From a virus (taxonomy: Duplodnaviria; Heunggongvirae; Uroviricota; Caudoviricetes): DNA of 64,000 bases. A program made the translations under genes and the position numbers. The stretch covers positions 32,001 through 96,000 of the IMG/VR virus record IMGVR_UViG_2908567220_000002. The stretch is one strand, 5' to 3'. How positions within the stretch are numbered: the stretch's first letter is position 1; the number at the start of each line of letters is the position of its first letter. The notes under the pieces were generated by a model. That model was given only the letters and a program-made list of their open reading frames with translations. It was not told the DNA's origin and did not search any database. Shown here piece after piece: positions 1 to 64,000 of the stretch.

Positions 1-39
1 ACAAACAAAAACAATCAACTGAACAAAAAAGAAAATAAA

Positions 40-573
40 TCATCTTGTTAACCTGAAATGTTTAGAAAAAGATGACTTAAAACTTGCAACAGGCTCCAAT
101 ACAGCATGTAAATCTCTTGTAAACCACTTAGTTTCCTGCATGCCCATTTTCAGTAACTTTGAAAGTTGATTGTTACAAGCAATAAAATCTCTCTTGAAAT
201 CATTTATACCCGATGTTTTTTTTGCACAGAACCCAGCAATTAGTTTTTTTACAGGAATTCCGCAACACCAGGCCAACTCCTCCTCAAAATTTCTTTTCTG
301 CTGCAAAAGATAAACTTTATGCCCTCTGTTTTTAAGGAACTTTACATTTTCAATGAATCTTGCAGATTGCTCCACTTCATCACTATCAAAGACAATTAGT
401 ATATCACTTCCCTTCGGAATAGTAATCGCATAATTTCTTATGCTCTCTTGCCAAAAGTTTCTTTTTACAATTGATTTGGCATCAATAACTCTCTGTTGTT
501 TCATCTTCTGAAAAAGAGAGTTTTCTGTTTCACCTTCGACAAAAATTATTCTTATTTTAGACAACCCCGCCAT
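40..573 (-). CDS. RloB-like (AbiLii-like) TOPRIM-type partner of upstream ATPase; putative abortive-infection effector
   Basis: 177 aa ORF; N-terminal RIIFVEGETE motif typical of RloB/OLD-TOPRIM family; start overlaps ATPase stop by 1 nt (TGATG). Confidence 0.6.
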   Translation of the reverse strand: MAGLSKIRIIFVEGETENSLFQKMKQQRVIDAKSIVKRNFWQESIRNYAITIPKGSDILIVFDSDEVEQSARFIENVKFLKNRGHKVYLLQQKRNFEEELAWCCGIPVKKLIAGFCAKKTSGINDFKRDFIACNNQLSKLLKMGMQETKWFTRDLHAVLEPVASFKSSFSKHFRLTR

Positions 574-1853
574 CAGAGTAGCTCCGATACTAATGATGTG
601 TCAGGTAAGACACCAAAGACATCTCTCTCAACAGCGTTTCGCATGCTACGGTCATTTTTTTTAACAACTGAATTTGCTTCAACAAACTCCGAATAGTCTT
701 TCGTTTTTTTAATAAAAATGAACGAGTGAACAGGCAGATCCAACTCAAAAATATCCATGTTATGTGTTGTATAGAAAAACTGAGTATTTTCTTTCAAATT
801 AGATATAATCAGCGCCACAATCATACGCTCTAACTCTGAATGTGTATAAGCCAATTTCTCGTCAAGAAAATAAGTCATTGATGGTATTAGAGATTGCTTA
901 CCTAGTCTTTCACAATCAGAGATAATAGCGCTTATAAAATGCGCTACCGTCACTGCCTCGTATGTTCCTCGAGAAAGACGGTCTGAGTTAATTATTTCAC
1001 CTTTACTGGTAACGACAAGAGAATCAGAGTTTTTAAATTTAATCAGATAAACCGCAGATGATTTATTTTCATCCCCGTCACTTTCAGACTCCAGCATCTC
1101 GGTAACTCCTATAATACTTGAATCGAAAGTGCGAATTATCCTTTCAAGAATATTTTTATTCATTCCTGAAATTGCAGTGGTACTCTCTTTAGTTTCAGAC
1201 AACAAATAGTACCATCCACCAAAAAACTTAAGTTGCTTGAAAAACTCCAATACAACTGGTTCGCTATCAGTAGCTAGTTCCTGAAAAAAATATTCTGTAT
1301 CTCCTGGGGCCCTTCCAGAAAAGAGTTGATTCAGTTTTTCTGTGGTTTTATAGCAAGAATCATTTAATGCTATTTGAACAAAACCATATTTAATTTCTTT
1401 GATTATGTGCGCTCCGCCTTCACTGGTAGCAAAGCGTACATACAAACGATGATGAAAATGTTCCTCCGTAGCAAAGTCCACTTCAAACGAAGCATCATTA
1501 TTTTTATTATTCACTCGCAGATTACTCCGCAACTCTTTGGTTCTTAGAAACACCTGAATTCCACAAAGAATTCGCCCTAGTGACGTCTTACCTGAAGCAT
1601 TCCCCCCCGTTATGATACAGACTTTTTTATAGTAAAATTTAGGCCGTCCAGCCAAAAACTCCCCATCAAGAGGCATGTTTACAGGTTTCCTTGGATAGGA
1701 CAGGTTAAGCTCTGCATCCTCAAAAGCGTACAAATTGATAAATCTCAATCGTGTAAATATCATTCTTATCTTCCATATGTTGGAACTTAACGTAAGTATT
1801 GTCCAGACCTTGATGAACGTCAACAAGATTGATAGCTGATGCACTTCTATCAT
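573..1853 (-). CDS. ABC/AAA-type ATPase (AbiLi-like), first gene of two-gene putative defence pair
   Basis: Walker A GGNASGKTS, Walker B YFLDE, C-terminal TTHN H-loop-like motif; likely true start at internal Met MIFTRLRF (about 1763), where a GGAAG RBS precedes ATG. Confidence 0.65.
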   Translation of the reverse strand: MIEVHQLSILLTFIKVWTILTLSSNIWKIRMIFTRLRFINLYAFEDAELNLSYPRKPVNMPLDGEFLAGRPKFYYKKVCIITGGNASGKTSLGRILCGIQVFLRTKELRSNLRVNNKNNDASFEVDFATEEHFHHRLYVRFATSEGGAHIIKEIKYGFVQIALNDSCYKTTEKLNQLFSGRAPGDTEYFFQELATDSEPVVLEFFKQLKFFGGWYYLLSETKESTTAISGMNKNILERIIRTFDSSIIGVTEMLESESDGDENKSSAVYLIKFKNSDSLVVTSKGEIINSDRLSRGTYEAVTVAHFISAIISDCERLGKQSLIPSMTYFLDEKLAYTHSELERMIVALIISNLKENTQFFYTTHNMDIFELDLPVHSFIFIKKTKDYSEFVEANSVVKKNDRSMRNAVERDVFGVLPDTSLVSELL

Positions 1854-2410
1854 CAGTTATCAGAAAAGCACCGAAGTGCCACGCACATTGGAAGGAAAAG
1901 CATGGTTTCAGCCATCGCCAACCAAACATCAATGCGATTTCTACAAGTTTTCAGGCTCCAGTCAGGGTGATTCTTTTTTAACTGTTCTGCCATTTTCAGC
2001 TTGCTCATTCCCAGCCCTTCATATCTTTGTCGGAGGATACAAATCAATCCCGGATGCTCTGCCAACACTTCACTAATTACCCGATCGATACATAACGCCT
2101 CGGCATCAGTACAATAAGCCAGCCCGCTCTTTTGCTTGCTGTTGATCATCTCACGCAAAAACGCTTCCAGCTCAGTTTTATCAATCCCTGATTTTTTTAT
2201 TCTGCGCAGAGCTTCATTGATCGCAGTTTTTGTAAGTGTTTTGGATGCCAGCAACTGATTGAACATATTTCCTGGTTTGCCACCACCTATGTACGACCAA
2301 CGCCCCCACATCCGTAATTTCCCCTGGATCCAGACGGCTTCCAGCGTTTTTAGACGTAAATGCTCGCCGCTTTTGCCTGTAATTTCCGGGTATATCATAT
2401 TTACGATCAC
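1853..2410 (-). CDS. putative late antiterminator Q-like protein (prophage A)
   Basis: 185 aa ORF immediately downstream of rusA in early-right operon, the canonical Q position; assignment mainly positional. Confidence 0.5.
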   Translation of the reverse strand: MIVNMIYPEITGKSGEHLRLKTLEAVWIQGKLRMWGRWSYIGGGKPGNMFNQLLASKTLTKTAINEALRRIKKSGIDKTELEAFLREMINSKQKSGLAYCTDAEALCIDRVISEVLAEHPGLICILRQRYEGLGMSKLKMAEQLKKNHPDWSLKTCRNRIDVWLAMAETMLFLPMCVALRCFSDN

Positions 2411-2416
2411 TCACTC

Positions 2417-2767
2417 TCAATTTTGTAAATCTTCACGCCCAGCCGCCCCCCCAGGAACGCGCTGACCGCGCACAATATTGATTTCATCAAACTGCTCGTC
2501 GTCTATGAGAAGTCCGGCATGCGTCAGCGCATCCAGTGGTGCTTTCAGAATATTGTCCAGGTCACAACGGCGCTTATCCGGTGGCTCTGCAATAATCTTT
2601 ATCGCCAGCCTTCCGGACAGGTTTAATTTCAGTCGCTGCTGGCGAACAATTAGCGCCACATCACGGCGATAACGCTCACCGGCTTTTGAAACAAAATATG
2701 TGCTGCCACGACGTCGCCAGTAGGTATTCACCGTCGGCGGGTAAGGCAAAACAAACTCTATACGCAT
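2417..2767 (-). CDS. rusA: Holliday junction resolvase RusA
   Basis: 116 aa; LPYPPTVNTYWRRRG and DLDNILKAPLDALTHAG motifs characteristic of RusA. Confidence 0.9.
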   Translation of the reverse strand: MRIEFVLPYPPTVNTYWRRRGSTYFVSKAGERYRRDVALIVRQQRLKLNLSGRLAIKIIAEPPDKRRCDLDNILKAPLDALTHAGLLIDDEQFDEINIVRGQRVPGGAAGREDLQN

Positions 2768-2779
2768 CAGTAACCTCTT

Positions 2780-3829
2780 TTACCCGAGCACGCCGGTTGC
2801 AAAGGCGTGATCAAGAAAACGAAAAATTAAATCAACCTGAGAACCATGCTTTTCTTCGAACGCCAGCGGATCCGCATGAAGTTCGTTGTGATGCTCCCGG
2901 CACAGCGGTAGCGTGAAAATATCGTGAGCTTTTGTCCCCATTCCGCCCTGAGCATGACCAATCAGGTGATGGGGATCATCAGCTGGCTTACCACAGCACG
3001 AACACGGCTGTGTCTTTACCCAGCGTGTGTATTTCTCATTGACCCAACGGCGACGTTTAGGTCGTTTCATGAAAGATTCTGGAGACTCCGGATCAACAGT
3101 GATGCTGACCACCGTCTTTTTGTGAGGCGGGTTTTGTTGCTGGTAGGCGTGGCGCAGCGGCACAATATTTTTTGTGCGCTGCTTCAGTATGCTGGTGGCG
3201 CTCTGCTCTCCCGGTACGATGTCACTTTCGCGATACACCGAGTGGATTTTTTCCGCACGTAACCCCAGAGAACGACGTAATACTGCTTCCGGTAGCGCGT
3301 CCGCCACCTGATTGCAGACCGCCCACCAGGATAATTCAGCCAAAGATAATTCACGCTCCTGCGTACCGCTTATTGCGTGACCGATGACGTCAATCATCCA
3401 TGCTGACAGGTTTTGATGAGCAAGTTGCTCGAGTGATTCGGATGTCTGGTCACGCAGCTGGTTGTCGCAGTGCCAGCACAACACCATTGCGCCGGTACCA
3501 TAACGGTGAATGACGGTTTCGCTGTGATGATAATCGCCGTGTGGCCACTGGCAGGATTTAATATGGCGCAACAGCCAGTCAGACAATGCACCAGCACCAC
3601 CAGCAGCACGAATCACCCGTGCGTTACTGAAAAACGGCAGCAATGTTTTGTCTTCCACCAGCGGCTGGCGAGCGGCGGGAACAACCCCGGACGGCAGATT
3701 ACGCATGCTTTTCGGTTCCGGCTCCACCAGTACCCGGGTATTGTGGAATACCGGCATGGATTCACGGCCCGGCTTAACGATCACCAGCCCGAGTTCCGGT
3801 ACCAGAACAGGTCGAAGTAATACCCGCAC
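2780..3829 (-). CDS. DUF968 (YdfU-like) nin-region protein
   Basis: 349 aa; C-terminal CSCCGKP...HHLIGH...CREHHNELH zinc/HNH-like motif; sits between rusA and Rem-like gene as ydfU does in Qin. Confidence 0.7.
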   Translation of the reverse strand: MRVLLRPVLVPELGLVIVKPGRESMPVFHNTRVLVEPEPKSMRNLPSGVVPAARQPLVEDKTLLPFFSNARVIRAAGGAGALSDWLLRHIKSCQWPHGDYHHSETVIHRYGTGAMVLCWHCDNQLRDQTSESLEQLAHQNLSAWMIDVIGHAISGTQERELSLAELSWWAVCNQVADALPEAVLRRSLGLRAEKIHSVYRESDIVPGEQSATSILKQRTKNIVPLRHAYQQQNPPHKKTVVSITVDPESPESFMKRPKRRRWVNEKYTRWVKTQPCSCCGKPADDPHHLIGHAQGGMGTKAHDIFTLPLCREHHNELHADPLAFEEKHGSQVDLIFRFLDHAFATGVLG

Positions 3830-3830
3830 G

Positions 3831-4103
3831 TTACCTCCAGATGCGTTGCTGGAATGTGCGGGACGGACGCGGTGGGCGTTCGGAGTAAGGAAGCCTGACG
3901 GAGATTATCCAGTGACGATAATCGAGGCTGAGGGCTTTCTTAATCTCGTATCCGTGTCTGCGGTAGCACTGAATTAGCCACTCGACCTGTTCTTCAGTAC
4001 ATGGTGGGTGTTGGTACCAGTCGGTTTTAAATGCGTGTGAACGCCGCCCATGCCGGATGGCAAGGTCGGTATCAGAATTGTGAAATTTGGTTTTGTGCGC
4101 CAT
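3831..4103 (-). CDS. Rem-like small phage protein
   Basis: 90 aa ORF between hok and DUF968, matching Qin gene order; near-identical second copy at 51421..51699. Confidence 0.5.
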   Translation of the reverse strand: MAHKTKFHNSDTDLAIRHGRRSHAFKTDWYQHPPCTEEQVEWLIQCYRRHGYEIKKALSLDYRHWIISVRLPYSERPPRPSRTFQQRIWR

Positions 4104-4174
4104 CTGTTTTCTCTGCTGGCGCAGCAGGTGTCAGGTGTTCAGGCTGACGTGCGAATTGTAAACCAGAATGCCAG

Positions 4175-4202
4175 GAAAAAACAAAACCCGCCGAAGCGGG
4201 TT
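4175..4202 (-). terminator. rho-independent terminator downstream of hok
   Basis: minus-strand hairpin AACCCGCttcgGCGGGTT followed by T-run; same element recurs downstream of hok copy 2. Confidence 0.45.
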
Positions 4203-4270
4203 AAGTGCGGGTGCGTTGAGGATGCCTGACTCATCAGAGGTGGCGAGGGATTTCTCCCTCGCCTGGTCTC

Positions 4271-4426
4271 TTACTCCTCAGGTTCGTAAGCTGTGAAGAC
4301 AGCGACCTCCGTCTGGCCGGTTCGGATTCGTACCTCGCAGAGGTCTTTCCTCGTTACCAGTGCCGTCATTATGACGGTTAAACAGATGACGATCAGGGCG
4401 ATTAACATCGCCTTTTGCTGCTTCAT
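4271..4426 (-). CDS. hokD: Hok/Gef family type I toxin (HokD/RelF-like), 51 aa
   Basis: MKQQKAMLIALIVICLTVIMTALVTRKDLCEVRIRTGQTEVAVFTAYEPEE; track ORF 4271..4483 extends upstream in frame, true start at internal Met. Confidence 0.8.
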   Translation of the reverse strand: MKQQKAMLIALIVICLTVIMTALVTRKDLCEVRIRTGQTEVAVFTAYEPEE

Positions 4427-4836
4427 AGCCTGCTTCTCCTTGCCTTTCGGCACGTAAGAGGCTAACCTAGATTTGCCGTTCATAGATTGAGCCTCAGATT
4501 AATGTATAAGCGTCTTGCAGGACGCATAATGTTAACTGGGGCTTTTCTCTATCTGCCTTTGGTGTTCATGCTTGAGGCAGATAGCCTCAAGCACCCGCAG
4601 CAATTTTACTTAACTCCCCTTTTCCCACAAATCGTTTTTATCCCTACTGGTAATGTTCTCCCGATGTGGGATTCCCACATTGGAACGAATTCAATCAGTT
4701 AAAGACTCATCAGAATCTCACCTTTCTAAGTGCCCACAGGTGAGGCATTGCAATAAAAATAGCAAACGTGTATAAAAGGAGGTAATGCATGTTTTTCCAG
4801 TCTTATCAATCCATTACTGAGAGTTAAGGGGGCGCC

Positions 4837-5631
4837 GTGGATCGGTGCGGTAATTATTTACTTAAAGATGGTCGCAGTTTAGGACAAGGGAGTTTTGGCG
4901 AAGTATTTAAGGTTGATGTCTATAACTTAACCCAGACCCACATGACCACATATGCTCGCAAATACTTTTCACCTTGCCCGGACTTTGACAAGACCGCTAT
5001 AAAAGAGTTGACTGATTTAAGACAGCGTTTTTTAGTTGAGATCAAAACACAATGCACTCTCAATAGAATAAACTATGATTCAATAGCGCCAATAGTTTTA
5101 TTTAATACAAATGGTGATAAACCTTATTTTGTTATGGAATTGGCAGAGTGTAACTTATATGAAGCCATCCGCAATGGTATGAATTACGCGGAGAGGAAGT
5201 CTGCTGTTACTCAGATTTTAAAAGGAATTATCACCATACATGAAAACAACTATATACATCGTGATTTAAAACCAGGAAACATACTTTATTATGCCGATGG
5301 AAAGTATAAAATATCTGATTTTGGTCTAGTAAAAGACAGAGATACCTTACGGGCCGAAATCAAAACAAAATTTAAGCCTAATCACATGGGCACAGATGGA
5401 TATCGAGCGCCCGAAATACATGATAGCGGTCTTTTTTCTTTTCAAAGCGACATATTTGCAGCAGGTAAAATTATCACTGATATATATCCCACAGAAAGAA
5501 GTGAAAAATTAAAAAGATTGATTGCAAAATGTTGCGCACATTGGCCTGAAGAACGATATCAAAGCACACGGGAGTTACTGGAAGATTTTTTAAAAGTGAC
5601 GGGGGAGGTAAATCATGAAGAACATAATTGA
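4837..5631 (+). CDS. Hanks-type Ser/Thr protein kinase
   Basis: 264 aa; glycine loop GQGSFGEV, catalytic loop HRDLKPGN, DFG and APE motifs; GTG start with AAGGGGG RBS. Confidence 0.85.
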   Translation: MDRCGNYLLKDGRSLGQGSFGEVFKVDVYNLTQTHMTTYARKYFSPCPDFDKTAIKELTDLRQRFLVEIKTQCTLNRINYDSIAPIVLFNTNGDKPYFVMELAECNLYEAIRNGMNYAERKSAVTQILKGIITIHENNYIHRDLKPGNILYYADGKYKISDFGLVKDRDTLRAEIKTKFKPNHMGTDGYRAPEIHDSGLFSFQSDIFAAGKIITDIYPTERSEKLKRLIAKCCAHWPEERYQSTRELLEDFLKVTGEVNHEEHN

Positions 5632-6331
5632 AATGGCATGTTTTAGCCTAAAACAACCCCAAAAAAAAGAAAATGAAGACTTTTATTTACCGCCATCTTT
5701 TGATAGCGATTTTAACATTGTCTTTGCAGTAGCTGATGGGGTTGGTTCCTCTGAACATTCAATGCTTGCATCTCATGCAGCCATTCGTGGCATTAGACAC
5801 ACGCTAGGCACTTCCTTTTTCTCAATTGAAAGTGCATTTCATTCAGCTAAAAAAGAAATTGACAATTTAGATATTAGCACTGCCACAACCTTAACAATTG
5901 TTCAGATCAAAAAAAATGAAGTGTTAATTGGTCATTCCGGTGATTGCCGAGTATACTTCAATAAAAACAACAAACTAAATCAGTTAACCACTGATCAAAC
6001 GAGATATCAAGAACTCCTTGATTCTGGTGAACATAAATTACGTAATTTAAGAAATCATAAAGAACGGCTATCTTCAGTCCTAACGAATGCTTTATCAAAT
6101 ACAACGGATTTGAATTTTGAGTTAATGTCTTTTCCGATTAGCCAGCTAATTTATAATGGCTATCTTCAACTCTATGCAATGACTGATGGTGCCTATAAGC
6201 ATTGGGATGTCAGACCAAGGTTTTCTGAGAAGACAATGCTCTCACCAACAGCTTTTGCGAGTAGTTTAAGAAAAAGGATTGAGAAAAACATAATGGATGA
6301 TTACACTTTTATAGGCGTAAAAGTAACCTAA
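5615..6331 (+). CDS. PP2C/PPM-family Ser/Thr phosphatase
   Basis: 238 aa; VADGVGS, GDCRVY and MTDGAY metal-binding motifs; GGAGG RBS; start overlaps kinase 3-prime end by 17 nt. Confidence 0.8.
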   Translation: MKNIIEMACFSLKQPQKKENEDFYLPPSFDSDFNIVFAVADGVGSSEHSMLASHAAIRGIRHTLGTSFFSIESAFHSAKKEIDNLDISTATTLTIVQIKKNEVLIGHSGDCRVYFNKNNKLNQLTTDQTRYQELLDSGEHKLRNLRNHKERLSSVLTNALSNTTDLNFELMSFPISQLIYNGYLQLYAMTDGAYKHWDVRPRFSEKTMLSPTAFASSLRKRIEKNIMDDYTFIGVKVT

Positions 6332-6590
6332 TTTTAGATATCCAAGATATTTACTCTAATTTAACCATAGTATTCCCAACCTCTTTTTATTGGGGGTTGG
6401 GTTCATTAAAGTCACCATTTTCTATTTCTTTCCCGTTAGAGGATATATTATTTCCAGATAAAGAAAGCAACTTCTTATGCAACTTCATATCACGCCATGC
6501 TTCCACCGCGGTAACTCTACATAGTCCATTAACAGTTCATGCCATTCTTCAAAACTGGCGTTATATTTAGTTGAAGCAAAATCAGCCATT

Positions 6591-6764
6591 TTATTCTTCC
6601 TCTTCGTCTTTTATTTCGTGATATGAGTAATTGCAGTAGTTAAAGAAAATATCTTTTGCTTCGTCATGTATTTCATCAGGCGTCGCATCATCATCCACTT
6701 CGAATTCATCCTCGAAATCTCCACCGGCTATTCCCGTTTCAATAATTATTTTGAACTTTCGCAT
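6591..6764 (-). CDS. small acidic hypothetical protein (57 aa)
   Basis: manually translated minus-strand ORF MRKFKIIIETGIAGGDFEDEF..., below the 60 aa track cutoff; followed by a 34 aa ORF. Confidence 0.3.
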   Translation of the reverse strand: MRKFKIIIETGIAGGDFEDEFEVDDDATPDEIHDEAKDIFFNYCNYSYHEIKDEEEE

Positions 6765-6853
6765 TTAACTACCGCCCTGCCGGACAGCCTCCTGATGTTC
6801 TGAGGGCGCCCCCCTCCGGTTAAGGATTAAATTTTTAACAGTGCTAAATTTAA

Positions 6854-7210
6854 TTATTCAGTTCTTGATTTTGTCGCCCTGCGTATCCGCGCTTTCGCGT
6901 TACGCTCAATCTGAATTAGCTTTTCTATATTTTTCCGCCTTTCCTGTTCCTCCTGGAGCAATAACCTTACATCATCTGCCAGTCTGGTTTCTCTTTTCGC
7001 CACAGAGAGCATCCAGTCAAATGGCTCCACAACTGCACCGCAGATTTTACAGCGGACCTGACGCTCTTTTTCGTCAACCCGGACAGAGGCGTGATGGCAA
7101 TATGGTCTTTCCGATGGCTCATAAAGAAAATTAACCTGATTACGAGGGTCATCCTCTTTTGCCGGAAATAAAACGATATTGCTTAACTCATCTTCTGGTT
7201 TTATTTCCAT
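6854..7210 (-). CDS. hypothetical phage protein with Cys/His cluster
   Basis: track ORF 6854..7291; probable start at MEIKPEDEL; CHH...CKIC motif. Confidence 0.45.
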   Translation of the reverse strand: MEIKPEDELSNIVLFPAKEDDPRNQVNFLYEPSERPYCHHASVRVDEKERQVRCKICGAVVEPFDWMLSVAKRETRLADDVRLLLQEEQERRKNIEKLIQIERNAKARIRRATKSRTE

Positions 7211-7907
7211 GCTCCTCTCCTTTGATGCGAATGCCAGCGGCGCGTGGCACATTAACTTCCACGATGCGCACAGTTGGTTTGTACATCTCAATCGCTGTCA
7301 GCCAGTCAGCTCCTGTCATGCGTTTTTCCGCATCGCCATTAGTCCACTGAACCGGCACACCAATAGCCTTCATCGCGATTTCTATTTCCCCGGCAATGGC
7401 GCTTTTTCCGCAACCAGTAAAACCAGATACAACGACAAGAACTTCGCCTTTGGCTGGTTTTATTTCCCGTGCTTCCAGTTCTGCTATGCGCTTACTTCCA
7501 TCCGCGATTACTCCCTCGTAATACTCACGCTGCTCGTTGAGTTTTGATTTTGCTGCTTCAAGCTCAACGCGCAGCTTCCCTACCGTTAGCGCAATCTCCT
7601 CGTTCTCCTGGTCGCGGCGTTTTATGTATTGCTGGTTTCTTTCCCGTTCATCCAGCAGTGCCAGTACGGTAGCCGGGTTAGCCTCTGCTATAAATGCTGC
7701 GTTTGCATAAGCCTGAGCATCTGTTTCAACCAGGCAGTTAGCATGACATTCTGCAATCACGCCACCGGGTTCTCCTTTCCATTTTTGACAAACAAAAACT
7801 CCTGTTAAATTGCCGTACTGGTTAACAGATGTATGCCCTACGATGTAGCTTCCTTTAGTTGCTTTTTCTGCCTTGGCACGCAGTACCTGATAGTCAATCT
7901 TGCTCAC
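7188..7907 (-). CDS. ea22-like early protein
   Basis: 239 aa with coiled-coil middle region, resembles Ea22 family of lambdoid early-left/right regions. Confidence 0.55.
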   Translation of the reverse strand: MSKIDYQVLRAKAEKATKGSYIVGHTSVNQYGNLTGVFVCQKWKGEPGGVIAECHANCLVETDAQAYANAAFIAEANPATVLALLDERERNQQYIKRRDQENEEIALTVGKLRVELEAAKSKLNEQREYYEGVIADGSKRIAELEAREIKPAKGEVLVVVSGFTGCGKSAIAGEIEIAMKAIGVPVQWTNGDAEKRMTGADWLTAIEMYKPTVRIVEVNVPRAAGIRIKGEEHGNKTRR

Positions 7908-8388
7908 TGGTTGCCTCCTTCACAAAAATAATCCAATGTGTTTTATCGTTCTTGCCGGTGCGCTGGCTGATGATTGGTTTCGCGTCGGTTAGTGCCAATA
8001 TCTGGCGGACAGGCACTTGCGTTTCATTCCATTTAAAAATCAGAATGCCGTGTGGCCACAACACACGAAAGGCTTCTTTAAATCCCTGCCTCAAATCATC
8101 ACGCCAGGTATCTTTATTCAGCCGCCCATATTTCTTTCCCATCCAGGCGTTATCACCAACACGCTCAAGATGCGGAGGGTCGAATACAACAACCGGAAAC
8201 GATGCGTCTGCAAATGGTAATGCACGAAAATCTGCTATCAGGTCAGGGCTAATTATCAGTCGTCGTCCATCACATAATGTGTGCTCTTCCTTTCTGATAT
8301 CGCTAAATATCGCCCGGTCGTCATTCTTATCGAACCAGAACATGCGGCTGCCACAGCACATATCAAGAATGGTTGCCGGTGCACTCAC
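7894..8388 (-). CDS. putative DNA methyltransferase (small, DPPH motif)
   Basis: 164 aa; SAM-binding-like LDMCCGSR and catalytic-like VVFDPPH motifs. Confidence 0.5.
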   Translation of the reverse strand: MSAPATILDMCCGSRMFWFDKNDDRAIFSDIRKEEHTLCDGRRLIISPDLIADFRALPFADASFPVVVFDPPHLERVGDNAWMGKKYGRLNKDTWRDDLRQGFKEAFRVLWPHGILIFKWNETQVPVRQILALTDAKPIISQRTGKNDKTHWIIFVKEATSEQD

Positions 8389-8807
8389 TGCGCTACCTCC
8401 TGAAAATTACCCTGATAAAACGACAATATGCGCTGCATAACTTCGCTCTTCCGGCACTCACAGCAAATTATATTTTGGTGCCTGTCATAACGACGTATTT
8501 CTCCGTCTGGTAATGACCAGATAAGATCCGGATCAGCCACAGATGCTTTCTTCACTTTCGCCCTCGAGAGTTTTTTGCGGGCGTTTTGCCAGTCCTTACG
8601 CGCCTGCTCAGACGGGAATAACCCGTAACCAGAGTTGTATACATCGCCGCTGGCAACCAGCTCTCTTGCGAGAACGCTCATCAGATATCTTGTCGCACCT
8701 GTCTTGACTTCCAGTTGCCGTAACGTCTCACGCCCACTCTGGCGTACGAGTTCAACAACCTGTCCTTTAATTTTTTCCCGCTCTTCTTGTGTAAAAACTT
8801 TTGCCAC
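8385..8807 (-). CDS. conserved hypothetical phage protein, possible winged-helix
   Basis: 140 aa; homolog in prophage B at 55796..56218. Confidence 0.5.
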   Translation of the reverse strand: MAKVFTQEEREKIKGQVVELVRQSGRETLRQLEVKTGATRYLMSVLARELVASGDVYNSGYGLFPSEQARKDWQNARKKLSRAKVKKASVADPDLIWSLPDGEIRRYDRHQNIICCECRKSEVMQRILSFYQGNFQEVAQ

Positions 8808-8847
8808 AAGCCCTCCTGAAAATTACCTCATGACCAGAAATTAACAC

Positions 8848-9924
8848 TTACCCCCTGAAGCCCGGCGGAATTTCGTTATCCGGTTCAGAAATATGATTCA
8901 CACAACGCTGGTTGTTCGTGCCGCTTACCGGGAGCAACCAGGGGTTCTCAAAATTCCGGTCCGGTCCAAAAAACGTCGTCGCTCGCTGAACAAATTCCGT
9001 TCCCGTTTTCCCGGTAGCCGCCAAGTATCTTGCGTAACGCCTCACGCCATCCAGCATGGCCTCTGGTGGCACCCCCTCGCGTAATCTGGCCTTCCAGGCA
9101 CTGAAAGCGGATTTCTTCGGGTTTGCCCCAGCACGCAACGGGTACTCCCGCCAGACCTGTTCGAACACATCCGGATAATCCACTCGTCCCACAGACTGCC
9201 CGGTGTTTTCCGGGACTACCCGATCGGCTTCCCGCTGAATGGCGGAATCGGCTTCGGGCTGCTGCAGTTGGTGTGATTGCTCCGGCCTTGCGGTCATCAC
9301 CTGCTGCACAGCGCCCGAATCGGCTTTCAGCGCATACGCTGAATCGGCTTCCGGTGTCGTGCCTGCTAGCTGACCAAGATTGACGGTCTGAACATCCCCT
9401 GCCTGGTTCGTGGCGTTTTTTACGCCATGGACCATAGTGTTTTGATCTTCTTGATCTGTATCTTTATCTGTATCTTTATCTGTCGTGACTCGTCGTGACA
9501 TGTGCGTGACATTTCGTGACGCGCCGTGACAATCGCCATTTTGTTCCCGCTTTCTTTCCCTCTCTCGCTGCGCCCTCTTGCGCTCTGCCGGAGATTTTGC
9601 GGTTTGCGAAATATTGCCGTTGTCCTCTTTAAGCACCTGGCGTTTTTCCCATCCAGTGATTAAATCACCATCAAGTACCCGCCCCTGCATCGTCTGCAAA
9701 ATTGAATCAATTACCTCTTCTGTCACGTCGAGCGCACTTGCCAAATCTTCTGTCGTGACATCAATGTGACCTCGCGTGACATTTCGTGACGCGCTCACCA
9801 GGAGGTGGATATACACTGCCATCACTGTTGCAATTGGCTGCCCTGACACCCTGGCAATTGTTCGCCACTTAGGGTCATTTGGCATGTCATGCCATAATCT
9901 GAGCCAGGCGTTAGCCATACTCAC
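8848..9924 (-). CDS. replication initiation protein (replisome organizer-like)
   Basis: 358 aa; C-terminal region including ...QRCVNHISEPDNEIPPGFRG shared with the prophage B O-like protein. Confidence 0.6.
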   Translation of the reverse strand: MSMANAWLRLWHDMPNDPKWRTIARVSGQPIATVMAVYIHLLVSASRNVTRGHIDVTTEDLASALDVTEEVIDSILQTMQGRVLDGDLITGWEKRQVLKEDNGNISQTAKSPAERKRAQRERERKREQNGDCHGASRNVTHMSRRVTTDKDTDKDTDQEDQNTMVHGVKNATNQAGDVQTVNLGQLAGTTPEADSAYALKADSGAVQQVMTARPEQSHQLQQPEADSAIQREADRVVPENTGQSVGRVDYPDVFEQVWREYPLRAGANPKKSAFSAWKARLREGVPPEAMLDGVRRYARYLAATGKTGTEFVQRATTFFGPDRNFENPWLLPVSGTNNQRCVNHISEPDNEIPPGFRG

Positions 9925-9989
9925 CTCTTCTGATACCGAATCTTTTTACTCACGAGTTGCCGGAAGCGATTCGATATGGCTATTGTCAG

Positions 9990-10415
9990 TCAATGTACTG
10001 CCACAGCATTTCCTGCCGGGCCACCACGGTTCATCTGATTGAAACCGGCGATTGCCACTGCGACAAAATCATCAGCGTCTCTCACCAGTCGCTCCCGCGT
10101 CTCCACCAGCTCCCGAAAATAAGCTGAACTGTGGCTGCGCATTCGGGCCACCAGCAGAGGTGGCATTGCTTTTTCGATAGCTGGTAACAACGCCTGAATT
10201 TTTTTAACCGCATCAGGGGTGTCTTTCTCCACCCAGCGGAAAATTTTCTGAGTATTGCGAGCCAGGGCTTCCGGATGGCTGTCGTCATACAGTTCCGGGA
10301 ACGTCATTCCCAGCTCGAAATACGCTTTGGTAATTTTCGCAGCCGGTACTTTTTCGCCGTCCGGATGCGCCCAGGCATTCATCGCCATGCGGATGTGTTC
10401 ATGCTTGATTTTCAT
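9990..10415 (-). CDS. YdaT-like (CII-position) regulatory protein
   Basis: 141 aa, MKIKHEHIRMAMNAW...; directly downstream of cro-like gene; paralog at 58764..59189. Confidence 0.55.
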   Translation of the reverse strand: MKIKHEHIRMAMNAWAHPDGEKVPAAKITKAYFELGMTFPELYDDSHPEALARNTQKIFRWVEKDTPDAVKKIQALLPAIEKAMPPLLVARMRSHSSAYFRELVETRERLVRDADDFVAVAIAGFNQMNRGGPAGNAVAVH

Positions 10416-10666
10416 GAATCAACTCCCATCAGCTTTTTCGTAGTAGTTTTATTCCTGCCAATAGTTAAAATTGCATCGGCAGAAAATAATCCGTTTGATG
10501 CAAGAGCGATTTTTTCAGCGTAATTTGTTTCGCCGGTATATTCTGTGCGAGGCAATTTTCCGTTATCCATCCATTTATAGATTGCTCTTTGGCTGACACC
10601 ACAAACGTCGGCCACAACAGCAACGCGAACAGTTTTGATTACATCTTCAAGTGTTTTCTGGTTCAT
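10412..10666 (-). CDS. Cro/YdaS-like HTH regulator
   Basis: track ORF 10412..10738, probable start MNQKTLEDV; HTH VADVCGVSQRAIYKW; divergent from repressor. Confidence 0.6.
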   Translation of the reverse strand: MNQKTLEDVIKTVRVAVVADVCGVSQRAIYKWMDNGKLPRTEYTGETNYAEKIALASNGLFSADAILTIGRNKTTTKKLMGVDS

Positions 10667-10690
10667 ATCACCCTCACAATGTGAACTTTG

Positions 10691-10721
10691 AGTACATGCT
10701 ATAACAGAACTGACAGTACAT
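10691..10721. promoter_or_regulatory. putative right operator region (AGTACAT repeats)
   Basis: AGTACAT at 10691 and 10715 between divergent cro-like and repressor genes; same motif recurs downstream of repressor. Confidence 0.35.
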
Positions 10722-10745
10722 TCAAGAGCGAATATCATTGAACTT

Positions 10746-11165
10746 ATGGTTCATGAAGATAAAGCGCGTAAAGAGTTCGCCAGTAGGCTTGCGCTAGCCT
10801 GTGAAAACGCTGGTTATGAACAACATGGAAGGCAGGCAGAAATTGCCCGTCGAATGAAATTAACACCAAAAGCGGTTAGCAAATGGTTTAATGGCGAAAC
10901 AATTCCTCGCCGGGAGAAATTAAGGGAATTAGCAACACTAATAGGAACAACACCAACCTATCTTTTGGGAGAGGATACAGAAGAAAGTGGACAGGTACGT
11001 TTCTATCAGGAGTTAAATCCAAGACAAAAAATCATCATTGACCTTCTGGACGAGCTCCCTGACAGTGAGACAGATGAACTTTTAAAAACTCTTGAAGAGA
11101 AAAAACAGAAGTACAATGCAATTTACGAAGAGTTAGCACGAAAGAAAAAACAAAAAGCCTCTTAA
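10746..11165 (+). CDS. CI-like prophage repressor
   Basis: 139 aa; HTH QAEIARRMKLTPKAVSKWFNG; divergent from cro-like gene. Confidence 0.7.
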   Translation: MVHEDKARKEFASRLALACENAGYEQHGRQAEIARRMKLTPKAVSKWFNGETIPRREKLRELATLIGTTPTYLLGEDTEESGQVRFYQELNPRQKIIIDLLDELPDSETDELLKTLEEKKQKYNAIYEELARKKKQKAS

Positions 11166-11240
11166 ACCAGCATAAATCCGGTAGCGCCTTCCTCCGGGTT
11201 TGTGCTTCACTTTATCCCATCTCATTTTTTTACACACAAA

Positions 11241-11281
11241 ATGTACTAAAAGTACTTTACAACAATGAACGCAAAGTACAT
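11241..11281. promoter_or_regulatory. putative left operator region (ATGTACT/AGTACAT)
   Basis: ATGTACTaaaAGTAC palindrome and AGTACAT repeat downstream of repressor. Confidence 0.3.
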
Positions 11282-11459
11282 TATATGCCTGCCACCCACC
11301 CCGCCCCACAGAATGCAGGGCAATACTTCGAGTTACCAGGCAGTGGTCAGGGGGTAAGTAGCCAGCCCGAGGCGTAAGAACATGACGGCAGGGTTCAACT
11401 TTAACTATGCAGCAGGTTTTTGTTCCGCTACCCCGGCGTTAAGGGGAAATGAGGTCAAC

Positions 11460-11615
11460 ATGGATACTATCGATCTTGGCAACAACGAATCTCTGGTATA
11501 CGGCGTGTTTCCCAACCAGGACGGAACGTTCACCGCGATGACGTATGCCAAAAGCAAAACGTTTAAAACCGAATCTGGCGCGCGTCGTTGGTTGGTAAGA
11601 CATTCAGGTGAATAA
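11460..11615 (+). CDS. YdfA/YdaF-like small protein (DUF1391-like)
   Basis: 51 aa MDTIDLGNNESLVYGVFPNQDGTF...; GAGG RBS; paralog at 60240..60392. Confidence 0.55.
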   Translation: MDTIDLGNNESLVYGVFPNQDGTFTAMTYAKSKTFKTESGARRWLVRHSGE

Positions 11616-11616
11616 A

Positions 11617-11763
11617 ATGAACGAAACAGAATTAAAACACGTTATCGCTCTGCTTCTGGAGGATGCAAAACGCCTCCAGCAACTGGAACCAAATGCAGGC
11701 ACTGAAGCCCGCATCTGGCTGGCATTGTACGCTATTGAGTCAGGTCGTGATGATGAAGGTTAA
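11617..11763 (+). CDS. small hypothetical protein (48 aa)
   Basis: MNETELKHVIALLLEDAKRLQQLE...; ATG 1 nt after the upstream stop. Confidence 0.35.
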   Translation: MNETELKHVIALLLEDAKRLQQLEPNAGTEARIWLALYAIESGRDDEG

Positions 11764-12044
11764 GCATCATCTAAGTTTTTTACATAGCGCCCATTAGATT
11801 CGGTAACAAGAACACCGGGATTTTTCTTAACTTTTGAGGCCACTGATTCAGCAAGGTCAGCAACAGATTCTTTGTCTTCATTCTTGCTTGAATATATATA
11901 TTCGGCATTAGGAAGACGGTAGGTGTTCCCTAAAGAGGTTGTAATCGTTCTGGAGAATCCCTTTGCTTCCATTCGTTCATGAAGCTTATCGTAATCAGCG
12001 GAACTGGAATCGCGAAGTTCGATCCTGACTGTAAATTTTGCCAT
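11760..12044 (-). CDS. hypothetical protein
   Basis: track ORF 11760..12056; GGAGG RBS supports start at MAKFTVRIELRD. Confidence 0.45.
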   Translation of the reverse strand: MAKFTVRIELRDSSSADYDKLHERMEAKGFSRTITTSLGNTYRLPNAEYIYSSKNEDKESVADLAESVASKVKKNPGVLVTESNGRYVKNLDDA

Positions 12045-12074
12045 TTTATCCTCCATTTAGGTTCTGGGTTAGAA

Positions 12075-12330
12075 ATGGAGACCAATACGGGGCTACGTGT
12101 GGTCGTGCGCCGGACACGGATAAGAATCCGGCACTGACAGTTTACTGAAAGGATATTTCCCTGAAAAGTCAGGGCATAACACGAAAGCGTACGGCGAAGG
12201 CCTTCACCTATGAGGCTTGTCGTTAATTTCTTCGACCGTGCGCTTCCGGTTGTGGCACTCCGCGAAATGGCGCGGCGGTAAGTATGGCGGGGTTATTCCT
12301 TCCCCCGTTGAGGACACCGGGTTGTCAGGT
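12075..12330. other. conserved structured non-coding region (copy 1)
   Basis: about 250 nt with no ORF of 60 aa or more, multiple inverted repeats (GGTTGTCA...TGACAACC, CCGCGaaatggCGCGG); second copy at 60990..61310. Confidence 0.35.
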
Positions 12331-12626
12331 TGACCATACGCTTAAGTGACAACCCCGCCATAACTCATACTGCTATAGATATATGGGGACTAACCGGAGG
12401 AAAAATGATAGTTCAATGCACAGACGGGAATAATAAGCTGCTCTGGTCATACGATACCGTCAGCCAGAAACACATAATGAATATGACTTTTATAAAGGAC
12501 GGTACTCAACAAAAAATCATTACCGCCCTTGCAAGTGCATTAACTCAGGCGACAAGCCAAATTCTGCTATCTGATAACGTTAATGGAGTATCTGATATTG
12601 GCTCGATGACCGGGAGGGAGTGCTAA
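12330..12626 (+). CDS. hypothetical protein
   Basis: 98 aa ORF; overlaps 3-prime end of convergent ORF 12567..12836; lies where prophage B has dicF. Confidence 0.3.
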   Translation: MTIRLSDNPAITHTAIDIWGLTGGKMIVQCTDGNNKLLWSYDTVSQKHIMNMTFIKDGTQQKIITALASALTQATSQILLSDNVNGVSDIGSMTGREC

Positions 12627-12836
12627 TACAACATTCCAGTAACCCGAGTGGGGCACGGTAATATTGGCAGGGAATCGTTCATAGAAACCGCCGTAATAGG
12701 TAAAACGCCCGCCCCGCTTGAAAGCCTGGTAATTTGAATCATCCATTAATAAAACATTAATCTGGTGTGAACATTGAACCCTGACAAGGTCACCATCATT
12801 CATGTGTTCACGACTATGTATATGGGACATAAACAC
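12567..12836 (-). CDS. hypothetical protein
   Basis: 89 aa ORF convergent with 12330..12626. Confidence 0.3.
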   Translation of the reverse strand: MFMSHIHSREHMNDGDLVRVQCSHQINVLLMDDSNYQAFKRGGRFTYYGGFYERFPANITVPHSGYWNVVLALPPGHRANIRYSINVIR

Positions 12837-13347
12837 TCCTTTTTACTGTGGAAAGCTAAATCATATCACGGTCTATGAAGTAAAAAGTGAATTTCGTGAT
12901 GCGGTGAATGCGGCTCAGCGCACGCAGAACAGTTAAAAACACAAGTGTTATGGGTGAATCATCCGGCGTTAATTGCTAACTGGTTAACGTCACCTGGAGG
13001 CACCAGGCACCGCATCACAAAGTTCACTTAGGTGATGAAAGGTAGAGAAAATGTTGAATGTAGCTATTGAAAACCAGAACGGGTGGAATTATAGTGCACC
13101 TGCACCTCATAAAACGGGTGCCGGGCGTGGAAACCCGATGTTCACTAACGCGCATAACCGCGCTCAGGCGGTTTTTTTATGCGTAATGCACAGCCACATT
13201 CAGATTATGGTGGGACGTGCAGGGCAGCCGCAAGGCTGGCCGGGTTCGTTAGTGACCGGTATTTCCACCCCTGTACGTCTCACCACCCTTATGGTCGTGG
13301 AAAACCTTGGTGGTGAGTTAATCAAATTCACTAACGAGGCTGCTATC

Positions 13348-13902
13348 ATGGCTACTATCCCTACCCTTTCTCAACCTGACGTAACCATCGAAAATGGTCG
13401 CGCTGTCACTACGTCTGTTGCGATCGCCGAGTTCTTTGGCAAACGCCACGACAATGTTATTCAAAAAATAAAATTACTGGATTGCTCCCCTGAATTCACT
13501 GCCCTTAATTTTAAGGTGAGCGAATACACCGACTCAACCGGGCGCAAACTCCCTATGTACCAAATCACCAAAAACGGCTTCGTTTTCCTGGTGATGGGCT
13601 TCACGGGCAAAAAAGCCGCAGCTTTCAAGGAAGCCTACATCGCTGAATTCGATCGCATGGAGGCAGAGTTGTACCAGCTTAATACCACTACCACAGACAA
13701 AATAATTCCTGGTGATGGTCGCACTCTCGTTGTTCACTTCGACGAACGCGGCAATATCAAATTCACCGAAACCGTTCCTGACGGCGCTCTCGTCTGTACT
13801 CTGGATACTTTCCGCTTTTATCTGGAGAAGCAGGGGTGGACTCTTGTAAACAGGAGCGCAATTAAAAATATGACCGTCGAGCAGTTGCTGAGTATTAAAT
13901 AG
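13348..13902 (+). CDS. Rha-family phage regulatory protein
   Basis: Rha-like N-terminal motif VAIAEFFGKRHDNVIQKIK; GAGG RBS before internal Met of track ORF 13051..13902; upstream extension judged non-coding. Confidence 0.6.
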   Translation: MATIPTLSQPDVTIENGRAVTTSVAIAEFFGKRHDNVIQKIKLLDCSPEFTALNFKVSEYTDSTGRKLPMYQITKNGFVFLVMGFTGKKAAAFKEAYIAEFDRMEAELYQLNTTTTDKIIPGDGRTLVVHFDERGNIKFTETVPDGALVCTLDTFRFYLEKQGWTLVNRSAIKNMTVEQLLSIK

Positions 13903-13948
13903 TTTTCTGGAATTTTCTTAATGCGACAAATTTATTAAGGAGATAATT

Positions 13949-14170
13949 ATGATTGCTCATCACTTCGGAACTGATGATATTCCTCGTCAGTGCGTGACTC
14001 CCGGTGATTATGTTATTCATAAAGGAAGAACATATATTGCTTCGGTAAACAATATAAAAAAACACCGGCTCTATATTCGTGATTTTTCCACACAACACTG
14101 TATTAATGAAACCATGATTAAAGTCTTCCTTGATCGTGATGGTTTACCTGTAAAGGCGGAGTCGTGGTGA
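13949..14170 (+). CDS. hypothetical protein
   Basis: 73 aa with strong AAGGAG RBS. Confidence 0.45.
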
Positions 14171-14287
14171 GCTGTAATAAAATAACTACCCCAATACGAC
14201 ATTCAGTTTAATAAATACATCAGATTCGATTCTTATATGCCAGCAATGGCAGTGACTTGTTCACCCCTAAATCTGTAATGAGGTTTA

Positions 14288-16726
14288 TTGATGAGCACGA
14301 ATAAAGAAGTGTTTGCGCTATATTGCGAAGCTAAAAATGACAAGGTCAGAAAGCGTCTCGGTATTAAAGGTGGCTTTTTCTGGATCGAAGCCAAAAAACT
14401 TTCCGTTGCAGTTTCCCGCTGTATTGCCGCTATGGACGATGCTGGCTACGACGAAGATGATTTCAAAAAAACAGTTCGCGTCCATTTGCCTGTTCTAAAT
14501 GACCTGCCACCTGAAGGCGTATTTGATACTGATTTCTGTAACCGTTACGAAAAAGGTGGAGAAGATGGCATCACAATGATGCCGGTACCGTCCAGCAACA
14601 GCGATGAAAACAGTAACGCCGCTAATACTAACGTCAACGGCGAAGACATGATTGAGATTGAGGAGAATATTCTTCTGCCGGTTTCAGGTCAGCTTCTGCC
14701 TGTTAGATGGCTGGCACAGCACGGCAGCGAAAAACCTGTCACGCATGTTTCACGGGATGAACTGCGGGCATTACATAACGCACAGGAAGAAAAACTTCCC
14801 GCCGTTACCGCTCTGGCCATCTCAAATAAAGCAGTGCAACTCGAACCGCTGGAGATTCGGGATTTGTACAAACTGGTGCGGGACACTGACAAAGTTTTTC
14901 CCGCCCCCGTAAATTCAGACCTGGGACTGATGACTTCCTTCATCGAAGCATACCTGGACGCTGACTACACCAATCGCGATCTGCTTACAAAAGAGTGGAT
15001 GAAAGGAAATCATGTTTCGCGAATCAGCCGCACACCATCCGGCGCTAACGCTGGCGGCGGTATTCTTACCGATCGCGGCGAAGGTTTTGTACACGATGAT
15101 GCATCACTGGCGCGCGACGTAGCCACTGGCGTGCTGGCCCGTTCAATGGACGTGGACATTTATAACCTTCATCCGGCACACGCTAAACGCGTCGAGGAAA
15201 TTATCGCTGAAAATAAACCGCCCTTTTCTGTTTTCTTCAGCAAATTCATCACCATGCCGGGCCACAAGGATTTCTCCCGTGCCATCGTGGTTGCCTCCGT
15301 GAAAGAATCACCAGTTGGTATAGAGGCTATGCCCCACCGTGTCACCGAATACCTGAATAAAGTGCTGACTGAAACCGATCATGCCAACCCTGATCCGGAA
15401 ATCGTGGATATTGCCTGCGGTCGCTCCTCTGCCCCGATGCCGCAGCGTGTAACTGAAAAAGAAAAACATGATGAAGAAAAACCGCAACCATCTGGCGCAA
15501 TGGCAGATGAACAGGCAACGGCTGAAACAGTGGAACCGGATGCAACTGAACATCATCCGGACACGCAGCCGGTGGATGCTCAGCCACAGGTGAATTCTGT
15601 TGATGCGAAATATCAGAAACTGCGGGCAGAACTCCATGAAGCTAGGAAAAACATTTCGCCTAAAAATCCTGTCGACGCAAACAAATTACTGGCAGCCTCT
15701 CGCGGAGAATTTGTTGAAGGGATTAGTGACCCGAATGATCCGAAATGGGTTAAGGGGCTCCAGACTCGCGAGTCTTCGAACCAGAATCAACCAGAAGTGG
15801 AACAAACCAAGCCAGAATCGGGACAAAATAGCCAGGATGCACACCAAAATGAACCAAAAACGATACATCCGGAGCCAGCAGCGCAACATGCACAGAAAAA
15901 TCCCTGTAATGTTTGTGGGGAAACTGGCGGGGGCACATGCCCTGACTGTGCCTCAGTAATGGGTGACGCAACTTACCATGAGACATTCTGCGAGGAAGAT
16001 TCAGATGAATCTCAGGAAAAAGCTCCGGAGGAGATGGAAAACCCTGAACATCCGCATCCGGAAAATACTGACAGCAATCAGCATAACAATAGCGGTGATA
16101 AAACTGACAGGACGACAAATTCCTTAATTAATATGCACGGTCATCAGAAAAGAACATCCACCAGCAGAATGTGTCACCATCTGATGATCGACCTTGAAAC
16201 AATGGGAAAAAATCCTGATTCCCCGATTATCTCAATAGGTGCAATATTTTTCGATCCGCAAACCGGAGAGATGGGACCAGAATTTAATAAAACCATCGAT
16301 CTGGAAACTGCTGGCGGAGTCATTGATCGGGACGCGATCAAGTGGTGGCTGAAGCAATCACGCGAAGCGCAATCTGCCATTCTGACCGATGAAATCCCGT
16401 TAGATGATGCACTGCTGCAATTGCGGGAATTTATCGCCGAAAACTCCGGTGAATTGTTTGTTCAGGTCTGGGGAAATGGAGCCAACTTCGACAACGTGAT
16501 TTTGCGCCGTTCATATGAACGGCAGGGTATCCCCTGCCCGTGGCGCTACTACAACGATCGCGATGTACGCACAATCATTGAACTGGGAAAATCCATAGAC
16601 TTCGATGCCAGGACGCCTATTCAATTCGAAGGCATACGCCACAATGCGCTGGATGATGCCCGTCACCAGGCGAAATACGTTTCAGCAATCTGGCAAAAAC
16701 TGATCCCGAATCAGTCTGATTTTTAA
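14288..16726 (+). CDS. phage exonuclease with C-terminal DEDDh 3-prime-5-prime exonuclease domain
   Basis: 812 aa; C-terminal [13 protein letters not shown] and HNALDDA exo motifs; acidic Gln-rich linker with [15 protein letters not shown] Zn-ribbon-like motif; recE position of left operon. Confidence 0.7.
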
Positions 16727-16789
16727 TGTTCAACCCCAGTCGTCGCCCCCAGCTATAGTGGCGGCGACCATGATTAGCGAACGATACTC

Positions 16790-17038
16790 ATGGCAAGACT
16801 TATTCTGCTCACTGAGTGGGCAAAAGAGGAATTCAGCGATCCGGTCCCTACTCCGGGCACGTTAAGTAAATACGCTAAAGCCGGAATGATATTTCCTCTC
16901 CCCAAAAAAGTTGGAAGACACTGGCGAGTGGATCCGCGAGCTCGCTTTGTCGGAATGGTAAACAAGCCGGAGGTGATCGCCACAGATCACCCTGCTTTAA
17001 AGAGGATACTGGAAGATGGCACGCCCGCGAAAATATAA
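16790..17038 (+). CDS. xis: excisionase (Xis-like)
   Basis: 82 aa, lambda Xis-like pattern, overlaps start of int. Confidence 0.6.
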   Translation: MARLILLTEWAKEEFSDPVPTPGTLSKYAKAGMIFPLPKKVGRHWRVDPRARFVGMVNKPEVIATDHPALKRILEDGTPAKI

Positions 17039-18146
17039 AACCGCTGTTCCGGGATTATCTCCGTATTTTGACAAAAGAAATAACAAAGTTTACTGGCGTT
17101 ACAGGCATCCCATCACAGGTAAAAATCATGGACTCGGCAGTATTGACCAGAAACTGGCGGAAACCATTGCAGCAGAAGCGAACAGCCGTCTTGCCAGACA
17201 ACAAATGGAGCAAATGCTCAGTCTGCAGGAGAAAATTATTAGTGATACCGGCGGCGCATCAACCGTTTCCATTTTTCTGAATAATTACAGAAAAATTCAA
17301 CAGGAAAGATATGAGAACGGAGAGATCAAACTCAGCACGCTGAAGCAAAAAGCGGCTCCTCTCAGGGTGTTTGATGAACGTTTTGGAGCCAGGCCGCTAG
17401 ATGCCATAACAGTAAAAGATGTGGTATCGGTGCTGGAAGAATACAAGGCAAAGGGACATAACAGAATGGGACAAATTTTCAGGAAGGTATTGATCGATGT
17501 TTTCCGGGAGGCTCAACAAACGGGTGATGTCCCGCCAGGCTTTAACCCGGCTGAATCGGCAAAAAAACCGCAAGTGCGGATATCAAGACAGCGACTGACT
17601 TTTGATGAGTGGATGATGATTTATAACGCAGCGGAAAAGGATGGTTACTTTTTACAGCGCGGCATGCTGCTGGCACTGATGACGGGCCAGCGTCTTTCGG
17701 ATATTTGCAAAATGCAGTTTTCGGATATCCGGGATGGTTACCTTCATGTCGAACAGCAAAAAACAGGAGCCCGGATAGCCATTCCTCTGGCTCTGCGTTG
17801 CGACAAATTAAATCTTACCCTGGGTGACGTGGTGTCATCCTGTCGTGATTACATCCTTAGTCCGTGGTTATTGCACCATCATCACGCTAAGGGGATGGGT
17901 AAGCGCGGCGGGATGGTTAAACCAGCAACGTTAACAGTCGCATTTAAAAAAGCCCGGGATTCTGTGGATTACAACTGGCGTGCTAATGGCACGCCACCCT
18001 CTTTCCATGAGCAAAGATCTTTATCAGAACGATTGTTCAGAGAACAGGGAATTGATACCAAAATTTTGCTGGGCCATTCGAATCAAAAAATGACCGATGT
18101 TTACAACGATGCACGCGGTAAGGAGTGGAAAAAACTGGTCATTTGA
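17016..18146 (+). CDS. int: tyrosine-type integrase
   Basis: 376 aa; catalytic-domain motifs RLSDI..., HEQRSLSERL, LLGHSNQKMTDVY. Confidence 0.9.
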   Translation: MARPRKYKTAVPGLSPYFDKRNNKVYWRYRHPITGKNHGLGSIDQKLAETIAAEANSRLARQQMEQMLSLQEKIISDTGGASTVSIFLNNYRKIQQERYENGEIKLSTLKQKAAPLRVFDERFGARPLDAITVKDVVSVLEEYKAKGHNRMGQIFRKVLIDVFREAQQTGDVPPGFNPAESAKKPQVRISRQRLTFDEWMMIYNAAEKDGYFLQRGMLLALMTGQRLSDICKMQFSDIRDGYLHVEQQKTGARIAIPLALRCDKLNLTLGDVVSSCRDYILSPWLLHHHHAKGMGKRGGMVKPATLTVAFKKARDSVDYNWRANGTPPSFHEQRSLSERLFREQGIDTKILLGHSNQKMTDVYNDARGKEWKKLVI

Positions 18147-18200
18147 TGACCAGTTTTGCAGAAGAGTTTTGCAGAGATTTTGCAGAGAAAATTAGAAGCG

Positions 18201-18312
18201 GTATCCGGCAGAGAACATAAACACCCACGGATCCAGTCGTACCGCGTCTTTCACGGGGGTTCCATTAAATTTATAGCTGGCGGTTGTGTCGATATCCATG
18301 TACCACACTGGT
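18201..18312 (-). other. phage-borne 3-prime end of ompW (attachment core) at junction between prophage A and B
   Basis: minus-strand translation VWYMDIDTTASYKFNGTPVKDAVRLDPWVFMFSAGYRF* resembles OmpW C-terminus; no upstream ompW coding sequence (in-frame stop). Confidence 0.6.
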
Positions 18313-18854
18313 AGGTTTCAAAAAACACAATAACCAATTGTATTTGAAGCAAAAAAACAAGACTTTGAGATGTTTTTTTGTACCTTTTTTTATGCTTTTA
18401 ACTGTCTGATTTTATTGAAATCTTTTTTAGTTTTGCAGAAGGAATTTTTTACTTGATTGTAACTTTTTCGTTTTTTTGGGGCTAATTGACGCGCAATGCT
18501 GGGCGGGGAGCGCACAGCCAAAAAAACCGAAATTGACCGCTAATTACTGCCAATCATCATCGCTCTGATTGAGCGTAAATCATTCAGGTTATTCAGTTCT
18601 TCCTTCTGCTCTCGCTGACGTCAATAAATCCCATCATTGCGATCAACCTCATCCTTAACCATTGATGCGAGCAGTTCTTCCAGTTTCTGCGCTGACAGCT
18701 TTACCTGGTGATCTTCAGCATCTTCCCGGGCTATTGTGGTTCGCGCAGTGGCTGATTTTGCTGACATCACCACAGGGGGCAGACGGACCATTGAACCATG
18801 GCCTCCGGAACAAATAAGGGCAAAAATAACAACCACTATCGAAAGCTCACAAAC

Positions 18855-19052
18855 TAACCGCAGCACGTTCCTGCATACGACGTGTCTGCGGCATAATCCC
18901 AATGATTACTCCCTGACAGGATTTGCAGGCCACTCAATATCAGGTACAGTTGATGTATCAACACGATTCAACAATACCCGATATTTATTCCATGCCTCCA
19001 GCAACGATCTTTCTTCCTCCGTTGCGATTTCCAGATCTACAGCATCCTGCAG
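18855..19052. repeat. direct repeat copy 1 (tfa 3-prime end plus downstream hairpin)
   Basis: about 90 percent identical by eye to 19905..20087. Confidence 0.6.
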
Positions 19053-19175
19053 TGGCGCAATATACTCACTGAATTCCTGGATGTAGAACTGTGTGGTGAC
19101 GGTCTTCCAGCCATTCGGCTCCTGCTGTATCGAAGCATACCAGGCTATTTCAATATCGCTATGCTGCGGCAGCAT
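18906..19175 (-). pseudogene. tfa: tail fibre assembly protein Tfa, C-terminal fragment
   Basis: 89 aa ORF ending ...[28 protein letters not shown]; lacks Tfa N-terminal half. Confidence 0.55.
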
Positions 19176-19231
19176 TTAACCCCTTGTAATTCATCGCCAT
19201 AATTGATTTAATTCACAAATAAAACTATAAC

Positions 19232-19900
19232 ATGGTGAAATCAATGAAAAAAAACACAGATGATGGGGCTAAAATTTACACACCACTTACCCTAAAGCTT
19301 TATGACTGGTGGGTTTTGGGAGTATCAAATCGGCTTGCATGGGGATGTCCTACAAAGGAACACCTTCTTCCACACTTTCTGGAACATGTAGGTAACAACC
19401 ATCTGGATATTGGTGTTGGAACTGGGTTTTACCTTACTCACGTACCTGAGAGTAGTCTGATATCTTTAATGGATTTGAACGAAGCTAGCCTGAACGCGGC
19501 ATCTACAAGGGCTGGGGAATCAAAAATTAAACATAAAATTAGCCATGATGTTTTTGAACCTTATCCCGCGGCGTTACATGGTCAATTTGATTCCATTTCC
19601 ATGTTTTACCTTCTTCACTGCCTGCCTGGAAATATATCTACAAAAAGCTGTGTAATACGCAATGCGGCGCAGGCCTTAACTGACGATGGAACTCTATACG
19701 GAGCCACAATTCTTGGCGATGGAGTTGTGCACAATAGCTTCGGTCAAAAACTGATGCGCATTTACAATCAGAAAGGCATCTTTTCAAACACAAAAGATTC
19801 CGAAGAAGGCTTAACACATATACTCTCAGAGCATTTCGAGAATGTTAAAACCAAGGTTCAAGGTACTGTAGTAATGTTTTCCGCTTCAGGGAAAAAATAG
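19232..19900 (+). CDS. class I SAM-dependent methyltransferase
   Basis: 222 aa; motif I LDIGVGTGFY, acidic post-I LMDLNE, motif II-like DSISMFYLLHCLP; lies between duplicated tfa fragments. Confidence 0.7.
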   Translation: MVKSMKKNTDDGAKIYTPLTLKLYDWWVLGVSNRLAWGCPTKEHLLPHFLEHVGNNHLDIGVGTGFYLTHVPESSLISLMDLNEASLNAASTRAGESKIKHKISHDVFEPYPAALHGQFDSISMFYLLHCLPGNISTKSCVIRNAAQALTDDGTLYGATILGDGVVHNSFGQKLMRIYNQKGIFSNTKDSEEGLTHILSEHFENVKTKVQGTVVMFSASGKK

Positions 19901-19904
19901 CATC

Positions 19905-20087
19905 CAACCGCAGCACGTTCTTGCTTAAGACGTGCTGCGGCATAATCCCAATGATTACTCCCTGACAGGATTTGCAGGCCACTCAATATCAGGTGCAGTT
20001 GATGTATCAACACGGTTCAGCAACACCCGATACTTTTTCCAGGCTTCCAGCAATGAGGTTTCTTCCTCCGTTGCGATTTCCAGCTCA
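19905..20087. repeat. direct repeat copy 2 (tfa 3-prime end plus terminator hairpin)
   Basis: matches 18855..19052; contains CAGCACGTtcttgcttaagACGTGCTG hairpin with T-run on minus strand. Confidence 0.6.
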
Positions 20088-20089
20088 AC
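19955..20089 (-). pseudogene. tfa: tfa 3-prime fragment without start codon
   Basis: in-frame minus-strand translation ...[44 protein letters not shown] directly after stf stop, no initiator Met. Confidence 0.5.
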
Positions 20090-20137
20090 AACAGTCTGAA
20101 CGTACCGGGAACAGCCTCCTTCAGAGCTTGAAGGATA

Positions 20138-23100
20138 TCAATGTTCGCTTCCTGTTAACTGCCGGACAAGTGCAACCAGTTCGCTTACCTGATTTTCCAG
20201 AGTGCTGATCCGGGTGTCTGCTGTTGCCAGATTTTCACGTAGCGTTGTGTTTTCCTCTTCCAGCGCGGTAACGCGATCATCTGTTTCACGGGCGACCTGA
20301 ACAAGTAAACCCGTCACGGCGGCGTAGTCAACATTAAGATAGCGCGTTTCTTCGCGTAGCTCGTTGCCGTCAACGGTCGGGCCTTGCAACTCTTCACCAT
20401 AATGAGTAAACGATCCCACAGCTTCTGGTATCGCCTCCATTACTTCCTGTGCAATAACGCCAGCATAAGGCATCCCGTTTTCCCTGAGCGTGTAGGTGTA
20501 TCCGTTCATTTTACGGATTGCTTTCGTCGCGTCGCTGATAACGAGAATATCGTCTTTAAGGTCGCGGTCTGATGACTGATTCAGCGTTGTGCAATTAATA
20601 GCGCCATTTACATCAAACAACTGGCCTGCTGACGTTTTTTGCGCATAAAACAGATACGCAGCAGACGTTCCAACCTCAAAAACGTTTTGTCGAGTACTGG
20701 AACCCCACACCCTGACAGAAAACGGCAGTTCTGCATTGCCTGAGTTCTGTAAAACAAAACGATTACCAGTCCCTGATTGCTTTGTAAGGGTTAAATCAAC
20801 GGTTGAGTTAACCTCATTCTTGTTGATAGTGAGCGCCTGCGCTGTAGCCCCGTTAACAGCACCTGTTTTGAGTTGAACCGCGCCGTCATTACCATTTAAC
20901 AGTATCTCAGCTCCGCTAAAGAAATTTTTTAGCGACAGCATCTTACTTACGCCGACTGATGAACCCAACGCCCACGCGAGAGAATTACCGGTGCTATCAA
21001 ACCCACGTACAAAGCAATCCATTTTGCTATAGTCTGACGTGCTTCCAAGGACATCAATTCGCCCTCCGCCAGATTTTACCGGACTAGATGTGGTTAACGA
21101 CCTGACAGTTATATCCTGATTCCATCCGGAAACAACAACCTGACTCCACGCTGTCCAGTTTCCATTAACAACAAAGCGAACGTATATACGTTTTGTGTCG
21201 CTGTTAATCAGCGTTTGCATGTTCGCATAATCTGAATCCCTAACCTTACGAGTCGACTCTACACGGAGCAAAAAGTTACCGGTTACACCGTCAGGCTTGT
21301 TGGTGATATTTGCACCACCTCCAGAGGATGGACAACTATAGTATTTAACCGCCCCGGCATCTGACCTGATGGTCAGGTTGTTAAGATCAACCTTCTGGCC
21401 GCCAATGTTTTCAGGCTCGATGGCTCCTGCTATCCCGGCACTGAACGTAGCAGCGGCTGAAAACGCTGTCGTACCTTTGAAAGCCAGTTGACCACCAATC
21501 GTTAATCCCTTGTCGAGTTTCGCTTGCGTGATCAATTTGCTGTTTTGTTTCTGATCAGGACTCTCGCCAAAAGCCAGATCCCCATTAGTATCAATTCCAA
21601 GATACTTTTGGTTCACGTTGTCTAACTTAAACCCAATGGACACATTTTCAGAAGAACCGGAACGCGTTAAAACCAACGGCGTGTGCTGTACTCCATAGAT
21701 GCTGAGCGTAGTTGCCGATGAGTCAGTGTCGGTATTTGCAATCTCAATCGTTCTGCTTTTAATTTTATACGCTACTGTGAGATCACGGACTTCAACCCTC
21801 CCGTCGTGACGAACAACAAGATCCCCTCCTGATGTCCCCCCTGCTGTCTTTGCCCTGATGCGAACTTCGCCAAGCGAATCAGTGTTAGGACCAGCATAGA
21901 TTATGCCGCGCTCTGTGTTATCGCCAGTATAAAACCGCAAAGCGGTGACTCCACTGTCTGCCCGCAGGAAGACTGACGGTGTACCTTTTTTGATTGTCAA
22001 GTCACCGGTCATTGTATCGCCGGTTTTTTTTACCTGCGCATCGTTCGTTACGTTGCCAAGTCCAACATCCGATTTCGACGGCTTGTTTGCCGAGCCGTAT
22101 AGCTCATTGACGCTAAAAGTCCCGTTGTTAAGCCGGGCATCGGTGCCGGCATAGATCTTAATCTTCGCGGTTGAGTAGTCGATATTGATCGCTGACCACG
22201 TATCGCCGCACCGCGAGAATATACCAGAACCGTGGCTATAAATGGTCGCCGTGCTTCCGGTCGGCTTATCACCGCGCCAGAAATGACCACCTTTGTCACG
22301 CAGAGCTTTTAAGATCTCTACATCGCTCATCTTGCCGTTTGTTGATATCCCGCTACCGCCAAGACCGAAAGCGCCTGTAAGCATAGCATTAGAAAGACCC
22401 AAATCTGCTTTAGTCGGCTTGTTTAACTGGTCGTAAATCCTTACAACGGGGCTTTCAACATATCCAGAAGGCGCGGCGGTTTGCTTAACAAATCCGTCTG
22501 GAATGTATAATTCCGTGCGTGCCGTCTGCGCCAGTACCGCAACCTTTGCGCCGTTGATAAATGCGCGCTGGAAGGCCCAAACCTCAATAAAGCCATCACC
22601 TTTAACCAGGCCGTAACGCATCTGGTTGTTATCGGTCAGCCCGGTTGACCCTAAGCGGCGTATACTCAGATGACGAGAAACATTATCCGCACTAAGCAAA
22701 GAAGGCATACCGCGCGCCGAGATCTCGATAAAGTCAATGTTTCCGTAAGGGGAGCCGTAGTTACCAGCGTTAGTAACCATTAGCGTTACATGGCAATTGC
22801 CGCTTCCGGGATCGGAAAGTTTCGCGATCTTTATGTAAAAAGACTCATTACCAGTAACAACGGGCCAATCGTATTGCGTCATCGGGCTGACGAGTCCCCC
22901 GACCTTGTCGAGATATTCTTTCGCCTTGTTCTCTGACGCTTTAGCGTTGGTTTCGCTGACCTTTGCTGCTGCCTCACTATTTTTCGCGTTGGTTTCTGAT
23001 TTTTTGGCTGCTGTCGCGGAGTTTGCCGATGCAGTTTGTGAGTCTGCTGCCGCCTGTGCGCTGTTATCCGCATTCGTCTCAGACGTTTTTGCGGCCTTCG

Positions 23101-23917
23101 CGGAATTTCCTGCCGCCGTTGCCGAGGAAGCTGCACTACTGGCACTTGATGATGCGTTCGTTTCTGATGATTTCGCTGCCTCTTTTGAGGCCGCCGCATC
23201 CCGGGATGAGGTGGCAGCTTCTGACGCTTTCGTGGTCGCGGTGGATGCAGAAGTGGCTGCAGATTTTTGTGACGCTGCAGCATTCGTTTCTGACGTTTTC
23301 GCCGCACCGGCACTGGTGGCTGCCGCGCTTTTTGAAGACTCTGCGGCGGCAGCACTTTTTAATGCTTCAGTGGCCTTTGTTGATGCCGTTCCTGCGCTGG
23401 AAAAAGCCTCCTGAGCCGACGTCGCGGCCTGTCCGGCTGACGTTCTGGCTGCGCGTGCTGAGTCTGCAGCATCAGTCGCATGGGTTGCCGCCTCACGGGC
23501 TGATGTGCCGGCATCGCTGGCTGACTTCTTCGCGGCTGCCGTGTTCTGTGCCACTGCGGACGCGTTACGCGCCACCTCTGCCACCATCAGTTCAAAGCGG
23601 CGCAGTGCCTCCGGACGGGCATCATCCTCCGTCATGGCACCGAGAAAATCATTCAGCGTACCCGGTTGTGAGTCTTCATACACGGTGATGGTCCCGGCAT
23701 GCGATGGCGGGAAGCCTTCCACCAACAGAATAACGCTGTACTGACCGTACTCAACGTCCATGCTGTAACGCCCTGCTTCATCCGGATTTTCAGATGCCAC
23801 CGTGTTCACCACCACCGTGGTGCTGTTACGTTTTGCTTTCAGCTGGATTGTGCAGTTCTGTACCGGTTTACCTGCACCGTCTTTCAGTACACCTGAAATC
23901 TTTACTGCCATATTCAC
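20138..23917 (-). CDS. stf: side tail fibre protein with C-terminal intramolecular chaperone (S74-like) domain
   Basis: 1259 aa; N-terminus MAVKISGVLKDGAGKPVQNCTIQLKA... matches lambda Stf; Ala/Ser-rich repeats; C-terminal DLKDDI...NGYTYTLRENG... chaperone-like region. Confidence 0.85.
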   Translation of the reverse strand: MNMAVKISGVLKDGAGKPVQNCTIQLKAKRNSTTVVVNTVASENPDEAGRYSMDVEYGQYSVILLVEGFPPSHAGTITVYEDSQPGTLNDFLGAMTEDDARPEALRRFELMVAEVARNASAVAQNTAAAKKSASDAGTSAREAATHATDAADSARAARTSAGQAATSAQEAFSSAGTASTKATEALKSAAAAESSKSAAATSAGAAKTSETNAAASQKSAATSASTATTKASEAATSSRDAAASKEAAKSSETNASSSASSAASSATAAGNSAKAAKTSETNADNSAQAAADSQTASANSATAAKKSETNAKNSEAAAKVSETNAKASENKAKEYLDKVGGLVSPMTQYDWPVVTGNESFYIKIAKLSDPGSGNCHVTLMVTNAGNYGSPYGNIDFIEISARGMPSLLSADNVSRHLSIRRLGSTGLTDNNQMRYGLVKGDGFIEVWAFQRAFINGAKVAVLAQTARTELYIPDGFVKQTAAPSGYVESPVVRIYDQLNKPTKADLGLSNAMLTGAFGLGGSGISTNGKMSDVEILKALRDKGGHFWRGDKPTGSTATIYSHGSGIFSRCGDTWSAINIDYSTAKIKIYAGTDARLNNGTFSVNELYGSANKPSKSDVGLGNVTNDAQVKKTGDTMTGDLTIKKGTPSVFLRADSGVTALRFYTGDNTERGIIYAGPNTDSLGEVRIRAKTAGGTSGGDLVVRHDGRVEVRDLTVAYKIKSRTIEIANTDTDSSATTLSIYGVQHTPLVLTRSGSSENVSIGFKLDNVNQKYLGIDTNGDLAFGESPDQKQNSKLITQAKLDKGLTIGGQLAFKGTTAFSAAATFSAGIAGAIEPENIGGQKVDLNNLTIRSDAGAVKYYSCPSSGGGANITNKPDGVTGNFLLRVESTRKVRDSDYANMQTLINSDTKRIYVRFVVNGNWTAWSQVVVSGWNQDITVRSLTTSSPVKSGGGRIDVLGSTSDYSKMDCFVRGFDSTGNSLAWALGSSVGVSKMLSLKNFFSGAEILLNGNDGAVQLKTGAVNGATAQALTINKNEVNSTVDLTLTKQSGTGNRFVLQNSGNAELPFSVRVWGSSTRQNVFEVGTSAAYLFYAQKTSAGQLFDVNGAINCTTLNQSSDRDLKDDILVISDATKAIRKMNGYTYTLRENGMPYAGVIAQEVMEAIPEAVGSFTHYGEELQGPTVDGNELREETRYLNVDYAAVTGLLVQVARETDDRVTALEEENTTLRENLATADTRISTLENQVSELVALVRQLTGSEH

Positions 23918-23975
23918 CCCACAAAAAAGCCCGCCTGAACCGGCGGGCTGTCATAACACTGTGTTACCTGGCTAA

Positions 23976-24575
23976 TCAGAACTTATAACCAACACCCACG
24001 ATGAACCCGTCAGTGCGCCAGTCGCCACTGCCGGAGCCTTCATAAGCGACATCAACGGCCACGGATTCGGTCGGGTTAAACTGCACGCCAGCCCCCCACG
24101 CCAGAGACATGTTGCTGTGGCGACCGTCATCACTTCCGGTCAGCACATCGTGCGTTTTCCCCTTGTTGTCAGTTACGCGGAGATAATCCCCGGAGAAAGT
24201 CGACACACGGCTGTAAGCCATACCCGCCATCGCATACGCGCTGAACCATTCATTCACGCGCACAGACGGCCCCGCCATCACGCTGAACCAGCGGTTACGC
24301 ACGGAATCTTCATGCCAGCGGGTATCGCTGTAACGGGTCAGCTGGCGATTCTTGTCTCCTGCATAGCTGAATGACGTCACCAGCCCCAGCGTATCCGTAA
24401 ACTCATAACGGTATTTCACGTTAATCCCGTTCAGATTATCGCTGCCGGGAGCGTTCGTACGGGCATGAAGATACCCTGCGCTCAGTGTGGCCTGCTGCTC
24501 AGACGCCCATGCAGGCGCACCGGATACGGCCAGACAGATGGCTGCGGACAAAATGGCTGCACAAACTTTACGCAT
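23976..24575 (-). CDS. lom: Lom/Ail family outer membrane protein
   Basis: 199 aa with signal peptide and beta-barrel pattern ending GYKF, lambda lom position. Confidence 0.85.
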   Translation of the reverse strand: MRKVCAAILSAAICLAVSGAPAWASEQQATLSAGYLHARTNAPGSDNLNGINVKYRYEFTDTLGLVTSFSYAGDKNRQLTRYSDTRWHEDSVRNRWFSVMAGPSVRVNEWFSAYAMAGMAYSRVSTFSGDYLRVTDNKGKTHDVLTGSDDGRHSNMSLAWGAGVQFNPTESVAVDVAYEGSGSGDWRTDGFIVGVGYKF

Positions 24576-24643
24576 AATTACCTCTCGCTTTTCTGCAATA
24601 AAAAAGGCGCCAGAAATGGCGCCCGCATATGGGTTATGAAAAT

Positions 24644-27600
24644 TCAGCTAATCGTGATACCTGCTGTGGATTTCTTCATCACCACAACCAGCAAATCACT
24701 GATACTGGCTGTGGGATACCAGTCATTTACCAGCCACGCTGATACCGAAAACTCCAGCGTCATGTGACCGCGACCAGCAGGCATATCAATAACACCTGTA
24801 TAAACCAGCGTATTATCCAGCGCGGTACGGTTATAAATTTCAGCACCGTTTTTCTTCACTATCAGGCGGCATGACGAATAAATATCGTTATTCTCCCGCT
24901 CATGTTTAGCGCCACGAAACGCCACCGCGGGAATAACAATCTGCCGGTCAAACGGCTGATCGTCATAAACCCTGACGGTAATGGTCCCTGATGGCCACCG
25001 CTCCGGTGCACGGGAGTCCCGGGGGAAAGCTTTGCCCACTGTTTTAACGAGATCGCCTTCAATCTGGTTCGCAGACAGTTTTCCCAGAACCCGACAGTTT
25101 TCATTTATCGTGACATTGTTGAGCGTCCCGGCGTTCGCATTCACACTGCCACTGATATCCGCATTTTTCGCCGTCAGTCGCCCGTCCGGTGTCAGGGAAA
25201 ATGCCGGTGGATTTCCACCGCTGGTAATGGTGGGGGCCGTCAGGCGTTTCAGGAACACGTCGTTCATGAATATCTGATCGCCCTGACCAACAAACATCGG
25301 TTTTGTGTTGCCATTCGCAGGATTAACCATCGCAATCCTGTCCGCCGCCAGCAGCACCTGACTCTGCATGCCGTCAGGGGTGTTCTCAATACCGGCACCA
25401 ATACCCGCGATATAAAGGCGTCCGTCCTGCATCTGCTGCAGCTTCACAGCCCACATGCTGTTCAGGTTATTATTTGTATCAACCTGAACCTTCTGTATCT
25501 GCTGAATTGCCGCACTCTGGTCTTCCAGTTTCTTATTGACGGTCTGCGTGATTTCATTGCTGACATCCGTAATGGACGTCCTGATTTCAGCCAGGTCAGG
25601 CGCAAGCTGACCGTTATCAATCTGCGTCCACAGCTCCTGAGCCAGATGGGTTTTCCCTATCTCGCCTTTGAAAAAATCCAGATAGCCGGATGCGTCATCA
25701 CTCGGCTGACCAACAGCCTCCACGAATGCCGATTTGCCAACGGTGTTCACACTGCGAACGTAAAAATAATAATTATGGCCCGGTTTGATATTGATACTGG
25801 CGGCTATCCAGTACAACGCCGTACCAAGATAGCGTGCTGTGGTTTCAACCTGCCTGATATCCGCAATCCGCTTTTCCGAGAACCAGAACTCAAACTGTAC
25901 CGTCGGATCATAAACCGCAAGATGCGGCGTGGCGGTTATCTGAAAATAGCCCGGCGTCAGCTCAATCCGCGACGGCGCTGCCGGTGCGGCAATCCGGAAC
26001 GATACCGACGCCGGATCGCCCTGCTGCCCCCACGCATTTACTGCCCGGACTGTCAGCCTGTAGTTCCCCAGAGCCAGTTGTGTGAAGCGGTAAGTGGTTT
26101 CCGTCGTCCGGGCCGTGCTGACCAGCCGCTCACTGCCGTCATCCGCTGCCACGGTCAGGCGAAGCAGGAAGCTCACGCCCTTCACCACCTTCGGCGTGTC
26201 CCAGCGGGCCAGCACCTGGTATTCCCCGCTGTCTGCGGTGACTTCTGCGGTCAGATGCTGCACTGCTGGCGGCGTGACACCATTCACCGTGCCGCTCTGG
26301 TCGCCGTCAAAGTGCGCCCCGTTATCCACGATGGCCTCTTTTTCCGGTACATGCTGCACGGCGGTGATGGCATACGTGCCGTCATCGTTCTCACGGATAC
26401 TCACGCAGCGGAACAGGCGCTGGCGCAGCGTCGGCAGCTTCAGCCCCCATACGCTGTATCCGGCAACGCCGTCAGGAACACGGCTCACTTTTACCTTCAC
26501 GCCGTCGGTGACGGACTGGACCTCCACGCCGACCGGATTGCCACTTCCGTCAACCAGGCTTATCAGCGTGGTACCGGAGGATGGCAGCGTGATTTCACGG
26601 TCGAGCGTCAGCGTCCGGGTCTGGCTGTTCACCGCCAGCACGCGCCCGCCGGTGCTGATACCGGCATAGTCATCATCGCAGATTTCAATGACATCGCCCG
26701 GTACATGGCGAAGCCCTTCAGCACCCACGCTGAAGTCCACGGTCTGCGTTTCCAGCAGCTCCGTTTTAATCAGCCACAGCCCGGCGCGGTGTGCCTGCCC
26801 CCGGCTGGTACAGCCAAAGGCATCCATCTTCGTGACGTTACGACCGTAACGGGCAATGGCCTGCGAGTCCTCCACAAGCTCTGTTGCCGTCTCCCAGCCG
26901 TTATCCGGGTCAATCCAGTTCACTTCAACGGCATTATGGCGGTCTTTCAGGGCGCTGAAGCTGTAGCGGAATGGTGCGCCATCATCCGGCATCACCACAT
27001 TACTGCGGTTATAGGTCCACACCTTATCCGATGGTCGGTCCTGCACGAACGTCAGCGTCTGCCCGTTCCATACCGGCATACAGCGCATCGCCGAGCAGAA
27101 ATCACTGAGCACATCCCACGCCTTACGTTGTGTGGTCAGGTACGCATTACAGGTGATGCGCGGCTCCGTACCGCCAAAGCCGTCCGGCACCGACTGGTCA
27201 CAATGCTGGCCGATGACATACAGCGCCCATTTGTCCACATCCGCCGCACCAAGACGTTTCCCCATGCCGTAGCGCGGATGGGTCAGCATATCCCACAGAC
27301 ACCAGGCCATGTTGTTGCTGTATGCTGGCTTAAACGTTCCGTCCCAGATACCGCTGTATTGCCGCGTCTGCGGGTTATAGTTCGACGGCACCTGCAGAAT
27401 GCGCCCGTGCAGATGATAATTACGGCTCACCTGCTGGCTGCCGAACTGCTCCGAATCCACCTGCACGCCGACCAGTGCCGTGTTCGGGTAGCACTGTTTC
27501 ACATCGATGATTTCGGTGTATGACGACCAGAGCGTTTTGTTCTGCAGCTGGTCTGTGGTGCTGTCCGGCGTCATCCTGCGCATCCGGATATTAAACGGGC

Positions 27601-28123
27601 GCGGCGGCAGGTTACCCACCACCACCGAGGCCAGATACTGCGAGGTGGTTTTGCCCTTAATGGTGATGTCTTTTTCCGTCACCCAGCCACCATTACGCTG
27701 GATCTGAACCAGCAGGCGGACTTCCGACGGATTCCTGTCCCCCTTTGAGGTGGTTTCCACCAGTGCCTGCACGCCGAAGGTAAAACGCAGTCGGTCAATG
27801 TTTGCCGACGTGATGGTCCGGGTGATCGGCGTGTCGTATTTCACTTCCGTACCCAGCACCGTCTCGGAGCCGGAGGATTCAAATCCCTCCGGCGGTGTCT
27901 GCTCCTGCTCACCGGCCCGGAACACCACCGTGACGCCGGAGATGTTGGTATTCCCCTCACTGTCCAGCACCGGCGTACTGTTCAGCAGCACGCTTTTTAA
28001 TCCATCCACCGGACCTTCAATCGGCCCTTCGCTGATGGCATCGATCACACTCAGCAACTGCGTGGACTTCAGGTTGTCCTTCGCTTCGCGCGGAGTATGC
28101 CCCTTACTGCTGCCTTTACCCAT
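24644..28123 (-). CDS. J: tail tip host specificity protein J
   Basis: 1159 aa, N-terminus [24 protein letters not shown]..., lambda J synteny. Confidence 0.9.
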
Positions 28124-28182
28124 TCGTCACGCTCCATAAACGACAAAACCGCCCGCAGGCGGTTTCACATAAACGTTTTTCA

Positions 28183-28830
28183 TCAGCGACCAATCACCAC
28201 AACCTGACCACCATCCCCTTCGTCTGCCGTGCTGATCTCCTGAGAGACCACCTGCGACCCCACGCGCATTTCACCGTACAGAACGGGCAGAACATTGCCC
28301 TGGGCAACCATGTTATCCAGTGAGGAGAAATAGGTGTTCTGTTTGCCGTTATCTGTACTTGCTGCCGTGGGCGTCCTGGCTTTCGGTGCCAGCATCTGCG
28401 CCACTCCGCCAAGGATCATACTGGCCCCCGCAGCATACATGCCCGATAAAGCCGCAGCTCCCAGCCAGCCTGCAGGGTTCCACCACGCCACTGCAATCAG
28501 CGCCGCACCCAGCACCGCCTGAAACACACCGCCACTTTTTGCTCCCGCCAGACGCGGCACGATGTGGATCACGGCACCATTTGCCAGCGGCTCATTAAGA
28601 CGGGCAGACAATTCGGTTTCACCTGCATCACGCCCGGCAATCCGTATCTGATACCAGCCCTCATTCAGTTTCTGACGAAACACCGGGAGCTGTGTGGCCA
28701 GTGCGCGGATGGCTTCAGCCCCCGTTTTCACACGAAGGTCGATGCGGCGGCCAAATCGTTGCAAATCCCCGTAAAGGCAGATGCGTGCCATTCCCGGTGA
28801 CGCCAGAGGGAGTGTGTGCGTCGCTGCCAT
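28183..28830 (-). CDS. I: tail assembly protein I
   Basis: 215 aa, lambda I synteny and similarity. Confidence 0.8.
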   Translation of the reverse strand: MAATHTLPLASPGMARICLYGDLQRFGRRIDLRVKTGAEAIRALATQLPVFRQKLNEGWYQIRIAGRDAGETELSARLNEPLANGAVIHIVPRLAGAKSGGVFQAVLGAALIAVAWWNPAGWLGAAALSGMYAAGASMILGGVAQMLAPKARTPTAASTDNGKQNTYFSSLDNMVAQGNVLPVLYGEMRVGSQVVSQEISTADEGDGGQVVVIGR

Positions 28831-29471
28831 TTGTCGGTGTACCTCTCTCGTTTGCTCAGTTGTTCAGGAATATGGTGCAGCAGCTCGCCGTCACCACAGT
28901 AAATGGCGGCATGATTCGGCACCGATGAACCAAAGCAGCACAGCAGCACATCGCCCGGTTGTGCTGATGACAACGGCACCTGATACAGCCCTGTGGCCTC
29001 CAGATTATCCAGATAGAGATTCTGACCGTGACGCCACCAGTCATCCCCGCGATGAAAATCCGGCATCTCAATCCCCGCCAGATGATAAGCATCCCGGAAC
29101 AGCGTGTAACAGTCCGTCACTCCGTGCTCAAAGCGCCGCCCGGTGAGATGCGGCACACAGCGGAACTTATGAATCGTCCCCCGGCAAACCAGCCACCACG
29201 GCAAATCACTCTGCACCTGCAGCCGCCGGTCGGCCTCACTCAGCCAGGGCAGACCACCGGGGTGGCTGTGGACCAGCGCCACAATCTCACCCTGCATTTC
29301 TGCCCGCAGCCAGTCCTCCGGCGACATCCGGAAATACGCCTCCGGCTCACCGGAGATATTCACGCAGGGAAAATATCTTTCCCCTTCCGGCGTTCTCACC
29401 ACGAAGCCGCACGACTCCGCTGGCGCACATCGCCGGGCGTGCGCCAGAATCGCTGATTCTGTCTGTGTCAT
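28728..29471 (-). CDS. K: tail assembly protein K (NlpC/P60-like)
   Basis: 247 aa, lambda K synteny; overlaps I start as in lambda. Confidence 0.8.
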   Translation of the reverse strand: MTQTESAILAHARRCAPAESCGFVVRTPEGERYFPCVNISGEPEAYFRMSPEDWLRAEMQGEIVALVHSHPGGLPWLSEADRRLQVQSDLPWWLVCRGTIHKFRCVPHLTGRRFEHGVTDCYTLFRDAYHLAGIEMPDFHRGDDWWRHGQNLYLDNLEATGLYQVPLSSAQPGDVLLCCFGSSVPNHAAIYCGDGELLHHIPEQLSKRERYTDKWQRRTHSLWRHREWHASAFTGICNDLAAASTFV

Positions 29472-29476
29472 GGGAT

Positions 29477-30175
29477 TTACTGCGAAAGTTTGTTAATGGA
29501 AAGGAAGCCGCCAAAGTTGCCGACGTTATTGCGAAACTTACAGCCGCTCAGGCATTTGCTGCATTTATCCTTCGTGATATCGGACGTCGGCTGGTCATAT
29601 TCATCCGCGACAGCCGGACCGCTATAACCGCACTCGTCACCGCGATAGGTCCAGGTGCAGGTGTTGGCCAGCATGATACGTCCCGGAAAAACAGCGCCAT
29701 CCGTTTCCGTCGGCGTGGACAGTACAAAGGAGGCACTCACCGCGCTCAGTTCGCTGCACTGCTCAATGCGCCAGCGGCTGATCACCTCCTGCTCCGGATC
29801 GGCGTAACTGTTTCCGTTGACGAAGTTCACCGCATCCAGAAAACGGGCGTAAACCTTACGCCGGACCACCGTTCCGCCGACCAGACTCTGCATATCTTCC
29901 GCCATCCCGGTGACCATACCGTACAGGTTAGAAACCGTCAGCGTGGGGCGCGTACTGGTGCCTTTGCCATTCAGTTCAAAACCGCTCCCCTGAATGGGAT
30001 ACGGCTGATACTGTCGCCCCTGCCAGGTGACCGGCTCACCTTTTTCGTTCTGCTCATTACAGAAAAAATAACGTTCTCCACCGACCTCTGTCAGGTCGAT
30101 TTCCCAGAGCACCACGCTGGCCGACTGCTCCGCACGGGTGCATTCATTCAGTGTTTCCTGCCGGATATCCTGCAT
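29477..30175 (-). CDS. L: minor tail protein L
   Basis: 232 aa, lambda L synteny and similarity. Confidence 0.85.
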   Translation of the reverse strand: MQDIRQETLNECTRAEQSASVVLWEIDLTEVGGERYFFCNEQNEKGEPVTWQGRQYQPYPIQGSGFELNGKGTSTRPTLTVSNLYGMVTGMAEDMQSLVGGTVVRRKVYARFLDAVNFVNGNSYADPEQEVISRWRIEQCSELSAVSASFVLSTPTETDGAVFPGRIMLANTCTWTYRGDECGYSGPAVADEYDQPTSDITKDKCSKCLSGCKFRNNVGNFGGFLSINKLSQ

Positions 30176-30504
30176 CAGTTCACCACCTGTTTAAACTCTG
30201 CGCTGAACCCAACACGCAACATACTGACCTGCGACGACCATTTTGCGCAGGTCACCTTTATCTGCCTGTAACCATAAGGCGGCGTCCACAGAAAGGCCTT
30301 CCAGCCCCCGTGCTCAGCCAGAAACGACTCCAGCGCCGTGGCCTCCTCACGGGAGACAGACAGCGTCACGCTGTACGTTTTCAGGTCAGCGTTCAGCCCG
30401 GCAGGCGCACGCTGGGAATAGCCATCACCAAAGCGCACCTCCCTGACGGAAGGAGCCGATGTCACATCCATCCCGGGTTTCACTTTCCAGCGGAAGGTTT
30501 TCAT
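30175..30504 (-). CDS. M: minor tail protein M
   Basis: 109 aa, lambda M synteny. Confidence 0.85.
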   Translation of the reverse strand: MKTFRWKVKPGMDVTSAPSVREVRFGDGYSQRAPAGLNADLKTYSVTLSVSREEATALESFLAEHGGWKAFLWTPPYGYRQIKVTCAKWSSQVSMLRVGFSAEFKQVVN

Positions 30505-33062
30505 CGTCCACCTCCGGAGAACAGACCACCATCGCGCATCTGTGCCTGGATTTCATCACGGGCACCCTTGCGGGCCATGTCATACACCGCCTTCATCATC
30601 TGTGGACCTGGCAGACCATTCGTACCGTCGTTCTGAATCACCACGTTGTTGTTCTGCTCAAACCTGATACCCTCTGAACGCCGCATTTGCGCCGGACTTC
30701 CGGTGCCACCGACATAACCGCCGGTGGCATAGCCGCGCATCAGCCGGTAGAGATTTCCCACGCCAATCCGGCTGGTTGCCTCCTTCGTGAAGACAAATTC
30801 ACCACGGTGAACAATCCCCGCTGGCTCATATTTGCCGCCGGTTCCCGTAAATCCTCCGGTTGCAAAATGGAGTTTCGCCGCAGCGGCCTGAATGGCTGTA
30901 CCGCCTGACGCGGATGCGCCGCCACCAACAGCCCCGCCAATAGCGCTGCCGATACTCCCGACAATCCCCACCATTGCCTGCTTAAGCAGAATTTCTGTCA
31001 TCATGGACAGCACGGAACGGGTGAAGCTGCGCCAGTTCTGTTCACTGCCGGTCAGCATCGCCGCCATATTCTGCGCAATACCATCAAAGGTCTGCGTGGC
31101 AGCACTTTTAACCTGCGACATACTGTCCGTGGCACTCTCTTCCCACTCACTCCAGCCTGACCTGAGGCCTGCCATCCAGCTCCCGCGAAGCTGGTCTTCA
31201 GCCGCCCAGGTCTTTTTCTGCTCTGACATGACGCTATTCAGCGCCAGCGGATTATCGCCATACTGTTCCTTCAGGCGCTGTTCCGTGGCGTCCCGCGCTG
31301 CCTGCCGGTCAGTCAGCCCCCGGTTTTTCGCCTCAATGGCTGCCCGTTTTGCCCGTTGCTGCTGTGCGAATTTATCCGCCTGCTGCGCCAGCGCGTTCAG
31401 GTGCTCCTGATACGTGACCTTATCGCCAAGTGCAGCCAGCTGGCGTTTGTACTCCAGCGTCTCATCTTTATGCGCCAGCAGGGATTTCTCCTGTGCGGAC
31501 AGCTGGCGACGTTGCGCCGCCTCCTCCAGTACCGCGAACTGACTTTCTGCCTTCCACAAATCCCGGCGCTGCTGGCTGATTTTCTCATTCGCTCCGGCAT
31601 GCTTCTCCAGCGTCCGGAGTTCTGCCTGAAGCGTCAGCAGGGCAGCATGAGCACTGTCTTCCTGACGATCGCCCGCAGACACCTTCACGCCGGACTGTTT
31701 CGGCTTTTTCAGCGTCGCTTCATAATCCTTTTTCGCCGCCGCCATCAGCGTGTTGTAATCCGCCTGCAGGATTTTCCCGTCTTTCAGTGCCTTGTTCAGT
31801 TCTTCCTGACGGGCGGTATATTTCTCCAGCGGCGTCTGCAGCCGTTCGTAAGCCTTCTGCGCCTCTTCGGTATATTTCAGCCGTGACGCTTCGGTATCGC
31901 TCTGCTGCTGCGCATTTTTGTCCTGTTGAGTCTGCTGCTCAGCCTTCTTTCGGGCGGCTTCAAGCGCAAGACGGGCCTTTTCACGATCATCCCAGTAACG
32001 CGCCCGCGCTTCATCGTTAACAAAATAATCATCCTTGCGCAGATTCCAGATGTCGTCTGCTTTCTTAAACGCAGCCTCTGCCTTAATCAGCATCTCCTGC
32101 GCGGTATCAGGACGACCAATATCCAGCACCGCATCCCACATGGATTTGAATGCCCGCGCAGTCCTGTCTGCCCAGGTCTCCAGCGTGCCCATGTTCTCTT
32201 TCAGGCGGCGGGTCTGGTCATCAAACCCTTTCGTTGCGGCCTCGTTCGCCGCCTGCAATGCCCCGGCTTCATCGCCGGAACGCTGCAACTGAGCAACATA
32301 CGCAATCTGCTCCGCCGTCACGTTATGGAACTGGCGTGCCATCGCCGTCAGCCCCGACGTCGGGTCTGTGGTCAGCTTCCCGAAGGCTTCAGCGACCTTG
32401 TCCACCTCCACGCCGGATGCAGAGGAGAAACGCGCCACACTCTGGCTGATGGACGCAATCTGAGCCTCACCGCTTACCCCCGCCTTAACCAGTGCGCTGA
32501 GTGACTCGCTGGTCTGGTTAAACGTCAGCCCTGCCGCCTGCCCGGCTCTGGACAGGACCAGCATACGATCTGCCGTCAGTCCCGCCTGATTGCCGGAAAG
32601 GACCAGCGTTTTATTGAAATTGGACAGGGTTGAGTCACCCTGATACCAGGCATACGCCAGCGCACCGGTCGCCACCGCCAGCGAAGTGATACCAACCATC
32701 GGCAGGGTGATCGCACCGGTAAGCCCCCTGAACATGGGGATCATCCCGCCGAAGGAGTCCTTCACCTGACCACCCTGTTGCAGCAGGATGAGCCACGGAT
32801 TCTGCCCCCCTGCAAGCTGCGTGGCCACGTCGGTGAACTGCGCAGGCAGCATACGCATGGCAGCTTTATACTGCCCGACGGAAATCCCCGCTTTCTGTGC
32901 AGCCAGCGCCTGCCGGTTCATTGACTGTTCAACGACTGCCGCTGTTTTTTTCGCATCACTTTCCGTACCGGAAAAATGACGCCTGACTCTGGCCATCTGC
33001 TCGTCAAATCTGGCCGCATCCAGACTTAAATCAACGACCAGATCGCCTACCGGTTCAGCCAT
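30501..33062 (-). CDS. H: tail tape measure protein H
   Basis: 853 aa, coiled-coil rich, lambda H synteny. Confidence 0.85.
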   Translation of the reverse strand: MAEPVGDLVVDLSLDAARFDEQMARVRRHFSGTESDAKKTAAVVEQSMNRQALAAQKAGISVGQYKAAMRMLPAQFTDVATQLAGGQNPWLILLQQGGQVKDSFGGMIPMFRGLTGAITLPMVGITSLAVATGALAYAWYQGDSTLSNFNKTLVLSGNQAGLTADRMLVLSRAGQAAGLTFNQTSESLSALVKAGVSGEAQIASISQSVARFSSASGVEVDKVAEAFGKLTTDPTSGLTAMARQFHNVTAEQIAYVAQLQRSGDEAGALQAANEAATKGFDDQTRRLKENMGTLETWADRTARAFKSMWDAVLDIGRPDTAQEMLIKAEAAFKKADDIWNLRKDDYFVNDEARARYWDDREKARLALEAARKKAEQQTQQDKNAQQQSDTEASRLKYTEEAQKAYERLQTPLEKYTARQEELNKALKDGKILQADYNTLMAAAKKDYEATLKKPKQSGVKVSAGDRQEDSAHAALLTLQAELRTLEKHAGANEKISQQRRDLWKAESQFAVLEEAAQRRQLSAQEKSLLAHKDETLEYKRQLAALGDKVTYQEHLNALAQQADKFAQQQRAKRAAIEAKNRGLTDRQAARDATEQRLKEQYGDNPLALNSVMSEQKKTWAAEDQLRGSWMAGLRSGWSEWEESATDSMSQVKSAATQTFDGIAQNMAAMLTGSEQNWRSFTRSVLSMMTEILLKQAMVGIVGSIGSAIGGAVGGGASASGGTAIQAAAAKLHFATGGFTGTGGKYEPAGIVHRGEFVFTKEATSRIGVGNLYRLMRGYATGGYVGGTGSPAQMRRSEGIRFEQNNNVVIQNDGTNGLPGPQMMKAVYDMARKGARDEIQAQMRDGGLFSGGGR

Positions 33063-33489
33063 ACCGGACTCCTCCTGCGATCCCTTCTGATACTGTCATC
33101 AGTATTACGTCATCCTCCGTCATGCCCGCCACATCCGGGGAAGCGGGGATAACTTCATTCCCGTCCGGGTCAAAGCGGACGCCTCCGGCAAGCCCTGCCG
33201 CTTTCTGCATCAGCACATCATCTTCAGGCTCTTCGTCAGCCTCACACCGGTTCAGCAGACTGAAATCCAGCGGATGCATATCCGGATCGCTGAAAAACAG
33301 GCTGAGTACGGTGTACGTCAGCCCGGAAAAGTGCATATCCAGCAGAACATCATGAAAATAATGGGTACTGTAAAAGCGGTGCCAGTCGGCATACTCCGTG
33401 GATGACATCCCGGCAAGCATGGCGCGCCAGTCGGGTCGCCCCATCTCACGCGCCAGTTTCAGGGCAAAACTCAGCTCACCGTCGAACAC
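33055..33489 (-). CDS. T: T segment of tail assembly chaperone GT (made by -1 frameshift from G)
   Basis: 144 aa ORF in -1 frame relative to G, beginning at slippery site. Confidence 0.6.
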   Translation of the reverse strand: MFDGELSFALKLAREMGRPDWRAMLAGMSSTEYADWHRFYSTHYFHDVLLDMHFSGLTYTVLSLFFSDPDMHPLDFSLLNRCEADEEPEDDVLMQKAAGLAGGVRFDPDGNEVIPASPDVAGMTEDDVILMTVSEGIAGGVRYG

Positions 33490-33893
33490 TTTCCCGCAGA
33501 AACAGGCTCTGCTGGCCCGGCGTCATCTGCCTGTTCAGGTGCATCATTCACAACAAACTCAGACATACCGGACAGACGCATTACCACGTTTTCAGCCTGA
33601 GCAATTGCCTCCGTGGGCCAGGTGGTAAGCACTTCCTGCTCAATCTGCGTAATGGCTTCATTCATGGACGGCAGCTTTGTCTTCTGCGGATGGCTATGCC
33701 ACAGGGACATCGCCACCAGAAACGCCCCGCCTCTGATAAGATCCTCTACAGACACCTGCAGGTTGCCGCTGGATTCAGCCTTTTTTTCCTGCTCTTTCAA
33801 CCAGGCAAGATGCTCAATACGCTGCAGGGCTGACAGTTCAGAAAGCGTGACGGTCACGCCGTTATGTTCAAATGATTCGGTTTTCAGGAACAT
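33471..33893 (-). CDS. G: tail assembly chaperone G
   Basis: 140 aa, lambda G synteny. Confidence 0.8.
   Translation of the reverse strand: MFLKTESFEHNGVTVTLSELSALQRIEHLAWLKEQEKKAESSGNLQVSVEDLIRGGAFLVAMSLWHSHPQKTKLPSMNEAITQIEQEVLTTWPTEAIAQAENVVMRLSGMSEFVVNDAPEQADDAGPAEPVSAGKCSTVS
33489..33495 (-). other. programmed -1 ribosomal frameshift slippery heptamer GGGAAAG
   Basis: minus-strand GGGAAAG a few codons before G stop; frame arithmetic puts T in -1 frame. Confidence 0.55.
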
Positions 33894-33908
33894 CGCTGAC
33901 TCTCCGGA

Positions 33909-34679
33909 TTAACTGTCGGTGACGGTGATTCCTGCAACCACAGCAAGTTCACCATTACCGGATACAACCGGAATGTTGACCTTGCCTGCAGCAACACCTT
34001 TCACGGTGATGGTCATACCACTGACCGACACGGTGGCTTTTGTTTTATCCGCAGACACCGCACGGAAGCTCTTGTCGGTTGCGCCTTCCGGCTGGAATGC
34101 CACGGTCAGCGTGATGCTCCGCCCTTTCACCACCGAGGAGCTGGCAGGCGTAACGGTCATGCCGGTTGCCGCCGTCACCGTACTGCGATCTTCTGCCATT
34201 GACGGACGGCCCACATTGGTGACCTTCACCGTACGGGTGATCACTTCCTTCGCCGTCACCGCCTTACCGATACTGCTGACCCAGCCACGGAACACATCGA
34301 CCGTGCCGTTCGGGAAGCGGATTTTATAGGCACGGGTATCACCTTCATTAAACCACGCCAGCAGCGCCTGCTGCCCCTGCTCTCCGGGCATCCACGCCAG
34401 CGTGAAGCTGGTATCTCCGGCGGATTTCTGCCCCTGCCCGGTCGCGGTCCAGTCCGCATCTTCATCATCGAGATAACTGTCGTCATAGGACTCAGCGGTC
34501 AGTTCGCCGGGCGTCAGGTCTTTAACTTTTGCCAGACGCGACCAGTCAACGTCTGAAAGCGGGTTCGCATAAGGGTCACCGCTCCCCTTATAAACCCACA
34601 GGGTGGTCCCGGCACCTTTCACCGGCATTACAGGATTTGGTACAGGCATAGCGTCCTCACATTTCATAGGTAATGACAT
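33909..34679 (-). CDS. V: major tail protein V
   Basis: 256 aa, lambda V synteny with C-terminal Ig-like region. Confidence 0.85.
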
Positions 34680-35052
34680 AAGTCAGATCGGCTGAACTCC
34701 ACAGGCCCGCATCATCGTCGCGCCGGTAGTCATAGCCACTGGCCACCATACTGGTGATCAAATCTGACAGTGCCGGGATATCGCTCATCACCGGATAAAT
34801 CCGGGACTCCATCCACGAATCCAGCTCTGAATCCGGCACCTGAGCAGGCAGGAAAACTTCAATATGCAGCTCCGCCTGCCAGGTATCGCTGTCCAGCTCT
34901 TCGCCCGTGTATTCAGCGCCGGTGAGATAAACGGCAATTGCCGGAAAATCTTCCTCATCAAAAACAGCGGGGCGACCATCAAAAAGCGTCGCCCCGGCGT
35001 CATGCTTCTCCAGTGCATCCAGTACGGCTGCACGGAGTTCAGTATGTTTCAT
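34657..35052 (-). CDS. U: minor tail protein U
   Basis: 131 aa, lambda U synteny. Confidence 0.8.
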
Positions 35053-35627
35053 CGCTTTATTACCATTCTCAGTTGATGCTGCAGCGCATAGCCCAGCTCT
35101 TTCGGAAGACGCTCACGCCGTATCCGCTCAATATTCTGTTTAAACGCCGTGGTAAGCGGCACCGCCATCGGGATTTTCACCACATCAATGGGGTAACGGT
35201 TTTTCCCGGCCACACGCTGCATGACATGCCACCGGCCATTTTTCAGTTGCTGAATAAACGCGCCGGGAATACGACGGTTACCCACCACAAGCACGCTGCC
35301 GCCACCTTTCAGGGATGAACGCTGCCCCTTTTTACGACGCCTGCGGCGGGACAGGACAACCCGCGCATTACCCAGCCTGATTACGGGCAAATCCCCCCGG
35401 TTAACTTTGATTCTGGCCTGCGGATTTTTGACCGTGGCCCTTTTCAGCCTGGCCCTTTCCTTTACCAGTTTCCGGCGTACCTTTGTCTCACGGGCAACCT
35501 GTGACGCAGACTGCGATATCGCGGATGACGCAACGCGGTTAATGGCTATTGCGGCGGCACCAGGCACCGCCGTTTTGCTGATACGGCTGAGGTTTTCAAC
35601 GGCCTGCTCAAGACCTTTTATGGCCAT
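35049..35627 (-). CDS. Z: tail completion protein Z
   Basis: 192 aa, lambda Z synteny. Confidence 0.8.
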   Translation of the reverse strand: MAIKGLEQAVENLSRISKTAVPGAAAIAINRVASSAISQSASQVARETKVRRKLVKERARLKRATVKNPQARIKVNRGDLPVIRLGNARVVLSRRRRRKKGQRSSLKGGGSVLVVGNRRIPGAFIQQLKNGRWHVMQRVAGKNRYPIDVVKIPMAVPLTTAFKQNIERIRRERLPKELGYALQHQLRMVIKR

Positions 35628-35638
35628 ACATCCCCCTT

Positions 35639-35992
35639 TCAGCGGCGACGGTTAACGGCAGGCGGTACGCCCCGTCCAAGCCAGAGATGACAACTTCCGC
35701 CATCATCCGGCGAAACCCGATCTACCCAGAAATTTTCCTCACCGATGGTCAGCGTGTCTCCACGCCGCAGCTGCCGCACCTCATCAGTCCGGACAAACAG
35801 GGACGGGCTGGAGCCTTCAACGCGCACGCCCTGTCCGGCATAGCTGATATTTTCAGGGTCATCAAAAACACCACGTATCACAGCACCGGACTGCTCACCG
35901 GATGTCATGGTGGCTGACGTTCCCATGTACCCGCGTATCGTTTCATCAGCGCGAGCAATGGCAGCATCGAACAGGTTATCGAAATCAGCCAC
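35639..35992 (-). CDS. FII: head-tail joining protein FII
   Basis: 117 aa, lambda FII synteny. Confidence 0.8.
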   Translation of the reverse strand: MADFDNLFDAAIARADETIRGYMGTSATMTSGEQSGAVIRGVFDDPENISYAGQGVRVEGSSPSLFVRTDEVRQLRRGDTLTIGEENFWVDRVSPDDGGSCHLWLGRGVPPAVNRRR

Positions 35993-36003
35993 AGCGCCTC
36001 CCG

Positions 36004-36402
36004 TTATTGCATTCTGGCCAGGCCACGTTCTGTCATTTCGGCTGCCACACCGGCAGAGACACGAAACGCCGTTCCCGGCAGCACAAATGCCACAGGTTTA
36101 TCCCGCGTGGCGTGAAGTGCATCAGTATGCAGCGTCACCAGTGCCACGACCGTGACCAGTTCAGCCGTATCCTGAATCACGGTATCCGGCTGCGCTGATA
36201 CCACCTCATTTTCATGCCCGGTCAGCACATTTTCCCGGCTGAGAGGGGTGTCCTGACCGGCAGTTTCATCCGTGTCATCAAGCTCTTCTTCCAGCTCTGC
36301 CACACGAAGCGCCAGTTCTTCTTTCGTTCCCGTCAAACTGACATCGCGGTTCAGTTGCTCACCCAGCTCCTGAAGACGGGCAATCAGTTCATCTTTCGTC
36401 AT
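36004..36402 (-). CDS. FI: DNA packaging protein FI
   Basis: starts MTKDELIARLQELGEQLN as lambda FI; track ORF extends 13 codons upstream. Confidence 0.8.
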   Translation of the reverse strand: MTKDELIARLQELGEQLNRDVSLTGTKEELALRVAELEEELDDTDETAGQDTPLSRENVLTGHENEVVSAQPDTVIQDTAELVTVVALVTLHTDALHATRDKPVAFVLPGTAFRVSAGVAAEMTERGLARMQ

Positions 36403-36443
36403 GAACTCCTCCACAGAGAGAAAATGGCCCCGAAGGGCCATGA

Positions 36444-37469
36444 TTACGCCAGTTGTACAGACACGAACTCATCAGGATCAGCCAGCAGCATCAGCGGTGC
36501 TGACTGAATCATGGTGAACTCACGCGCCGGATCGCCGGTGGTCACCCAGTTTTTCGGGTAACGGGCAGAGGCGTTAATGCCTTCGCGCTGTGCGTCCGCA
36601 TCCTGAATGCAGCCATAGGTGCGCAGACCGCGTGCCTGAGTGTTCCCCAGCACCATCGTGTTGTCCGGCAGGAAGTTCTTTTTGACGCCGTTTTCCACGT
36701 ACTGTCCGGAATACACGACGATGGCCACATCGCCATACATCCCCTTGTAGGACACCGCTTTGCCCAGGTCTTTCACCGCTGTCTCCAGCTCGGAATGAGA
36801 GCCGCGACGAGTATCCAGCTTCTCCTTGACGGCTTTGAAGGAACGGAACAGCGCCCAGCCTTTCGGATCAAACACGATGATATTCACCACTCCGCTGGCG
36901 TTCAGCGCGTAGGCTTCGATATCGTCGGTCGGGTCATACGTGGACTTGTCACGCTTGCTCCACTCCGTGCTGCCGGACTGCGTGATGTTGTTGGCCGCAC
37001 TGCGGCCCATATCCACCTCAACCGGATCGAAGGCTTCACCGGTCATGGTGTATTTGCCCTTAAGCACGGCAGAAACTGCCTGCATCTCTTCCACCTGGGC
37101 AATGGCCAGCTCTTCGTCACGCATGTTCTGCATGATGATGCGACGGCGACGGTAAGCCGGGTCCGCCAGATTCTGCGGATCTTCATCCGGCAGGCGACGC
37201 AGGGTCATCTGCGGATTCACTTCATGCTTGGGTTTGACATATCCCGGCGTAAATTCAGAGGTGGAGCCGCCACGGGAGCGGATAACCTCACCGGAAACAA
37301 TCGGCGAAACGTACAGCGCCATGTTTACCAGTCCCGGAATTTGTGAGAGATAGACTTTTTCCGTGGTGAAGGGATAGCTCTCACGGAAAAAGAGACGCAG
37401 AAACAGCGGATCAAACTTAAATTTCTGCTCATTTGCCGCCAGCAGCTGGGCGGTTGTGTACATCGACAT
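36444..37469 (-). CDS. E: major capsid protein E
   Basis: starts MSMYTTAQLLAANEQKFKFDP as lambda gpE; track ORF extends 9 codons upstream. Confidence 0.9.
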   Translation of the reverse strand: MSMYTTAQLLAANEQKFKFDPLFLRLFFRESYPFTTEKVYLSQIPGLVNMALYVSPIVSGEVIRSRGGSTSEFTPGYVKPKHEVNPQMTLRRLPDEDPQNLADPAYRRRRIIMQNMRDEELAIAQVEEMQAVSAVLKGKYTMTGEAFDPVEVDMGRSAANNITQSGSTEWSKRDKSTYDPTDDIEAYALNASGVVNIIVFDPKGWALFRSFKAVKEKLDTRRGSHSELETAVKDLGKAVSYKGMYGDVAIVVYSGQYVENGVKKNFLPDNTMVLGNTQARGLRTYGCIQDADAQREGINASARYPKNWVTTGDPAREFTMIQSAPLMLLADPDEFVSVQLA

Positions 37470-37524
37470 AAAAAAATCCCGTAAAAAAAGCCGCACAGGC
37501 GGCCTTTAGTGATGAAGGGTCAGG

Positions 37525-37857
37525 TTAAACGATGCTGATTGCCGTTCCGGCAAACGCGGTCCGTTTTTTCGTCTCATCGCTGGCAGCCTTCGGCCAGAGC
37601 ACATCCTCATAACGGAACGTGCCGGACTTGTAGAACGTCAGCGTGGTGCTGGTCTGGTCAGCAGCAACAGCAAGAATGCCGACAGCAGCACCGTCGGTGG
37701 TGCCATCCCACGCAACCAGCTTACGGGTGGAGGTGTCCAGCATCAGCGGGGTCATTGCAGGCGCTTTCGCACTCAATCCGCCTGGCGCGGTTGCGGTATG
37801 AGCCGGGTCACTGTTGCCCAGCGGCTGGTAATGGGTAAAGGTTTCTTTGCTCGTCAT
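37525..37857 (-). CDS. D: head decoration protein D
   Basis: [27 protein letters not shown]... matches lambda gpD. Confidence 0.9.
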
Positions 37858-37866
37858 AAACATCCC

Positions 37867-39166
37867 TTACACTGGTGTGTTCAGCAAATCGTTAACGGCA
37901 TCAGATGCCGGGTTACCTGCAGCCAGCGGTGCCGGTGCCCCCTGCATCAGACGATCCAGCGCAGTGTCACTGCGCGCCTGTGCACTCTGTGGTGCTGCGG
38001 CCAGAATGCGGCGGGCCGTTTCCACGGTCATACCGGGGGTTTCTGCCAGCACGCGGGCCTGTTCTTCGCGTCCGTGAGCCTCCTCACAGTTGAGGATCCC
38101 CATAATGCGGCTGTTTTCTGCCGCAACCGCTGCGGTGATCTGCGCGTTCACGTCCGGCTGCGCCGCGCTGGCGTTCTCGCCCTCCGTCGCTGGCACCACG
38201 TCAGTAACGTCAGCCTGCGAAGCAGTGGCTGAAACAGTTGTTGATTGAGTCTCTTTGGTCATTCGCCCTCCTGAGAGACGGGATTTACGTGCATCCAGTG
38301 CATCACGCATGACGGTGATCGCATCGGTACTGTTAACAAGTTCATCAGCCAGTCCGGCATCAATGGCCTCCTGACCGCTGTACACTGCAGCCTCGGTATC
38401 CAGCACAGCCTGCACGGACAGGCCGGTATATGCCGACACCTTCTGTGCAAACATCCGGCGGGTTGCATCCATCCGGGACTGCAGTGTTTCCCGGACATCA
38501 TCCGGTAGATGGCTGTAGGGGTTGCCATCCACCTTATGGCTGCCGCTGTAAATCAGCGTGATTTCCACGCCCTGTTTCTCCAGCGCAGCACCGTAATTAC
38601 TGTGAGCCATCATGACGCCGATGGAGCCTGTCCGGGCGGTCTGCGTGACCAGACGCCGGGAGGCGGCGCTGGCAAGCAGCTGACCTGCACTGCAGTTCAT
38701 GTCGTTGGCCAGCGCCCATACCGGTTTTATGTCTCGCACACGGGCGATGATGTCAGCACAGTCAAATGCTCCCGCCACCATCCCGCCCGGTGTGTCCATA
38801 TCCAGCAGAATGCCGTCCACCATCGGGTCGCTGGCAGCCTGTTGCAGACGGGCGATAATGCCGTTGTAACCGGTCATCCCCGAATACGGCTGCAGCGCCC
38901 GCGTCCGGCTGACCAGCGTGCCGGAAACCGGCAGCACGGCGATGCCGTTCATGACCTGATAACTGCGGGCCTGTCGTGGTCCGTCATCATCACCGGATAA
39001 CGCCAGCGTCGCGGGTGCCTCTCCGGCAGTCAGGCTGTCGCCGGACACCGCATCCGTCAGGCGACTGATCCCAAGCTGGCCTGCAAGCGCACAAAAGAAA
39101 ACCCGCGCATAGGCGGGTTCAAGCATCAGCGGCTCATTAAAAGCCATGCTGGCAATATGCGGGAGA

Positions 39167-39186
<20 letters not shown>
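37867..39186 (-). CDS. C: head maturation protease/scaffold C (S49 peptidase; Nu3 scaffold in frame in C-terminal part)
   Basis: matches lambda gpC from VTAELRNLPHIASMAFNEP; likely GTG start; track ORF 37867..39321 begins upstream. Confidence 0.85.
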
Positions 39187-42867
<3,681 letters not shown>

Positions 42868-42893
<26 letters not shown>

Positions 42894-43413
42894 TCAGCAA
42901 CCCCGGTATCAGTTCATCCAGCGCGGCTGCTTTGTTCATGGCTTTGATGATATCCCGTTTCAGGAAATCAACATGTCGGTTTTCCAGTTCCGGAAAACGC
43001 CGCTGTACCGAGAGAGGGATCCCGTCAAGAATACTGGCAATTTCACCTGCGATCCGTGACAGCACGAAAGTACAGAATGCGGTTTCCACCACCTCTGCGG
43101 AGTCTCTGGCATTCTTCAGCTCCTGTGCGTCGGCCTGCGCACGCGTAAGTCGATGGCGTTCGTACTCAATAGTCCCAGGCTGGAGATCTGCCTCACTGGC
43201 AGCCCTGTAATCCACAACCTCTTTACGGAGTTTTTCATTTTCGATATCAGCTTCCCTCTGCGCATACCACTGAATTGCCATGGCGGTATCAAATACAGAT
43301 TCAACGCCCTTACCACCTCCGGAGACGCAAGGGAGTCCCTGAGACTGCCAGCGTTCAATCGTTCGCGGATCCACGTTGAAAATTTCGGCAAGTTTCTTTT
43401 TATTAACCTTCAT
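42868..43413 (-). CDS. Nu1: terminase small subunit Nu1
   Basis: 181 aa, lambda Nu1-like N-terminal HTH. Confidence 0.85.
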
Positions 43414-43589
43414 GAAACAGTCTCACAATAAATACAGGGGCCGACATGAAAGTGCCCGAAAATGACTTTTTTAGGCGTTTTCATGTCGGACCTTTTACGG
43501 ATTCGATATTAGAAAAAACAAATAGTTATGTTCGAGAAGTACCGACATGATTTTCCCCGGAAAATTTTCATAAATAGCGAAAACCCGCG

Positions 43590-43601
43590 AGGTCGCCGCC
43601 C
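43590..43601 (-). other. cos cohesive-end site (cosN 12-nt overhang)
   Basis: plus AGGTCGCCGCCC is reverse complement of lambda GGGCGGCGACCT, about 180 bp upstream of Nu1 start. Confidence 0.7.
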
Positions 43602-43824
43602 CGTAACCTGTCGGATCGCCGGAAAGGACCCGCCAACGACTTTCGCGTGCAGGCATTAAAAATTTTGCAGTTCCATGCCTAGTTGAAACCTCGATTTCTA
43701 TAACATCCAATTTTGTAAATTTAGATATAGCTCAACTTTTCCCAATGTTTTCAAGTGTATAAAAACAATTGGCGTTACGCCATAACACTATACTTAGGAT
43801 AAGTAAAGATTTTAAGGAGTTTTA

Positions 43825-44892
43825 ATGAGTCAACATCAATATTACCCACAGCTGAAATGGAAGCCTGCTGAATATGAATCTCTGATGCTTTTAGATCAAA
43901 CTACGCTCTCTGGTTTTACTCCGATCATTACCATTCCAGACATAGACTGGGATTATGAAAACGAATGCTACAAGAAGAGTTTGAGTTCTTACTTATCTGA
44001 CTTCGGTATTAACCTTGCGGCATCCTGGAAAGCCAATCGTCCTGTTTTGCTGGATGTTAAATATTTAGATAAACATGGTTCGAGCCGCCATCATCCTCTA
44101 GATATGTGTATCCAAGATGCTAGAGTAAATGGTAAGGAAATTATCCCTGTTGTCTCTCCCGCATATTCAACAAACTATATACATGCTGTTCAACGCAACT
44201 TAATCAATGGGCTCGCTATATCTATCACCCCCCAGACATGGCACCAATTCACAAGTCTGGTTAACCACTTAAATATTCATCCTAGTTTAATTGATGTAAT
44301 CATTGATTTTGGAGATATTCAAAACGCAACTGATAGTTTAAAACAACAAGCATTAAGCATGGTCAACACATTATCAGGCCAAGCTCCGTGGAGAAACTTG
44401 ATTTTATCTTCAACCGCATACCCTGCATCACAGGCAGGGATACCGCAACATCAAGTTCATCATATTCCGCGCCATGAATACGATCTTTGGATGTATGTAG
44501 TACAGAATTTTAGCAATGGAAGAACGCCAAGTTTTAGTGATTATCCCACCGCTAGCTCTACCATTACGAGCGTAGACCCACGCTTCATGTCTCAGTATGT
44601 CTCAGTGAGATATTCGAACGATACCTCATGGATCTTTGTAAAAGGTACCGCAGTTAAAGGAAATGGATGGGGCCAAACTAAAAACTTATGTACTACCCTT
44701 GTTAGTTCGCCAGAGTATCAAGTCTTTGGCTCCAAATTTAGTTGGGGGGATGATTACATTTACCAAAGATCATTAGGCGCTAACAAATCTGGCGGCTCTA
44801 AAGAATGGCGTAAAGTTGCACATACGCACCATATTACGTTAGTCGTGAGACAGCTTTATTGGTTGGCGCAGACTCAGCCTGCCAAGCCTTAA
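43825..44892 (+). CDS. beta-protein-like (sce7725-like) hypothetical protein
   Basis: 355 aa; N-terminal YYPQLKWKPAEYESL resembles conserved start of beta-protein family (recalled, not searched); convergent with next gene, 59 nt 3-prime overlap. Confidence 0.45.
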   Translation: MSQHQYYPQLKWKPAEYESLMLLDQTTLSGFTPIITIPDIDWDYENECYKKSLSSYLSDFGINLAASWKANRPVLLDVKYLDKHGSSRHHPLDMCIQDARVNGKEIIPVVSPAYSTNYIHAVQRNLINGLAISITPQTWHQFTSLVNHLNIHPSLIDVIIDFGDIQNATDSLKQQALSMVNTLSGQAPWRNLILSSTAYPASQAGIPQHQVHHIPRHEYDLWMYVVQNFSNGRTPSFSDYPTASSTITSVDPRFMSQYVSVRYSNDTSWIFVKGTAVKGNGWGQTKNLCTTLVSSPEYQVFGSKFSWGDDYIYQRSLGANKSGGSKEWRKVAHTHHITLVVRQLYWLAQTQPAKP

Positions 44893-45454
44893 CTTTCCAG
44901 CCTACGCGTTTCTTTAAGGCTGTTCTGACTTCAAGCCTGAGATTCGCTATTGGAATATTTTCCGCAATAATATTCCATAACTCAAATCGGGGCTTGCTTT
45001 TGATTCCTTTGGAATAGCCCCATCGTTCAAGTACGTCGATACATTCATCTTTCCAAAGCAATTGAGCGAGCATCAATGAGTTATGGTTTCGATTAAGCTT
45101 TTCTCCACGCATGTGCTTTATAAGAATGGCGCCTTTTGGCCCAACAGAAACCGTTTTAACGCCCCACCAACCTGGGATTAACTTTAATGCTCCCTCAAGA
45201 TGTTTCTCAGCTACGACAAGAGTAACCTTGTCCATTACAGAAGAATAATGCTTGATTTGAAGAGGCAAACGCTCCAAAGAGTCATATTCACTTTTGAGCT
45301 CGTACCCGTGTATAACACCATTTATTACAGCAATGTCTGCTCTACTGGCGCCAAGGGATATGGAAAATTCATCGACCACAAGGCAGTCAGGATCTAAATG
45401 CGATTCTTTCAAAAGCTTATGATGCACCGCGAACCTAACATCTTGATCTTTCAT
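44834..45454 (-). CDS. putative PD-(D/E)xK-like nuclease-fold protein (sce7726-like)
   Basis: 206 aa; candidate D...E-x-K core in RADIAVINGVIHGYELK. Confidence 0.45.
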   Translation of the reverse strand: MKDQDVRFAVHHKLLKESHLDPDCLVVDEFSISLGASRADIAVINGVIHGYELKSEYDSLERLPLQIKHYSSVMDKVTLVVAEKHLEGALKLIPGWWGVKTVSVGPKGAILIKHMRGEKLNRNHNSLMLAQLLWKDECIDVLERWGYSKGIKSKPRFELWNIIAENIPIANLRLEVRTALKKRVGWKVKAWQAESAPTNKAVSRLT

Positions 45455-45799
45455 GACTTCTCCTTACTCCCTCCGTTACTGAATTATAGCGCACTGCATT
45501 TTACTGCATTTGAGAGATTTGACCACTTCAATCACAAAATGCTTATCTGCAGCAACAAGATTCATAGCCATACGACTATGGTGATTACCTTTTGTCTGGA
45601 AAACTGACCATTCCACGAAGATCAGATAGGTCTATAGAATCTTGGTTTGTCATAGCGTTCGCCTTACTTTGAGATGAACCTTTGCTGCATAGGAGATCAG
45701 CCCGTCAAGGCTCACCAGCACTAACTGACTACTCAAAGGCTCATTCCAAAGGGTTTGGTTCGACGTGGTTGAGTGCGCTGCGGTGCGCGGTGAAATACC

Positions 45800-45835
45800 T
45801 GTACAAAAATGCCCCGCATCTGCGAGGCATTTTCC
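45800..45835. terminator. bidirectional terminator-like hairpin between Rz and moron pair
   Basis: AAATGCCCCGCAtcTGCGAGGCATTT hairpin with T-runs on both strands. Confidence 0.35.
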
Positions 45836-45870
45836 TGAAAGTCACTTGTTAAATTTCAGTGAAATTAAAA

Positions 45871-46323
45871 TTATTTTAAGCACTGCGTCCTGATGTACTC
45901 CTGCAAGTAGTTAACCTGCGCGGTTATCTTGTCGATTCCACTTCGGAGACGGTAATAATTGAGTTCAGCATCTGCTGTAAGTCCTGGGCTTTCTCCATTG
46001 CCCATGCCGCTGGCTCCGGTCGTTGACTTTGCACAGGTGGCGGCGACTTGCAGGCGCTTACGCCCAACAGAAACATCAGCACGTAGACTTTCGATAGTCG
46101 CGTTAGCATCAGCAAGCTCCTTTGTGTATCTGGCGTCGAGTTCTGCTACATCACGTTGACGCTTCTGCATGTCAGCGATGATGTACGTGGCTTTATCGCG
46201 CTGTTCTTTATAGGTAATGGCATTATCACGGTAATGATTAACAGCCCATGACAGGCAGACGATGATGCAGATAACCAGAGCATAAATAATCGCGGCGACT
46301 CTGCTCACTGATCTATCCCCCAA
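45871..46323 (-). CDS. Rz: i-spanin Rz
   Basis: 150 aa with N-terminal TM and coiled-coil, downstream of endolysin. Confidence 0.75.
45924..46115 (-). CDS. Rz1: o-spanin Rz1 (embedded in Rz, alternate frame)
   Basis: 63 aa with lipobox LGVSAC and Pro-rich region. Confidence 0.65.
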
Positions 46324-46838
46324 CAGGCTAATGCGCTTTCCTGGTCACGACGAATAACCTGTCCATAGCAGTTATTTGAACGTATGCGGCAATCGCGCCC
46401 ACCATCTTTTATCCACCAGCGAATCGCCTCGCATGCACCTTTACGATCACCGGCATTCAGCCGCTTATAAAACGTCGACGGGAAACACTTACCGGGGCCA
46501 ATGTTATAGGGACAGAATGACGCTATACCCGCTTTTTGTGGTTCGGTCAGTGGTACTTTAATATTGCGCTCCACCCATGCCAGCGCCTTATCACGCTCAA
46601 TGGCGTTGACCTGGTCGCATTTTTCCTTCGACAGTTTCATACCGGGAAAAACGGGTTTTCCATCCACCATCGTGGCACCCCGACAGATGGTCCAGATGCC
46701 GGACCCATCGCGGTATGCCGTTGTGTGGTTACCTTCTTTTTCATCCAGAAACTGGTCGAGAATATCAGGCGCGGGCGCACCGACGGCAATCAGTGCCAGA
46801 ACGGCAGCCGACAGGCCGTATCTGATTTTTGCGTTCAT
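46305..46838 (-). CDS. R: SAR-type endolysin (lysozyme)
   Basis: 177 aa; N-terminal signal-anchor-release segment; E...D...T catalytic pattern ([19 protein letters not shown]). Confidence 0.85.
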
Positions 46839-46901
46839 GGATATTTATCAGGATTTATCGGTTTCTGCCCACGGACAGGTTTATCTGTTCCGGTCAGTGA
46901 C

Positions 46902-47252
46902 TTAAGGTTGTGATTCCGGAGGAGTCTTCAGAGAACCAGTAATTCTTCCCGGTAGCTTTCCTTTGTAGGTTATCCATACATTCTGCGCCTCTAAAATTAC
47001 GGGGCGCTTTTCCGGCGACTGCTCATCCCCTTCACATAACCCGGCAGCAACATCCAGGAAGACCTGTCTGATGCTCATTCTGGCTGCTGCCTCATAAAAC
47101 TCCAGCGCGGCACCTTCAACACGGTCCAGCGAGATGTCCAGGTCAAAAATTTCACCGTCAAAGCGTTTTTTGTCCCGTAACGCTAAAGTTACCGTAACTT
47201 TATTCTCAAAATTGCGGATCCCTTTCACAATCAGTTCATAGTTTTGAGTCAT
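46902..47252 (-). CDS. hypothetical protein between holin and endolysin
   Basis: 116 aa ORF, no recognisable motif. Confidence 0.45.
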   Translation of the reverse strand: MTQNYELIVKGIRNFENKVTVTLALRDKKRFDGEIFDLDISLDRVEGAALEFYEAAARMSIRQVFLDVAAGLCEGDEQSPEKRPVILEAQNVWITYKGKLPGRITGSLKTPPESQP

Positions 47253-47256
47253 TGAA

Positions 47257-47472
47257 TTACTCTCCCCGTGCCGCCTTACGCTTGTCTTCTTTAATCTTGA
47301 AATAAAGGTTTGTCAGATACGTCAGCAAGCCAAATACCAGACTACCCAGCACACCTATTGCCGCCCACTGTGAGGGCGTGACTTTATCGAGCAACTGTAA
47401 AAACCAGTACCCGGCACTACCTGCTGAGGTGCCATAGGCGACACCCGTTGTTAACTTATCCATGGATTTCAT
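47257..47472 (-). CDS. S: pinholin (S21-like holin)
   Basis: [26 protein letters not shown]... resembles phage 21 S; dual-start MKSM; track ORF 47257..47535 extends upstream. Confidence 0.8.
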
Positions 47473-47539
47473 AACCCCACCTCGCAGATGCGGGTGCTGT
47501 GTAATGGAAATAAAAAGGCCACCTGACGTGGCCACCAGA

Positions 47540-48592
47540 TTATTTCCCCACCAGCTCGTTTATCTCTTTCACTGTCTGGTTAAACCGCTCTGACTCAAGC
47601 TCAACACCTAAGGCCCGACGCCCCAACGCCATTGCTGCTTTTATTGTGGAACCGGATCCCATAAAAAAATCAGCAACCAGATCACCTGGTCGACTACTGG
47701 CATTGATTATTTGCCTGAGCATATCCGCCGGTTTCTCACACGGATGTTTCCCCGGGTAGAACTGAACGGGTTTATGCATCCAGACATCGGTATAAGGCAC
47801 GGAGACTGATACGGAGAAATAGCGCCGGAGAGATTTAAACTCATCCAGCAATTCAGAATATTTACGATTCAGTGAATCATAAGATGCCACCAGCTGGTGG
47901 TGTGGTTGTTCCAGTTGTTGTTCCTGAAACTTCTCTGCCGCTATACGGGAAAACAGTGCCTGTAACTTCCGATAGTCAGCCTCATTCGGCAACTGCCACT
48001 GACTGGCACCAAACCAGTGGGAAACCATATTTTTCTTACCTGTGGCTTCGGCAATTTGTTTTGCCGTTATACCCAGTTCGGCACGAGCATCCCTGAAATA
48101 CGATATCAGCGGTGCCATTATGTGCTGTTTGAGTTCCCTTTCTTTTGCTGCATAGCCGTCACTTTTGCCGCGATATGGCCCCTGGTAATGTTCAGCAAAC
48201 AGAACGCGCTCTGTGGCAGGAAAATATGCGCGCAGACTTTCTTTATTACACCCATTCCAACGTCCGGACGGCTTCGCCCAGATGATATGGTTAAGCACGT
48301 TGAAACGTTCACGCATCATGATCTCAATATCAGATGCCAGGCGATGCCCACAGAACAGGTAAAGGCTTCCGGCAGGTTTTAACACCCGCCAGAACTGGGC
48401 CAGACAGTGGTCCAGCCACTTAAGGTAATCATCGTCGCCCTTCCACTGGTTATCCCAGCCCTCAGGCTTCACTTTAAAGTACGGCGGGTCCGTGACTATC
48501 AGGTCAACAGAATTTTCGGGTAACGACCGGATAAATTCCAGGCAGTCGGCGTTGATTAACTCACAACTGGATATTTTTACAGTATTAAGCAT
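47540..48592 (-). CDS. DNA methyltransferase, probably N6-adenine (DPPY motif)
   Basis: 350 aa; catalytic IVTDPPYF, C-terminal SAM-binding DFFMGSGST. Confidence 0.8.
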
Positions 48593-48743
48593 GGATCATT
48601 AAGCCTGTCTCTGATAGGCTCATTCTGCTTTTGCGCAAAGCAGTGGGCCTGAGGTTTGCTTGTGAACCCAACGCATGAGCAGATGGCTGGTGAGTGCCCC
48701 TAACACCCACCAGCCGCCCATTTACCACAAATAAAAAAAGCCT

Positions 48744-48941
48744 TCACTGCGGAAGGCGTCTGTAACAACCGAACTGATAGTCTGCCAGACCCGCCATAAC
48801 CAGCTGGGTCAGTATTAACTGGCAGCGTTCGCGTGAAAGGTAAGTATTCTGCGCAATCTCCCCGACTGTCGCCGGGTCGGTAACGCTTAATTCATTAAAC
48901 ACCACTCTGGCGGTTTCTGTCATATCCTGCTGTTTTAGCAT
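48744..48941 (-). CDS. small hypothetical protein, possible HTH
   Basis: probable start MLKQQDMTET within track ORF 48744..49028. Confidence 0.3.
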   Translation of the reverse strand: MLKQQDMTETARVVFNELSVTDPATVGEIAQNTYLSRERCQLILTQLVMAGLADYQFGCYRRLPQ

Positions 48942-49061
48942 GTCTTTTTCCCTTTTCCGGTTAACGTGACACACCAATAACTCTTGTCGAAAAAGCCAGC
49001 AAGCTGAAAGACAGGTATTCACCGCCACCAGCGCGTTTACTGTACTGACGCGATTTCAGTC

Positions 49062-49085
49062 ATAAAAAACCCGCCAGGCGGCGGG
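49062..49085 (-). terminator. candidate tR-prime-like terminator downstream of Q-like gene
   Basis: minus-strand hairpin CCCGCCgcctGGCGGG followed by TTTTTT, about 80 nt after Q-like stop. Confidence 0.4.
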
Positions 49086-49167
49086 GTGTAAAAAATCCTC
49101 TAACGTCAGGCATAAAACGCCCATCGTTAGAGCAAATTTACCACAGATTCGGGAAAAATCAACAACA

Positions 49168-49989
49168 CTATCGCGTTACCCTCTTTAACTGCCGCTCCGC
49201 CCATGCCTCTTCAATGTCAAACCGAACCACCAACGTATCGTAAAAGCGTTTCACTGATTTTTTCCACGTATCAAGCGTGATAGCACTCGTCACTTTGCGT
49301 ATGGCATTAAATGCCTCCGTTGATGGTAGTCTTTCACAGCCACGACCATCACAACGCTGGCAGTCTCTGATAACAGGCATACCACGTTTTACCGACTCTT
49401 CACGATGAATGGCGACACCACGCCCACGGCAATCCTTACAGGCGGTGGAAACCTCACCCTTTCCGCCACACTCCGGACAGGCAACTTTTACCACCTCCCT
49501 GACTTTTTTCCATTCTTCCCAGTAAGACGGATACACACCTTTCGTACACTTTGCCCATACCGGCGGCTTACCATCCGGATACTGGACCTTGTTTGTAAAA
49601 ACTATGCTTTCAATAAATTTTTCCCCATAGCAACAAGGGCACTGCTTTTTACTCGCTGCGCTGCGGGCATAATCCTCAAAAGCGTACGAAGCCATAATGC
49701 GCATCACTACCGGTTTTATTTCTGCCGGAAGTTTTCTCAACGCCGCCACACGATCGCACCGACTGAGTGCATAATCTGCCAGTAATTCTGTTGCCCGCGC
49801 CCTGTCATTCATACTGATGCCCATTTTCCCAAGGAACGCAGAAAACCCCATCTCAGCCCGATTCTGTGTCATGCCCTGCGCGGCCATCACATCAGTGATA
49901 CTCAGCGCATCTTTCGACGTTGAGGCCGATGCATCAGTCAGGCCGGGGGATTTTGGGGAGTAGTATTTCGGTAAATCTTCCAGTTTCAT
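49168..49989 (-). CDS. putative late antiterminator Q-like protein with Zn-finger motifs (prophage B)
   Basis: 273 aa with CxxC clusters (CPECGGKGE, CKDCRGRG, CQRCDGRG); downstream of rusA, upstream of lysis module; assignment positional. Confidence 0.45.
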   Translation of the reverse strand: MKLEDLPKYYSPKSPGLTDASASTSKDALSITDVMAAQGMTQNRAEMGFSAFLGKMGISMNDRARATELLADYALSRCDRVAALRKLPAEIKPVVMRIMASYAFEDYARSAASKKQCPCCYGEKFIESIVFTNKVQYPDGKPPVWAKCTKGVYPSYWEEWKKVREVVKVACPECGGKGEVSTACKDCRGRGVAIHREESVKRGMPVIRDCQRCDGRGCERLPSTEAFNAIRKVTSAITLDTWKKSVKRFYDTLVVRFDIEEAWAERQLKRVTR

Positions 49990-50360
49990 TTTTTGACCTG
50001 CTCTTCATGCATTATGGGGTAAATCTTCACCCCCAGACGTCCACCAGATACTGGCTGACCACGAACGATATTGATTTCATCAAACTGCTCATCGTCCATT
50101 AACACTCCCGCATGCGTCAGCGCATCCAGCGGTGCTTTCAGGATATTGTCCAGGTCGCGACGACGCTTATCCGGTGGCTCTGCAATCACCTTTATCGCCA
50201 GCCTTCCGGACAGGCTTAATTTCAGCCGCTGCTGGCGAACAATAAGCGCCACTGCCCGGCGATAACGCTCCCCGGCTTTTGATACAAAATATGTGCTGCC
50301 ACGGCGTCGCCAGTAAGTGTTCACCGTCGGCGGGTAAGGTAAAACCAAATCTATGAGCAT
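49986..50360 (-). CDS. rusA: Holliday junction resolvase RusA (copy 2)
   Basis: 124 aa, same conserved core as 2417..2767 with divergent termini. Confidence 0.9.
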   Translation of the reverse strand: MLIDLVLPYPPTVNTYWRRRGSTYFVSKAGERYRRAVALIVRQQRLKLSLSGRLAIKVIAEPPDKRRRDLDNILKAPLDALTHAGVLMDDEQFDEINIVRGQPVSGGRLGVKIYPIMHEEQVKK

Positions 50361-50372
50361 CAGTCACCTCTT

Positions 50373-51419
50373 TTACCCAAGCACGCCAGTTGCAAAGGCG
50401 TGATCAAGAAAACGAAAAATTAAATCAACCTGAGAACCATGCTTTTCTTCGAACGCCAGAGGATCCGCATGAAGCTCGTTGTGATGCTCCCGACACAGCG
50501 GTAGCGTGAAAATATCGTGAGATTTTGTCCCCATTCCGCCCTGACCATGACCAATCAGGTGATGGGGATCGTCGGCTGGCTTACCACAACACGCACACGG
50601 CTGTGTCTTCACCCAGCGTGTGTATTTCTCGTTAACCCAGCGGCGACGTTTAGGTCGTTTCATGAAAGATTCCGGAGACTCAGGATCAACGGCAATGCTG
50701 ACCACCGTCTCTTCCTGTGGCGGGTTTTGCTGGTGGGCGTGAGGCAGCGGCGCAAGATTTTTTGTGCGCTGCTTCAGTATGCTGGTGGCGGTCTGCTCTC
50801 CCGGTACGATGTCGCTTTCACGGTACATTGAGCGGATTTTTTCCGCACGCAACCCCAGCGAACGACGTAATACCGCTTCCGGTAGCGCGTCCGCCACCTG
50901 ATTGCGGACCGCCCACCAGGATAATTCAGCCAGAGATAATTCACGCTCCTGCGTACCGCTTATTGCGTGACCGATGACGTCAATCATCCATGCTGACAGG
51001 TTTTGATGAGCAAGTTGCTCGAGTGATTCGGATGTCTGGTCACGCAGCTGGTTGTCGCAGTGCCAGCACAACACCATTGCGCCGGTACCATAACGGTGAA
51101 TAACGGTTTCGCTGTGATGATAATCGCCGTGTGGCCACTGGCAGGATTTAATATTGCGCAACAGCCAGTCAGACAATGCACCAGCACCACCAGCAGCACG
51201 AATTACCCGTGCGTTACTGAAAAACGGCAGCAATGTTTTGTCTTCCACCAGCGGCTGGCGAACGGCAGGAACGACCCCGGACGGCAGATTACGCATGCTT
51301 TTCGGTTCCGGCTCCACCAGTACCCGGGTATTGTGGAATACCGGCATGGATTCACGGCCCGGCTTAACGATCACCAGCCCGAGTTCCGGTACCAGAACAG
51401 GTCGAAGTAATACCCGCAC
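50373..51419 (-). CDS. DUF968 (YdfU-like) protein (copy 2)
   Basis: 348 aa, near-identical to 2780..3829. Confidence 0.7.
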   Translation of the reverse strand: MRVLLRPVLVPELGLVIVKPGRESMPVFHNTRVLVEPEPKSMRNLPSGVVPAVRQPLVEDKTLLPFFSNARVIRAAGGAGALSDWLLRNIKSCQWPHGDYHHSETVIHRYGTGAMVLCWHCDNQLRDQTSESLEQLAHQNLSAWMIDVIGHAISGTQERELSLAELSWWAVRNQVADALPEAVLRRSLGLRAEKIRSMYRESDIVPGEQTATSILKQRTKNLAPLPHAHQQNPPQEETVVSIAVDPESPESFMKRPKRRRWVNEKYTRWVKTQPCACCGKPADDPHHLIGHGQGGMGTKSHDIFTLPLCREHHNELHADPLAFEEKHGSQVDLIFRFLDHAFATGVLG

Positions 51420-51420
51420 G

Positions 51421-51699
51421 TTACCTCCAGATGCGTTGCTGGAATGTGCGGGACGGACGCGGTGGGCGTTCGGAGTAAGGAAGCCTGACGGAGATTATCC
51501 AGTGACGATAATCGAGGCTGAGGGCTTTCTTAATCTCGTATCCGTGTCTGCGGTAGCACTGAATTAGCCACTCGGCCTGTTCTTCAGTGCATGGGGGATG
51601 CTGGAACCAGTCAGATTTGAAAGTGCGGGAACGCCGCCCGTGCCTGCTGGCAAAGACGGCAGAATCATCAGAATTGTGTAATTTGGTATCGTGCGCCAT
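51421..51699 (-). CDS. Rem-like small protein (copy 2)
   Basis: 92 aa paralog of 3831..4103. Confidence 0.5.
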   Translation of the reverse strand: MAHDTKLHNSDDSAVFASRHGRRSRTFKSDWFQHPPCTEEQAEWLIQCYRRHGYEIKKALSLDYRHWIISVRLPYSERPPRPSRTFQQRIWR

Positions 51700-51758
51700 C
51701 GGTTGTCTCTGCTGGCGCAGCAGGTGCCAGTTGTTCAGGCTGGCTCACGTATTATAAC

Positions 51759-51980
51759 TTATTCCCGAACTACCTTGAAACCGAGTCTTTCCAAGTATTC
51801 AATGAATGCCTCAACAGATAACACTACATGATCATCAGGAATTAACGCTGTGTAGGTAATACCCCCATTCTCAACGCGCACAGCATAGAGGCCATCTTCA
51901 CTAAAAATTTCACGTAATTCTTCGATTTTCATCAACAGAATCCTTCCAGATAAATAGCACTCCCCCTGTTCGGGGTCCAT
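51759..51980 (-). CDS. hypothetical small protein
   Basis: 73 aa; absent from syntenic position in prophage A. Confidence 0.45.
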   Translation of the reverse strand: MDPEQGECYLSGRILLMKIEELREIFSEDGLYAVRVENGGITYTALIPDDHVVLSVEAFIEYLERLGFKVVRE

Positions 51981-52057
51981 CCCTCTTCTCCCTGCGCGCT
52001 ACTTAAGTATTTTTGATTCTATTCTGGCACCGTCCAAAACTTCAAACACGTTGAAAA

Positions 52058-52083
52058 TAAAAACAAAAAACCCGCCGAAGCGG
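52058..52083 (-). terminator. rho-independent terminator after HTH-ImmA gene
   Basis: minus-strand hairpin CCCGCttcgGCGGG followed by T-run, just downstream of stop at 52090. Confidence 0.45.
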
Positions 52084-52089
52084 GTATAC

Positions 52090-53196
52090 TCAAACAATCT
52101 GGAAAATATTTCTTGGATTTGTAATAGGTCTGTTGATGGAGAACAACTCACGAATTAAATCTTGGCTCAAGCCAGTTTTCATAAGAATTCTTAGCCAGGT
52201 TGCATCATCCAGCATTTCAATCGCCTCGGCCAGCATGCCGGGTTCTTCAGGGCGCAAAAGTTCATCACCAGGTTCAACTCTCGTATACCCTCTGGAATTA
52301 AGATGCATATAGCCAGTTCTTGCCTGTTCCTGGGTCAATAAGCCTAATGCGCTGGCTCGATAAATACACATTTTAAGGCTGATTTTCCATCTAAGTTTAA
52401 ATTCAACCAGAGCATTCCAGTCGAATTGCTTACCTCGTATTCGTGGAAATTCTTTAATGAAAGATAACCTGGGAACTAATAAGGCGCTCGAAAAGTGATC
52501 GGCTTGTGATTCCGTAAGTTTATCACCTGTCGTTATGCCCTCATGCATTACTAAATGCCCTAATTCATGACCTAAATCAGAGCGAAATCTACATATGCTT
52601 TTTTTAACATTGTTCCTGATGATAACAGGCCTGTTATTGTGAACAGTAAAAGCATCAACACGATCATCGACTCCCGTAACATGCGCAACGATTACCCCTA
52701 AACTCTCCGCCAATTTAACCATTGATGATATAGGGCCAAGACCTAAATTCCAGGCACGGCGACAATCTTCTGCCACTCGCTCAATATCATTCGGAGTAAG
52801 TAATTCAGCCCCTGGGTGCTCCGGTATGTTAACGTCAGGAAATTCGATTTCACCTTCAACAGCAGAAATTATAATATTAAGAATCTCAGCCCTGGCCAAT
52901 ACACTATTAGTCAGCGTTTGAGTCCTGGACTTCTTACTCCGAAAATGGCAGACATCACTTTCCAGAGCGTATTTTCGTTCAGTAAAAAGAAAACTGGACT
53001 TAATCATAAGCGCTGAAGATATTAACTCAAGACATTGCTCCGATGGCCTGCACCCCTTCTCCAGTTTGCTAACGAATTGCTTTGTCTTGCCAATTTTTTC
53101 GGCTAACTCTTCACAAGAAAGCCCAACAGCCATTCTCGCTAGTTTGAGCTTATCACCCCGATACTCAGTGAAGTTATTCACCTGATGTTCCATCAC
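52090..53196 (-). CDS. XRE-family HTH fused to ImmA/IrrE-type zinc metallopeptidase
   Basis: 368 aa; N-terminal HTH LSCEELAEKIGKTKQFVSKLEKG; HEXXH motif HELGHLVMH. Confidence 0.75.
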   Translation of the reverse strand: MMEHQVNNFTEYRGDKLKLARMAVGLSCEELAEKIGKTKQFVSKLEKGCRPSEQCLELISSALMIKSSFLFTERKYALESDVCHFRSKKSRTQTLTNSVLARAEILNIIISAVEGEIEFPDVNIPEHPGAELLTPNDIERVAEDCRRAWNLGLGPISSMVKLAESLGVIVAHVTGVDDRVDAFTVHNNRPVIIRNNVKKSICRFRSDLGHELGHLVMHEGITTGDKLTESQADHFSSALLVPRLSFIKEFPRIRGKQFDWNALVEFKLRWKISLKMCIYRASALGLLTQEQARTGYMHLNSRGYTRVEPGDELLRPEEPGMLAEAIEMLDDATWLRILMKTGLSQDLIRELFSINRPITNPRNIFQIV

Positions 53197-53824
53197 TGCT
53201 CACATCCAAATCTTTATCCTTCGTACGCCGACGAAGAGGCACCTTATTAATCTCCGCTTCGTCAGGGAGTGTGTTATAATCAAGAGGCATAAGCGGCATC
53301 GATGCTGTAGATTGATGAGAAACTATACTAATCTGAGCACCATAAGTATTAAATCCAACAAGAGCTACCTCCCAACGAGGCAGTGTGGACTCTAATTCAC
53401 CATCGCCCTCTTCGGATAAAAAAGGCTCAGCTATGACTCGCCATGTAATATCTTGCTCAGCCTCAACATCACCAAACAATGAGAGCTGCTCATACTCTAC
53501 TTTATTTCGACGCAGACGATGTTTCTTTTTGGGGTTATTAATGCAATCTTTGGTAAATTGTAGCGGAACTTTATTTAAAGCAACTACATAGTCCAACCCC
53601 TTGGAAATCATCTCAAGGCCAGGAATTGCATCTTCATTTTGAATAAGATGATTTCTGACCCAATCATAAGCCCTTACACCTTCAGACCAGTTGCTGTCTA
53701 ATGCGTGCTTATGATAGTACAGCTGCTCAAGTACGTTAGCGATCTCCGCCAACAAGTGGCGAACATAGTTTTCAGCAAGATAAGGTTGAAATTCCCAACA
53801 AGGAGCTAACTGATTTTCATTCAT
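53174..53824 (-). CDS. hypothetical protein, upstream partner of HTH-ImmA gene
   Basis: 216 aa, no recognisable motif; 3-prime end overlaps start of HTH-ImmA gene by 23 nt. Confidence 0.5.
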   Translation of the reverse strand: MNENQLAPCWEFQPYLAENYVRHLLAEIANVLEQLYYHKHALDSNWSEGVRAYDWVRNHLIQNEDAIPGLEMISKGLDYVVALNKVPLQFTKDCINNPKKKHRLRRNKVEYEQLSLFGDVEAEQDITWRVIAEPFLSEEGDGELESTLPRWEVALVGFNTYGAQISIVSHQSTASMPLMPLDYNTLPDEAEINKVPLRRRTKDKDLDVSSDGTSGE

Positions 53825-53898
53825 TTCAAGTTTCGCTTTTTTTAGAATTCGTAAACCACATATTTTCGCATTTTTCTATTTTTGTCAACCAGACTAAT

Positions 53899-53920
53899 GC
53901 AAAAACCCGCCGAAGCGGGT
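53899..53920 (-). terminator. rho-independent terminator downstream of hok copy 2
   Basis: same AACCCGCttcgGCGGGTT hairpin plus T-run as at 4175..4202. Confidence 0.45.
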
Positions 53921-53989
53921 TAAGTGCGGGTGCGTTGAGGATGCCTGGCACATCAGAGGTGGCGGGAGATTACTCCCCCGCCGGGTCTC

Positions 53990-54145
53990 TTACTCCTCAG
54001 GTTCGTAAGCTGTGAAGACAGCGACCTCCGTCTGCCCGGTTCGGATTCGTACCTCGCAGAGGTCTTTCCTCGTTACCAGTGCCGTCACTATGACGGTTAA
54101 ACAGATGACGATCAGGGCGATTAGCATCGCCTTTTGCTGCTTCAT
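53990..54145 (-). CDS. hokD: Hok/Gef family type I toxin (copy 2)
   Basis: 51 aa MKQQKAMLIALIVICLTVIVTALVTRKDLCEVRIRTGQTEVAVFTAYEPEE within track ORF 53990..54202. Confidence 0.8.
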   Translation of the reverse strand: MKQQKAMLIALIVICLTVIVTALVTRKDLCEVRIRTGQTEVAVFTAYEPEE

Positions 54146-54436
54146 AGCCTGCTTCTCCTTGCCTTTCGGCACGTAAGAGGCTAACCTACGTGTGTAGAGC
54201 ATAGATATGGCCTCAGATTAATGTTAAGCGTCTTGCCGGACGCGTAATGTTAACTGGGGCTTTTCTCTATCTGCCTTTTGGTGTTCATGCCTGAGACAGA
54301 TAGCCTCAAGCACCCGCTGCAATTCTACTTAACTCTCCTTTTCCCGCAAACCGTTTTTATCCCCAGCGGCAAATCGAATACACCACCAGCGCCACCGCCA
54401 TCGCAATTCCTACCGTTGTTAATGCTTCAGGCCAGG

Positions 54437-54781
54437 TCATCGTAAAATATCCTCCACGCTTATCAGTCCGTTCCGCTCCAGATAACTCATCGCCTTATCC
54501 GGTAATTTGCAGTCTGGCTTCGCTTTCCTCAGTTGCCAGGTTAACTGCTTTACCAGCATGGTTAACTCATCGACCAGACGCTGATATCCCACTGGTTTGT
54601 ATTCATGCAATTTACCGGCTGGCTCTGCTGCCAGCGATACCAGTGCGATTTCCAGAACAGCAATATCCATCTTATATGTGCGGATGATGTCATGGTCGAT
54701 TGTGCCCGGTATGCACAGTCTCTGTGCTTCAATAGTCTCCTCTGCGTGAGCTATTAACTGCTCTCTGGTAAAAGTCGTCAT
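54437..54781 (-). CDS. hypothetical phage protein
   Basis: 114 aa; start overlaps stop of upstream small ORF (ATGA). Confidence 0.5.
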
Positions 54782-54945
54782 GCCGTAGCCCCTTCTTGAT
54801 ATTTTTCAAACCAGAACACAACCGGCTCTGCTTCCAGTGATGCCAGCGCAATCCGTGCCAGTTCCATTTGTTCACCACGGGTAAGCCCGTTTTCAAGCGG
54901 GTTTTTAATGAACAATTCAATACGTTCTTTGGTAATAGTGGTCAT
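54778..54945 (-). CDS. small hypothetical protein (55 aa)
   Basis: manually translated [34 protein letters not shown]...; GGAG RBS; below track cutoff. Confidence 0.4.
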
Positions 54946-54955
54946 GTGTTACTCC

Positions 54956-55219
54956 TTAACCCGCAGTGCTTTCAACTGATGAGGGGAACAAAATCTTTTC
55001 ATCAAACCCTGCATTCATATCATGAACAGCAACACACCAATCCATCGACGAACGATTATCAAGAGCCTCCATGATTTCATCCATGCGGCGTAGGTCATAC
55101 AGGTAAATGCTTTTATCGCCAATGGTGTAAAAGCCAATTTTTTTCGGTGATGGACAGCGATCAAGAACTTCCTGTAATTCGTTCAACCATGCCCGTTCTT
55201 TTTTTGTCAAAGTTGCCAT
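54956..55219 (-). CDS. hypothetical protein
   Basis: probable start MATLTKKERAWLNELQ within track ORF 54956..55309. Confidence 0.45.
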   Translation of the reverse strand: MATLTKKERAWLNELQEVLDRCPSPKKIGFYTIGDKSIYLYDLRRMDEIMEALDNRSSMDWCVAVHDMNAGFDEKILFPSSVESTAG

Positions 55220-55220
55220 A

Positions 55221-55439
55221 TCAGTTTTCCTTATACGGATTAATTTTATTGTGCAGTGTGTTGAACGACGCCCATACAACGTCGGTATACAATTCAGTAA
55301 CTGGCTCAATTATTTTCCCGATTGCCCAGACAAAAATTAGAGGGGATATCGGTATCATCAATACGATAAACAGAATGAGAAACAAAAATTCTGTCGCTCT
55401 ACTTTTTTGCGGATATTCTTTTCTGAATAATGTAGTCAT
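55221..55439 (-). CDS. small putative membrane protein
   Basis: 72 aa with hydrophobic segment FLFLILFIVLMIPISPLIFVWAIG. Confidence 0.4.
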   Translation of the reverse strand: MTTLFRKEYPQKSRATEFLFLILFIVLMIPISPLIFVWAIGKIIEPVTELYTDVVWASFNTLHNKINPYKEN

Positions 55440-55471
55440 TTCTTACCGCCCTTTCGGGCGGCCTCCCGACA

Positions 55472-55684
55472 TTAATCGTTGTGGTAACTCATGGCTTCAT
55501 TTGCAGCATCAACCGGATCAACTTCCCACCAGCAATAATTTGGTGCGTTTCCTTCAGGTGTCCACGGTTCTAATTCATTTTTTGCCACATTCTCGTCGCC
55601 AGTAATTTTAAAAATCTGTTCAGAGAATTTTTTCACCCACTCGTTATATTTTTCAGTGTTAATAATTTTCTGTGTATTTGACAT
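55472..55684 (-). CDS. hypothetical protein
   Basis: 70 aa ORF in early operon. Confidence 0.4.
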   Translation of the reverse strand: MSNTQKIINTEKYNEWVKKFSEQIFKITGDENVAKNELEPWTPEGNAPNYCWWEVDPVDAANEAMSYHND

Positions 55685-55795
55685 AGATATACCTCCAGTT
55701 AAGGATTAAATTTTATTTACAGTGCTGAACTTAATTATTCAGATTTGGATTATGCTTTCTCTTTCTCTTCACGAAGTTCCGATTGTTAATTTGGC

Positions 55796-56218
55796 TCACA
55801 ACAGCACCTTCTGAAAATTCCCCTGATAGAAAGCCAGTACACGCTGCATAGCTTCACTCTTCCGGCACTCGAGACAGATTATGTTCAGACGCCTGTCGTA
55901 GCGGCGTATTTCGCCATCTGGTAATGACCAGATAAGGTCCGGATCAACCGCAGATGGTTTCTTCAGCTTTGCCCTTGAGAGTATTTTGCGTGCATTTTGC
56001 CAGTCTTTACGAGCCTGTTCAGACGGGAATAACCCGTAACCAGAGTTGTATACATCACCACTGGCAACCAGCTCTCTGGCCAGAAGGCTCATCAGATATC
56101 TTGTTGCCCCAGTTTTAGTTTCCAGTTGTCGTAACGTCTCGCGCCCACTCTGGCGTACGAGTTCAACAACCTGCCCTTTAATTTTTTCCCGCTCTTCTTG
56201 TGTAAATACTTTTGCCAT
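55796..56218 (-). CDS. conserved hypothetical phage protein (paralog of 8385..8807)
   Basis: starts MAKVFTQEEREKIKGQVVELVRQ, about 85 percent identical to prophage A copy. Confidence 0.5.
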   Translation of the reverse strand: MAKVFTQEEREKIKGQVVELVRQSGRETLRQLETKTGATRYLMSLLARELVASGDVYNSGYGLFPSEQARKDWQNARKILSRAKLKKPSAVDPDLIWSLPDGEIRRYDRRLNIICLECRKSEAMQRVLAFYQGNFQKVLL

Positions 56219-56233
56219 AAGCGCCTCCGGCAA

Positions 56234-57004
56234 TCACTTTTCCGATACAACACGGCGGGAAGAATCAGTAATCTGTCGAACAATATCCCGGTGCTTGTTC
56301 AGCTCCCGCAGCGCGGCGCAGACTCGCTCCCACTTCTGAACATCACTTTTCGCCCTGCGCAGCGCCAGGTTTGCCCTGCGAAGGGACGGAAAAATCAGCT
56401 CATCTGCTTGCGTTTCGGTAAACGATGGCAACGGCTGCACAATGTCCGCCACAGTTTCTGTTTTAATTTCTTCCTGTGTTGCGGCTTCCCGGACTGGTAA
56501 CGCAGCACCTGCTGGCTGAGGAAAGGCCTTACCATCACTTTCCGTTACCAGCGCGGCTTTCGGCTCTGCTGGTAAATTATCGCCCGGCATGCAGTAACGA
56601 AATTTACCGTTCTGATTAACGCGTGCCAGCCGCCCCGTTGCGGTTACCACCGCCAGCGTGGAAGCAACCTTGCGAGTACTGACACCGAACTTACCCGCCA
56701 GTTCCTCACACGTTTTAGCCCCATCCTGACCGATAAACTCAATCATCATGTCTGCGGTAACTTTTTGTTCGACCTCCCCGGTCAGCATATCCTGTGCTTC
56801 AGATTTTACTGGCCGCTCTTCGGTTACCCGGGATTCACCTTCGCCAGCCAGAAACCAGGTGTGACCAGTTTTATCAACGACGCCTTTTCTTTTGAGTTCC
56901 CACAGCTCGTTGACAGCCTCTTCACGACTGATTCCAAGGCGAGCTGCCACCACATGTGAAGAGGCTTTTTTCAGTGCTTTCAGTGCGTCAGATACGGTTT
57001 CCAT
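56234..57004 (-). CDS. hypothetical protein with N-terminal winged-helix-like region
   Basis: 256 aa between DnaC-like gene and 140 aa gene. Confidence 0.45.
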   Translation of the reverse strand: METVSDALKALKKASSHVVAARLGISREEAVNELWELKRKGVVDKTGHTWFLAGEGESRVTEERPVKSEAQDMLTGEVEQKVTADMMIEFIGQDGAKTCEELAGKFGVSTRKVASTLAVVTATGRLARVNQNGKFRYCMPGDNLPAEPKAALVTESDGKAFPQPAGAALPVREAATQEEIKTETVADIVQPLPSFTETQADELIFPSLRRANLALRRAKSDVQKWERVCAALRELNKHRDIVRQITDSSRRVVSEK

Positions 57005-57025
57005 TAAAATTTCCTCCGGACAAAA

Positions 57026-57772
57026 TTACTTCACAACCCTCATATTGCTGACATTTGGACGCCAGCTATCCCAGTTAAACGTCACCCATCGACCACCGTT
57101 CATGGTCATGCGGTCCATAATCCTCTCACCAAGAAGCGTACTCATTGCGGCATGATTCAGGTTTGTTAACATCCCGACACTGCACAGTGATGCTGTCCGG
57201 CGATCAATTATCTGGTGCAATACCACCTGCTCGTTTTTCGTCTCCCGCTGAACGCCTATTTCATCCAGGACCAGCAAATCAACCCCGCAAAGCTCCTGTA
57301 AAAATTTTTCCCCGGATTTGCCGTTGTCGTAGCTGTCATGCAACACGCTCATGACGTCAGACACGGTGACGATAATCACGCTGCGCCCCTTCACCATCAG
57401 CCGGTTGCCCATCGCCGCTGCAAGGTGATTTTTCCCGGTGCCGGTTTTACCGCTGAACACAAAATTCGTGCACCCGGTCATCAGTTCGTCAGCTATGGAT
57501 TTGGCCTGGCTCAGCGCGTATTTTTGCCCGTCGTTCTGCACCTGATAATTTGCAAACGAGCATTTGCTGTGCAGAGGCTGGATGCCCGAACGATTCAGGA
57601 TTTTTTCCACCCGCAACTGGCGATTCTGGCGGTTAATCTCCTCGCTGCGTTTTCGTCCTTCAGCAAGTTGCCATTCCCGCCACTCCTCCACCGTCCGGTA
57701 CGGTGGAACCGACCCCTGTGGTGCAAGTCTGCGAATACGTTCAAGAACCCCAACTGCCGCAATGTTTTTCAT
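57026..57772 (-). CDS. DnaC-like replicative helicase loader (IstB-like ATPase)
   Basis: 248 aa; Walker A GKTGTGKNHLAAA, Walker B LLVLDEIG. Confidence 0.85.
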   Translation of the reverse strand: MKNIAAVGVLERIRRLAPQGSVPPYRTVEEWREWQLAEGRKRSEEINRQNRQLRVEKILNRSGIQPLHSKCSFANYQVQNDGQKYALSQAKSIADELMTGCTNFVFSGKTGTGKNHLAAAMGNRLMVKGRSVIIVTVSDVMSVLHDSYDNGKSGEKFLQELCGVDLLVLDEIGVQRETKNEQVVLHQIIDRRTASLCSVGMLTNLNHAAMSTLLGERIMDRMTMNGGRWVTFNWDSWRPNVSNMRVVK

Positions 57773-57778
57773 GACACG

Positions 57779-58756
57779 TCACCCCCTGAATCCCGGCGGT
57801 ATTTCAGTGTCCGGTTCAGAAATGTGATTCACGCAACGCTGCGCAGGCGAACGCCCCAGGCGGATAACCAGTTCATCCCATTTTTCCCGGAGTTTTGCCG
57901 GACTCATGATGTTTTTTACCCAGAACGAATCCCGCTGGAGACGCCCAAACATTTCACAAATTTGTCTGTGAGTTCTGCCATCCAGCATCCGCATTGTGCG
58001 AACGTCATTGGCCCATGCTGTCCAGTTGGGTTCTTTCGGTCTAGTGATCTCGCCATCATAGCTGGCCGCCTGCTCGTAAAGACTCACGATTCGTCCCCAG
58101 ATCCACTGTGCGCACACCAAATCTTCCTGACTTCCCCACTGGCGTTTTTTCGCACTGAACACAACCGCGTCAGGGTGTCGGGTTAAAAAATCCTGTTCAG
58201 CCGTCTGCGGGTCCGGTTGCGAAGCGTCCGGACAAGAAGATCTTTTATCTGACGGATCAGGTTTTAATACTGACGGATCGGGGTCAATCATCGCCCCCCT
58301 AATCGGCAGTTTTTTATCAACAGTTGATCCATCAAAATTTGACGGGTCAACCGTTGAGGGGTCAATATTTGACGGGTCAACTGTTAACGGGTCATTTTTT
58401 GCCGGGCTAATTTTTCTTTTCGGTTTATATGACTCACGCGCCGCCGCCGCAGCTGCTTCGAGTTTTTCCACATTAAGCCGATAGATATTGCTTACATTAC
58501 GCCCACCGACCTTACGCTCTTCCTTCGTCAGCCAGCCCTCTTTCGCCAGTTCTGCAATAGCCGATTTCACTGTGGATTCACTTCTTGCACCGATCTGACG
58601 CCGGATAGTTTCAATGGCAGGCCATGACACGCCCTCGTCATTGCTGTAGTCTGCAAGACGGGCCATAACCGCCACCCTGGATAAGATCATGCCGGTGAAG
58701 GCGCACCCTTCCCAGACAAGACCATGAAGCTTGCTGCTCATAAAACCCCCGAACAC
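57779..58756 (-). CDS. replication initiation protein O-like
   Basis: 325 aa; N-terminal wHTH; Pro/Asp-rich linker; C-terminal region shared with prophage A replication protein. Confidence 0.65.
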   Translation of the reverse strand: MFGGFMSSKLHGLVWEGCAFTGMILSRVAVMARLADYSNDEGVSWPAIETIRRQIGARSESTVKSAIAELAKEGWLTKEERKVGGRNVSNIYRLNVEKLEAAAAAARESYKPKRKISPAKNDPLTVDPSNIDPSTVDPSNFDGSTVDKKLPIRGAMIDPDPSVLKPDPSDKRSSCPDASQPDPQTAEQDFLTRHPDAVVFSAKKRQWGSQEDLVCAQWIWGRIVSLYEQAASYDGEITRPKEPNWTAWANDVRTMRMLDGRTHRQICEMFGRLQRDSFWVKNIMSPAKLREKWDELVIRLGRSPAQRCVNHISEPDTEIPPGFRG

Positions 58757-58763
58757 CGTGCTT

Positions 58764-59189
58764 TTAGTGCATCACCACAGCATTCCCTGCCGGGCCGCCG
58801 CGATTCATCTGGTCATACAAAACAACCGCTGACGCAACAAAATCATCGACATCCTTCACCAGCCGATCCCTCCGTTCGACGATCTCACGGTAATATTCAG
58901 AACTGTGGCTGCGCATACGGGCCACCAGCAAAGGCGGCATCGCCTTTTCGATCGCCGGTAACAGAGCCTGCATTTTTTCAACAGCATCAGGGGTGTCTTT
59001 CTCTACCCAGCGGAAAATTTTCTGGGTATTGCGAGCCAGGGCTTCCGGATGGCTGTCGTCATACAGTTCTGGGAACGTCATACCCAACTCAAAATAAGCC
59101 TGGGTTATTCCAGCTGCTGGAACTTTTTCGCCATCAGGACGCGCCCAGGCATTCATCGCCATGCGGATGTGTTCATGCTTGATTTTCAT
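58764..59189 (-). CDS. YdaT-like (CII-position) regulatory protein (copy 2)
   Basis: 141 aa, about 85 percent identical to 9990..10415. Confidence 0.55.
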   Translation of the reverse strand: MKIKHEHIRMAMNAWARPDGEKVPAAGITQAYFELGMTFPELYDDSHPEALARNTQKIFRWVEKDTPDAVEKMQALLPAIEKAMPPLLVARMRSHSSEYYREIVERRDRLVKDVDDFVASAVVLYDQMNRGGPAGNAVVMH

Positions 59190-59454
59190 GAATCAAGCTC
59201 CTAGAAAGTGGTTGTGTTAACGTTTTGGTATCTTCCAGCTCGGGCCAAATATTCATCCAATCAAAAGGCCTTAGTTGCTGACGTGTAACTTCACCATTAC
59301 TGGCTCGCTCAATAAGGACACATAACGATGCCCCTAACACTTGACCTTTACTCAATGCCTTTCTTAGATAACCGATGCTGGTACCACACTCGCATGCAAA
59401 CATACGCTGTTCATCTGACGAAAGAGAATTGAGAAATATTCTTAATTCTTCCAT
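59173..59454 (-). CDS. Cro-like HTH regulator
   Basis: 93 aa; HTH-like CGTSIGYLRKALSKGQV; divergent from repressor. Confidence 0.5.
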   Translation of the reverse strand: MEELRIFLNSLSSDEQRMFACECGTSIGYLRKALSKGQVLGASLCVLIERASNGEVTRQQLRPFDWMNIWPELEDTKTLTQPLSRSLIHENQA

Positions 59455-59483
59455 AGCTACTCCTTAGTAAACACAGCAAAGAA

Positions 59484-59519
59484 TACCCACAGGTAAACAA
59501 AAGTCAATACCCACAGGTT
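59484..59519. promoter_or_regulatory. putative right operators (TACCCACAGGT repeats)
   Basis: TACCCACAGGTA at 59484 and TACCCACAGGTT at 59508 between divergent cro-like and repressor genes. Confidence 0.35.
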
Positions 59520-59554
59520 GTTTACCTTGCGGTAATCGCATCTATTATTTACCT

Positions 59555-59974
59555 ATGGACAAATATGAATTTAGACGACAGCAACTCATCAAAATTCGTG
59601 ATGAGAAATGCGATGGTAAAGCGGTTAACGTGGCCAGAAAGATCGGGCGCGAGCCTTCTTATGTATCAAGAATGTTGTACCCAGAGGGGAAAAAGGGAAA
59701 AAAACGGATCGCTGATGATATGGTGGAGATTATCGAAGAGTCCTTTGGGTTACCCCGGGGATGGATGGATGGTATCGTTTCATCATCAACGAACACAGCC
59801 TCCAGTTATGAAACAAGGGTTCTAACGCCACGACAACGTATTTTTTTAGATCTCTTAGACGAACTGCCAGAAAGTGAAGCGGATAAATTATTAAAAACTC
59901 TTGAAGAGAAAAAACAGTATTACAATATGATCTACGAAGAAATCCGTAAAAAGAAAGCACAAAACGCATCATAG
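59555..59974 (+). CDS. CI-like prophage repressor (different specificity from prophage A)
   Basis: 139 aa; N-terminal DNA-binding region differs from prophage A repressor, C-terminal region conserved. Confidence 0.7.
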   Translation: MDKYEFRRQQLIKIRDEKCDGKAVNVARKIGREPSYVSRMLYPEGKKGKKRIADDMVEIIEESFGLPRGWMDGIVSSSTNTASSYETRVLTPRQRIFLDLLDELPESEADKLLKTLEEKKQYYNMIYEEIRKKKAQNAS

Positions 59975-60016
59975 CTCACCAAACAACTAGTCACCAGTTA
60001 AGACACCGCAAAAATT

Positions 60017-60053
60017 TACCCATGGGTATTTACTTTTTAAATACCTATGGGTA
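60017..60053. promoter_or_regulatory. putative left operators (TACCCATGGGTA-like palindromes)
   Basis: TACCCATGGGTA at 60017 and TACCTATGGGTA at 60042 downstream of repressor. Confidence 0.3.
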
Positions 60054-60239
60054 TCCTTCTTTTCATACCAACCCACCCCGCCCCACAGAATGCAGGGCAA
60101 TACTTCGAGTTACCAGGCAGTGGTCAGGGGTTAAGTAGCCAGCCCGAGGCGTAAGAACATGACGGCAGGGTTCAACTTTAATAACTATGCAGCAGGTTTT
60201 TGTTCCGCTACCCCGGCGTTAAGGGGAAATGAGGTCAGC

Positions 60240-60392
60240 ATGGATACTATCGATCTTGGCAACAGCGAATCTCTGGTATGTGGCGTGTTCCCCAACCAGG
60301 ACGGTACGTTCACCGCGATGACGTATACCAGAAGCAAAACGTTTAAAACTGAAGCTGGCGCGCGTCGCTGGTTAACCAGAAACACTGACTGA
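60240..60392 (+). CDS. YdfA/YdaF-like small protein (DUF1391-like)
   Basis: 50 aa MDTIDLGNSESLVCGVFPNQDGTF... paralog of 11460..11615. Confidence 0.55.
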   Translation: MDTIDLGNSESLVCGVFPNQDGTFTAMTYTRSKTFKTEAGARRWLTRNTD

Positions 60393-60403
60393 TGAGGTTG
60401 ACG

Positions 60404-60724
60404 ATGGAATTTAAAGATTTACCAGTACCATTCCAGGAAATGGCATCGAATGTGGTTCGCTCTCAACTGGCGACTCTTGACCTGAGTACCGTAGAAAAAG
60501 AAACCATCGACAATATATCCGGTAACGTACGCCGAGCCTTTATCGGGCTGTACGAAGAGAAGCAGCTCTCTGATAACCAGGATTTACATGAAAAATACTT
60601 CCTGGATCTAATGGACATCATTGATAAGGGGTTTGGCTTGTTAATGAAAAAGAAAGGGATTCGAATAGAACCCCTTGAAAATTACTTTGCAACAAAAAGC
60701 ATTAATTCTTTTGATTCAAAATAA
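60404..60724 (+). CDS. hypothetical protein
   Basis: probable start MEFKDLPVPFQ with GAGG RBS within track ORF 60392..60724. Confidence 0.4.
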   Translation: MEFKDLPVPFQEMASNVVRSQLATLDLSTVEKETIDNISGNVRRAFIGLYEEKQLSDNQDLHEKYFLDLMDIIDKGFGLLMKKKGIRIEPLENYFATKSINSFDSK

Positions 60725-60977
60725 GAGAATTAATTACAGACTTAACATGCTCTTTCTCATGATTGAAGCTCTCATGATTGAAAGTGCCGGGTTGAAGCGA
60801 GTCGATATAATCAACAAGACTCTGTCGTACGACTTCATTTTTATCCATAACAGATGCAAGAAATGAAATTGCTAAAAGAGTTATATCACTACGCGCCGCA
60901 GCATGTTGCAATGCTTTATCAAAATTATTAATCTGGCGTATCAGGGAGTTAATGATTTCATCATTTTCAGTCGACAT
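60702..60977 (-). CDS. hypothetical protein
   Basis: probable start MSTENDEIINSL with AGGAGG RBS within track ORF 60702..61190. Confidence 0.45.
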   Translation of the reverse strand: MSTENDEIINSLIRQINNFDKALQHAAARSDITLLAISFLASVMDKNEVVRQSLVDYIDSLQPGTFNHESFNHEKEHVKSVINSLILNQKN

Positions 60978-60989
60978 TTCACCCTCCTG

Positions 60990-61310
60990 AGGGTTGGTGA
61001 TTAAGGAGTTCTCCACGGGTGAGGTGGAGTGCGTGCGCCGGACACGGGTGAGCATCCGGCACTGACAGTTTACTGAAAGGATATTTCCCTGAAAAGTCAG
61101 ACCATAACGCGAAAGCGCACGGCGAGGTAGCTGGTTCATAGATAGCCTGTCGTTAAATTTTCGTCGACCGTGCGCTTCCGGTTGTGGCAATCCGCGAAAT
61201 GGCGCGGCGGTAAGTATGGCGGGGTTATTCCTTCCCCCGTTGAGGACACCGGGTTGTCAGGTTGACCATACGCTTAAGTGACAACCCCGCTGCAACGCCC
61301 TCTGTTATCA
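60990..61310. other. conserved structured non-coding region (copy 2), upstream of dicF
   Basis: homologous to 12075..12330; conserved flanks with a variable centre. Confidence 0.35.
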
Positions 61311-61312
61311 AT

Positions 61313-61365
61313 TTTCTGGTGACGTTTGGCGGTATCAGTTTTACTCCGTGACTGCTCTGCCGCCC
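61313..61365 (+). ncRNA. dicF: DicF small regulatory RNA
   Basis: TTTCTGGTGACGTTTGGCGGTATCAGTTTTACTCCGTGACTGCTCTGCCGCCC followed by T-run, matches remembered Qin DicF; just upstream of dicB. Confidence 0.7.
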
Positions 61366-61539
61366 TTTTTAAAGTGAATTTTGTAATGTGGTGAATGCGG
61401 CTGAGCGCACGCGGAACAGTTAAAACCAAAAACAGTGTTATGGGTGGATTCTCTGTATCCGGCGTTAATTGTTAACTGGTTAACGTCACCTGGAGGCACC
61501 AGGCACCGCATCACAAAATTCATTGTTGAGGACGCGATA

Positions 61540-61728
61540 ATGGAAACGTTATTACCAAACGTTAATACGTCTGAAGGTTGTTTTGAAATTGGTGTCAATA
61601 TCAGTAACCCTGTATTTACTGAAGATGCCATTAACAAGAGAAAACACGAACGGGAGCTATTAAATAAAATATGCATTCTTTCAATGCTGGCCCGTTTACG
61701 TCCGATACAAAAAGGATGCTGGCAATGA
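61540..61728 (+). CDS. dicB: cell division inhibitor DicB
   Basis: 62 aa METLLPNVNTSEGCFEIGVNISNPVFTEDAINKRKHERELLNKICILSMLARL...; internal start of track ORF 61435..61728. Confidence 0.8.
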   Translation: METLLPNVNTSEGCFEIGVNISNPVFTEDAINKRKHERELLNKICILSMLARLRPIQKGCWQ

Positions 61729-61916
61729 ATACAGCATTTGCACTTGTTCTGACAGTTTTTCTTGTTTCCGGAGAGCCAGTTGATATTGCAGTCAGTGTTC
61801 ACAGGACAATGCAGGAGTGTGTGACTGCAGCAACCGAACAGAAAATTCCCGGTAACTGTTACCCGGTCGATAAAGTTATTCACCAGGATAATAACGAAAT
61901 CCCGGCAGGTCTTTAA
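61725..61916 (+). CDS. ydfD: YdfD-like small membrane protein
   Basis: 63 aa MNTAFALVLTVFLVSGEPVDIAVSVHRTMQEC...; start overlaps dicB stop (ATGA). Confidence 0.7.
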   Translation: MNTAFALVLTVFLVSGEPVDIAVSVHRTMQECVTAATEQKIPGNCYPVDKVIHQDNNEIPAGL

Positions 61917-62008
61917 AACAGTTCCGTAATAAATATCCGGTTTCATTCTTATATGCCAGCAATGGCAGGGATTTGTTCACCCTTAAATCTGTAATGAGGT
62001 AAAACAAA

Positions 62009-64000
62009 ATGAGTAAAGTCTTTATTTGCGCCGCCATTCCGGACGAACAGGCAATAAAGGAAGAAGGTGCCGTCGCTGTAGCCACTGCCATTGAAGCCGG
62101 TGATGAACGTCGCGCCCGCGCAAAATTTCACTGGCAATTCCTGGAGCATTATCCGGCTGCTCAGGACTGCGCTTATAAATTTCTTGTCTGCGAGGATAAA
62201 CCCGGTATACCCCGCCCTGCCCTCGATTCCTGGGATGCTGAATATATGCAGGAAAACCGCTGGGATGAGGAGTCTGCTTCCTTTGTCCCGGTTGAGACTG
62301 AATCCGATCCGATGAACGTCACTTTTGACAAGCTGGCCCCTGAAGTACAGAACGCTGTCATGGTTAAGTTCGACACATGTGAAAACATCACCGTTGATAT
62401 GGTTATTAGCGCACAGGAATTGTTGCAGGAAGACATGGCAACATTCGACGGACATATCGTTGAGGCATTGATGAAAATGCCAGAAGTTAACGCCATGTAT
62501 CCGGAGCTTAAGCTGCATGCCATCGGGTGGGTTAAGCATAAATGTAAGCCTGGTGCCAAATGGCCCGAAATTCAGGCAGAGATGCGCATCTGGAAAAAAC
62601 GTCGCGAAGGTGAACGCAAGGAAACCGGAAAATACACGTCTGTTGTTGATCTCGCCCGCGCCAGAACCAATCAACAGCACAGTGAAAATTCAACAGGAAA
62701 AATCAGCCCGGTCATTGCTGCCATTCATCGCGAATACAAGCAGACATGGAAAACACTGGATGACGAACTGGCCTACGCTCTCTGGCCTGGTGATGTGGAT
62801 GCCGGAAACATTGACGGCAGCATCCATCGCTGGGCAAAAAATGAAGTTATCGACAACGACCGCGAAGACTGGAAGCGTATCTCGGCATCAATGCGCAAAC
62901 AGCCTGATGCCCTTCGCTACGACCGCCAGACTATTTTTGGCCTTGTCCGTGAACGTCCGATCGACATTCACAAAGACCCTGTGGCACTGAACAAATACAT
63001 TACTGAATACCTGACTACAAAGGGCGTGTTTGAAGATGAAGGAAGAAATCAGAGCGCAACTGATACTCTCTCGTCGCCAGTACCAGAAACTGATGCAGTG
63101 GAAACGGCAATTCCGGGCAACGAAAAAACCGAATGCAAAGTGGAAGTCGAACCATCTGTAGAGCGTGAGGGGCCGTTCTACTTCCTCTTCACCGACAAGG
63201 ATGGCGAAAAATACGGTCGCGCAAACAAACTTTCTGGTCTGGAAAAAGCACTAGCCTTGGGAGCTACGGAAATCACAAAAGAGGAATACTTCGCACGTAA
63301 AAACGGCACGTACTCAGGTTCACAACAAAATACTGGTGCATCTGACACGACCGCACAACCAGAGCCGGTAAAAGTTACCGCTGACGAAGTAAACAAAATT
63401 ATGCAGGCAGCCAATATCAGCCAGCCTGACGCCGATAAGTTGCTTGCTGCCTCTCGCGGAGAATTTGTTGCAGGGATTAGCGACCCGAATGATCCGAAAT
63501 GGGTAAAGGGGATTGAAACCCGCGATTCTGTAAACCAGAACCAGCAAGAATCGGAACAGAACGACCAGAAAGCGGAACAAAACAGCCCAAATACGCAACA
63601 AAACGAGCCAGAAACGAAACAACCTGAGCCAGTAGCGCAACAGGAACCGGAAAAAGTCTGCACCGCCTGCGGTCAAAGCGGTGGCGGCAACTGCCCTGAT
63701 TGTGGCGCGGTGATGGGTGACGCAACATACCAGGAAACATTCGATGAAGAGAATCAGGTTGAAGTTCAGGAAAATGATCCGAAGGAAATGGAAGGCGCTG
63801 AACATCCACACAAGGAGAATGCTGGTAGCGCTCAGGATCACGCCAGCGATAGTGAAACTGGCGAGACGGCAGATCCCTTAATTACGATGAACGGTCATCA
63901 CGTTATCACATCCACCAGCAGAATGTGTCACCATCTGATGATCGACCTTGAAACAATGGGAAAAAATCCTGATTCCCCGATTATCTCAATAGGTGCAATA
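62009..64000 (+). CDS. phage exonuclease (copy 2), 3-prime partial at window edge
   Basis: open frame from ATG 62009 to window end, not in ORF track; C-terminal portion matches 14288..16726 including LLAASRGEF...[10 protein letters not shown] and [24 protein letters not shown]. Confidence 0.65.
   Translation, partial: MSKVFICAAIPDEQAIKEEGAVAVATAIEAGDERRARAKFHWQFLEHYPAAQDCAYKFLVCEDKPGIPRPALDSWDAEYMQENRWDEESASFVPVETESDPMNVTFDKLAPEVQNAVMVKFDTCENITVDMVISAQELLQEDMATFDGHIVEALMKMPEVNAMYPELKLHAIGWVKHKCKPGAKWPEIQAEMRIWKKRREGERKETGKYTSVVDLARARTNQQHSENSTGKISPVIAAIHREYKQTWKTLDDELAYALWPGDVDAGNIDGSIHRWAKNEVIDNDREDWKRISASMRKQPDALRYDRQTIFGLVRERPIDIHKDPVALNKYITEYLTTKGVFEDEGRNQSATDTLSSPVPETDAVETAIPGNEKTECKVEVEPSVEREGPFYFLFTDKDGEKYGRANKLSGLEKALALGATEITKEEYFARKNGTYSGSQQNTGASDTTAQPEPVKVTADEVNKIMQAANISQPDADKLLAASRGEFVAGISDPNDPKWVKGIETRDSVNQNQQESEQNDQKAEQNSPNTQQNEPETKQPEPVAQQEPEKVCTACGQSGGGNCPDCGAVMGDATYQETFDEENQVEVQENDPKEMEGAEHPHKENAGSAQDHASDSETGETADPLITMNGHHVITSTSRMCHHLMIDLETMGKNPDSPIISIGAI

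Follow-up and report, generated by a model that had tools for sequence, protein, structure and literature searches.

Lambdoid prophages inserted at the 3′ end of ompW have been described by Nakamura et al. 2021 (PLoS Pathog, PMC8112680) under the name PPompW, together with the 121-bp attL and attR sequences that define their ends. That study counts a prophage as a PPompW when its integrase gene shares more than 90% identity with that of PPompW. Tandem PPompW arrays are already described: Nakamura et al. report four O157:H7 strains in which a further PPompW lies in tandem with the first, and also PPompW-derived clusters at mlrA and ydfJ. The ompW site is well established in pathogenic E. coli as a hotspot for prophages, both lambdoid and effector-carrying, so that correct delimitation of the elements there aids prophage typing.

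The attP of lambda is ordered P1-H1-P2-X-F-H2-C-O-C′-H′-P′1-P′2-P′3, and tandem lambda lysogens have an internal attP. Phage 21 and e14 carry beside int a diverged copy of the icd 3′ end, with which a functional hybrid gene is regenerated while the stub is displaced to the other end of the prophage. Both reportedly insert in the 3′ end of icd, sites said to be treated in Campbell's 1992 work on prophage insertion. The replacement 3′ end is common to phage 21/e14 and PPompW, whereas the target gene and the integrase lineage differ.

The window analysed here, a stretch of 64,000 nucleotides, corresponds to positions 165570-229569 of E. coli CP024978.1 (GCA_002803805.2, a finished chromosome of 4.92 Mb). 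This chromosome matches window positions 7016-28146 at 100%, and its positions 211365-231787 (locus L036) equal window 45796-64000 at 100% and continue for 2,218 nt past the right end. The part of the left-hand prophage, A, that lies in the window consists of the early region, a Q-like region and int. Its int module encodes an excisionase, xis A (16790..17038, plus strand; Pfam Exc, PF07825, 30.3 bits), identical to the xis of the right-hand prophage, B, and a lambda-type tyrosine integrase of 376 aa, int A (17016..18146, plus strand), with Arm-DNA-bind_1 (PF09003) and Phage_integrase (PF00589) domains. All three profiles score above their cut-offs, giving arm-binding and catalytic Int domains plus an excisionase as in lambda-type systems. 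The Int A protein is 96% identical to Int of the ompW prophage of 15A, an E. coli O111:H21 single lysogen, and window positions 17000-18310 share 92.0% DNA identity with the intE-att sequences of LC567818-LC567841, above the 90% PPompW criterion. Many assemblies encode exactly the same Int A protein. In seven of the eight places listed it lies beside a full 212-aa ompW, with the order beyond int being ompW and then yciC-yciB-yciA-tonB; the eighth place is CP024978.1. Each of the seven ompW loci aligns with the window at 98-100% identity as far as position 18310, and the alignment goes no further.

The window resembles the PPompWs of STEC and EPEC in integrase family, in the ompW target, in the 121-bp att duplication located 44 bp from the int stop, and in gene order, which runs from a tail-side cargo locus to the early region, xis and int. 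Unlike the STEC elements, it has a methyltransferase gene in the cargo slot rather than T3SS effector genes, and the 21-bp attB-in-PP is absent.

A fragment of ompW (18192..18308, minus strand) lies convergent with int A, its stop codon 45 bp from the int A 3′ end, and comprises the C-terminal 38 codons and the stop without the N-terminal part. Minus-strand positions 18308..18195 translate to VWYMDIDTTASYKFNGTPVKDAVRLDPWVFMFSAGYRF, followed by TAA at 18194..18192. The fragment matches Pfam OmpW with 42.8 bits (cut-off 24) over profile positions 158-195 of 195, and 30 of its 38 residues are identical to the K-12 OmpW C-terminus, the differences being clustered mid-peptide (ASYKFNGTPVKDA in one, ANYKLGGAQQHDS in the other). 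The complete ORF of about 212 aa expected of an 8-stranded OmpW barrel is not found at 18192..18308, which holds a gene fragment. Upstream, the frame is closed by an in-frame stop three codons 5′ of the fragment, reading CVF, stop, NLP and then VWY. An earlier note made from the letters of this DNA had described an OmpW-like C-terminus directly past int, preceded by a stop codon rather than by the rest of ompW, and had named a lack of ompW relatedness on alignment as grounds for rejecting its reading; the gap, the profile match and the alignment agree with that description. The 38-codon stub is an att scar rather than a paralogue in decay, and it shows precisely where one prophage ends and the next begins, which is of value mainly for annotation.

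The stub forms part of a PPompW-type att site at 18190..18310, a 121-bp phage-borne, diverged ompW 3′ end of which this is the sole copy in the window. It starts 44 bp from the int stop, the same place as the annotated 'duplication due to insertion' in LC567822.1. Identity is 90/121 with the K-12 ompW 3′ end, 100-102/121 with other phage-borne copies (100/121 with the int-side copy of LC567822.1) and 121/121 with the copy that closes prophage B on its right. Within it, a 22-bp core block, TCGATATCCATGTACCACACTG (18289..18310), present once in the window at 18289, is identical in attB, attL-type, attR-type and attP-type junctions. The joints were compared in an alignment of the window with the int-ompW and yciE-side junctions of 15A, the empty site of K-12, and the joints of GPEC403-625 and of the O157:H7 strain EC4115. 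The attB of K-12 consists of host, host att and host sequence; attL-type junctions (15A, GPEC403, LC567822) join host, host att and phage P arm; attR-type junctions (15A, GPEC403, LC567822 and the source genome) join phage P′, phage att and the host ompW body; and attP-type junctions (the window, GPEC403 and EC4115) join phage P′, phage att and phage P arm. To the left of the 22-bp block, the window is of the int-side junction type, with the int 3′ end, three TTTTGCAGA repeats and the diverged ompW 3′ copy, and to its right it is of the yciE-side type of single lysogens, with an AT-rich phage arm. The attP-like junction proposed in the earlier note is therefore what the alignment displays, with the switch of partner directly after the block.

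In all recombinant joints the partner switch falls at this same place, as seen in both the six-sequence alignment and a core-anchored comparison, and the variable bases between the ompW stop codon and the block always travel with the int side. Since these bases stay with the int side and the joints switch after the block, strand exchange must fall inside the 22 bp. An imperfect inverted repeat, GTGTCGAT-ATCCATG-TACCACAC, at 18286-18308 overlaps the block and suggests a 7-bp overlap region, ATCCATG, predicted at 18294-18300.

The stretch between the int and ompW stops (18154..18187, plus strand) holds TTTTGCAGA(G/A) three times in direct orientation, and these copies are candidate arm-type Int sites of the P′ arm, to which binding is proposed from their sequence and position. 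The window has five TTTTGCAGA copies where 1.16 would be expected, and four of them belong to the att region, three in P′ and one in P; the P′-arm copies are conserved in 15A, GPEC403 and EC4115. The P arm of prophage B (18311..18480) has a GC content of 26%, compared with 50% for the window. It shows 98% identity to its counterpart on the yciE side of 15A, a single lysogen, and carries the fourth copy at 18431-18439. As in lambda, there is an arm-binding Int N-domain, with three candidate repeats in the int-proximal arm and one in the AT-rich distal arm. Unlike lambda, the arm motif has a different sequence, about 100 bp derived from coding DNA lies between the P′ candidate sites and the core, and an exact IHF consensus is lacking; a consensus scan of both arms returned only sites with one mismatch. 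A perfect 12-nt inverted repeat across the int stop codon, followed by TTTT (18131..18157, plus strand), is a possible int terminator, although a consensus terminator scan did not call this hairpin.

Past its P arm, prophage B begins with decayed DUF4376-like and tail-fibre-assembly remnants (18540..19175, minus strand), identified from the PGAP annotation of homologous loci, which include a remnant matching Pfam Caudo_TAP (18906..19175, minus strand). These are followed by a class I SAM-dependent methyltransferase gene (19232..19900, plus strand), occupying the slot of the T3SS effector genes in STEC PPompWs, and by the tail fibre gene of B (20138..23917, minus strand), a 1,259-codon ORF running from phage_tail_N to Peptidase_S74. 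The AT-rich arm does then lead into the tail-fibre end of B, as the earlier note had it.

The chromosome beyond the right end of the window supplies the check that the same note had proposed, a search for intact ompW past prophage B. The extension contains the exonuclease end of B, xis B, int B (window-equivalent 64770-65900) and ompW, the called product of which is 212 aa; the last 90 codons were read and continue into host-type sequence, and yciC itself falls past the end of locus L036. The final 38 codons are identical to the window fragment, and upstream of them the sequence is host-type (DWLVNMS followed by VWYMDID), so that the gene beyond B is a hybrid. An origin of the B module from a phage with a different integrase was considered and is ruled out by this xis-int-ompW flank. 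The two prophages have the same orientation, with one attP-type joint (P′-core-P) between them. The tandem of two lambdoid prophages at the ompW 3′ end put forward in the earlier note agrees with this arrangement, and positions 18190-18310 are very probably the internal att of two lambda-like PPompW prophages in tandem in the ompW 3′ end of E. coli CP024978.1.

The proposed mechanism is modelled on lambda-type recombination. Each phage of this type carries beside int a diverged 119-bp copy of the last 38 ompW codons and the stop. Directed by arm-type sites and by DNA-bending proteins of the host, Int would exchange strands within the 22-bp block at the upstream end of this copy and so splice the copy onto the host gene. 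This would leave ompW at full length as a hybrid, with its original 3′ end displaced as a stub to the opposite prophage end. A second phage of the same specificity would recombine with either prophage-host junction, producing an internal attP-type joint in which the left phage contributes the P′ arm with its three TTTTGCAGA candidates and the ompW 3′ end, the core follows, and the right phage adds its AT-rich P arm. The displaced host ompW stub, followed by a P arm, would be expected by yciE beyond prophage A, more than 30 kb to the left of the window.

A complete array of this kind is found in GPEC403-625 (NZ_CM142769.1), ordered yciE, stub, prophage, int, stub, prophage, int, ompW, yciC. Between its prophages lies a joint with 94-95% identity to that of the window, but the two prophages are near-identical and encode the same immunity proteins, whereas the immunity, replication, cargo and late genes of A are not those of B. 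In EC4115 the joint is followed by a prophage ending at mlrA, which looks like the mlrA case of PMC8112680. Across the annotated E. coli collection, no full-length match to the joint exceeds 95.3% identity. Among 5,426 complete E. coli genomes, at least 17 have a joint covering at least 80% of a 791-nt cross-junction query, and about 1,730 match some part of it. Contiguous int-stub-arm sequence is also present in CP025907.1, a deposited phage record of 31.5 kb. PGAP routinely marks such stubs as partial OmpW genes.

Prophage A (1-18146) and the corresponding part of prophage B (~49000-64000) share collinear blocks of 75-95% identity with unrelated segments between them. The shared blocks cover rusA/DUF968, the hok region, DUF977, YdaT and exonuclease, all of which except DUF977 had been listed in the earlier note as paralogous modules common to the two. 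The immunity region of A (10412..11165) contains a minus-strand cro-like gene, the repeat TGAACT..GTWCAT three times at 10682-10755, and a repressor gene of the HTH_3 type (10746..11165). That of B (59173..59974) contains a minus-strand YdaS-like cro, AATACCCACAGGT repeats at 59482-59518 and a gene for a repressor-like protein of 139 aa; its divergent promoter region has AATACCCACAGGT twice together with partial inverted copies. No DNA similarity is detectable between A 10427-11048 and B 59202-59857, which span cro, the operators and the repressor N-terminus. The 139-aa repressor-like proteins of A and B are 39% identical, with the likeness limited to the C-terminal part. The cro-like proteins have no relation to each other, whereas YdaT shows 86% identity between the two prophages. 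The claim of different repressors and operators is borne out by these proteins and by the differing operator-like repeats. The mosaic of 75-95% blocks and the non-homologous immunity regions identify A and B as distinct phage genomes and not one genome duplicated. Divergent repressor, cro and operators amid shared modules are the classic pattern of different immunity specificity, and it is plausible from these sequences that A and B are heteroimmune. Of the window proteins, a 177-aa protein, DicB and the 320-aa replication protein are common, occurring in hundreds to thousands of assemblies; the DUF977 variant is rarer.

The int modules of the two prophages form a direct repeat of 2,157 bp. 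Copy 1 (16154..18310) comprises the exonuclease 3′ end, xis, int, the P′ arm and the 121-bp att; copy 2 (63908..66064 in window-equivalent positions) has 63908..64000 in the window and continues with xis B, int B and the 121-bp att into host ompW. The copies differ by a single mismatch, C in A and T in B at 17202, which turns codon 63 of int B into TAG (Q63*) and leaves xis B intact. Directly to the left of 16154, the exonuclease genes of A and B are about 25% divergent, and this sharp identity boundary points to recent recombination or gene conversion, or to acquisition of a shared module before integration. The identity of the modules could also come from homogenisation of the repeat during assembly polishing. 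As the int-att modules are identical bar one base, the joint is not demonstrable as a hybrid of two different attPs.

In the CP024978.1 assembly, B is without a full-length Int of its own, and A encodes the otherwise identical protein. With int B interrupted by the nonsense codon and xis B still whole, B should need Int A for its excision. Judging from the arrangement, three excisions (A, B, and A plus B) should be possible, all of them dependent on Int A. We regard as doubtful the further idea of active gene conversion between the tandem neighbours, with B needing Int A and its excision coupled to derepression of a different immunity system, which would amount to a built-in hierarchy.

The repeat bears directly on how the array may have formed. 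A circular phage could have inserted by RecA through the identical 2.16-kb exo′-xis-int-att module, or a tandem dilysogen could later have been replaced module by module; the near-perfect 2,157-bp repeat with its abrupt edge inside the exonuclease gene, the strongly mosaic lambdoid modules of the window and the two near-identical tandem prophages of GPEC403-625, with the same protein accessions in both, all speak for such a course. The att joint is, however, precise to the base, as expected for Int, and the identical module is equally explicable by later gene conversion. The product of this route would be the same as that of Int-mediated tandem integration, and since the repeat is identical the two routes are indistinguishable from sequence; we consider a RecA-dependent origin possible, though with the balance tilted clearly towards Int. 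The same repeat raises the question of assembly, as identical repeats longer than 2 kb are classic misjoin points and the recorded gene calls of this assembly look irregular. Nevertheless, a swap across the repeat would not change which types of junction result, the CP024978.1 chromosome is finished, and the same joint type is found in the complete genomes and in the separately deposited phage record described above, making an artefactual joining of two prophages very improbable.

Two other readings concern the nature of the prophages themselves. Prophage A could be a deletion remnant of early region and int beside a single functional prophage, B, with the joint as a relic, since the window shows just this much of A and the EC4115 joint has survived a rearrangement in which the right-hand prophage ends at mlrA. 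Against this, the replication, immunity, exo, xis and int ORFs are all intact in the 18 kb that the window holds of A, and its closest relative (locus L024) continues into methylase, lysis and terminase genes. On the strength of that continuation, prophage A is probably full length, its completeness and a third att copy being deduced from relatives. A remnant thus seems unlikely, and even with A truncated the joint would still be an attP-type tandem junction. Apparent ompW tandems can also be prophages within prophages, as PMC8112680 showed for Stx2a phages that at first looked tandem, and B might then occupy a secondary attB inside A. The 21-bp attB-in-PP, GTCATGCAGTTAAAGTGGCGG, has 0 matches in the window with up to 3 mismatches, and B is bounded on the left by the PPompW attP-type joint and on the right by its own xis-int and host ompW, not by A sequence, leaving the probability of such nesting close to nil. 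Two PPompW prophages joined in tandem at ompW therefore remain the preferred reading.

The features particular to this instance are the different immunity regions alongside an identical int module and a nonsense int B, a combination found here and not described in the available part of PMC8112680; it is modestly interesting, and ordinary for mosaic lambdoid prophages. An identical int module with one nonsense allele offers a small, testable case of neighbouring prophages sharing excision functions, and the pair of 2.16-kb direct repeats could delete or amplify a whole prophage through homologous recombination. Automated prophage callers may merge A and B into one element of ~95 kb. The replication and exonuclease modules of B also occur with other integrases, at loci L032 and L033.

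Prophage B, the right-hand member of the tandem pair, is flanked by both copies of a 2,157 bp direct repeat that takes in the 3′ end of the exonuclease gene, xis, int and att. One copy lies at window 16154-18310, while the other occupies 63908-64000 and runs on to window-equivalent 66064 in the CP024978.1 locus that extends past the right end of the window. The left edge of identity is abrupt and falls within the exonuclease gene, and the copies differ by a single mismatch, which creates a Q63* nonsense allele in int B. At the 3′ end of int, a perfect 12-nt inverted repeat (18131-18157) extends across the stop codon, with TTTT after it, an arrangement that may serve as an int terminator. This inverted repeat overlaps the first (candidate) arm-type repeat.

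A homologous joint of int, ompW stub and P arm is found in E. coli O157:H7 EC4115 (NC_011353.1, 2927938-2989000). Here the joint is followed by a prophage with a different integrase at its far end, located at mlrA (yehV), implying a large rearrangement between prophages. The EC4115 arrangement is probably the 'prophage cluster at mlrA' case of Nakamura et al. 2021 (PMC8112680).

The gene table of the CP024978.1 locus lists several genes as split or shorter relative to intact ORFs in identical DNA; for example, a repressor-like gene is recorded at 84 aa against an ORF of 139 aa, and rusA at 67 aa against 124 aa. The recorded gene calls of this assembly look unreliable, and the analysis was therefore based on the DNA instead.

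Candidate defence genes were identified in both prophages. In prophage A, a minus-strand pair at 40-1853 encodes two proteins. One is an AAA_15-type ATPase of 426 aa that matches AbiLi in PADLOC (E 1e-25) and, more weakly, AriA and mad3; the other, encoded next to it and translationally coupled, is 177 aa long and matches no family. The pair, also found in many differing lambdoid backbones, is a candidate AbiL-like defence cassette. It is placed directly after the Q-like DUF1133 gene. On the plus strand at 4837-6331, a Ser/Thr kinase gene (PADLOC matches mad6, PD-T4-6 and Stk2; E down to 1e-37) precedes a PP2C-like phosphatase gene, and together these form a putative kinase-based phage-exclusion module.

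Prophage B carries a minus-strand RosmerTA-like pair at 52090-53824, comprising RmrA, with HTH and Peptidase_M78 domains (PADLOC E 6e-105), and RmrT (PADLOC E 5e-25). The pair has the hok region on one side and the DUF968/rusA block on the other. Elsewhere in prophage B, two convergent, overlapping genes (43825-45454) lie between those for terminase and lysis. PGAP calls the homologues of these two genes 'beta family protein' and 'sce7726 family protein', and PADLOC matches the genes to PD-Lambda-2_C/beta (E 4e-32) and to cll (E 3e-31), pointing to a possible further defence island.

Follow-up and report, generated by a model that had tools for sequence, protein, structure and literature searches.

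Remnants of tail-fibre assembly genes flank an intact ybcY-family methyltransferase gene at the probable right end of a lambdoid prophage

The region downstream of stf, the side tail fibre gene, in the window (the whole 64-kb stretch of DNA analysed) is very probably the right end of a lambdoid prophage at ompW, in which 3' remnants from successive module exchanges are stacked together with one intact cargo gene. The arrangement itself is already known: tfaD-ybcY-tfaX of Escherichia coli K-12 has long been annotated, and here the first chaperone gene has been shortened by a fibre swap. The features of the locus are as follows.

18192..18317, minus strand: 3' fragment of ompW
18540..18809, minus strand: remnant of a DUF4376-domain gene (C-terminal part), interrupted by a stop codon
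18856..19052: repeat copy A, comprising coding sequence of the tfa C-domain (18906-19052) and 50 nt of 3' flank with hairpin A
18858..18891: hairpin A, in copy A
18906..19175, minus strand: distal ORF, 89 aa, chimeric, corresponding to K-12 tfaX (PHROG 2341)
19176..19231: divergent spacer of 56 nt between the methyltransferase gene and the distal ORF
19232..19900, plus strand: class I SAM-dependent methyltransferase gene, orthologue of K-12 ybcY, intact
19906..20101: repeat copy B, which includes the proximal tfa remnant
19908..19940: hairpin B, with a stem of 11-14 bp
19955..20101, minus strand: proximal tfa remnant, the last ~48 codons, encoding the conserved C-terminal domain, without a start codon
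20084..23153, minus strand: host-range cassette replaced relative to an O104:H4 prophage (the part of stf from codon ~256 onwards and the 37-nt spacer)
20102..20137, minus strand: spacer of ~37 nt that separates the tfa remnant from the stop codon of stf, as read from the sequence
20138..23917, minus strand: stf, intact, encoding a side tail fibre of 1259 aa

Results

Side tail fibre and proximal tfa remnant

The Stf protein matches phage_tail_N (E 6.6e-72) and carries in its C-terminal part a Peptidase_S74 domain (PF13884, residues 1116-1167, nt 20417-20572; E 8.1e-12, 45.7 bits against a cutoff of 22), an intramolecular chaperone of the endosialidase/T5 pb1 type that is followed by a coiled coil. 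PGAP names the orthologous gene product 'pyocin knob domain-containing S74 family peptidase'. The initial annotation had read the fibre end as a chaperone-like domain with no intact tfa behind it, and both statements held. Searching the 64-kb window by tblastn with Tfa queries of 194 and 187 aa, we failed to find any full-length Tfa and recovered two C-terminal pieces only, matching residues 137-194 and, for the proximal remnant, 147-194 of the 194-aa protein. Tfa combines a variable N-terminal fibre-binding domain with a conserved C-terminal oligomerisation domain (PMC9608196). Both fragments retain the C-terminal domain and lack the fibre-binding domain of the full-length protein (~190 aa), and with that domain missing both are most likely non-functional as chaperones. 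Judging by its family, the S74-type fibre would be cleaved autoproteolytically once trimerised and would need no separate Tfa.

The proximal frame (19955-20137, minus strand) matches Caudo_TAP (PF02413) with an E value of 1.5e-20 over profile positions 86-130 of 131. As had been noted for the copy beside stf, it has no start codon: neither ATG nor GTG occurs in frame, and an internal TTG alone would give 32 aa. The translatable ORF expected of Tfa directly after stf is thus lacking, and PGAP treats the remnant as a pseudogene 'missing N-terminus'. The remnant is in frame with the TGA of stf, and in the spacer between them, at 20115-20122, GAAGGAGG resembles a Shine-Dalgarno sequence but is orphaned, as no start codon follows. 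When aligned with an intact tfa, the homology of the proximal copy ends at about 20083-20087, a point on which the earlier description is corrected.

Direct repeats and hairpins

Two direct repeats, each made of a tfa 3' end and a hairpin, had been proposed, and they were recovered by both a repeat search and a MAFFT alignment. The alignment gave contiguous similarity of ~195 nt at ~90% identity between 18856-19052 (copy A) and 19906-20101 (copy B), and the repeat search returned two blocks, 18886-19049/19935-20098 (164 nt, 90%) and 18856-18884/19906-19934 (29 nt, 90%), parted by a 1-nt indel. Similarity of this length and degree is far beyond what chance can account for. That the repeats are tfa 3' ends is supported by Caudo_TAP matches in both copies, and the hairpins were confirmed by RNA folding. 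Hairpin A folds with -18.8 kcal/mol (z -3.0) and hairpin B with -25.1 kcal/mol on the plus and -28.5 kcal/mol on the minus strand (z -4.9 and -4.4, respectively). Both lie directly 3' of their respective tfa stop codons, and hairpin B is placed between the convergent ends of the proximal remnant and the methyltransferase gene, for both of which it is likely to be a transcription stop or an RNA-stabilising element. The two hairpins probably still end or stabilise transcripts, albeit their role as terminators is uncertain because they lack canonical U-tracts.

In the 43 codons shared by the repeats, 10 codons differ, seven of them synonymously and three non-synonymously. As most differences are synonymous, they fit divergence as parts of working genes. 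Judged by sequence comparison, copies A and B are two tfa alleles rather than a fresh duplication, because they are ~10% diverged from each other, whereas for each of them the positional counterpart in other phages is 97-99% identical.

The same differences, together with strong homology at the protein level, bear on whether the repeats could be two copies of a small-RNA gene (Rfam IS009, RF02111, with a weak match to CssrB) instead of remnants of a protein gene, which we regard as extremely improbable. IS009 aligns at 18949-19152 (minus strand, 112.5 bits) and 19998-20198 (minus strand, 95.1 bits) and CssrB at the hairpin (33.7 bits), but the CssrB score is sub-threshold and both IS009 scores fall below the gathering threshold of 117 bits. 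Full-score IS009 matches in K-12 (tfaD) and PhiR26_1 sit within the tfa coding sequence, so the family model is the tfa 3' coding region itself, and the small-RNA reading was rejected on these grounds.

Duplicated tfa/stf 3' sequences beside fibre genes also recall the invertible segments Mu G, P1 C and e14 P, which have inverted repeats and an adjacent invertase (Gin, Cin and Pin, respectively). In the window, however, the repeats are direct and the locus contains no invertase gene, and an invertible segment was likewise rejected.

Methyltransferase gene

The plus-strand gene had been called a class I SAM-dependent methyltransferase from its LDIGVGTG motif, and profile scores and fold agree with that assignment. 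The protein scores above the Pfam cutoffs of Methyltransf_12 (37.5 against 30), Methyltransf_23 (29 against 27), Methyltransf_25 (27.7 against 27) and Methyltransf_11 (24.6 against 21.2). Motif I corresponds to residues 58-65; D59, G61, G63, G65 and D81 are invariant in 38 homologues, as are all residues of the SAM-binding motifs. Both the GxGxG of motif I and the acidic residue ending strand 2 that characterise class I enzymes are present, and the alternating beta/alpha fold with a seven-stranded sheet is that of the class I Rossmann type. The probable start is M5 (19244), which corrects the length from 222 to 218 aa, because all 38 homologues share M5 and the match of the protein to PHROG 2132 runs from end to end (E 3.9e-157, positions 1-218 of 218). 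This full-length match and the synteny with K-12 ybcY, which also lies between tfa 3' ends, place the protein in the YbcY/PHROG 2132 family.

We dropped the possibility of a DNA methyltransferase or a defence gene. No DNA methyltransferase family of Pfam or NCBIfam matched the protein, and PADLOC gave no match to it; motif IV reads FDSISMFYLLHCLPG in place of the catalytic (D/N/S)PP(Y/F), and the single domain of 218 aa has no target-recognition domain. The top structural neighbours are all small-molecule, lipid or tRNA-base methyltransferases, and the enzyme would act on a small molecule or a lipid, not on DNA. The PDB gave no narrower substrate, phmmer finding matches at E ~1e-3 only (JHAMT, UbiG), and NCBIfam offered as clues only matches far below threshold (CpaM, RquA, PmtA). 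In Salmonella, Enterobacter and Erwinia, the gene has homologues (56-68% identity) that stand singly on the chromosome, and their neighbours, which are unrelated, non-phage and non-conserved, gave no hint of a substrate either. In the literature we found no functional study of ybcY, tfaX or WP_000240999, only a promoter/H-NS listing and a mention of no phenotype for the K-12 pseudogene.

The divergent spacer upstream of the gene contains two sigma-70-like matches, both on the plus strand, TTGATT-17-TATAAC (19203-19231) and TTAACC-16-CATAAT (19176-19203); shuffled sequence yields such matches at least as often. The former, which we located in the window by sequence, is given for ybcY (a pseudogene in K-12) in a genomic SELEX list of K-12, where the ybcY/tfaX spacer has a site for the RpoD holoenzyme in vitro and is bound by H-NS (PMC3946193). 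The methyltransferase gene may thus have a sigma-70 promoter of its own, from which it would be read in the direction opposite to the late operon, and would probably be silenced by H-NS.

The gene occurs in 3799 of the 5426 complete E. coli genomes surveyed, with at least 99% identity in 3285 records. In this ~70% of complete genomes, the sequence of the ybcY-family methyltransferase is near-invariant and the gene always stands beside host-range genes.

Distal ORF and the end of the prophage

The initial annotation took both flanking fragments for duplicated tfa, which does not apply to the whole of the distal ORF. Its start and first ~35 codons (19071-19175) match an unrelated small phage gene of the phrog_3893 type (residues 3-37, E 3.3e-7), which supplies the ATG and an AAGGGG ribosome-binding site, and a TAA stop lies immediately upstream of the ATG. 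Codons ~31-89 are the Tfa C-terminal domain (Caudo_TAP, E 1.7e-24, profile positions 75-130 of 131), Tfa PHROGs matching residues 29-87. K-12 tfaX has the same N-terminus, and Klebsiella phage Kp4882-3 carries a 79-aa ORF that shares it.

The distal ORF may have some function, because it is intact in many genomes, is equipped with an ATG and a ribosome-binding site and has its own PHROG, number 2341, which it matches at full length (E 6e-61). It is attractive to speculate that the divergent promoter drives TfaX as a stand-alone Tfa C-domain, which either aids fibre trimerisation in general or interferes with the Tfa multimers of competing phages. A promoter on the tfaX side has been proposed from genomic SELEX (PMC3946193), oligomerisation is mediated by the Tfa C-domain (PMC9608196), and the frame is open here and in many genomes, including the compared locus L001. 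Nevertheless, we consider a working product very unlikely: the ORF is broken in diverse ways in viable phages and prophages (K-12 carries a nonsense codon and 2G7b a frameshift, and in PhiR26_1 and Turner the C-terminus has been replaced), no fibre-binding domain is present, and PGAP annotates a pseudogene.

Two compared loci, L001 and L016 (the latter from an O104:H4 prophage), are 97-98% identical here. The DUF4376 label comes from PGAP pseudogenes in these two near-identical loci, mapped by colinear alignment, while the ORF itself matched nothing in Pfam or NCBIfam. The ompW fragment, whose translation ends ...DPWVFMFSAGYRF, is annotated in both loci as 'OmpW family, missing N-terminus' next to yciE. 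It represents the attachment site and the end of the stf-carrying prophage, and the homology among the window, L001 and L016 begins at 18190.

Related phages and the order of events

K-12 DLP12 (b0561-b0563) has the same gene order and orientations and is 96.7% identical over 18929-20100. It differs in that ybcY is a pseudogene and tfaX carries a nonsense codon, whereas the methyltransferase gene of the window is intact; moreover, K-12 tfaD is a longer ORF with an N-terminus from a terminase gene, in contrast to the 48 codons of tfa that abut the S74 fibre here. The ompW prophage of O104:H4 2011C-3493, PhiR26_1, 2G7b and ev243 share the right end of the window (98.3% identity over 18190-20083), namely an identical methyltransferase protein (WP_000240999.1), a distal tfa pseudogene, a DUF4376 pseudogene and the ompW fragment. 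In the members of this group whose fibre is of the lambda type (PhiR26_1 and O104:H4), however, stf is directly followed by a complete 194-aa tfa, where the window has the S74 fibre and a remnant.

mEp460 and Ayreon have the same stf 3' end, the 37-nt spacer with its orphan ribosome-binding site and the same remnant junction (95% over 19978-20500). The former lacks the methyltransferase gene and continues instead with a DinI-like gene and int; in the latter, a deletion has left no more than the final 33 nt of the gene as a scar. The junction of an S74-type stf with the tfa remnant was found in 788 of the 5426 genomes.

These comparisons bear on the proposal that a single event put the methyltransferase gene into or at the 3' end of one tfa, duplicated ~190 bp and thereby destroyed tfa. 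Direct repeats around a cargo gene do look like the outcome of such a capture, and the window has no intact tfa. Nevertheless, PhiR26_1 and O104:H4 have an intact 194-aa tfa upstream of the methyltransferase gene and the distal fragment, and hence capture and truncation of tfa are separate events. In addition, the repeats are closer to their positional counterparts elsewhere than to each other, the 5' part of the distal ORF is not tfa, and mEp460 has the junction without the methyltransferase gene. We consider one capture very unlikely; the recombination scar seen by the initial annotation stands as far as a layout produced by recombination is concerned, and the single capture that reduced tfa to two duplicated fragments does not.

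Instead of one capture, we favour successive exchanges. An older module, composed of the tfa 3' end, the hairpin, the antisense methyltransferase gene and the chimeric phrog_3893::tfa-C ORF, normally lies downstream of a complete tfa. This module (window 18951-20100) is in circulation in lambdoid phages of E. coli, PhiR26_1, 2G7b, Turner and DLP12 sharing it at 97-99% identity, with differing flanks and with breakpoints inside the tfa 3' sequence. In phage Turner, a DNA invertase gene lies between the methyltransferase gene and tfa as a separate insertion.

The fibre cassette was defined by comparison with the O104:H4 prophage, to which the window is 98.3% identical over 18190-20083 and 88-90% over 23154-25000, with nothing alignable between; correspondingly, the Stf proteins align over residues 3-258 only. 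At the same locus, that prophage has another C-terminal part of stf and the first two thirds of tfa. In this account, a cassette with the S74-ended Stf was swapped in for the 3' part of stf and the first two thirds of tfa, by a left crossover in the conserved N-terminal region of stf near 23153 and an illegitimate right junction within tfa at ~20084-20100, which left the startless remnant of 48 codons. This order of recombination events is deduced from a handful of compared loci.

Discussion

Because the Tfa C-terminal domain is conserved and the N-terminal domain variable, the ~150 nt at the tfa 3' end and the hairpin are near-identical DNA across very different fibres, and could therefore provide a right-hand homology anchor for swaps of host-range cassettes made of the stf C-terminal and tfa N-terminal parts. 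The breakpoints point to the tfa 3' end as such an anchor.

The methyltransferase gene is similar to the morons of lambdoid phages. The lambda morons lom and bor, examples of the moron concept of Hendrix, are outer-membrane or lipoprotein virulence factors. Like them, the methyltransferase gene is a single extra gene of deviant G+C content (41%, against 50% for the window) that is present or absent between similar phages, being absent from mEp460 and deleted in Ayreon at the same junction, and it is found where the late region ends, next to conversion genes such as lom and ompT. It differs from lom and bor in encoding a cytoplasmic-type small-molecule methyltransferase without a known phenotype. 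The gene would be a moron, AT-rich, of chromosomal enterobacterial origin and expressed from the prophage.

The structure of the locus alone matters little, as it is textbook lambdoid mosaicism that K-12 annotation already records and that PGAP has annotated across thousands of genomes. It is nevertheless a clean worked example of how each cassette exchange leaves a layer of 3' remnants (tfa', the tfa'' chimera and DUF4376'), which may help those who engineer or annotate tail-fibre modules. Among the cargo genes of E. coli prophages, the methyltransferase gene is one of the most widespread, and its substrate presents a cheap and well-defined gap. One unlikely possibility is that the ybcY-family methyltransferase is a true lysogenic-conversion enzyme, acting on an envelope lipid, a quinone or a small metabolite, and that the free Tfa C-domain ORF, expressed divergently out of the same spacer, is a decoy against the fibre assembly of incoming phages. 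If the enzyme genuinely has this role, the prophage would alter the physiology of its host or the susceptibility of the host to other phages.

Organisation of the tail-fibre end

The locus represents the tail-fibre end of a lambdoid prophage, where J, lom and stf (side tail fibre gene) follow one another on the minus strand.

Features of the tail-fibre end
24644-28123, minus strand, J
23976-24575, minus strand, lom
20138-23917, minus strand, stf
20102-20140, minus strand, stf stop codon and the 37-nt spacer to the tfa remnant, with a strong orphan Shine-Dalgarno-like GAAGGAGG (20115-20122) and no start codon behind it
19906-20101, direct repeat 3' of stf, stf-side copy
19232-19900, plus strand, methyltransferase ORF of 222 aa with LDIGVGTG, between the repeats
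18906-19175, minus strand, distal ORF of 89 aa, its ATG preceded by AAGGGG and an in-frame TAA
18856-19052, direct repeat 3' of stf, distal copy
~18540-18809, 3' fragment of a DUF4376 gene
18192-18317, ompW' attachment-site fragment

A repeat search and alignment showed the repeats to be ~90% identical with one 1-nt indel. Each comprises the last ~48 codons of tfa (tail-fibre assembly gene) and, in a 3' flank of 50 nt, a stable hairpin (by RNA folding, -25 kcal/mol and z -4.9 in the stf-side copy, -19 kcal/mol and z -3.0 in the distal one), and the C-terminal part of Pfam Caudo_TAP matches both (E 1.7e-24 for the distal copy, 1.5e-20 for the stf-side one). The initial annotation, which described tfa 3' ends with hairpins around a class I SAM-dependent methyltransferase, next to a fibre with an intramolecular-chaperone domain, was right in all essentials: the intervening protein passed four Pfam methyltransferase models, and Pfam places Peptidase_S74 at Stf residues 1116-1167. 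As it also stated, the stf-side tfa copy is startless, carrying neither ATG nor GTG, and no intact tfa follows stf; full tfa is absent from the entire 64-kb window. The repeats could instead be regarded as small-RNA genes (Rfam IS009), but their scores of 112.5 and 95.1 bits fall below the threshold of 117. The full-score match sits inside K-12 tfaD and PhiR26_1 tfa, so that the IS009 model corresponds to the tfa 3' coding region.

The DUF4376 fragment constitutes a third remnant, lying between the distal tfa fragment and ompW', and the prophage end is therefore a stack of 3' remnants left by successive replacements. The stretch between ompW' and the DUF4376 remnant (18310-18620) is very AT-rich (36% G+C), includes a 15-nt inverted repeat (18465-18479/18518-18532) and may represent an att arm containing sites for a recombinase or IHF.

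The neighbouring prophage at ompW

At ompW, two lambdoid prophages lie one behind the other in the window (1-18146 and 18190-64000), the left one represented by its early region and the second by its tail end from 18190 rightwards. Tandems of an Stx2a phage and PPompW at this site are described in public records.

Features of the left prophage
40-1853, minus strand, two-gene block downstream of the Q-like gene
1853-2410, Q-like antiterminator
4837-6331, plus strand, eukaryote-type Ser/Thr protein kinase (Pkinase E 1.4e-31) and adjoining PP2C-type phosphatase (E 1.4e-10), early region
14288-16726, exonuclease VIII fused to a 3'-5' exonuclease
16790-17038, xis
17016-18146, PPompW-type integrase
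early region, DUF968, Ea22 and Rha/Ash genes

The two-gene block probably encodes an AbiL-type abortive-infection system carried by the prophage: one product, an AAA_15 ATPase of 426 aa, scores E 9.6e-26 against the PADLOC AbiLi model, and the adjoining 177-aa ORF has no family match.

Prevalence of the arrangement

The repeat-methyltransferase-repeat arrangement was known before and is very widespread. Positions 18929-20100 are 96.7% identical to the tfaD-ybcY-tfaX segment of the K-12 cryptic prophage DLP12, where ybcY, on the opposite strand, is annotated as a pseudogene. Of 5426 complete E. coli genomes, 1268 contain at least 80% of 18600-20300; in this region PGAP annotates a class I SAM-dependent methyltransferase together with three pseudogenes, two of tfa and one of DUF4376. 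The methyltransferase gene alone occurs in 3799 of the 5426 genomes, in up to four copies per genome and at ≥99% identity in 3285 records, and the identical 222-aa protein heads a database cluster of 6589 members.

The first 78 residues of K-12 'TfaD' (5535-6098 of the K-12 locus, L002) match a terminase-region ORF of the window (42498-42713) at 64% identity, and K-12 tfaD is therefore itself the product of a deletion that joined a packaging gene to tfa, rather than a native full-length Tfa.

Origin of the layout

The initial annotation attributed the layout to a single capture of cargo with duplication of the tfa 3' end. This reading was partly right: the layout is a recombination product, but duplication at cargo arrival is contradicted by the relatives that carry intact tfa. 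In PhiR26_1 the order is J, lom, stf, complete tfa (194 aa), methyltransferase and distal tfa fragment; the O104:H4 2011C-3493 prophage, at the same ompW site, shows the same order, after which come the DUF4376 pseudogene and ompW', and its methyltransferase shares a protein accession with that of the window. The module thus normally lies downstream of an intact tfa. The window and the O104:H4 prophage are 98.3% identical over 18190-20083 and 88-90% over 23154-25000, with nothing alignable in between, and the Stf proteins align across their first ~256 residues only. This gap indicates that an S74-ended fibre cassette (20084-23153) replaced the C-terminal part of stf together with the initial two thirds of tfa. 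The resulting stf::tfa-remnant junction, which also speaks against single capture as it exists in phage mEp460 without any methyltransferase, is a circulating module in its own right (788 of 5426 genomes). The tfa remnant of 60 codons shares its reading frame with the stf stop TGA. The orphan GAAGGAGG of the spacer is probably the ribosome-binding site of the gene that followed the fibre in the donor phage; this junction recurs in mEp460 and Ayreon.

Furthermore, segment 18951-20100 is found at 97-99% identity in PhiR26_1, 2G7b, Turner and DLP12 with different flanks, and its homology breakpoints on both sides fall inside tfa 3' sequence. The window repeats are ~10% apart, yet each is nearly identical to the same-position copy of other phages, and among their 43 common codons seven differ synonymously and three non-synonymously. 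The repeats are therefore two tfa alleles joined by recombination rather than a duplication dating from the cargo's arrival. An invertible tail-fibre segment fails as an explanation, since the repeats are direct and the locus lacks an invertase.

Tfa combines a variable, fibre-binding N-terminal domain with a conserved helical C-terminal domain that drives trimerisation (PMC9608196), and the tfa 3' end is therefore conserved DNA beside a hypervariable cassette. We infer that it serves as a natural crossover anchor, which would explain why the same stretch recurs among phages. In phage Turner (L005, 3991-5745), a ~1.7-kb insert, which encodes a DNA invertase along with several small ORFs, separates the post-methyltransferase hairpin from the tfa 3' end; the same boundary has therefore accepted another module there.

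The distal chimeric ORF

Residues 3-37 of the distal ORF match phrog_3893, a 79-aa family of annotated function unknown with a complete member that, in Klebsiella phage Kp4882-3, adjoins a UmuD-like gene; only residues ~31-89 derive from Tfa. The whole chimera corresponds to PHROG 2341, the counterpart of K-12 TfaX. Its decay in phages that are viable makes a role as a functional free Tfa C-domain less likely. The decay differs among relatives: the ORF is interrupted by a nonsense codon in K-12 and shifted out of frame in 2G7b, and in PhiR26_1 and Turner its C-terminus is replaced. This argues that the ORF is under no consistent selection.

The methyltransferase

Started at M5, the methyltransferase matches PHROG 2132 (218 positions, annotated function unknown) end to end, and M5 is invariant among 38 homologues; the true start is thus likely 19244. 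A promoter scan shows sigma-70-like motifs in the 56 nt that separate the gene from the distal ORF. The K-12 ybcY/tfaX spacer was bound by RpoD holoenzyme and H-NS in genomic SELEX, and TTGATT-17-TATAAC is listed there for ybcY (PMC3946193). In the window this motif (19203-19231) abuts the annotated ATG, further supporting the start at 19244.

The gene has 41% G+C against 50% for the window. Salmonella, Enterobacter and Erwinia carry homologues of 56-68% identity as single genes on the chromosome, in surroundings that are unrelated and not of phage type, which suggests a captured enterobacterial housekeeping or accessory gene. In phage Ayreon (L014, 2440-2600), a deletion scar retains only the last 33 nt of the gene fused to its upstream spacer, followed by a truncated 32-aa phrog_3893-like ORF in place of the chimeric tfa ORF; one E. 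coli genome likewise matches over 36 nt only.

Sequence matches to solved structures and NCBIfam were marginal, and the structural neighbours, of which none stands out, are methyltransferases acting on small molecules, quinones, phospholipids and natural products (11-21% identity). A literature search found no functional study of ybcY-type methyltransferases; a K-12 ybcY mutant, in which the allele is a pseudogene, had no phenotype in one Hha-toxicity screen. A DNA methyltransferase was considered and rejected (no family match, DPPY-type motif, target-recognition domain or PADLOC match). The reading we favour for this very widespread prophage enzyme is that of a putative H-NS-tempered, prophage-expressed moron, predicted to methylate a lipid or another small molecule.

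Follow-up and report, generated by a model that had tools for sequence, protein, structure and literature searches.

The window analysed here, a 64,000-nucleotide stretch of a Caudoviricetes record (IMG/VR IMGVR_UViG_2908567220_000002, positions 32,001 to 96,000), carries two overlapping open reading frames, the tail genes G and T, between V, the gene for the major tail tube protein, and H, the gene for the tape measure protein, all of them on the minus strand. The features of the locus, from 5′ to 3′ on that strand, are the following.

33909..34649, minus strand: gene V, major tail tube protein, immediately upstream of G (PF16461, 2.7e-70; 96% identity to lambda V over 246/246 residues)
33902..33905, minus strand: GGAG, a Shine-Dalgarno-like motif of putative function, 8 nt 5′ of the G ATG (sequence read)
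33471..33893, minus strand: gene G, encoding the tail assembly chaperone gpG in the zero frame; 140 codons and a TGA stop (ORF, PF06894, TIGR01674)
33055..33893, minus strand: coding span of the predicted 279-aa gpGT fusion (conceptual join at the heptamer)
33474..33522, minus strand: the sole stretch in which the G frame and the T frame are both open (stop positions)
33489..33495, minus strand: slippery heptamer G_GGA_AAG, read as a −1 programmed ribosomal frameshift site (position and phase computed)
33055..33495, minus strand: T frame, in the −1 register with respect to G; 146 codons between the start of the heptamer and the TGA at 33057..33055 (frame arithmetic, PF06223, TIGR01715)
33471..33473, minus strand: G stop codon TGA, which shifted ribosomes would bypass (sequence read)
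33421..33454, minus strand: hairpin of 13 bp predicted at a distance of 34 nt on the 3′ side of the heptamer; it probably does not belong to the signal (folding)
30501..33062, minus strand: gene H, tape measure protein, 853 aa (PF06791 and PF09718; 95.5% identity to lambda H over 853/853 residues)

The G and T genes within the tail module and the prophage

Taken as separate ORFs, G matches the Pfam family PF06894 (Phage_TAC_2, 1.6e-52) and T, conventionally started at the GTG at 33489 (33055-33489, minus strand, 144 aa), matches PF06223 (Phage_tail_T, minor tail protein T, 4.2e-14). The predicted fusion of the two hits the gpG equivalog TIGR01674 (phage_lambda_G) over residues 1-136 (1.7e-55, 186.7 bits against a cutoff of 74.45) and the gpT equivalog TIGR01715 (phage_lam_T) over residues 140-245 (5.5e-54, 181.2 bits against a cutoff of 77.35). 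Amino acid identity to the lambda proteins is 81% for gpG (140/140 residues aligned) and 97% for T, and 249 of the 279 residues of the predicted gpGT are identical to lambda gpGT joined likewise. A sequence search for a relative of the GT fusion in the PDB returned none. A central patch of gpG (approximately aa 26-60; G nt 76-180; window 33714-33818, minus strand) is hypervariable among 59 unique close relatives, in which T is almost invariant, and this patch may be a mosaic boundary or may co-vary with the tape measure protein.

The gene order is Z-U-V-G-T-H-M-L, as in lambda, with Z, U, and V upstream of the pair and H, M, and L downstream. In a tblastn comparison with the lambda proteins, all lambda genes from nu1 to J are matched end to end and in lambda order over 43413..24650 (minus strand). 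As in lambda, H starts (ATG at 33062) before T has ended, with 8 nt shared by the two genes. The mechanically called V ORF (33909-34679, minus strand) starts from an ATG at 34679, 10 codons upstream of the lambda-equivalent start at 34649; RefSeq, in annotating the closest genome, adopts the lambda-equivalent start for V.

The closest complete genome, NZ_AP022105.1, is collinear with the window only from approximately 18.2 kb onward and is 99.2% identical to it over window positions 28.6-49.1 kb. It carries the same prophage between an ompW 3′ fragment and an intact ompW, adjoining the trp-yciGFE region; in our record the prophage with G and T continues past the right end of the window. The left part of the window has another origin. 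Positions 1-18146 belong to a second lambdoid prophage, of which they hold the end that bears Q, the immunity region, and exo to int, including its integrase ORF (17016-18146, plus strand); these 18 kb match the Q-RusA-DUF968, cI/cro, and exo-xis-int regions of the reference prophage and are not host chromosome. At approximately 18190-18310, an att fragment derived from the 3′ end of ompW marks the place where this second prophage meets the tail-fibre end of the G/T prophage, and the window thus seems to run across two tandem prophages at the ompW site. In every complete E. coli genome, coverage of window positions 1-20000 stays below 80%.

Some further observations concern the same prophage. 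In NZ_AP022105.1, its genes H, Z, C (S49 peptidase), and B (portal) are annotated as frameshifted pseudogenes, and in the window H, Z, C, and B match full-length lambda proteins (30501-33062, 35049-35627, 37870-40768); either the window copy of these genes is functional or the reference has assembly errors. An ORF of 222 aa on the plus strand (19232-19900) lies between two C-terminal fragments of the tail fibre assembly gene tfa (18909-19097 and 19958-20101, minus strand); in the closest genome it is annotated as a class I SAM-dependent methyltransferase, and it is probably a moron insertion. The adjacent side tail fibre ORF (20138-23917, minus strand, 1259 aa) has only its first ~290 residues in common with lambda Stf (orf-401), at 74% identity; the rest is unlike lambda Stf and includes a long, repetitive segment rich in Ala and Ser.

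Phase and frames of the slip site

Read directly as the reverse complement of 33471-33495, the minus strand from 33495 to 33471 is GGGAAAGTGTTCGACGGTGAGCTGA. The initial annotation had located GGGAAAG on the minus strand within this interval, a few codons before the G stop and with the T ORF downstream in the −1 frame, and our calculations agree on each point. Coordinates and strand are right, with the heptamer at 33495..33489; it starts at offset 398 of the ORF whose ATG lies at 33893 (398 mod 3 = 2), and the zero-frame codons across it are GCG GGA AAG, which is the canonical X_XXY_YYZ phasing. The few codons number exactly five sense codons (TGT TCG ACG GTG AGC), followed by the TGA at 33473..33471. 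The −1 frame runs from the heptamer as GGG AAA GTG TTC GAC and stays open for 146 codons up to the TGA at 33057..33055; on the 5′ side of the heptamer it is shut by a TGA at 33525..33523 (minus strand). Since both frames are open only over 33522..33474, a productive shift must fall there. The in-phase X_XXY_YYZ heptamer lies within this overlap, five codons before the upstream TGA, and a scan of the whole G ORF found GGGAAAG only once. The predicted gpGT junction reads PVSAGK|VFDGELS, within the junction-spanning peptide ...EPVSAGKVFDGELSFALK.

Neither the motif nor the geometry is significant alone; the weight comes from homology, gene order, and conservation. The bare GGGAAAG occurs nine times on both strands of the window against 9.3 ± 3.4 in shuffles, that is, at chance frequency, and motif enrichment was rejected as evidence. 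The ORFs of at least 80 codons in the window contain 102 in-phase X_XXY_YYZ heptamers, 11 of them with a −1 frame continuing for at least 50 codons past the stop. Most of these 11 sites lie in spurious ORFs overlapping real genes, and we rejected the geometry as a specific detector.

The closest known system is lambda G/GT itself, in which the same G_GGA_AAG occupies nt 399-405 of a 140-codon G, followed by the same five codons and TGA; this heptamer is named as the lambda slip site in Table 1 of PMC3296357 and in PMC7618472. The fusion length of 279 aa, the V-G-T-H order, and the extent of the H/T overlap (8 nt) are also the same. Around the heptamer, 88 nt (33512..33425, minus strand; 17 nt on the 5′ side and 64 nt on the 3′ side) are nucleotide-identical to lambda, which bears out the earlier description of the site as an intact one of lambda type. 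In contrast, 61 of the 839 nt of the G-T region differ, with 53 of the differences in G (mostly nt 76-180) and 8 in T, and the element here is a prophage adjoining an ompW-derived att fragment.

Conservation and the downstream hairpin

A megablast search with the G-T region gave matches in 143 phage records and in 3709 of 5426 complete E. coli genomes. We compared 83 related loci, consisting of 80 IMG/VR loci, lambda, phage 21, and the closest E. coli genome, and in 82 of them the heptamer is in phase and starts at offset 398, which leaves 25 nt to the end of G. The heptamer is identical in lambda, phage 21, and the closest E. coli genome. The sole exception, L041 (IMGVR_UViG_2671180673_000015), has a premature TAG at G codon 34 and is without a usable G/T pair; this points to a prophage in decay.

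More distant relatives were chosen from the spread of tblastn matches. All nine diverse phages, with gpG identities of 29-81%, keep a phase-2 slip site ending in A_AAG near the G stop, and a −1 ORF of 112-154 codons follows in each distant relative. The heptamer is G_GGA_AAG in Stx2a_2499 (71% gpG identity), A_AAA_AAG in Stx1_1380 and Stx2_95 (42-45%), and G_GAA_AAG in mEp237, LLS, phi80, PhiR40_1, and Gifsy-2 (29-48%), so that A_AAG is the invariant element of the slip site across relatives. Among the phages with 38-71% gpG identity, the last base of the stop codon comes 18 nt after the end of the site; in PhiR40_1 and Gifsy-2 one codon separates site and stop. Phage 21, phi80, LLS, the Stx phages, and Gifsy-2 share with our prophage the same gene pair in the same place and a same-phase site with the A_AAG ending near the G stop, and where the heptamer differs among these lambdoid phages it is A_AAA_AAG or G_GAA_AAG. 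In the LLS and phi80 records the heptamers are marked as sites of −1 frameshifting and the coding sequences are joined, and the phage 21 record has a joined coding sequence named ‘GT frameshift product’.

Among the 59 unique close relatives, diversity is low over the whole T region, and local synonymous-site constraint at the slip site could not be shown. Local nucleotide constraint was rejected as evidence for a frameshift signal because the entire T region is nearly invariant.

Typical 3′ stimulators are separated from the slip site by a spacer of 5-9 nt (PMC5009743), and we found no stable structure starting 5-9 nt after the heptamer; the 131-nt fold is unremarkable (z = −1.58). The 13-bp hairpin farther downstream is also predicted in the G/T loci of lambda, phage 21, Stx, mEp237, LLS, and phi80. 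In an alignment of 11 diverse loci 87% of its cells are paired, with the hairpin broken in PhiR40_1 and Gifsy-2, and the covariation is weak, amounting to three single-sequence double changes in the 11 sequences. The arms consist of the A-R and R-A codons of a conserved T peptide, LAREMGRPDWRAM (L-A-R-E-x-G-R-P-D-W-R-A-M). Because the arms coincide with conserved T codons, protein constraint probably explains the hairpin, which would then be merely a by-product of this peptide. We therefore rejected it as an established part of the signal: the 34-nt spacing is far beyond 5-9 nt, T codons form the arms, covariation is weak, and two phages break the structure. That the predicted hairpin is a selected RNA element tuning the G:GT ratio seems to us very unlikely; if it were selected, it might pause a leading ribosome so that the next one is queued at the slip site, or it might affect mRNA stability. 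Levin et al. are said to have found in 1993 that a classical downstream structure is not required.

Mechanism, alternative explanations and annotation

The −1 frameshift in lambda G/GT goes back to Levin, Hendrix & Casjens (1993) and Xu, Hendrix & Duda (2004, 2013, 2014); the experimental demonstration is attributed in PMC5009743 to Levin 1993 and Xu 2013/2014, and the frameshift is documented as well in Maynard 2012 (PMC3296357). A low-level −1 shift ties the output of gpGT to that of gpG, and the molar G:GT ratio of about 30:1 is crucial to tail assembly; G binds H, T binds V, and neither gpG nor gpGT is present in the virion (PMC5009743). In E. coli, in which a single tRNA-Lys (mnm5s2UUU) decodes both AAA and AAG, G_GGA_AAG ranks with the heptamers that are highly prone to shifting (PMC5009743). 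Maynard et al. reported ~96% zero-frame reading at the lambda site, with hypomodification of tRNA-Lys U34 leading to more frameshifting and a lower phage yield and with thiolation modulating the ratio (PMC3296357); PMC7618472 summarises that work.

Applied to this locus, the lambda mechanism would run as follows. Most ribosomes on G would read GCG GGA AAG and five codons more and stop, giving the 140-aa chaperone gpG. A few, in lambda approximately 3.5-4% (about 1 in 25 to 30), would slip back one base with tRNA-Gly and tRNA-Lys (mnm5s2UUU) on GGA and AAG, the two tRNAs re-pairing in tandem to GGG and AAA. GTG would be read next and the T frame translated, yielding the 279-aa gpGT. As in lambda, the G portions of both proteins would coat the tape measure H, the T portion would recruit the tube protein V, and a G:GT ratio of about 30:1 would be needed for correct assembly of the tail. 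With an E. coli host and a site whose 88-nt context is identical to that of lambda, the same tandem slippage at a similar efficiency of a few percent is the best-supported expectation.

E. coli dnaX (A_AAA_AAG) differs in that a Shine-Dalgarno-like stimulator lies upstream and a stem-loop lies close by on the 3′ side, and its shift is far more frequent than that of lambda G/T, at about 50%. No Shine-Dalgarno-like element was seen just 5′ of the slip site in the sequence read here, and the efficiency expected for our prophage by analogy is only a few percent. What dnaX has in common with the present site is its reliance on the shift-prone tRNA-Lys at A_AAG (PMC5009743).

The sequence of the site, its phase, the two frames, homology, gene order, and conservation are all observed here, and we hold it to be close to certain that the locus is a lambda-type G/GT programmed −1 ribosomal frameshift in a lambdoid E. 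coli prophage. The initial annotation had reached the same reading, for which the G and T equivalog matches, the placement between V and H, the −1 frame, and the lambda-identical site all speak; GT would then be produced as in lambda. Slippage itself, its rate, and the chaperone roles are likewise carried over from lambda, and production of GT from this prophage, at whatever efficiency, would need late-gene expression.

Among the alternatives, we regard as unlikely, though worth weighing, that the signal is intact in a cryptic or non-inducible prophage, with GT never made in practice and the site kept only through recent acquisition. The presence of tfa only as C-terminal fragments, the rearrangement of the side-tail-fibre region around the methyltransferase insert, the tandem arrangement with another lambdoid prophage, and the pseudogenised Z, H, C, and B of the same prophage in the closest complete genome would all fit such a state. 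Yet nu1 to J are matched in the window by an unbroken alignment, the reference prophage can be aligned over the lysis, Q, replication, and repressor regions, and loss of side tail fibres is compatible with viability, since lambda PaPa is without functional ones.

It is highly improbable that T is made alone from the GTG at 33489, the heptamer being a coincidence. ORF callers do give a GTG-started T of 144 aa, and RefSeq lists T as a gene of its own in lambda and in E. coli genomes; however, GT is the product in the lambda work (Levin 1993, as reported in PMC5009743 and PMC3296357), and curated records contain joined coding sequences. The GTG itself is partly within the heptamer, and the sequence has no Shine-Dalgarno motif at a workable distance before it, whereas G has GGAG (33905..33902) and H has GGAGGAG, which together make independent initiation of T unlikely. 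In addition, the T frame of the distant relatives extends no farther than 4-20 codons upstream of the slip site, yet none of them has lost the site.

A frame change by RNA polymerase slippage, with one A lost from the mRNA, can practically be dismissed, as the run here has only three A's and transcriptional slippage normally needs much longer homopolymer runs. Similar two-product outputs do arise in this way in some systems (PMC5009743), but in lambda the ratio changes with the modification state of tRNA-Lys U34, which speaks for an event on the ribosome (PMC3296357).

The ribosomal frameshift signal is thus of the textbook lambda type, already known and with its mechanism worked out in lambda decades ago, and in one of thousands of lambdoid prophages it has little importance beyond annotation. 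For this prophage, it confirms that a complete lambda-type tail assembly module is kept, and the locus should be annotated as one joined G-T coding sequence, with ribosomal slippage at 33489-33495, in place of a separate T gene.

What the first reader, a model, noticed from the sequence alone, without database searches (positions are those of the whole stretch)
43825..45454. Convergent beta-protein-like and PD-(D/E)xK-like gene pair at the Rz-cos moron hotspot
Between the spanin genes and cos (where lambda carries bor) prophage B has a 355 aa plus-strand gene whose N-terminus (YYPQLKWKPAEYESL) resembles the beta-protein/sce7725 family, and a 206 aa minus-strand gene with a candidate PD-(D/E)xK core (D...ELK). 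Their 3-prime ends overlap by 59 nt, and a bidirectional terminator-like hairpin separates them from Rz. Such two-gene pairs of unknown function in phage accessory hotspots are candidate defence or toxin-immunity systems. Family assignments are from memory of motifs, not a search.
Basis: partly seen in the sequence, partly recalled or inferred. Interest (0 to 1): 0.7.

Follow-up and report, generated by a model that had tools for sequence, protein, structure and literature searches.

The report
Gop-less beta/cII prophage defence pair
Between the lysis genes and cos of a lambda-like E. coli prophage sits an imported two-gene cassette, a TIM-barrel "beta" protein and a convergent nuclease-fold "sce7726/P4 cII" protein; it is the stripped-down core of the known P4 gop-beta-cII anti-phage system, so it is a likely but untested defence module rather than something new in kind.

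Summary
A 355-aa + strand ORF (43825-44892) and a 206-aa - strand ORF (44834-45454) converge with a 59-nt 3' overlap. They lie between an exact lambda cosN (43557-43601) and the Rz terminator hairpin (45806-45833).

- The 355-aa protein is a full-length Pfam Beta_protein (E 8e-56), modelled as a TIM barrel.
- The two genes co-occur as a convergent pair in 142 of 143 fetched loci, from Enterobacterales to Bacteroidota, Bacillus and Gordonia phages. They are typically in prophage hotspots or islands that also carry known defence genes.

The cassette is the beta + cII part of the P4 gop-beta-cII anti-phage system, without the gop membrane toxin. RefSeq already names both proteins.

Most likely it is a prophage-borne abortive-infection or exclusion module. 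In that reading the nuclease is the effector and beta is the sensor or restraint; this assignment of roles is inferred, not shown.

I rate it a new architectural variant of a known kind, of moderate interest.

The parts
43825..44892 (+). beta-family gene (355 aa); TIM-barrel protein, candidate sensor/regulator or enzyme
44834..45454 (-). sce7726 / P4-cII-family gene (206 aa); PD-(D/E)xK nuclease-fold protein with a C-terminal helical domain, candidate effector
44834..44892 (.). 59-nt tail-to-tail overlap of the two coding regions
   Evidence: Convergent abutment is found in all but one of the fetched loci, but overlap length varies from -27 to +110 nt. No significant terminator structure lies downstream of either stop codon, so read-through antisense transcription is plausible; this is an inference.
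43721..43824 (+). conserved upstream block of the beta gene (TTAGAT...TCAA...TTTTCA...TATAAA at 43758-43763, RBS 43814-43819); presumed own promoter
   Evidence: An alignment of seven loci from different genomic contexts shows conserved motifs that travel with the gene. Promoter function is inferred.
45455..45560 (-). conserved upstream block of the sce7726 gene: promoter-like hexamers (TGGTCA 45525-45520 / TAAAAT 45503-45498; also TATAAT 45488-45483) and a tandem direct repeat AAATGCAGT at 45511-45503 and 45501-45493, a candidate operator
   Evidence: Promoter scan hit. In a seven-locus alignment this block is nearly invariant while the surrounding DNA is not. The 46-aa ORF called here (45476..45616) is not conserved as a protein.
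45806..45833 (-). Rz-downstream intrinsic terminator hairpin that insulates the cassette from late transcription
   Evidence: 13-nt arms, 92% complementary. (-22.6 kcal/mol, z -5.3, U-tract on the - strand; -14.2 kcal/mol on the + strand).
45650..45721 (-). 5' remnant of a P22-type rha gene; right junction of the imported cassette
   Evidence: Window 45650-45900 is 88% identical to the P22 Rz/rha junction, and the homology stops at 45650.
43557..43601 (-). lambda cosN (context: left limit of the cargo slot)
   Evidence: Exact 45-nt match, with 0 expected by chance.

Best explanation
The cassette is a horizontally acquired, self-promoted two-gene module carried as cargo ('moron') in the Rz-cos slot of a lambdoid, probably defective, E. 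coli prophage. It consists of a beta-family TIM-barrel protein and a convergently transcribed sce7726/P4-cII-family PD-(D/E)xK nuclease-fold protein. This is the conserved core of the P4 gop-beta-cII anti-phage system, without the Gop membrane toxin.

Most likely it protects the lysogen against superinfecting phages in an abortive-infection or toxin-antitoxin-like manner. In this model the sce7726 protein is a metal-dependent DNase effector. Beta restrains it or senses a phage-encoded trigger. The tail-to-tail arrangement, each gene with its own conserved promoter block, couples the expression of the two genes.

Shown here: family membership, folds, catalytic-motif conservation, near-obligate gene linkage, purifying selection, foreign base composition, and placement in hotspots and in islands that also carry known defence genes.

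Inferred: anti-phage function for this gop-less form, which protein is the effector and which the sensor, and any role for antisense transcription.
For: Identity.
- HMM hits identify both proteins.
- RefSeq annotates them as 'beta family protein' and 'sce7726 family protein'.
- P4 has the same convergent beta (355 aa) / cII layout.

Linkage.
- In 142 of 143 fetched loci with sce7726, a convergent beta gene is directly downstream.
- In all 11 loci with room, found by scanning one genome per species, the pair is intact. These include Bacteroidota, Bacillus and Photobacterium.
- The same layout occurs in Gordonia and Mycolicibacterium phages.
- Divergence of the two proteins is correlated across loci (Pearson 0.94).

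Nuclease.
- The fold is PD-(D/E)xK.
- E29/D40/E52xK54/Q66 are invariant even in P4 cII.

Beta.
- It is a TIM barrel with a family-wide conserved set of acidic, basic and histidine residues.

Selection and origin.
- dN/dS is 0.05-0.09.
- Cassette GC is 40.7%, against 49-54% in the flanks.

Context.
- The same Rz-terminase slot holds the pair in Klebsiella prophages and different cargo in phage IdasGreatGrand.
- Elsewhere the pair sits beside an MvaI/BcnI-type restriction gene and a DNA methylase plus an integrase, next to Shedu SduA and a KAP NTPase, and near SRA-HNH plus an integrase and near Rz/Rha.

Experimental precedent.
- gop-beta-cII protects against lambda and P1 (PMC9122126).
- A coliphage accessory gene, orf184, triggers its toxicity (bioRxiv 10.1101/2023.04.06.535777).
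- The beta-like PD-lambda-2C is required for defence but not for neutralising the toxin (PMC9519451). That fits a sensor or accessory role for beta.
Against: - No experiment addresses a gop-less pair. In P4 the only component with demonstrated toxicity is Gop, which is absent here, so the effector assignment to the nuclease is a guess.
- P4 cII was named for a plaque phenotype. It could be a regulator rather than a nuclease.
- Beta's many conserved polar residues suggest an enzyme rather than a passive antitoxin.
- The window protein has Ser at position 133, where 97% of the family has Arg.
- sce7726-like nuclease domains occur without beta in about 290 lytic Staphylococcus, Bacillus and Lactobacillus phage records. 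The nuclease fold is therefore not defence-specific.
- The PADLOC library has no system definition that this pair alone would satisfy (my knowledge of PADLOC and DefenseFinder rules, not tested here).
Confidence: 0.6

Rival explanations
1. It is a pure addiction (toxin-antitoxin) module. The nuclease is a toxin and beta its antidote, or the reverse, and the pair merely stabilises the prophage or island in the chromosome without sensing phages.
For: - P4 beta neutralises a toxin (Ghisotti 1990, as cited in PMC9122126).
- The pair is retained intact in a prophage whose portal and protease genes are frameshifted.
- It is always inherited as a unit.
- In Rac-SA53 it sits next to hok/mok.
Against: - Related systems give measurable anti-phage phenotypes (PMC9122126, PMC9519451).
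- A 355-aa TIM barrel with conserved catalytic-looking residues is atypical for an antitoxin.
- IS1 disruption of beta is tolerated in at least one genome (H13). That argues against beta being an essential antidote, although compensating changes were not examined.
Confidence: 0.15
2. It serves the phage itself, in DNA metabolism, recombination or lysogeny control, rather than host defence. It would be a nuclease with an accessory enzyme that helps the carrying element replicate or regulate itself.
For: - P4 cII was named from a plaque-type phenotype (my recollection of Ghisotti 1990; the paper could not be read).
- sce7726-like domains are common in virulent Staphylococcus and Bacillus phages.
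- One Gordonia phage homologue is annotated 'exonuclease'.
Against: - The genes are non-essential in P4 (PMC9122126).
- The pair occupies variable cargo slots, has foreign GC and has its own promoter blocks.
- It also occurs outside prophages, next to known defence genes.
- It is present in only 126 + 93 of 5426 complete E. coli genomes, although the flanking phage DNA is found in more than 4600.
Confidence: 0.12
3. It is a restriction-modification-like system. Beta would be a TIM-barrel enzyme that modifies DNA or a nucleotide pool, as DpdA/TGT-type transglycosylases do, and sce7726 would be the cognate endonuclease that cuts unmodified, or modified, DNA.
For: - Beta has an enzyme-like set of conserved residues.
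- Convergent gene pairs are common among restriction-modification systems (general knowledge).
- The nuclease fold is that of restriction enzymes.
Against: - The DpdA hit is no better than dozens of unrelated TIM barrels, at <=10% identity.
- No sequence hit to any solved enzyme was found.
- In P4, beta counteracts a membrane protein. In PD-lambda-2 a beta-like protein works with a HigB/Xre-peptidase pair and no nuclease (PMC9519451).
Confidence: 0.08

Closest known systems
Satellite phage P4 gop-beta-cII anti-phage system (Ghisotti 1990; Rousset 2022, PMC9122126; PADLOC/DefenseFinder 'gop_beta_cll')
   Same: - A beta-family protein of identical length (355 aa) is convergent with a cII/sce7726-family protein.
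- Both sit in a cos-adjacent variable hotspot of a mobile element.
- PADLOC 'beta' and 'cll' HMMs hit.
- The catalytic-type residues of cII are conserved.
   Different: - There is no gop gene (tblastn negative). Gop homologues are confined to the P4-type clade, which was also found in Pseudomonas, Achromobacter, Aeromonas and Serratia.
- The cII-like protein here is short (206 aa against 229-270 aa) and overlaps beta instead of being separated by a terminator.
- Identity is only 22% for beta and 26% for cII.
PD-lambda-2 (Vassallo 2022, PMC9519451)
   Same: Its third component, C, is a beta-family protein. The best PADLOC hit of the window protein is PD-Lambda-2_C (E 4.4e-32, residues 141-344). 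It is also a prophage or mobile-element-borne system active against lambda.
   Different: PD-lambda-2 pairs the beta-like protein with a HigB-like protein and an Xre-peptidase fusion. Neither is present here, and PD-lambda-2 has no sce7726 nuclease.
NCBIfam sce7726 family, and the sce7725/sce7726 gene pair as I recall it from the NCBIfam description
   Same: The 206-aa protein scores 184 bits against a cut-off of 70. It is encoded next to a beta-type partner, as that family is described.
   Different: Neither the partner here nor any of six other beta proteins tested gave a hit to an sce7725 model. PGAP names the partner only 'beta family protein'.
PD-(D/E)xK nucleases of the MmcB-like (3dnx) / Can2 / NucS / RecB-Cas4 type
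   Same: It has the alpha-beta-beta-beta-alpha-beta core with D, ExK and a following QxxxY helix.

Membership tests
Pfam PF14350 Beta_protein | Whole-protein HMM score above the gathering threshold, covering the full model | tested here: met
   190.4 bits against a cut-off of 27, E 8.2e-56; residues 6-342 match model positions 1-342 of 342.
NCBIfam NF033832 sce7726 family (= Pfam PF26915 Phage_P4_cII) | HMM score above the curated cut-off | tested here: met
   183.7 bits against a cut-off of 70, E 3.1e-54; residues 1-183. Close homologues carry precomputed PF26915. PF26915 was absent from the local Pfam copy, which gave no hit.
NCBIfam sce7725 family | HMM hit to the sce7725 model | tested here: not met
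   No hit at E<=1 for the window protein, and none at E<=0.01 for six other beta proteins. I could not verify that the model is in the library, so this may reflect a narrow or missing model.
gop-beta-cII system (P4 type) | Presence of a gop gene (about 130-aa two-TM protein) immediately upstream of beta | tested here: not met
   tblastn with P4 Gop finds nothing in the window or in any gop-less-clade locus. The 104 nt upstream of beta are a conserved promoter-like block, not a gene.
gop-beta-cII system (P4 type) | A beta homologue and a cII homologue in convergent orientation | tested here: met
   PADLOC 'beta' 3.5e-10 and 'cll' 3e-31. The layout is as in P4.
gop-beta-cII system (P4 type) | Protection against phages (lambda, P1); toxicity triggered by phage orf184 | not testable with these tools
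   Known only for the three-gene systems (PMC9122126; bioRxiv 10.1101/2023.04.06.535777).
PD-lambda-2 | Three components: HigB-like A, Xre-peptidase B, beta-like C | tested here: not met
   Only C has a counterpart. No other conserved gene exists between cosN and the Rz terminator.
PD-(D/E)xK nuclease superfamily | Core fold plus conserved D...(D/E)xK catalytic residues | tested here: met
PD-(D/E)xK nuclease superfamily | Metal-dependent nuclease activity | not testable with these tools
   Requires biochemistry.
TIM-barrel (beta/alpha)8 enzymes | Eight-fold beta/alpha barrel with conserved residues at the C-terminal strand ends | tested here: inconclusive
Type II toxin-antitoxin module | One product toxic alone and neutralised by the other | not testable with these tools
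   Requires expression experiments. The convergent layout differs from the usual co-directional toxin-antitoxin operon.

The most novel reading that the evidence does not exclude
The convergent beta + sce7726 pair, not the three-gene P4 locus, is the ancestral and widespread form of this system; the beta family alone has about 3,000 clusters at 50% identity. It would be a minimal two-gene immune module found across bacterial phyla. In it, a TIM-barrel enzyme or sensor detects a phage cue, or makes or destroys a small molecule, and gates a RecB/Cas4-like nuclease. Gop in P4 and HigB/Xre-peptidase in PD-lambda-2 would be alternative effectors later bolted onto the same sensor. The nearly universal tail-to-tail, terminator-less arrangement would itself be a regulatory device. 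Current defence-finding tools would miss all such gop-less loci.
Probability: 0.3. Interest if true: 0.65.

Novelty: new variant of a known kind. Interest (0 to 1): 0.45.

Why it matters
The mechanism of gop-beta-cII and the role of beta-like proteins in PD-lambda-2 are unknown.

A naturally gop-less pair has only two genes, each with its own conserved promoter block. It is present in about 4% of complete E. coli genomes as two lineages (126 + 93 of 5426). That gives a minimal and genetically tractable version in which three questions can be asked:
- whether the nuclease is an effector;
- what the TIM-barrel protein senses or catalyses;
- why the convergent architecture is conserved across phyla.

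It also points to a blind spot. If system rules that require gop are applied, the much more widespread two-gene form would go uncounted in defence-system censuses.

For annotation of this window, it explains the low-GC island between Rz and cos as defence-type cargo that replaced a P22-like rha gene.

Tried and rejected
1. A third gene. The 46-aa ORF 45476..45616 (-) lies upstream of sce7726. Only its last 20 codons are conserved, and they coincide with the promoter/operator DNA block. The 46-aa genes called at Klebsiella loci lie elsewhere. I rejected it as a gene.

2. A gop homologue in or near the window. None was found.

3. Sequence relatives with solved structures, for either protein. None was significant.

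5. A terminator inside the convergent overlap. None was significant (z -1.9 and +0.8).

6. Reading Ghisotti 1990 (PMC249035). The paper is not held, so statements about it come from Rousset 2022 or from my memory.

7. Literature searches for PF14350, sce7726, 'beta family protein' and gop_beta_cll. They gave no mechanistic work beyond three papers. [quoted passage not shown]

8. Near-identical DNA in sequenced phages. None was found; only the flanks match.

Full report
**1. Observation**

The window is 100% identical to the E. coli WP5-S17-ESBL-10 chromosome.

The two ORFs are exactly as described:
- 43825..44892 (+), 355 aa, with AAGGAG 6 nt upstream of the ATG.
- 44834..45454 (-), 206 aa, with a long purine-rich RBS.
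- Their 3' ends overlap by 59 nt.

The genes lie in the minus-strand late region of a lambdoid prophage. The order on the phage strand is holin, lysozyme (46305..46838), Rz/Rz1 (45871..46323), the cassette, cos, a Nu1-like gene (42868..43413), then the large terminase (40968..42893).
- An exact 45-nt lambda cosN is at 43557-43601.
It is a strong terminator for the Rz transcript (-22.6 kcal/mol, z -5.3, U-tract) and a weaker one on the other strand.

PGAP marks the portal and S49 protease genes of this prophage as frameshifted. The prophage is therefore probably defective, while the cassette is intact.

**2. What the two proteins are**

The 355-aa protein:
- It is a full-length Pfam Beta_protein (PF14350, E 8.2e-56).
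- It hits PADLOC PD-Lambda-2_C (4.4e-32) and the P4 'beta' model (3.5e-10).
- It hits phrog_9159.

The 206-aa protein:
- It had no hit in the local Pfam copy.
- It is an NCBIfam sce7726-family member (E 3.1e-54).
- It hits the PADLOC 'cll' model (3e-31).
- Its homologues carry the newer Pfam PF26915 'Phage_P4_cII'.

RefSeq already annotates the two as 'beta family protein' and 'sce7726 family protein'. No beta protein tested hit an sce7725 NCBIfam model.

**3. Structures**

The sce7726 protein:
- The model is confident (pLDDT 89.7), except for residues 192-206.
- E29, R38, D40, E52, K54 and Q66 are invariant, and Y70 nearly so, across 47 homologues including P4 cII.
- This gives D...ExK followed by a QxxxY helix. 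From my own knowledge, that is the motif set of RecB/Cas4-type nucleases.

The beta protein:
- The model (pLDDT 92.1, pTM 0.91) is a TIM barrel.
- No solved structure is a sequence relative of either protein.
- Among 151 diverse family representatives (median 29% identity), E16, D77, D161, R216, D239, Y240, R262, Y263, Q284, D309, H335 and H336 are at least 91% conserved.
- That pattern suggests a catalytic or ligand-binding pocket. It does not look like a passive antitoxin.
- Position 133 is Arg in 97% of the family but Ser in the window protein.

**4. Linkage and architecture**

In phage P4 the order is gop (+), beta (+, also 355 aa), then cII (-), convergent with a terminator between beta and cII.

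The same convergent beta/sce7726 pair, without gop, is present in:
- Escherichia phage Rac-SA53;
- Gordonia phages DumpsterDude and Powerball;
- Mycolicibacterium phage Mycofy1;
- all 11 loci long enough to judge that were recovered from the one-genome-per-species collection. These include two Bacteroidota MAGs, a Bacillus, Photobacterium, Samsonia and Xenorhabdus.

An HMM scan of the 144 loci fetched by then gave these results:
- 142 of 143 sce7726 genes have a convergent beta gene directly downstream.
- The 3' overlap ranges from -27 to +110 nt, with modes at 59 (this lineage), 41 (Rac type) and 11 (Klebsiella type).
- Many of these loci are near-identical copies, so the number of independent lineages is roughly a dozen.

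The one exception, L104, has a truncated Ser/Thr kinase and a PP2C-like gene in place of beta.

Divergence of the two proteins is correlated across loci (Pearson 0.94). They are inherited as a unit.

Two clades emerge.
- The P4 type has a Gop homologue (126-137 aa, two TM helices), beta, and a long cII (229-270 aa) that does not overlap beta. It was also found in Pseudomonas, Achromobacter, Aeromonas and Serratia.
- The gop-less type has a short cII (188-206 aa) that usually overlaps beta. The window belongs to this clade.

The beta family is large: 3,757 clusters at 50% identity with E<=1e-3, and 2,950 with E<=1e-10.

sce7726-like nuclease domains also occur alone, in about 290 lytic Staphylococcus, Bacillus and Lactobacillus phage records.

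**5. Limits and regulation of the cassette**

Limits:
- GC falls to 38-44% from about 43400 to 45800. The cassette is at 40.7%, against 49-54% in the flanks.
- On the right, homology to the P22 Rz-rha junction stops at 45650, leaving a roughly 70-nt rha 5' remnant.
- On the left, the cassette abuts the cos region.

Regulation:
- Both genes carry upstream blocks that stay conserved when the pair sits in quite different contexts (E. coli, Klebsiella, Edwardsiella, Pectobacterium, Pantoea, Providencia).
- For sce7726 this is a nearly invariant stretch with promoter-like hexamers and a tandem AAATGCAGT repeat at 45511-45493.
- For beta it is a TTAGAT...TATAAA block.
- The 46-aa ORF in the sce7726 leader is not conserved as a protein.
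- No significant terminator lies behind either stop codon, so convergent read-through is plausible. This is an inference.

Both genes are under strong purifying selection (dN/dS 0.05-0.09).

**6. Context**

- The identical Rz-to-terminase slot holds the pair in Klebsiella prophages. In phage IdasGreatGrand it holds an anti-repressor plus a hypothetical gene.
- In the Xenorhabdus locus L016 the pair lies next to Rz and Rha genes, with a tape-measure gene rather than a terminase on the other side.
- From textbook knowledge, lambda has bor in this slot and P22 has rha.
- Flank DNA occurs in more than 4,600 of 5,426 complete E. coli genomes. The cassette occurs in only 126. The Rac-type lineage occurs in 93 more.
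- In Providencia the pair sits in an integrase island with a PDDEXK_4 gene, an MvaI/BcnI-type restriction gene and a DNA methylase.
- In Vibrio it is next to an integrase.
- In Chryseobacterium a Shedu SduA gene lies one gene upstream and a KAP NTPase gene lies directly downstream.
- In Photobacterium it lies between an integrase and an unannotated gene that follows an SRA-HNH gene.

**7. Function**

Published experiments exist only for relatives.
- P4 gop-beta-cII protects against lambda and P1, and Gop is toxic without beta (PMC9122126, citing Ghisotti 1990).
- A coliphage accessory gene, orf184, triggers gop-beta-cII-dependent cell death (bioRxiv 10.1101/2023.04.06.535777).
- In PD-lambda-2 the beta-like component C is needed for defence but not to neutralise the toxin (PMC9519451).

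Taken with the anatomy above, the best-supported reading is a prophage-borne abortive-infection or exclusion module. The PD-(D/E)xK protein would be the effector, and the TIM-barrel protein would sense the phage or restrain the nuclease. I put about 0.6 on an anti-phage role and about 0.35 on this division of labour.

Rivals are a pure addiction module, a function for the carrying phage itself, and a restriction-modification-like enzyme pair. Evidence for and against each is given in the rival entries.

**8. Novelty and verdict**

The families, the gene pair and the defence activity of the three-gene P4 relative are already known, and RefSeq names both proteins.

What is not in the literature I could search is:
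- the recognition that the gop-less, convergent two-gene form is the widespread core, found across several bacterial phyla;
- any test of that form.

I therefore rate it a new variant of a known kind, with interest of about 0.45. It is a good minimal model for an unsolved defence mechanism, not a surprise in kind.

Noticed in passing
window about 37867-40768 (portal and S49 protease region); L001 459-3349: PGAP marks the phage portal gene (frameshifted, internal stop) and the S49 family peptidase gene (frameshifted) as pseudogenes. The prophage carrying the cassette is therefore probably defective, while the cassette stays intact.
   Followed up: partly
window 45650-45721 (-): A roughly 70-nt 5' remnant of a P22-type rha gene. 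Homology to the P22 Rz-rha junction (88%) ends abruptly at 45650, which marks the recombination junction where the cassette replaced rha.
   Followed up: yes
L104 5414-8821 (IMG/VR UViG_2684622845_000002): The only sce7726 gene without a beta partner. It follows Rz/Rz1 in the same orientation and is followed by a truncated Ser/Thr-kinase-like ORF, a PP2C-phosphatase-like ORF and a Rha-like gene. The domain labels are my reading of the translations, not HMM hits.
   Followed up: partly
L146-L149 (Pseudomonas syringae, Achromobacter, Aeromonas, Serratia ficaria): Gop homologues (126-137 aa, two predicted TM helices plus a conserved IAAYLA...A(M/I)PR C-terminal motif) sit immediately upstream of P4-type beta genes well outside P4 satellites. 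They are always found with a long (229-270 aa), non-overlapping cII.
   Followed up: partly
window 45493-45511 (-): A perfect tandem direct repeat, AAATGCAGT-A-AAATGCAGT, lies inside the promoter-like region of the sce7726 gene. It is nearly invariant in loci from six genera and is a possible operator for autoregulation.
   Followed up: partly
window protein residue 133 (codon at 44221-44223): The beta family has Arg at this position in 97% of 151 diverse members. The window protein and its close relatives have Ser, Lys or Thr. The significance is unknown.
   Followed up: no
hit H13, NZ_CP042892.1 411412-414658: In E. coli O10:H32 NMBU-W12E19 the beta gene is split by an IS1A insertion while the sce7726 gene is still annotated. 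This is a natural beta knockout, worth checking for compensating mutations in the nuclease.
   Followed up: no
phage records H50-H77 (for example Bacillus phages SBSphiJ and Grass, Staphylococcus phages): sce7726-like nuclease domains (27-29% identity over 60-80% of the query) occur in about 290 virulent Staphylococcus, Bacillus and Lactobacillus phage records with no beta homologue.
   Followed up: no
window 43433-43497: An inverted repeat with 30-nt arms (77% complementary, 5-nt spacer) lies between the Nu1-like start codon and cosN, in the region where lambda has cosB. It is not part of the cassette.
   Followed up: no
window 47540-48592 (-) and 46902-47252 (-): A 350-aa DNA methyltransferase gene and a YdfR-family gene sit in the late region close to the holin gene, upstream of the lysozyme/Rz genes. 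This is further accessory cargo in the same prophage.
   Followed up: no

Follow-up and report, generated by a model that had tools for sequence, protein, structure and literature searches.

An overlapping pair of minus-strand genes in the window—the whole 64,000-nucleotide stretch analyzed here, positions 32,001 to 96,000 of the IMG/VR virus record IMGVR_UViG_2908567220_000002—is, as read from its sequence, a catalogued RosmerTA toxin–antitoxin phage-defense module, and so belongs to an already known kind. The cassette that carries the pair is very probably a RosmerTA-type two-gene moron of a lambdoid prophage, most likely acting in abortive infection or phage exclusion while also aiding prophage maintenance. 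A preliminary description of this DNA had reported the pair as an uncharacterized system; that label fails, since the two proteins match the PADLOC RmrT and RmrA profiles. The underlying observation is real and has not been refuted, but it is already known. The features discussed below are as follows.

51759..51980, minus strand: Rem-family 73-aa ORF, context only (phrog_340, E 1.8e-18)
52066..52085, no strand: right copy of a 20-nt perfect direct repeat, AAAAACCCGCCGAAGCGGGT, a duplicate of the hok terminator
52070..52085, minus strand: intrinsic terminator directly 3' of rmrA (6-bp stem, 5 GC pairs, 4-nt loop, T-run)
52090..53196, minus strand: rmrA, 368-aa ORF with a GTG start, predicted antitoxin with an XRE-HTH and an M78 Zn-peptidase
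53174..53824, minus strand: rmrT, 216-aa ORF, putative RosmerTA toxin of PADLOC family PDLC03929
53825..53903, minus strand: candidate 5' regulatory region owned by the cassette (sequence reading, conservation)
53901..53920, no strand: left copy of the 20-nt perfect direct repeat, the native hok terminator
53990..54145, minus strand: hokD type I toxin, context only (Pfam HOK_GEF E 2.9e-23; DNA match)
54140-54315: sok RNA (Rfam, 117 bits)

The layout first described—a 216-aa ORF overlapping a 368-aa fusion by 23 nt, then a terminator and a 73-aa gene—is indeed present in the sequence. The 23-nt overlap holds for the GTG start of rmrA; from the ATG at 53193, which is the PGAP start in an identical E. 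coli record, the protein has 367 aa and the overlap shrinks to 20 nt. An overlap of 20–23 nt suggests that translation of the two genes may be coupled, and the pair has the form of an operon, with overlapping genes, a single promoter region before rmrT and a single terminator after rmrA, so the close link with the gene upstream that had been proposed is well supported. Chance ORFs are ruled out by family matches of E 1e-25 to 1e-123 and by homologues in other genera that are 53–84% identical. Rfam returned sok as its only match over the region, with no RNA element within the cassette.

RmrA is the fusion of an XRE HTH and an ImmA/IrrE-type HEXXH peptidase that had been proposed: Pfam places HTH_3 at residues 17-63 and Peptidase_M78 at 177-282. 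The zinc site is intact, with HELGHLVMH starting at residue 210 (H210-E-L-G-H214) and a downstream E229 in ESQADHFSSALLVP; these motifs align to HELGHLV and E..AD.F.SA.L.P of the experimentally verified RmrA of E. coli OLC-716, with which the protein shares 29% identity across 301 aa (E 2e-35). Fourteen PADLOC RmrA models match, the best being PDLC03943 (E 6e-105, residues 12-351). The NCBIfam model antitox_spr1629 ("spr1629 family repressor/antitoxin") also matches at E 1.5e-45, its 156 bits lying below the equivalog cutoff of 335. A sequence search of solved structures returned generic HTH matches only.

RmrA shares with CapH/CapP, ImmR/ImmA and DdrO/IrrE the combination of an XRE HTH with an M78/COG2856 zinc peptidase; however, in those systems two separate proteins regulate neighboring operons, whereas RmrA is a single fused protein whose partner is a predicted toxin. 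PADLOC capP and capH match it at E 1.6e-14 and E 1.5e-4, respectively, and the capP match, which pairs RmrA 161-284 with positions 26-153 of a 242-position profile, does not reach beyond the peptidase domain. In CapP and IrrE an ssDNA groove is formed by a GAF domain; the corresponding part is not evident in RmrA, whose C-terminal region is only ~85 aa. We considered a CapH/CapP-type system and rejected it on the fused domains and the limited capP match, a judgment from primary structure only that allows for a degenerate GAF-like domain.

The partner, which the preliminary description held to be uncharacterized and without a recognizable motif, matches the PADLOC RmrT profile PDLC03929 (E 4.6e-25), its residues 7-209 aligning to positions 5-195 of the 198 in the profile, and also phrog_5786 (E 8e-85); all 55 of 55 distant relatives match PDLC03929 as well. 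It is not a structural phage protein, and the earlier proposal of a sensor–effector system of unknown function stands as to a defense- or sensor-type module and falls as to the unknown function. RmrT gave no match in Pfam or NCBIfam. Examination for remote homology and structure, which had been recommended, produced the RmrT profile match but no confident fold: AF2 models reached pLDDT 62 with 13 sequences and 70.5 with 50 sequences, Foldseek against the PDB found no match, and a sequence search of solved structures found nothing. The models are consistent with an alpha/beta core followed by a charged C-terminal tail that is disordered. A nuclease identity (PD-(D/E)xK was considered) is unsupported, with no conserved catalytic motif. 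By its sequence RmrT is soluble and acidic, with a pI of 4.9 and no TM-like segment (maximum KD19 0.84).

The cassette is a self-contained, low-GC moron in a lambdoid E. coli prophage, with a GC content of 0.415 against 0.53 and 0.50 in the flanks. Two prophages lie in the window, and the cassette had been reported from the second (B) only; BLAST of A against B bears this out. Positions 2425-4146 of the window, in A, correspond to 50019-51742 in B, and 4183-4644 correspond to 53902-54363, so the B-specific DNA spans 51743-53901. In prophage A, a gap of 167 bp between hok (at 4271) and the end of a 90-aa gene (at 4103) stands where B has the cassette. The insert measures 1835 bp, is bounded by the 20-nt direct repeats and lies between hokD and rem; K-12 Qin has the repeat just once between these two genes, and each of the window copies aligns to it. 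Neither the repeat nor the terminator after rmrA was found in the Serratia or Xenorhabdus cassettes, which points to the repeat being a local duplication of the hok terminator.

The boundary on the rem side differs from that first drawn. The name "Rem-like" had been given to the wrong gene, one of 92 aa at 51421-51699; the Rem family is represented by the 73-aa ORF, which had been counted with the cassette and instead belongs to the ancestral hokD–rem backbone, outside the insert. Against K-12 rem DNA, its N-terminal part and upstream region alone align (BLAST, window 51865-52085), and PGAP annotates a pseudogene fragment at this position in the identical E. coli record. The idea of an accessory hotspot gains support from the cargo linked to hok, which differs among prophages—RosmerTA here, a kinase/phosphatase pair with a PD-T4-6/Stk2-like kinase in prophage A, and relBE in K-12 Qin.

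Conservation of the 53825..53903 region, upstream of rmrT, extends to the cassettes of Serratia and Xenorhabdus, despite protein identities of just 53-65%. On reading the sequence we find a perfect -35 element, TTGACA, at 53888-53883 and an A/T-rich, -10-like TGcGAAAATAT at 53870-53860 that is weak or ambiguous; a consensus promoter scan of the region with 16-18 nt spacers did not call an rmrT promoter. Two 28-nt direct repeats (53864-53891 and 53831-53858, at 33-bp spacing) lie in the same stretch and are candidate RmrA operators, the promoter and operator functions being putative.

Co-occurrence of the two genes, a check that had been suggested for the pair, holds everywhere we looked. The cassette is present in 237 of 5426 complete E. 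coli genomes, each of which (237/237) has both genes, and rmrT and rmrA are adjacent in all nine other loci examined (9/9), in varied contexts. Adjacent pairs were seen in Xenorhabdus, Serratia, Salmonella, four metagenomic or MAG lineages and a second E. coli prophage site. A PDLC03929-family member of 199 aa occurs in Vibrio fluvialis; a cluster look-up showed no V. mimicus entry, and a profile search for the RmrT family listed no protein named as coming from Vibrio mimicus.

Several characterized systems share this architecture. Millman 2022 named RosmerTA and verified one member, from E. coli OLC-716, as anti-phage; its delta-rmrA mutant could not be transformed. Both systems are two-gene operons with the toxin first and an RmrA of similar size (368 aa here, 370 aa there) that combines HTH and M78 domains. 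The toxins differ: RmrT matches PDLC03929, while the OLC-716 RmrT matches PDLC03935 and PDLC03932 and not PDLC03929. We detected no homology between them (BLASTP E 7), and hhalign of the 55-sequence RmrT profile against a 22-sequence OLC-716 RmrT profile gave a probability of 0.6%. A literature search found no experimental study of the PDLC03929 RmrT subfamily.

In Vibrio mimicus MGIVmi1, the lethal vmi480 (198 aa) is neutralized by vmi470 (362 aa, HTH and Zn-peptidase; Luo et al. 2015). Our pair resembles it in having a predicted toxin upstream, a predicted HTH and Zn-peptidase antidote downstream, a tightly linked operon with a promoter region of its own and a place on a mobile element; unlike the present prophage cassette, vmi480/vmi470 sits on a genomic island. 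The 198 aa of vmi480 can be set beside the 198 positions of PDLC03929, a likeness in length. Toxin and HTH-peptidase antidote pairs are also known from a prophage of E. coli E101 (E101_02645/E101_02644; Rousset et al. 2021) and from S. pneumoniae (spr1630/spr1629)—with either of them present, clpP or clpX becomes essential, and the name RosmerTA has since been applied to both. The E101 pair, prophage-borne like ours, has accessions WP_001179380.1/WP_000481765.1, as against WP_001004956.1/WP_000401168.1 here (the latter being the PGAP accession for RmrA); divergent E. coli copies of our cassette also have other accessions than the E101 pair. In RosmerTA carriers rmrA is essential by Tn-seq, and clpX or clpP is essential only when RosmerTA is present.

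The RosmerTA of Gordonia phage Kita, in which RmrA (ImmA hub "D25") is paired with an orphan toxin, gives narrow anti-phage defense in E. coli (Ernits et al. 2023), whereas two homologues from Streptococcus thermophilus gave little protection. Kita RmrT has a predicted membrane-localized C-terminal region and depolarizes the membrane; the RmrT described here has no hydrophobic segment. Since our protein appears cytoplasmic and acidic, a membrane-depolarizing action like that of Kita RmrT is unlikely. A study of protease-activated defense modules (Evans et al. 2025) makes no mention of Rosmer or M78.

From these likenesses, the 216-aa RmrT is most likely the toxin, or effector, and the fusion its antitoxin; RmrT toxicity and its neutralization by RmrA are inferred for this cassette, the roles being backed by literature on other subfamilies. 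Protection against phage, too, is the most likely outcome by likeness to the OLC-716 and Kita systems. In the mechanism we propose, RmrA would bind both 28-nt repeats over the promoter and repress its own operon, and would hold RmrT harmless through its peptidase domain and host ClpXP, the toxin being bound, clipped and/or handed to degradation. Infection could upset this balance through a phage factor, or the M78 domain might respond to a signal of ssDNA or DNA damage in the way that CapP, IrrE and ImmA do; ssDNA activates the first two of these M78 peptidases. Alternatively, lost RmrA or ClpXP activity may serve as the trigger. Released RmrT would then halt growth before the phage cycle is completed. 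More tentatively, and at well under even odds, PDLC03929 RmrT may be a soluble toxin with a fold and target novel among toxin–antitoxin systems, neutralized by a proteolytic relay in which RmrA clips and ClpXP degrades, and released when a phage interferes.

A pure addiction module that stabilizes the prophage through post-segregational killing, with no role in phage defense, is an unlikely reading that nevertheless has several observations behind it. The cassette adjoins hokD/sok, and relBE of K-12 Qin lies in the same neighborhood; distant family members sit beside HigB or RES toxin genes and integrases; and rmrA is essential by Tn-seq. Among 50,697 deposited phage genomes there was no match to the cassette (megablast hit the hok/rem flanks only, and a tblastn search with RmrT gave no hit), which may mean that most carriers are resident or cryptic prophages. 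However, RosmerTA systems of the same architecture protected E. coli in two independent studies (Millman 2022; Ernits et al. 2023), and the position is a known moron and defense hotspot, the kinase of prophage A likewise lying beside hok. Addiction and defense can also coexist, as the defense reading we prefer allows.

The roles might instead be reversed, the HTH-peptidase protein being toxic and the 216-aa protein its inhibitor, as in PD-lambda-2 (Vassallo et al. 2022); we regard this as very improbable. It is true that the Xre-peptidase of PD-lambda-2 is toxic when overexpressed alone and is rescued by the upstream gene, and that Makarova 2009, which predicted the HTH-peptidase pair architecture to be a toxin–antitoxin module, first proposed COG2856 as the toxin. 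But PD-lambda-2 has three genes, a HigB-like one first and a P4-antitoxin-like one third, with the fusion as the toxic part, whereas the present cassette has two, the third being absent. Membership in PD-lambda-2 was rejected on this and related grounds: RmrT has no HigB or Pfam match, PADLOC gave no PD-lambda-2 hit, and the terminator lies directly after rmrA. In vmi480/470 and OLC-716, of the same sizes and gene order as our pair, the upstream gene is the toxin and the HTH-peptidase the antidote, and stand-alone COG2856 proteins were non-toxic in S. pneumoniae or E. coli. A natural experiment agrees: in strain FDAARGOS_1249 an IS5 insertion disrupts rmrT and spares rmrA, as one would expect of a toxic RmrT. 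In one other genome, both genes have decayed.

Finally, it is scarcely credible that the fusion is an ImmR/ImmA-like self-cleaving repressor of prophage genes, an induction or immunity switch with the 216-aa gene as a co-transcribed passenger: the pairing of M78 and XRE does follow the logic of ImmA/ImmR, IrrE/DdrO and CapP/CapH, and PHROGs labels the RmrA family "transcriptional regulator", but the pair travels as one unit, in prophages at unrelated positions as well as in islands outside prophages, it brings along a conserved promoter region and, in this window, is closed by a terminator immediately past rmrA, the prophage in the identical E. coli record has a repressor region of its own (racR-like), and prophage A and thousands of E. 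coli hokD–rem prophage regions do without the cassette, which places it outside prophage core regulation.

Read as a RosmerTA module, the cassette is nothing new in kind; its value lies in annotation and context, and in the question of toxin mechanism—the target of RmrT and its restraint by the RmrA peptidase and ClpXP. Across the 237 complete E. coli genomes, the RefSeq names of the pair are just "helix-turn-helix domain-containing protein" and "hypothetical protein", although RosmerTA profiles exist in PADLOC and DefenseFinder (under RosmerTA_RmrT/RmrA names in the Millman tables) and those of PADLOC match both genes. The cassette also illustrates the hok–rem region of lambdoid prophages as a swap site for toxin and defense cargo. 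The tentative relay of clipping by RmrA and degradation by ClpXP, if true, would make RmrA an enzymatic "type II-like" antitoxin and the RmrT/RmrA family a tractable E. coli model of one.

In every respect that sequence can test, the two-gene cassette between hokD and rem of prophage B agrees with RosmerTA, a toxin–antitoxin phage-defence family that pairs a toxin, RmrT, with an HTH/zinc-peptidase antitoxin, RmrA; because PADLOC also already includes a profile for its toxin subfamily, the cassette is an already known kind of system. The preliminary description had seen an uncharacterised partner and a system of unknown function, a view that gives way to the PADLOC matches—the 216-aa protein matches RmrT profile PDLC03929 over nearly its full length (E 4.6e-25), and the fusion protein matches fourteen RmrA models (best E 6e-105). 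In E. coli, the RefSeq names for the pair are "helix-turn-helix domain-containing protein" and "hypothetical protein". The ORFs, their overlap and the terminator-like hairpin are all present as first described; the layout, with the upstream elements added, is:

53831-53858 and 53864-53891: two 28-nt direct repeats, 71% identical at 33-bp spacing, overlapping the putative rmrT promoter
53888-53883, minus strand: perfect TTGACA upstream of rmrT
53174-53824, minus strand: 216-aa ORF, rmrT (ORF call)
52090-53196, minus strand: 368-aa ORF, rmrA (ORF call)
52085-52070, minus strand: G+C-rich hairpin with a T-run
51759-51980, minus strand: 73-aa ORF

The genes overlap by 23 nt, or by 20 nt if rmrA starts at the ATG at 53193, the start used by PGAP in an identical E. 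coli record. RmrA carries HTH_3 (residues 17-63) and Peptidase_M78 (177-282) in Pfam, with HELGHLVMH from residue 210 and the downstream Glu within ESQADHFSSALLVP, bearing out the proposed fusion of an XRE HTH with an ImmA/IrrE-type HEXXH peptidase. The sequence shows rmrT and rmrA as two overlapping genes of one self-contained bicistronic operon, with both the HTH and the zinc site intact; the G+C content of the cassette is 41.5%, against 50-53% in the flanks.

BLAST matches between the prophages (A 2425-4146 to B 50019-51742; A 4183-4644 to B 53902-54363) flank 51743-53901 and so make this stretch specific to prophage B, as first noted; prophage A has a 167-bp gap in its place. In K-12 Qin, hokD adjoins rem with one terminator in between. 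In the window this 20-nt sequence, the hok terminator, is present twice as a perfect direct repeat (52066-52085 and 53901-53920, 1835 bp apart) that flanks rmrT–rmrA; since the ends of the Serratia and Xenorhabdus cassettes lack this sequence, the repeat looks like a local duplication made at insertion, outside the mobile unit. The 73-aa ORF is a short variant of the Rem family (phrog_340) and a backbone gene outside the cassette; its alignment with K-12 rem DNA is confined to the N-terminal part and the upstream region, PGAP annotates a pseudogene fragment there, and rem is wholly missing from prophage A. The label "Rem-like" had been given to a 92-aa gene (51421-51699, minus strand), which adjoins DUF968 and is a separate conserved hypothetical, distinct from rem.

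There are two hok copies in the window. Rfam places the sok antitoxin RNA next to hokD of prophage B (54140-54315, minus strand, 117 bits), and the type I hok/sok system that adjoins the cassette therefore looks intact. Prophage A has, on the other side of its hok (4837-6331, plus strand), a 264-aa eukaryotic-like Ser/Thr kinase and, overlapping it, a PP2C-type phosphatase of 238 aa; matches to the kinase come from Pfam Pkinase (E 1e-31) and from PADLOC mad6, PD-T4-6 and Stk2 (up to E 1e-37), and both prophages therefore bear different defence-like cargo around hok.

Upstream of rmrT, the TTGACA is accompanied by an A/T-rich -10-like stretch; a simple consensus scan made no promoter call there. 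Serratia and Xenorhabdus keep this region of ~80 bp despite protein identities of only 53-65%, which argues for a putative promoter/operator carried by the cassette itself. The GGTTKAC-N14-GCGAAA motif of the 28-nt repeats is also kept in these cassettes, and the repeats may serve RmrA as operators.

The 216-aa protein has relatives at 53-84% identity in Enterobacter, Buttiauxella, Serratia, Salmonella, Plesiomonas and Xenorhabdus. An exhaustive profile search gave 69 clusters at 50% identity, mostly ~200-aa proteins; all 55 that were aligned matched the same PADLOC RmrT model. Co-occurrence of the two genes, offered earlier as a check, held throughout: in every locus examined—Xenorhabdus, four places in Serratia, Salmonella, four metagenomic or MAG lineages, and E. 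coli KL53 and STEC346—the RmrT gene lies directly upstream of a 359-377-aa HTH + Peptidase_M78 gene, usually overlapping it. The contexts differ widely (lambdoid-prophage slots, a P4-like island, beside HigB or RES toxins, beside integrase/resolvase genes), which means that the two genes move together as one unit. Distant pairs (L008 2163-4717, L014 1011-4280 and L013 1876-5712) lie beside a HigB-like or a HEPN_RES_NTD1/RES gene, or between integrase and resolvase, suggesting small TA/defence islets in environmental bacteria. The 1.8-kb cassette is found in 237 of 5426 complete E. coli genomes (4.4%), with coverage of at least 80% in all and identity of at least 99% in 224 records; in ~4500 genomes the hokD/rem flanks are present but the cassette is absent. 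RmrT is absent by tblastn from 50,697 deposited phage genomes, and carriers may mainly be cryptic or never-isolated prophages.

Operons that combine an Xre-COG2856 fusion with a toxin, common in prophages, were described by Makarova et al. (2009). Luo et al. (2015) found vmi480 (198 aa) lethal and vmi470 (362 aa, HTH + Zn-peptidase) its antidote, and Ernits et al. (2023) described the ImmA-domain antitoxin as a hub with many unrelated toxin partners and validated one phage-borne RosmerTA. The verified E. coli OLC-716 system of Millman et al. (2022) pairs a 239-aa RmrT with a 370-aa RmrA, to which the window RmrA is 29% identical over 301 residues (E 2e-35), zinc motifs aligned. From this literature, RmrT would be the toxin and RmrA the antidote, roles backed by vmi480/470 and OLC-716 and by the finding that three Pectobacteriaceae cannot do without rmrA. 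These roles fit two natural variants: in E. coli FDAARGOS_1249 (L017 1889-3448), rmrT is broken by an IS5 insertion beside an intact rmrA, and in another genome (L018 2340-4070) rmrT is frameshifted and rmrA fragmented.

A rival reading, a pure addiction module, would be compatible with a defence role. The roles could instead be reversed, as in PD-lambda-2; however, this runs counter to the two-gene precedents and the IS5 case, and COG2856 proteins that stand alone are non-toxic. An ImmR/ImmA-like prophage switch is opposed by the autonomy and mobility of the cassette.

With RmrT as toxin, host ClpXP probably helps restrain it. Across S. pneumoniae, E. coli E101 and Pectobacteriaceae, clpX or clpP becomes essential when RosmerTA is present and not otherwise, which suggests that the RmrA peptidase and ClpXP jointly remove or inactivate RmrT. 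By analogy with the related M78 peptidases CapP and IrrE, which ssDNA activates, a phage-induced signal may change RmrA activity or stability, freeing RmrT and aborting infection. Since the PADLOC capP match in RmrA ends at the peptidase domain, however, an ssDNA-groove mechanism lacks direct support here.

Beside its PADLOC match, the 216-aa protein has zero matches in Pfam and NCBIfam, and its AlphaFold2 model (50-sequence alignment) is moderate (pLDDT 70.5, pTM 0.63). The predicted order is two long helices, a three-stranded sheet and another helix, followed by three more strands and a disordered charged tail. Homology to OLC-716 RmrT, which falls in other PADLOC RmrT models, is undetectable both by BLASTP and by profile–profile comparison (probability 0.6%). 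In contrast to the membrane-depolarising Kita RmrT, the window protein lacks hydrophobic segments and is acidic, with a pI of 4.9. We regard a new-fold cytoplasmic toxin restrained by an RmrA–ClpXP proteolytic relay as a tentative, rather unlikely reading. The interest left in the cassette lies in what this soluble RmrT subfamily does biochemically and in what the RmrA peptidase contributes.
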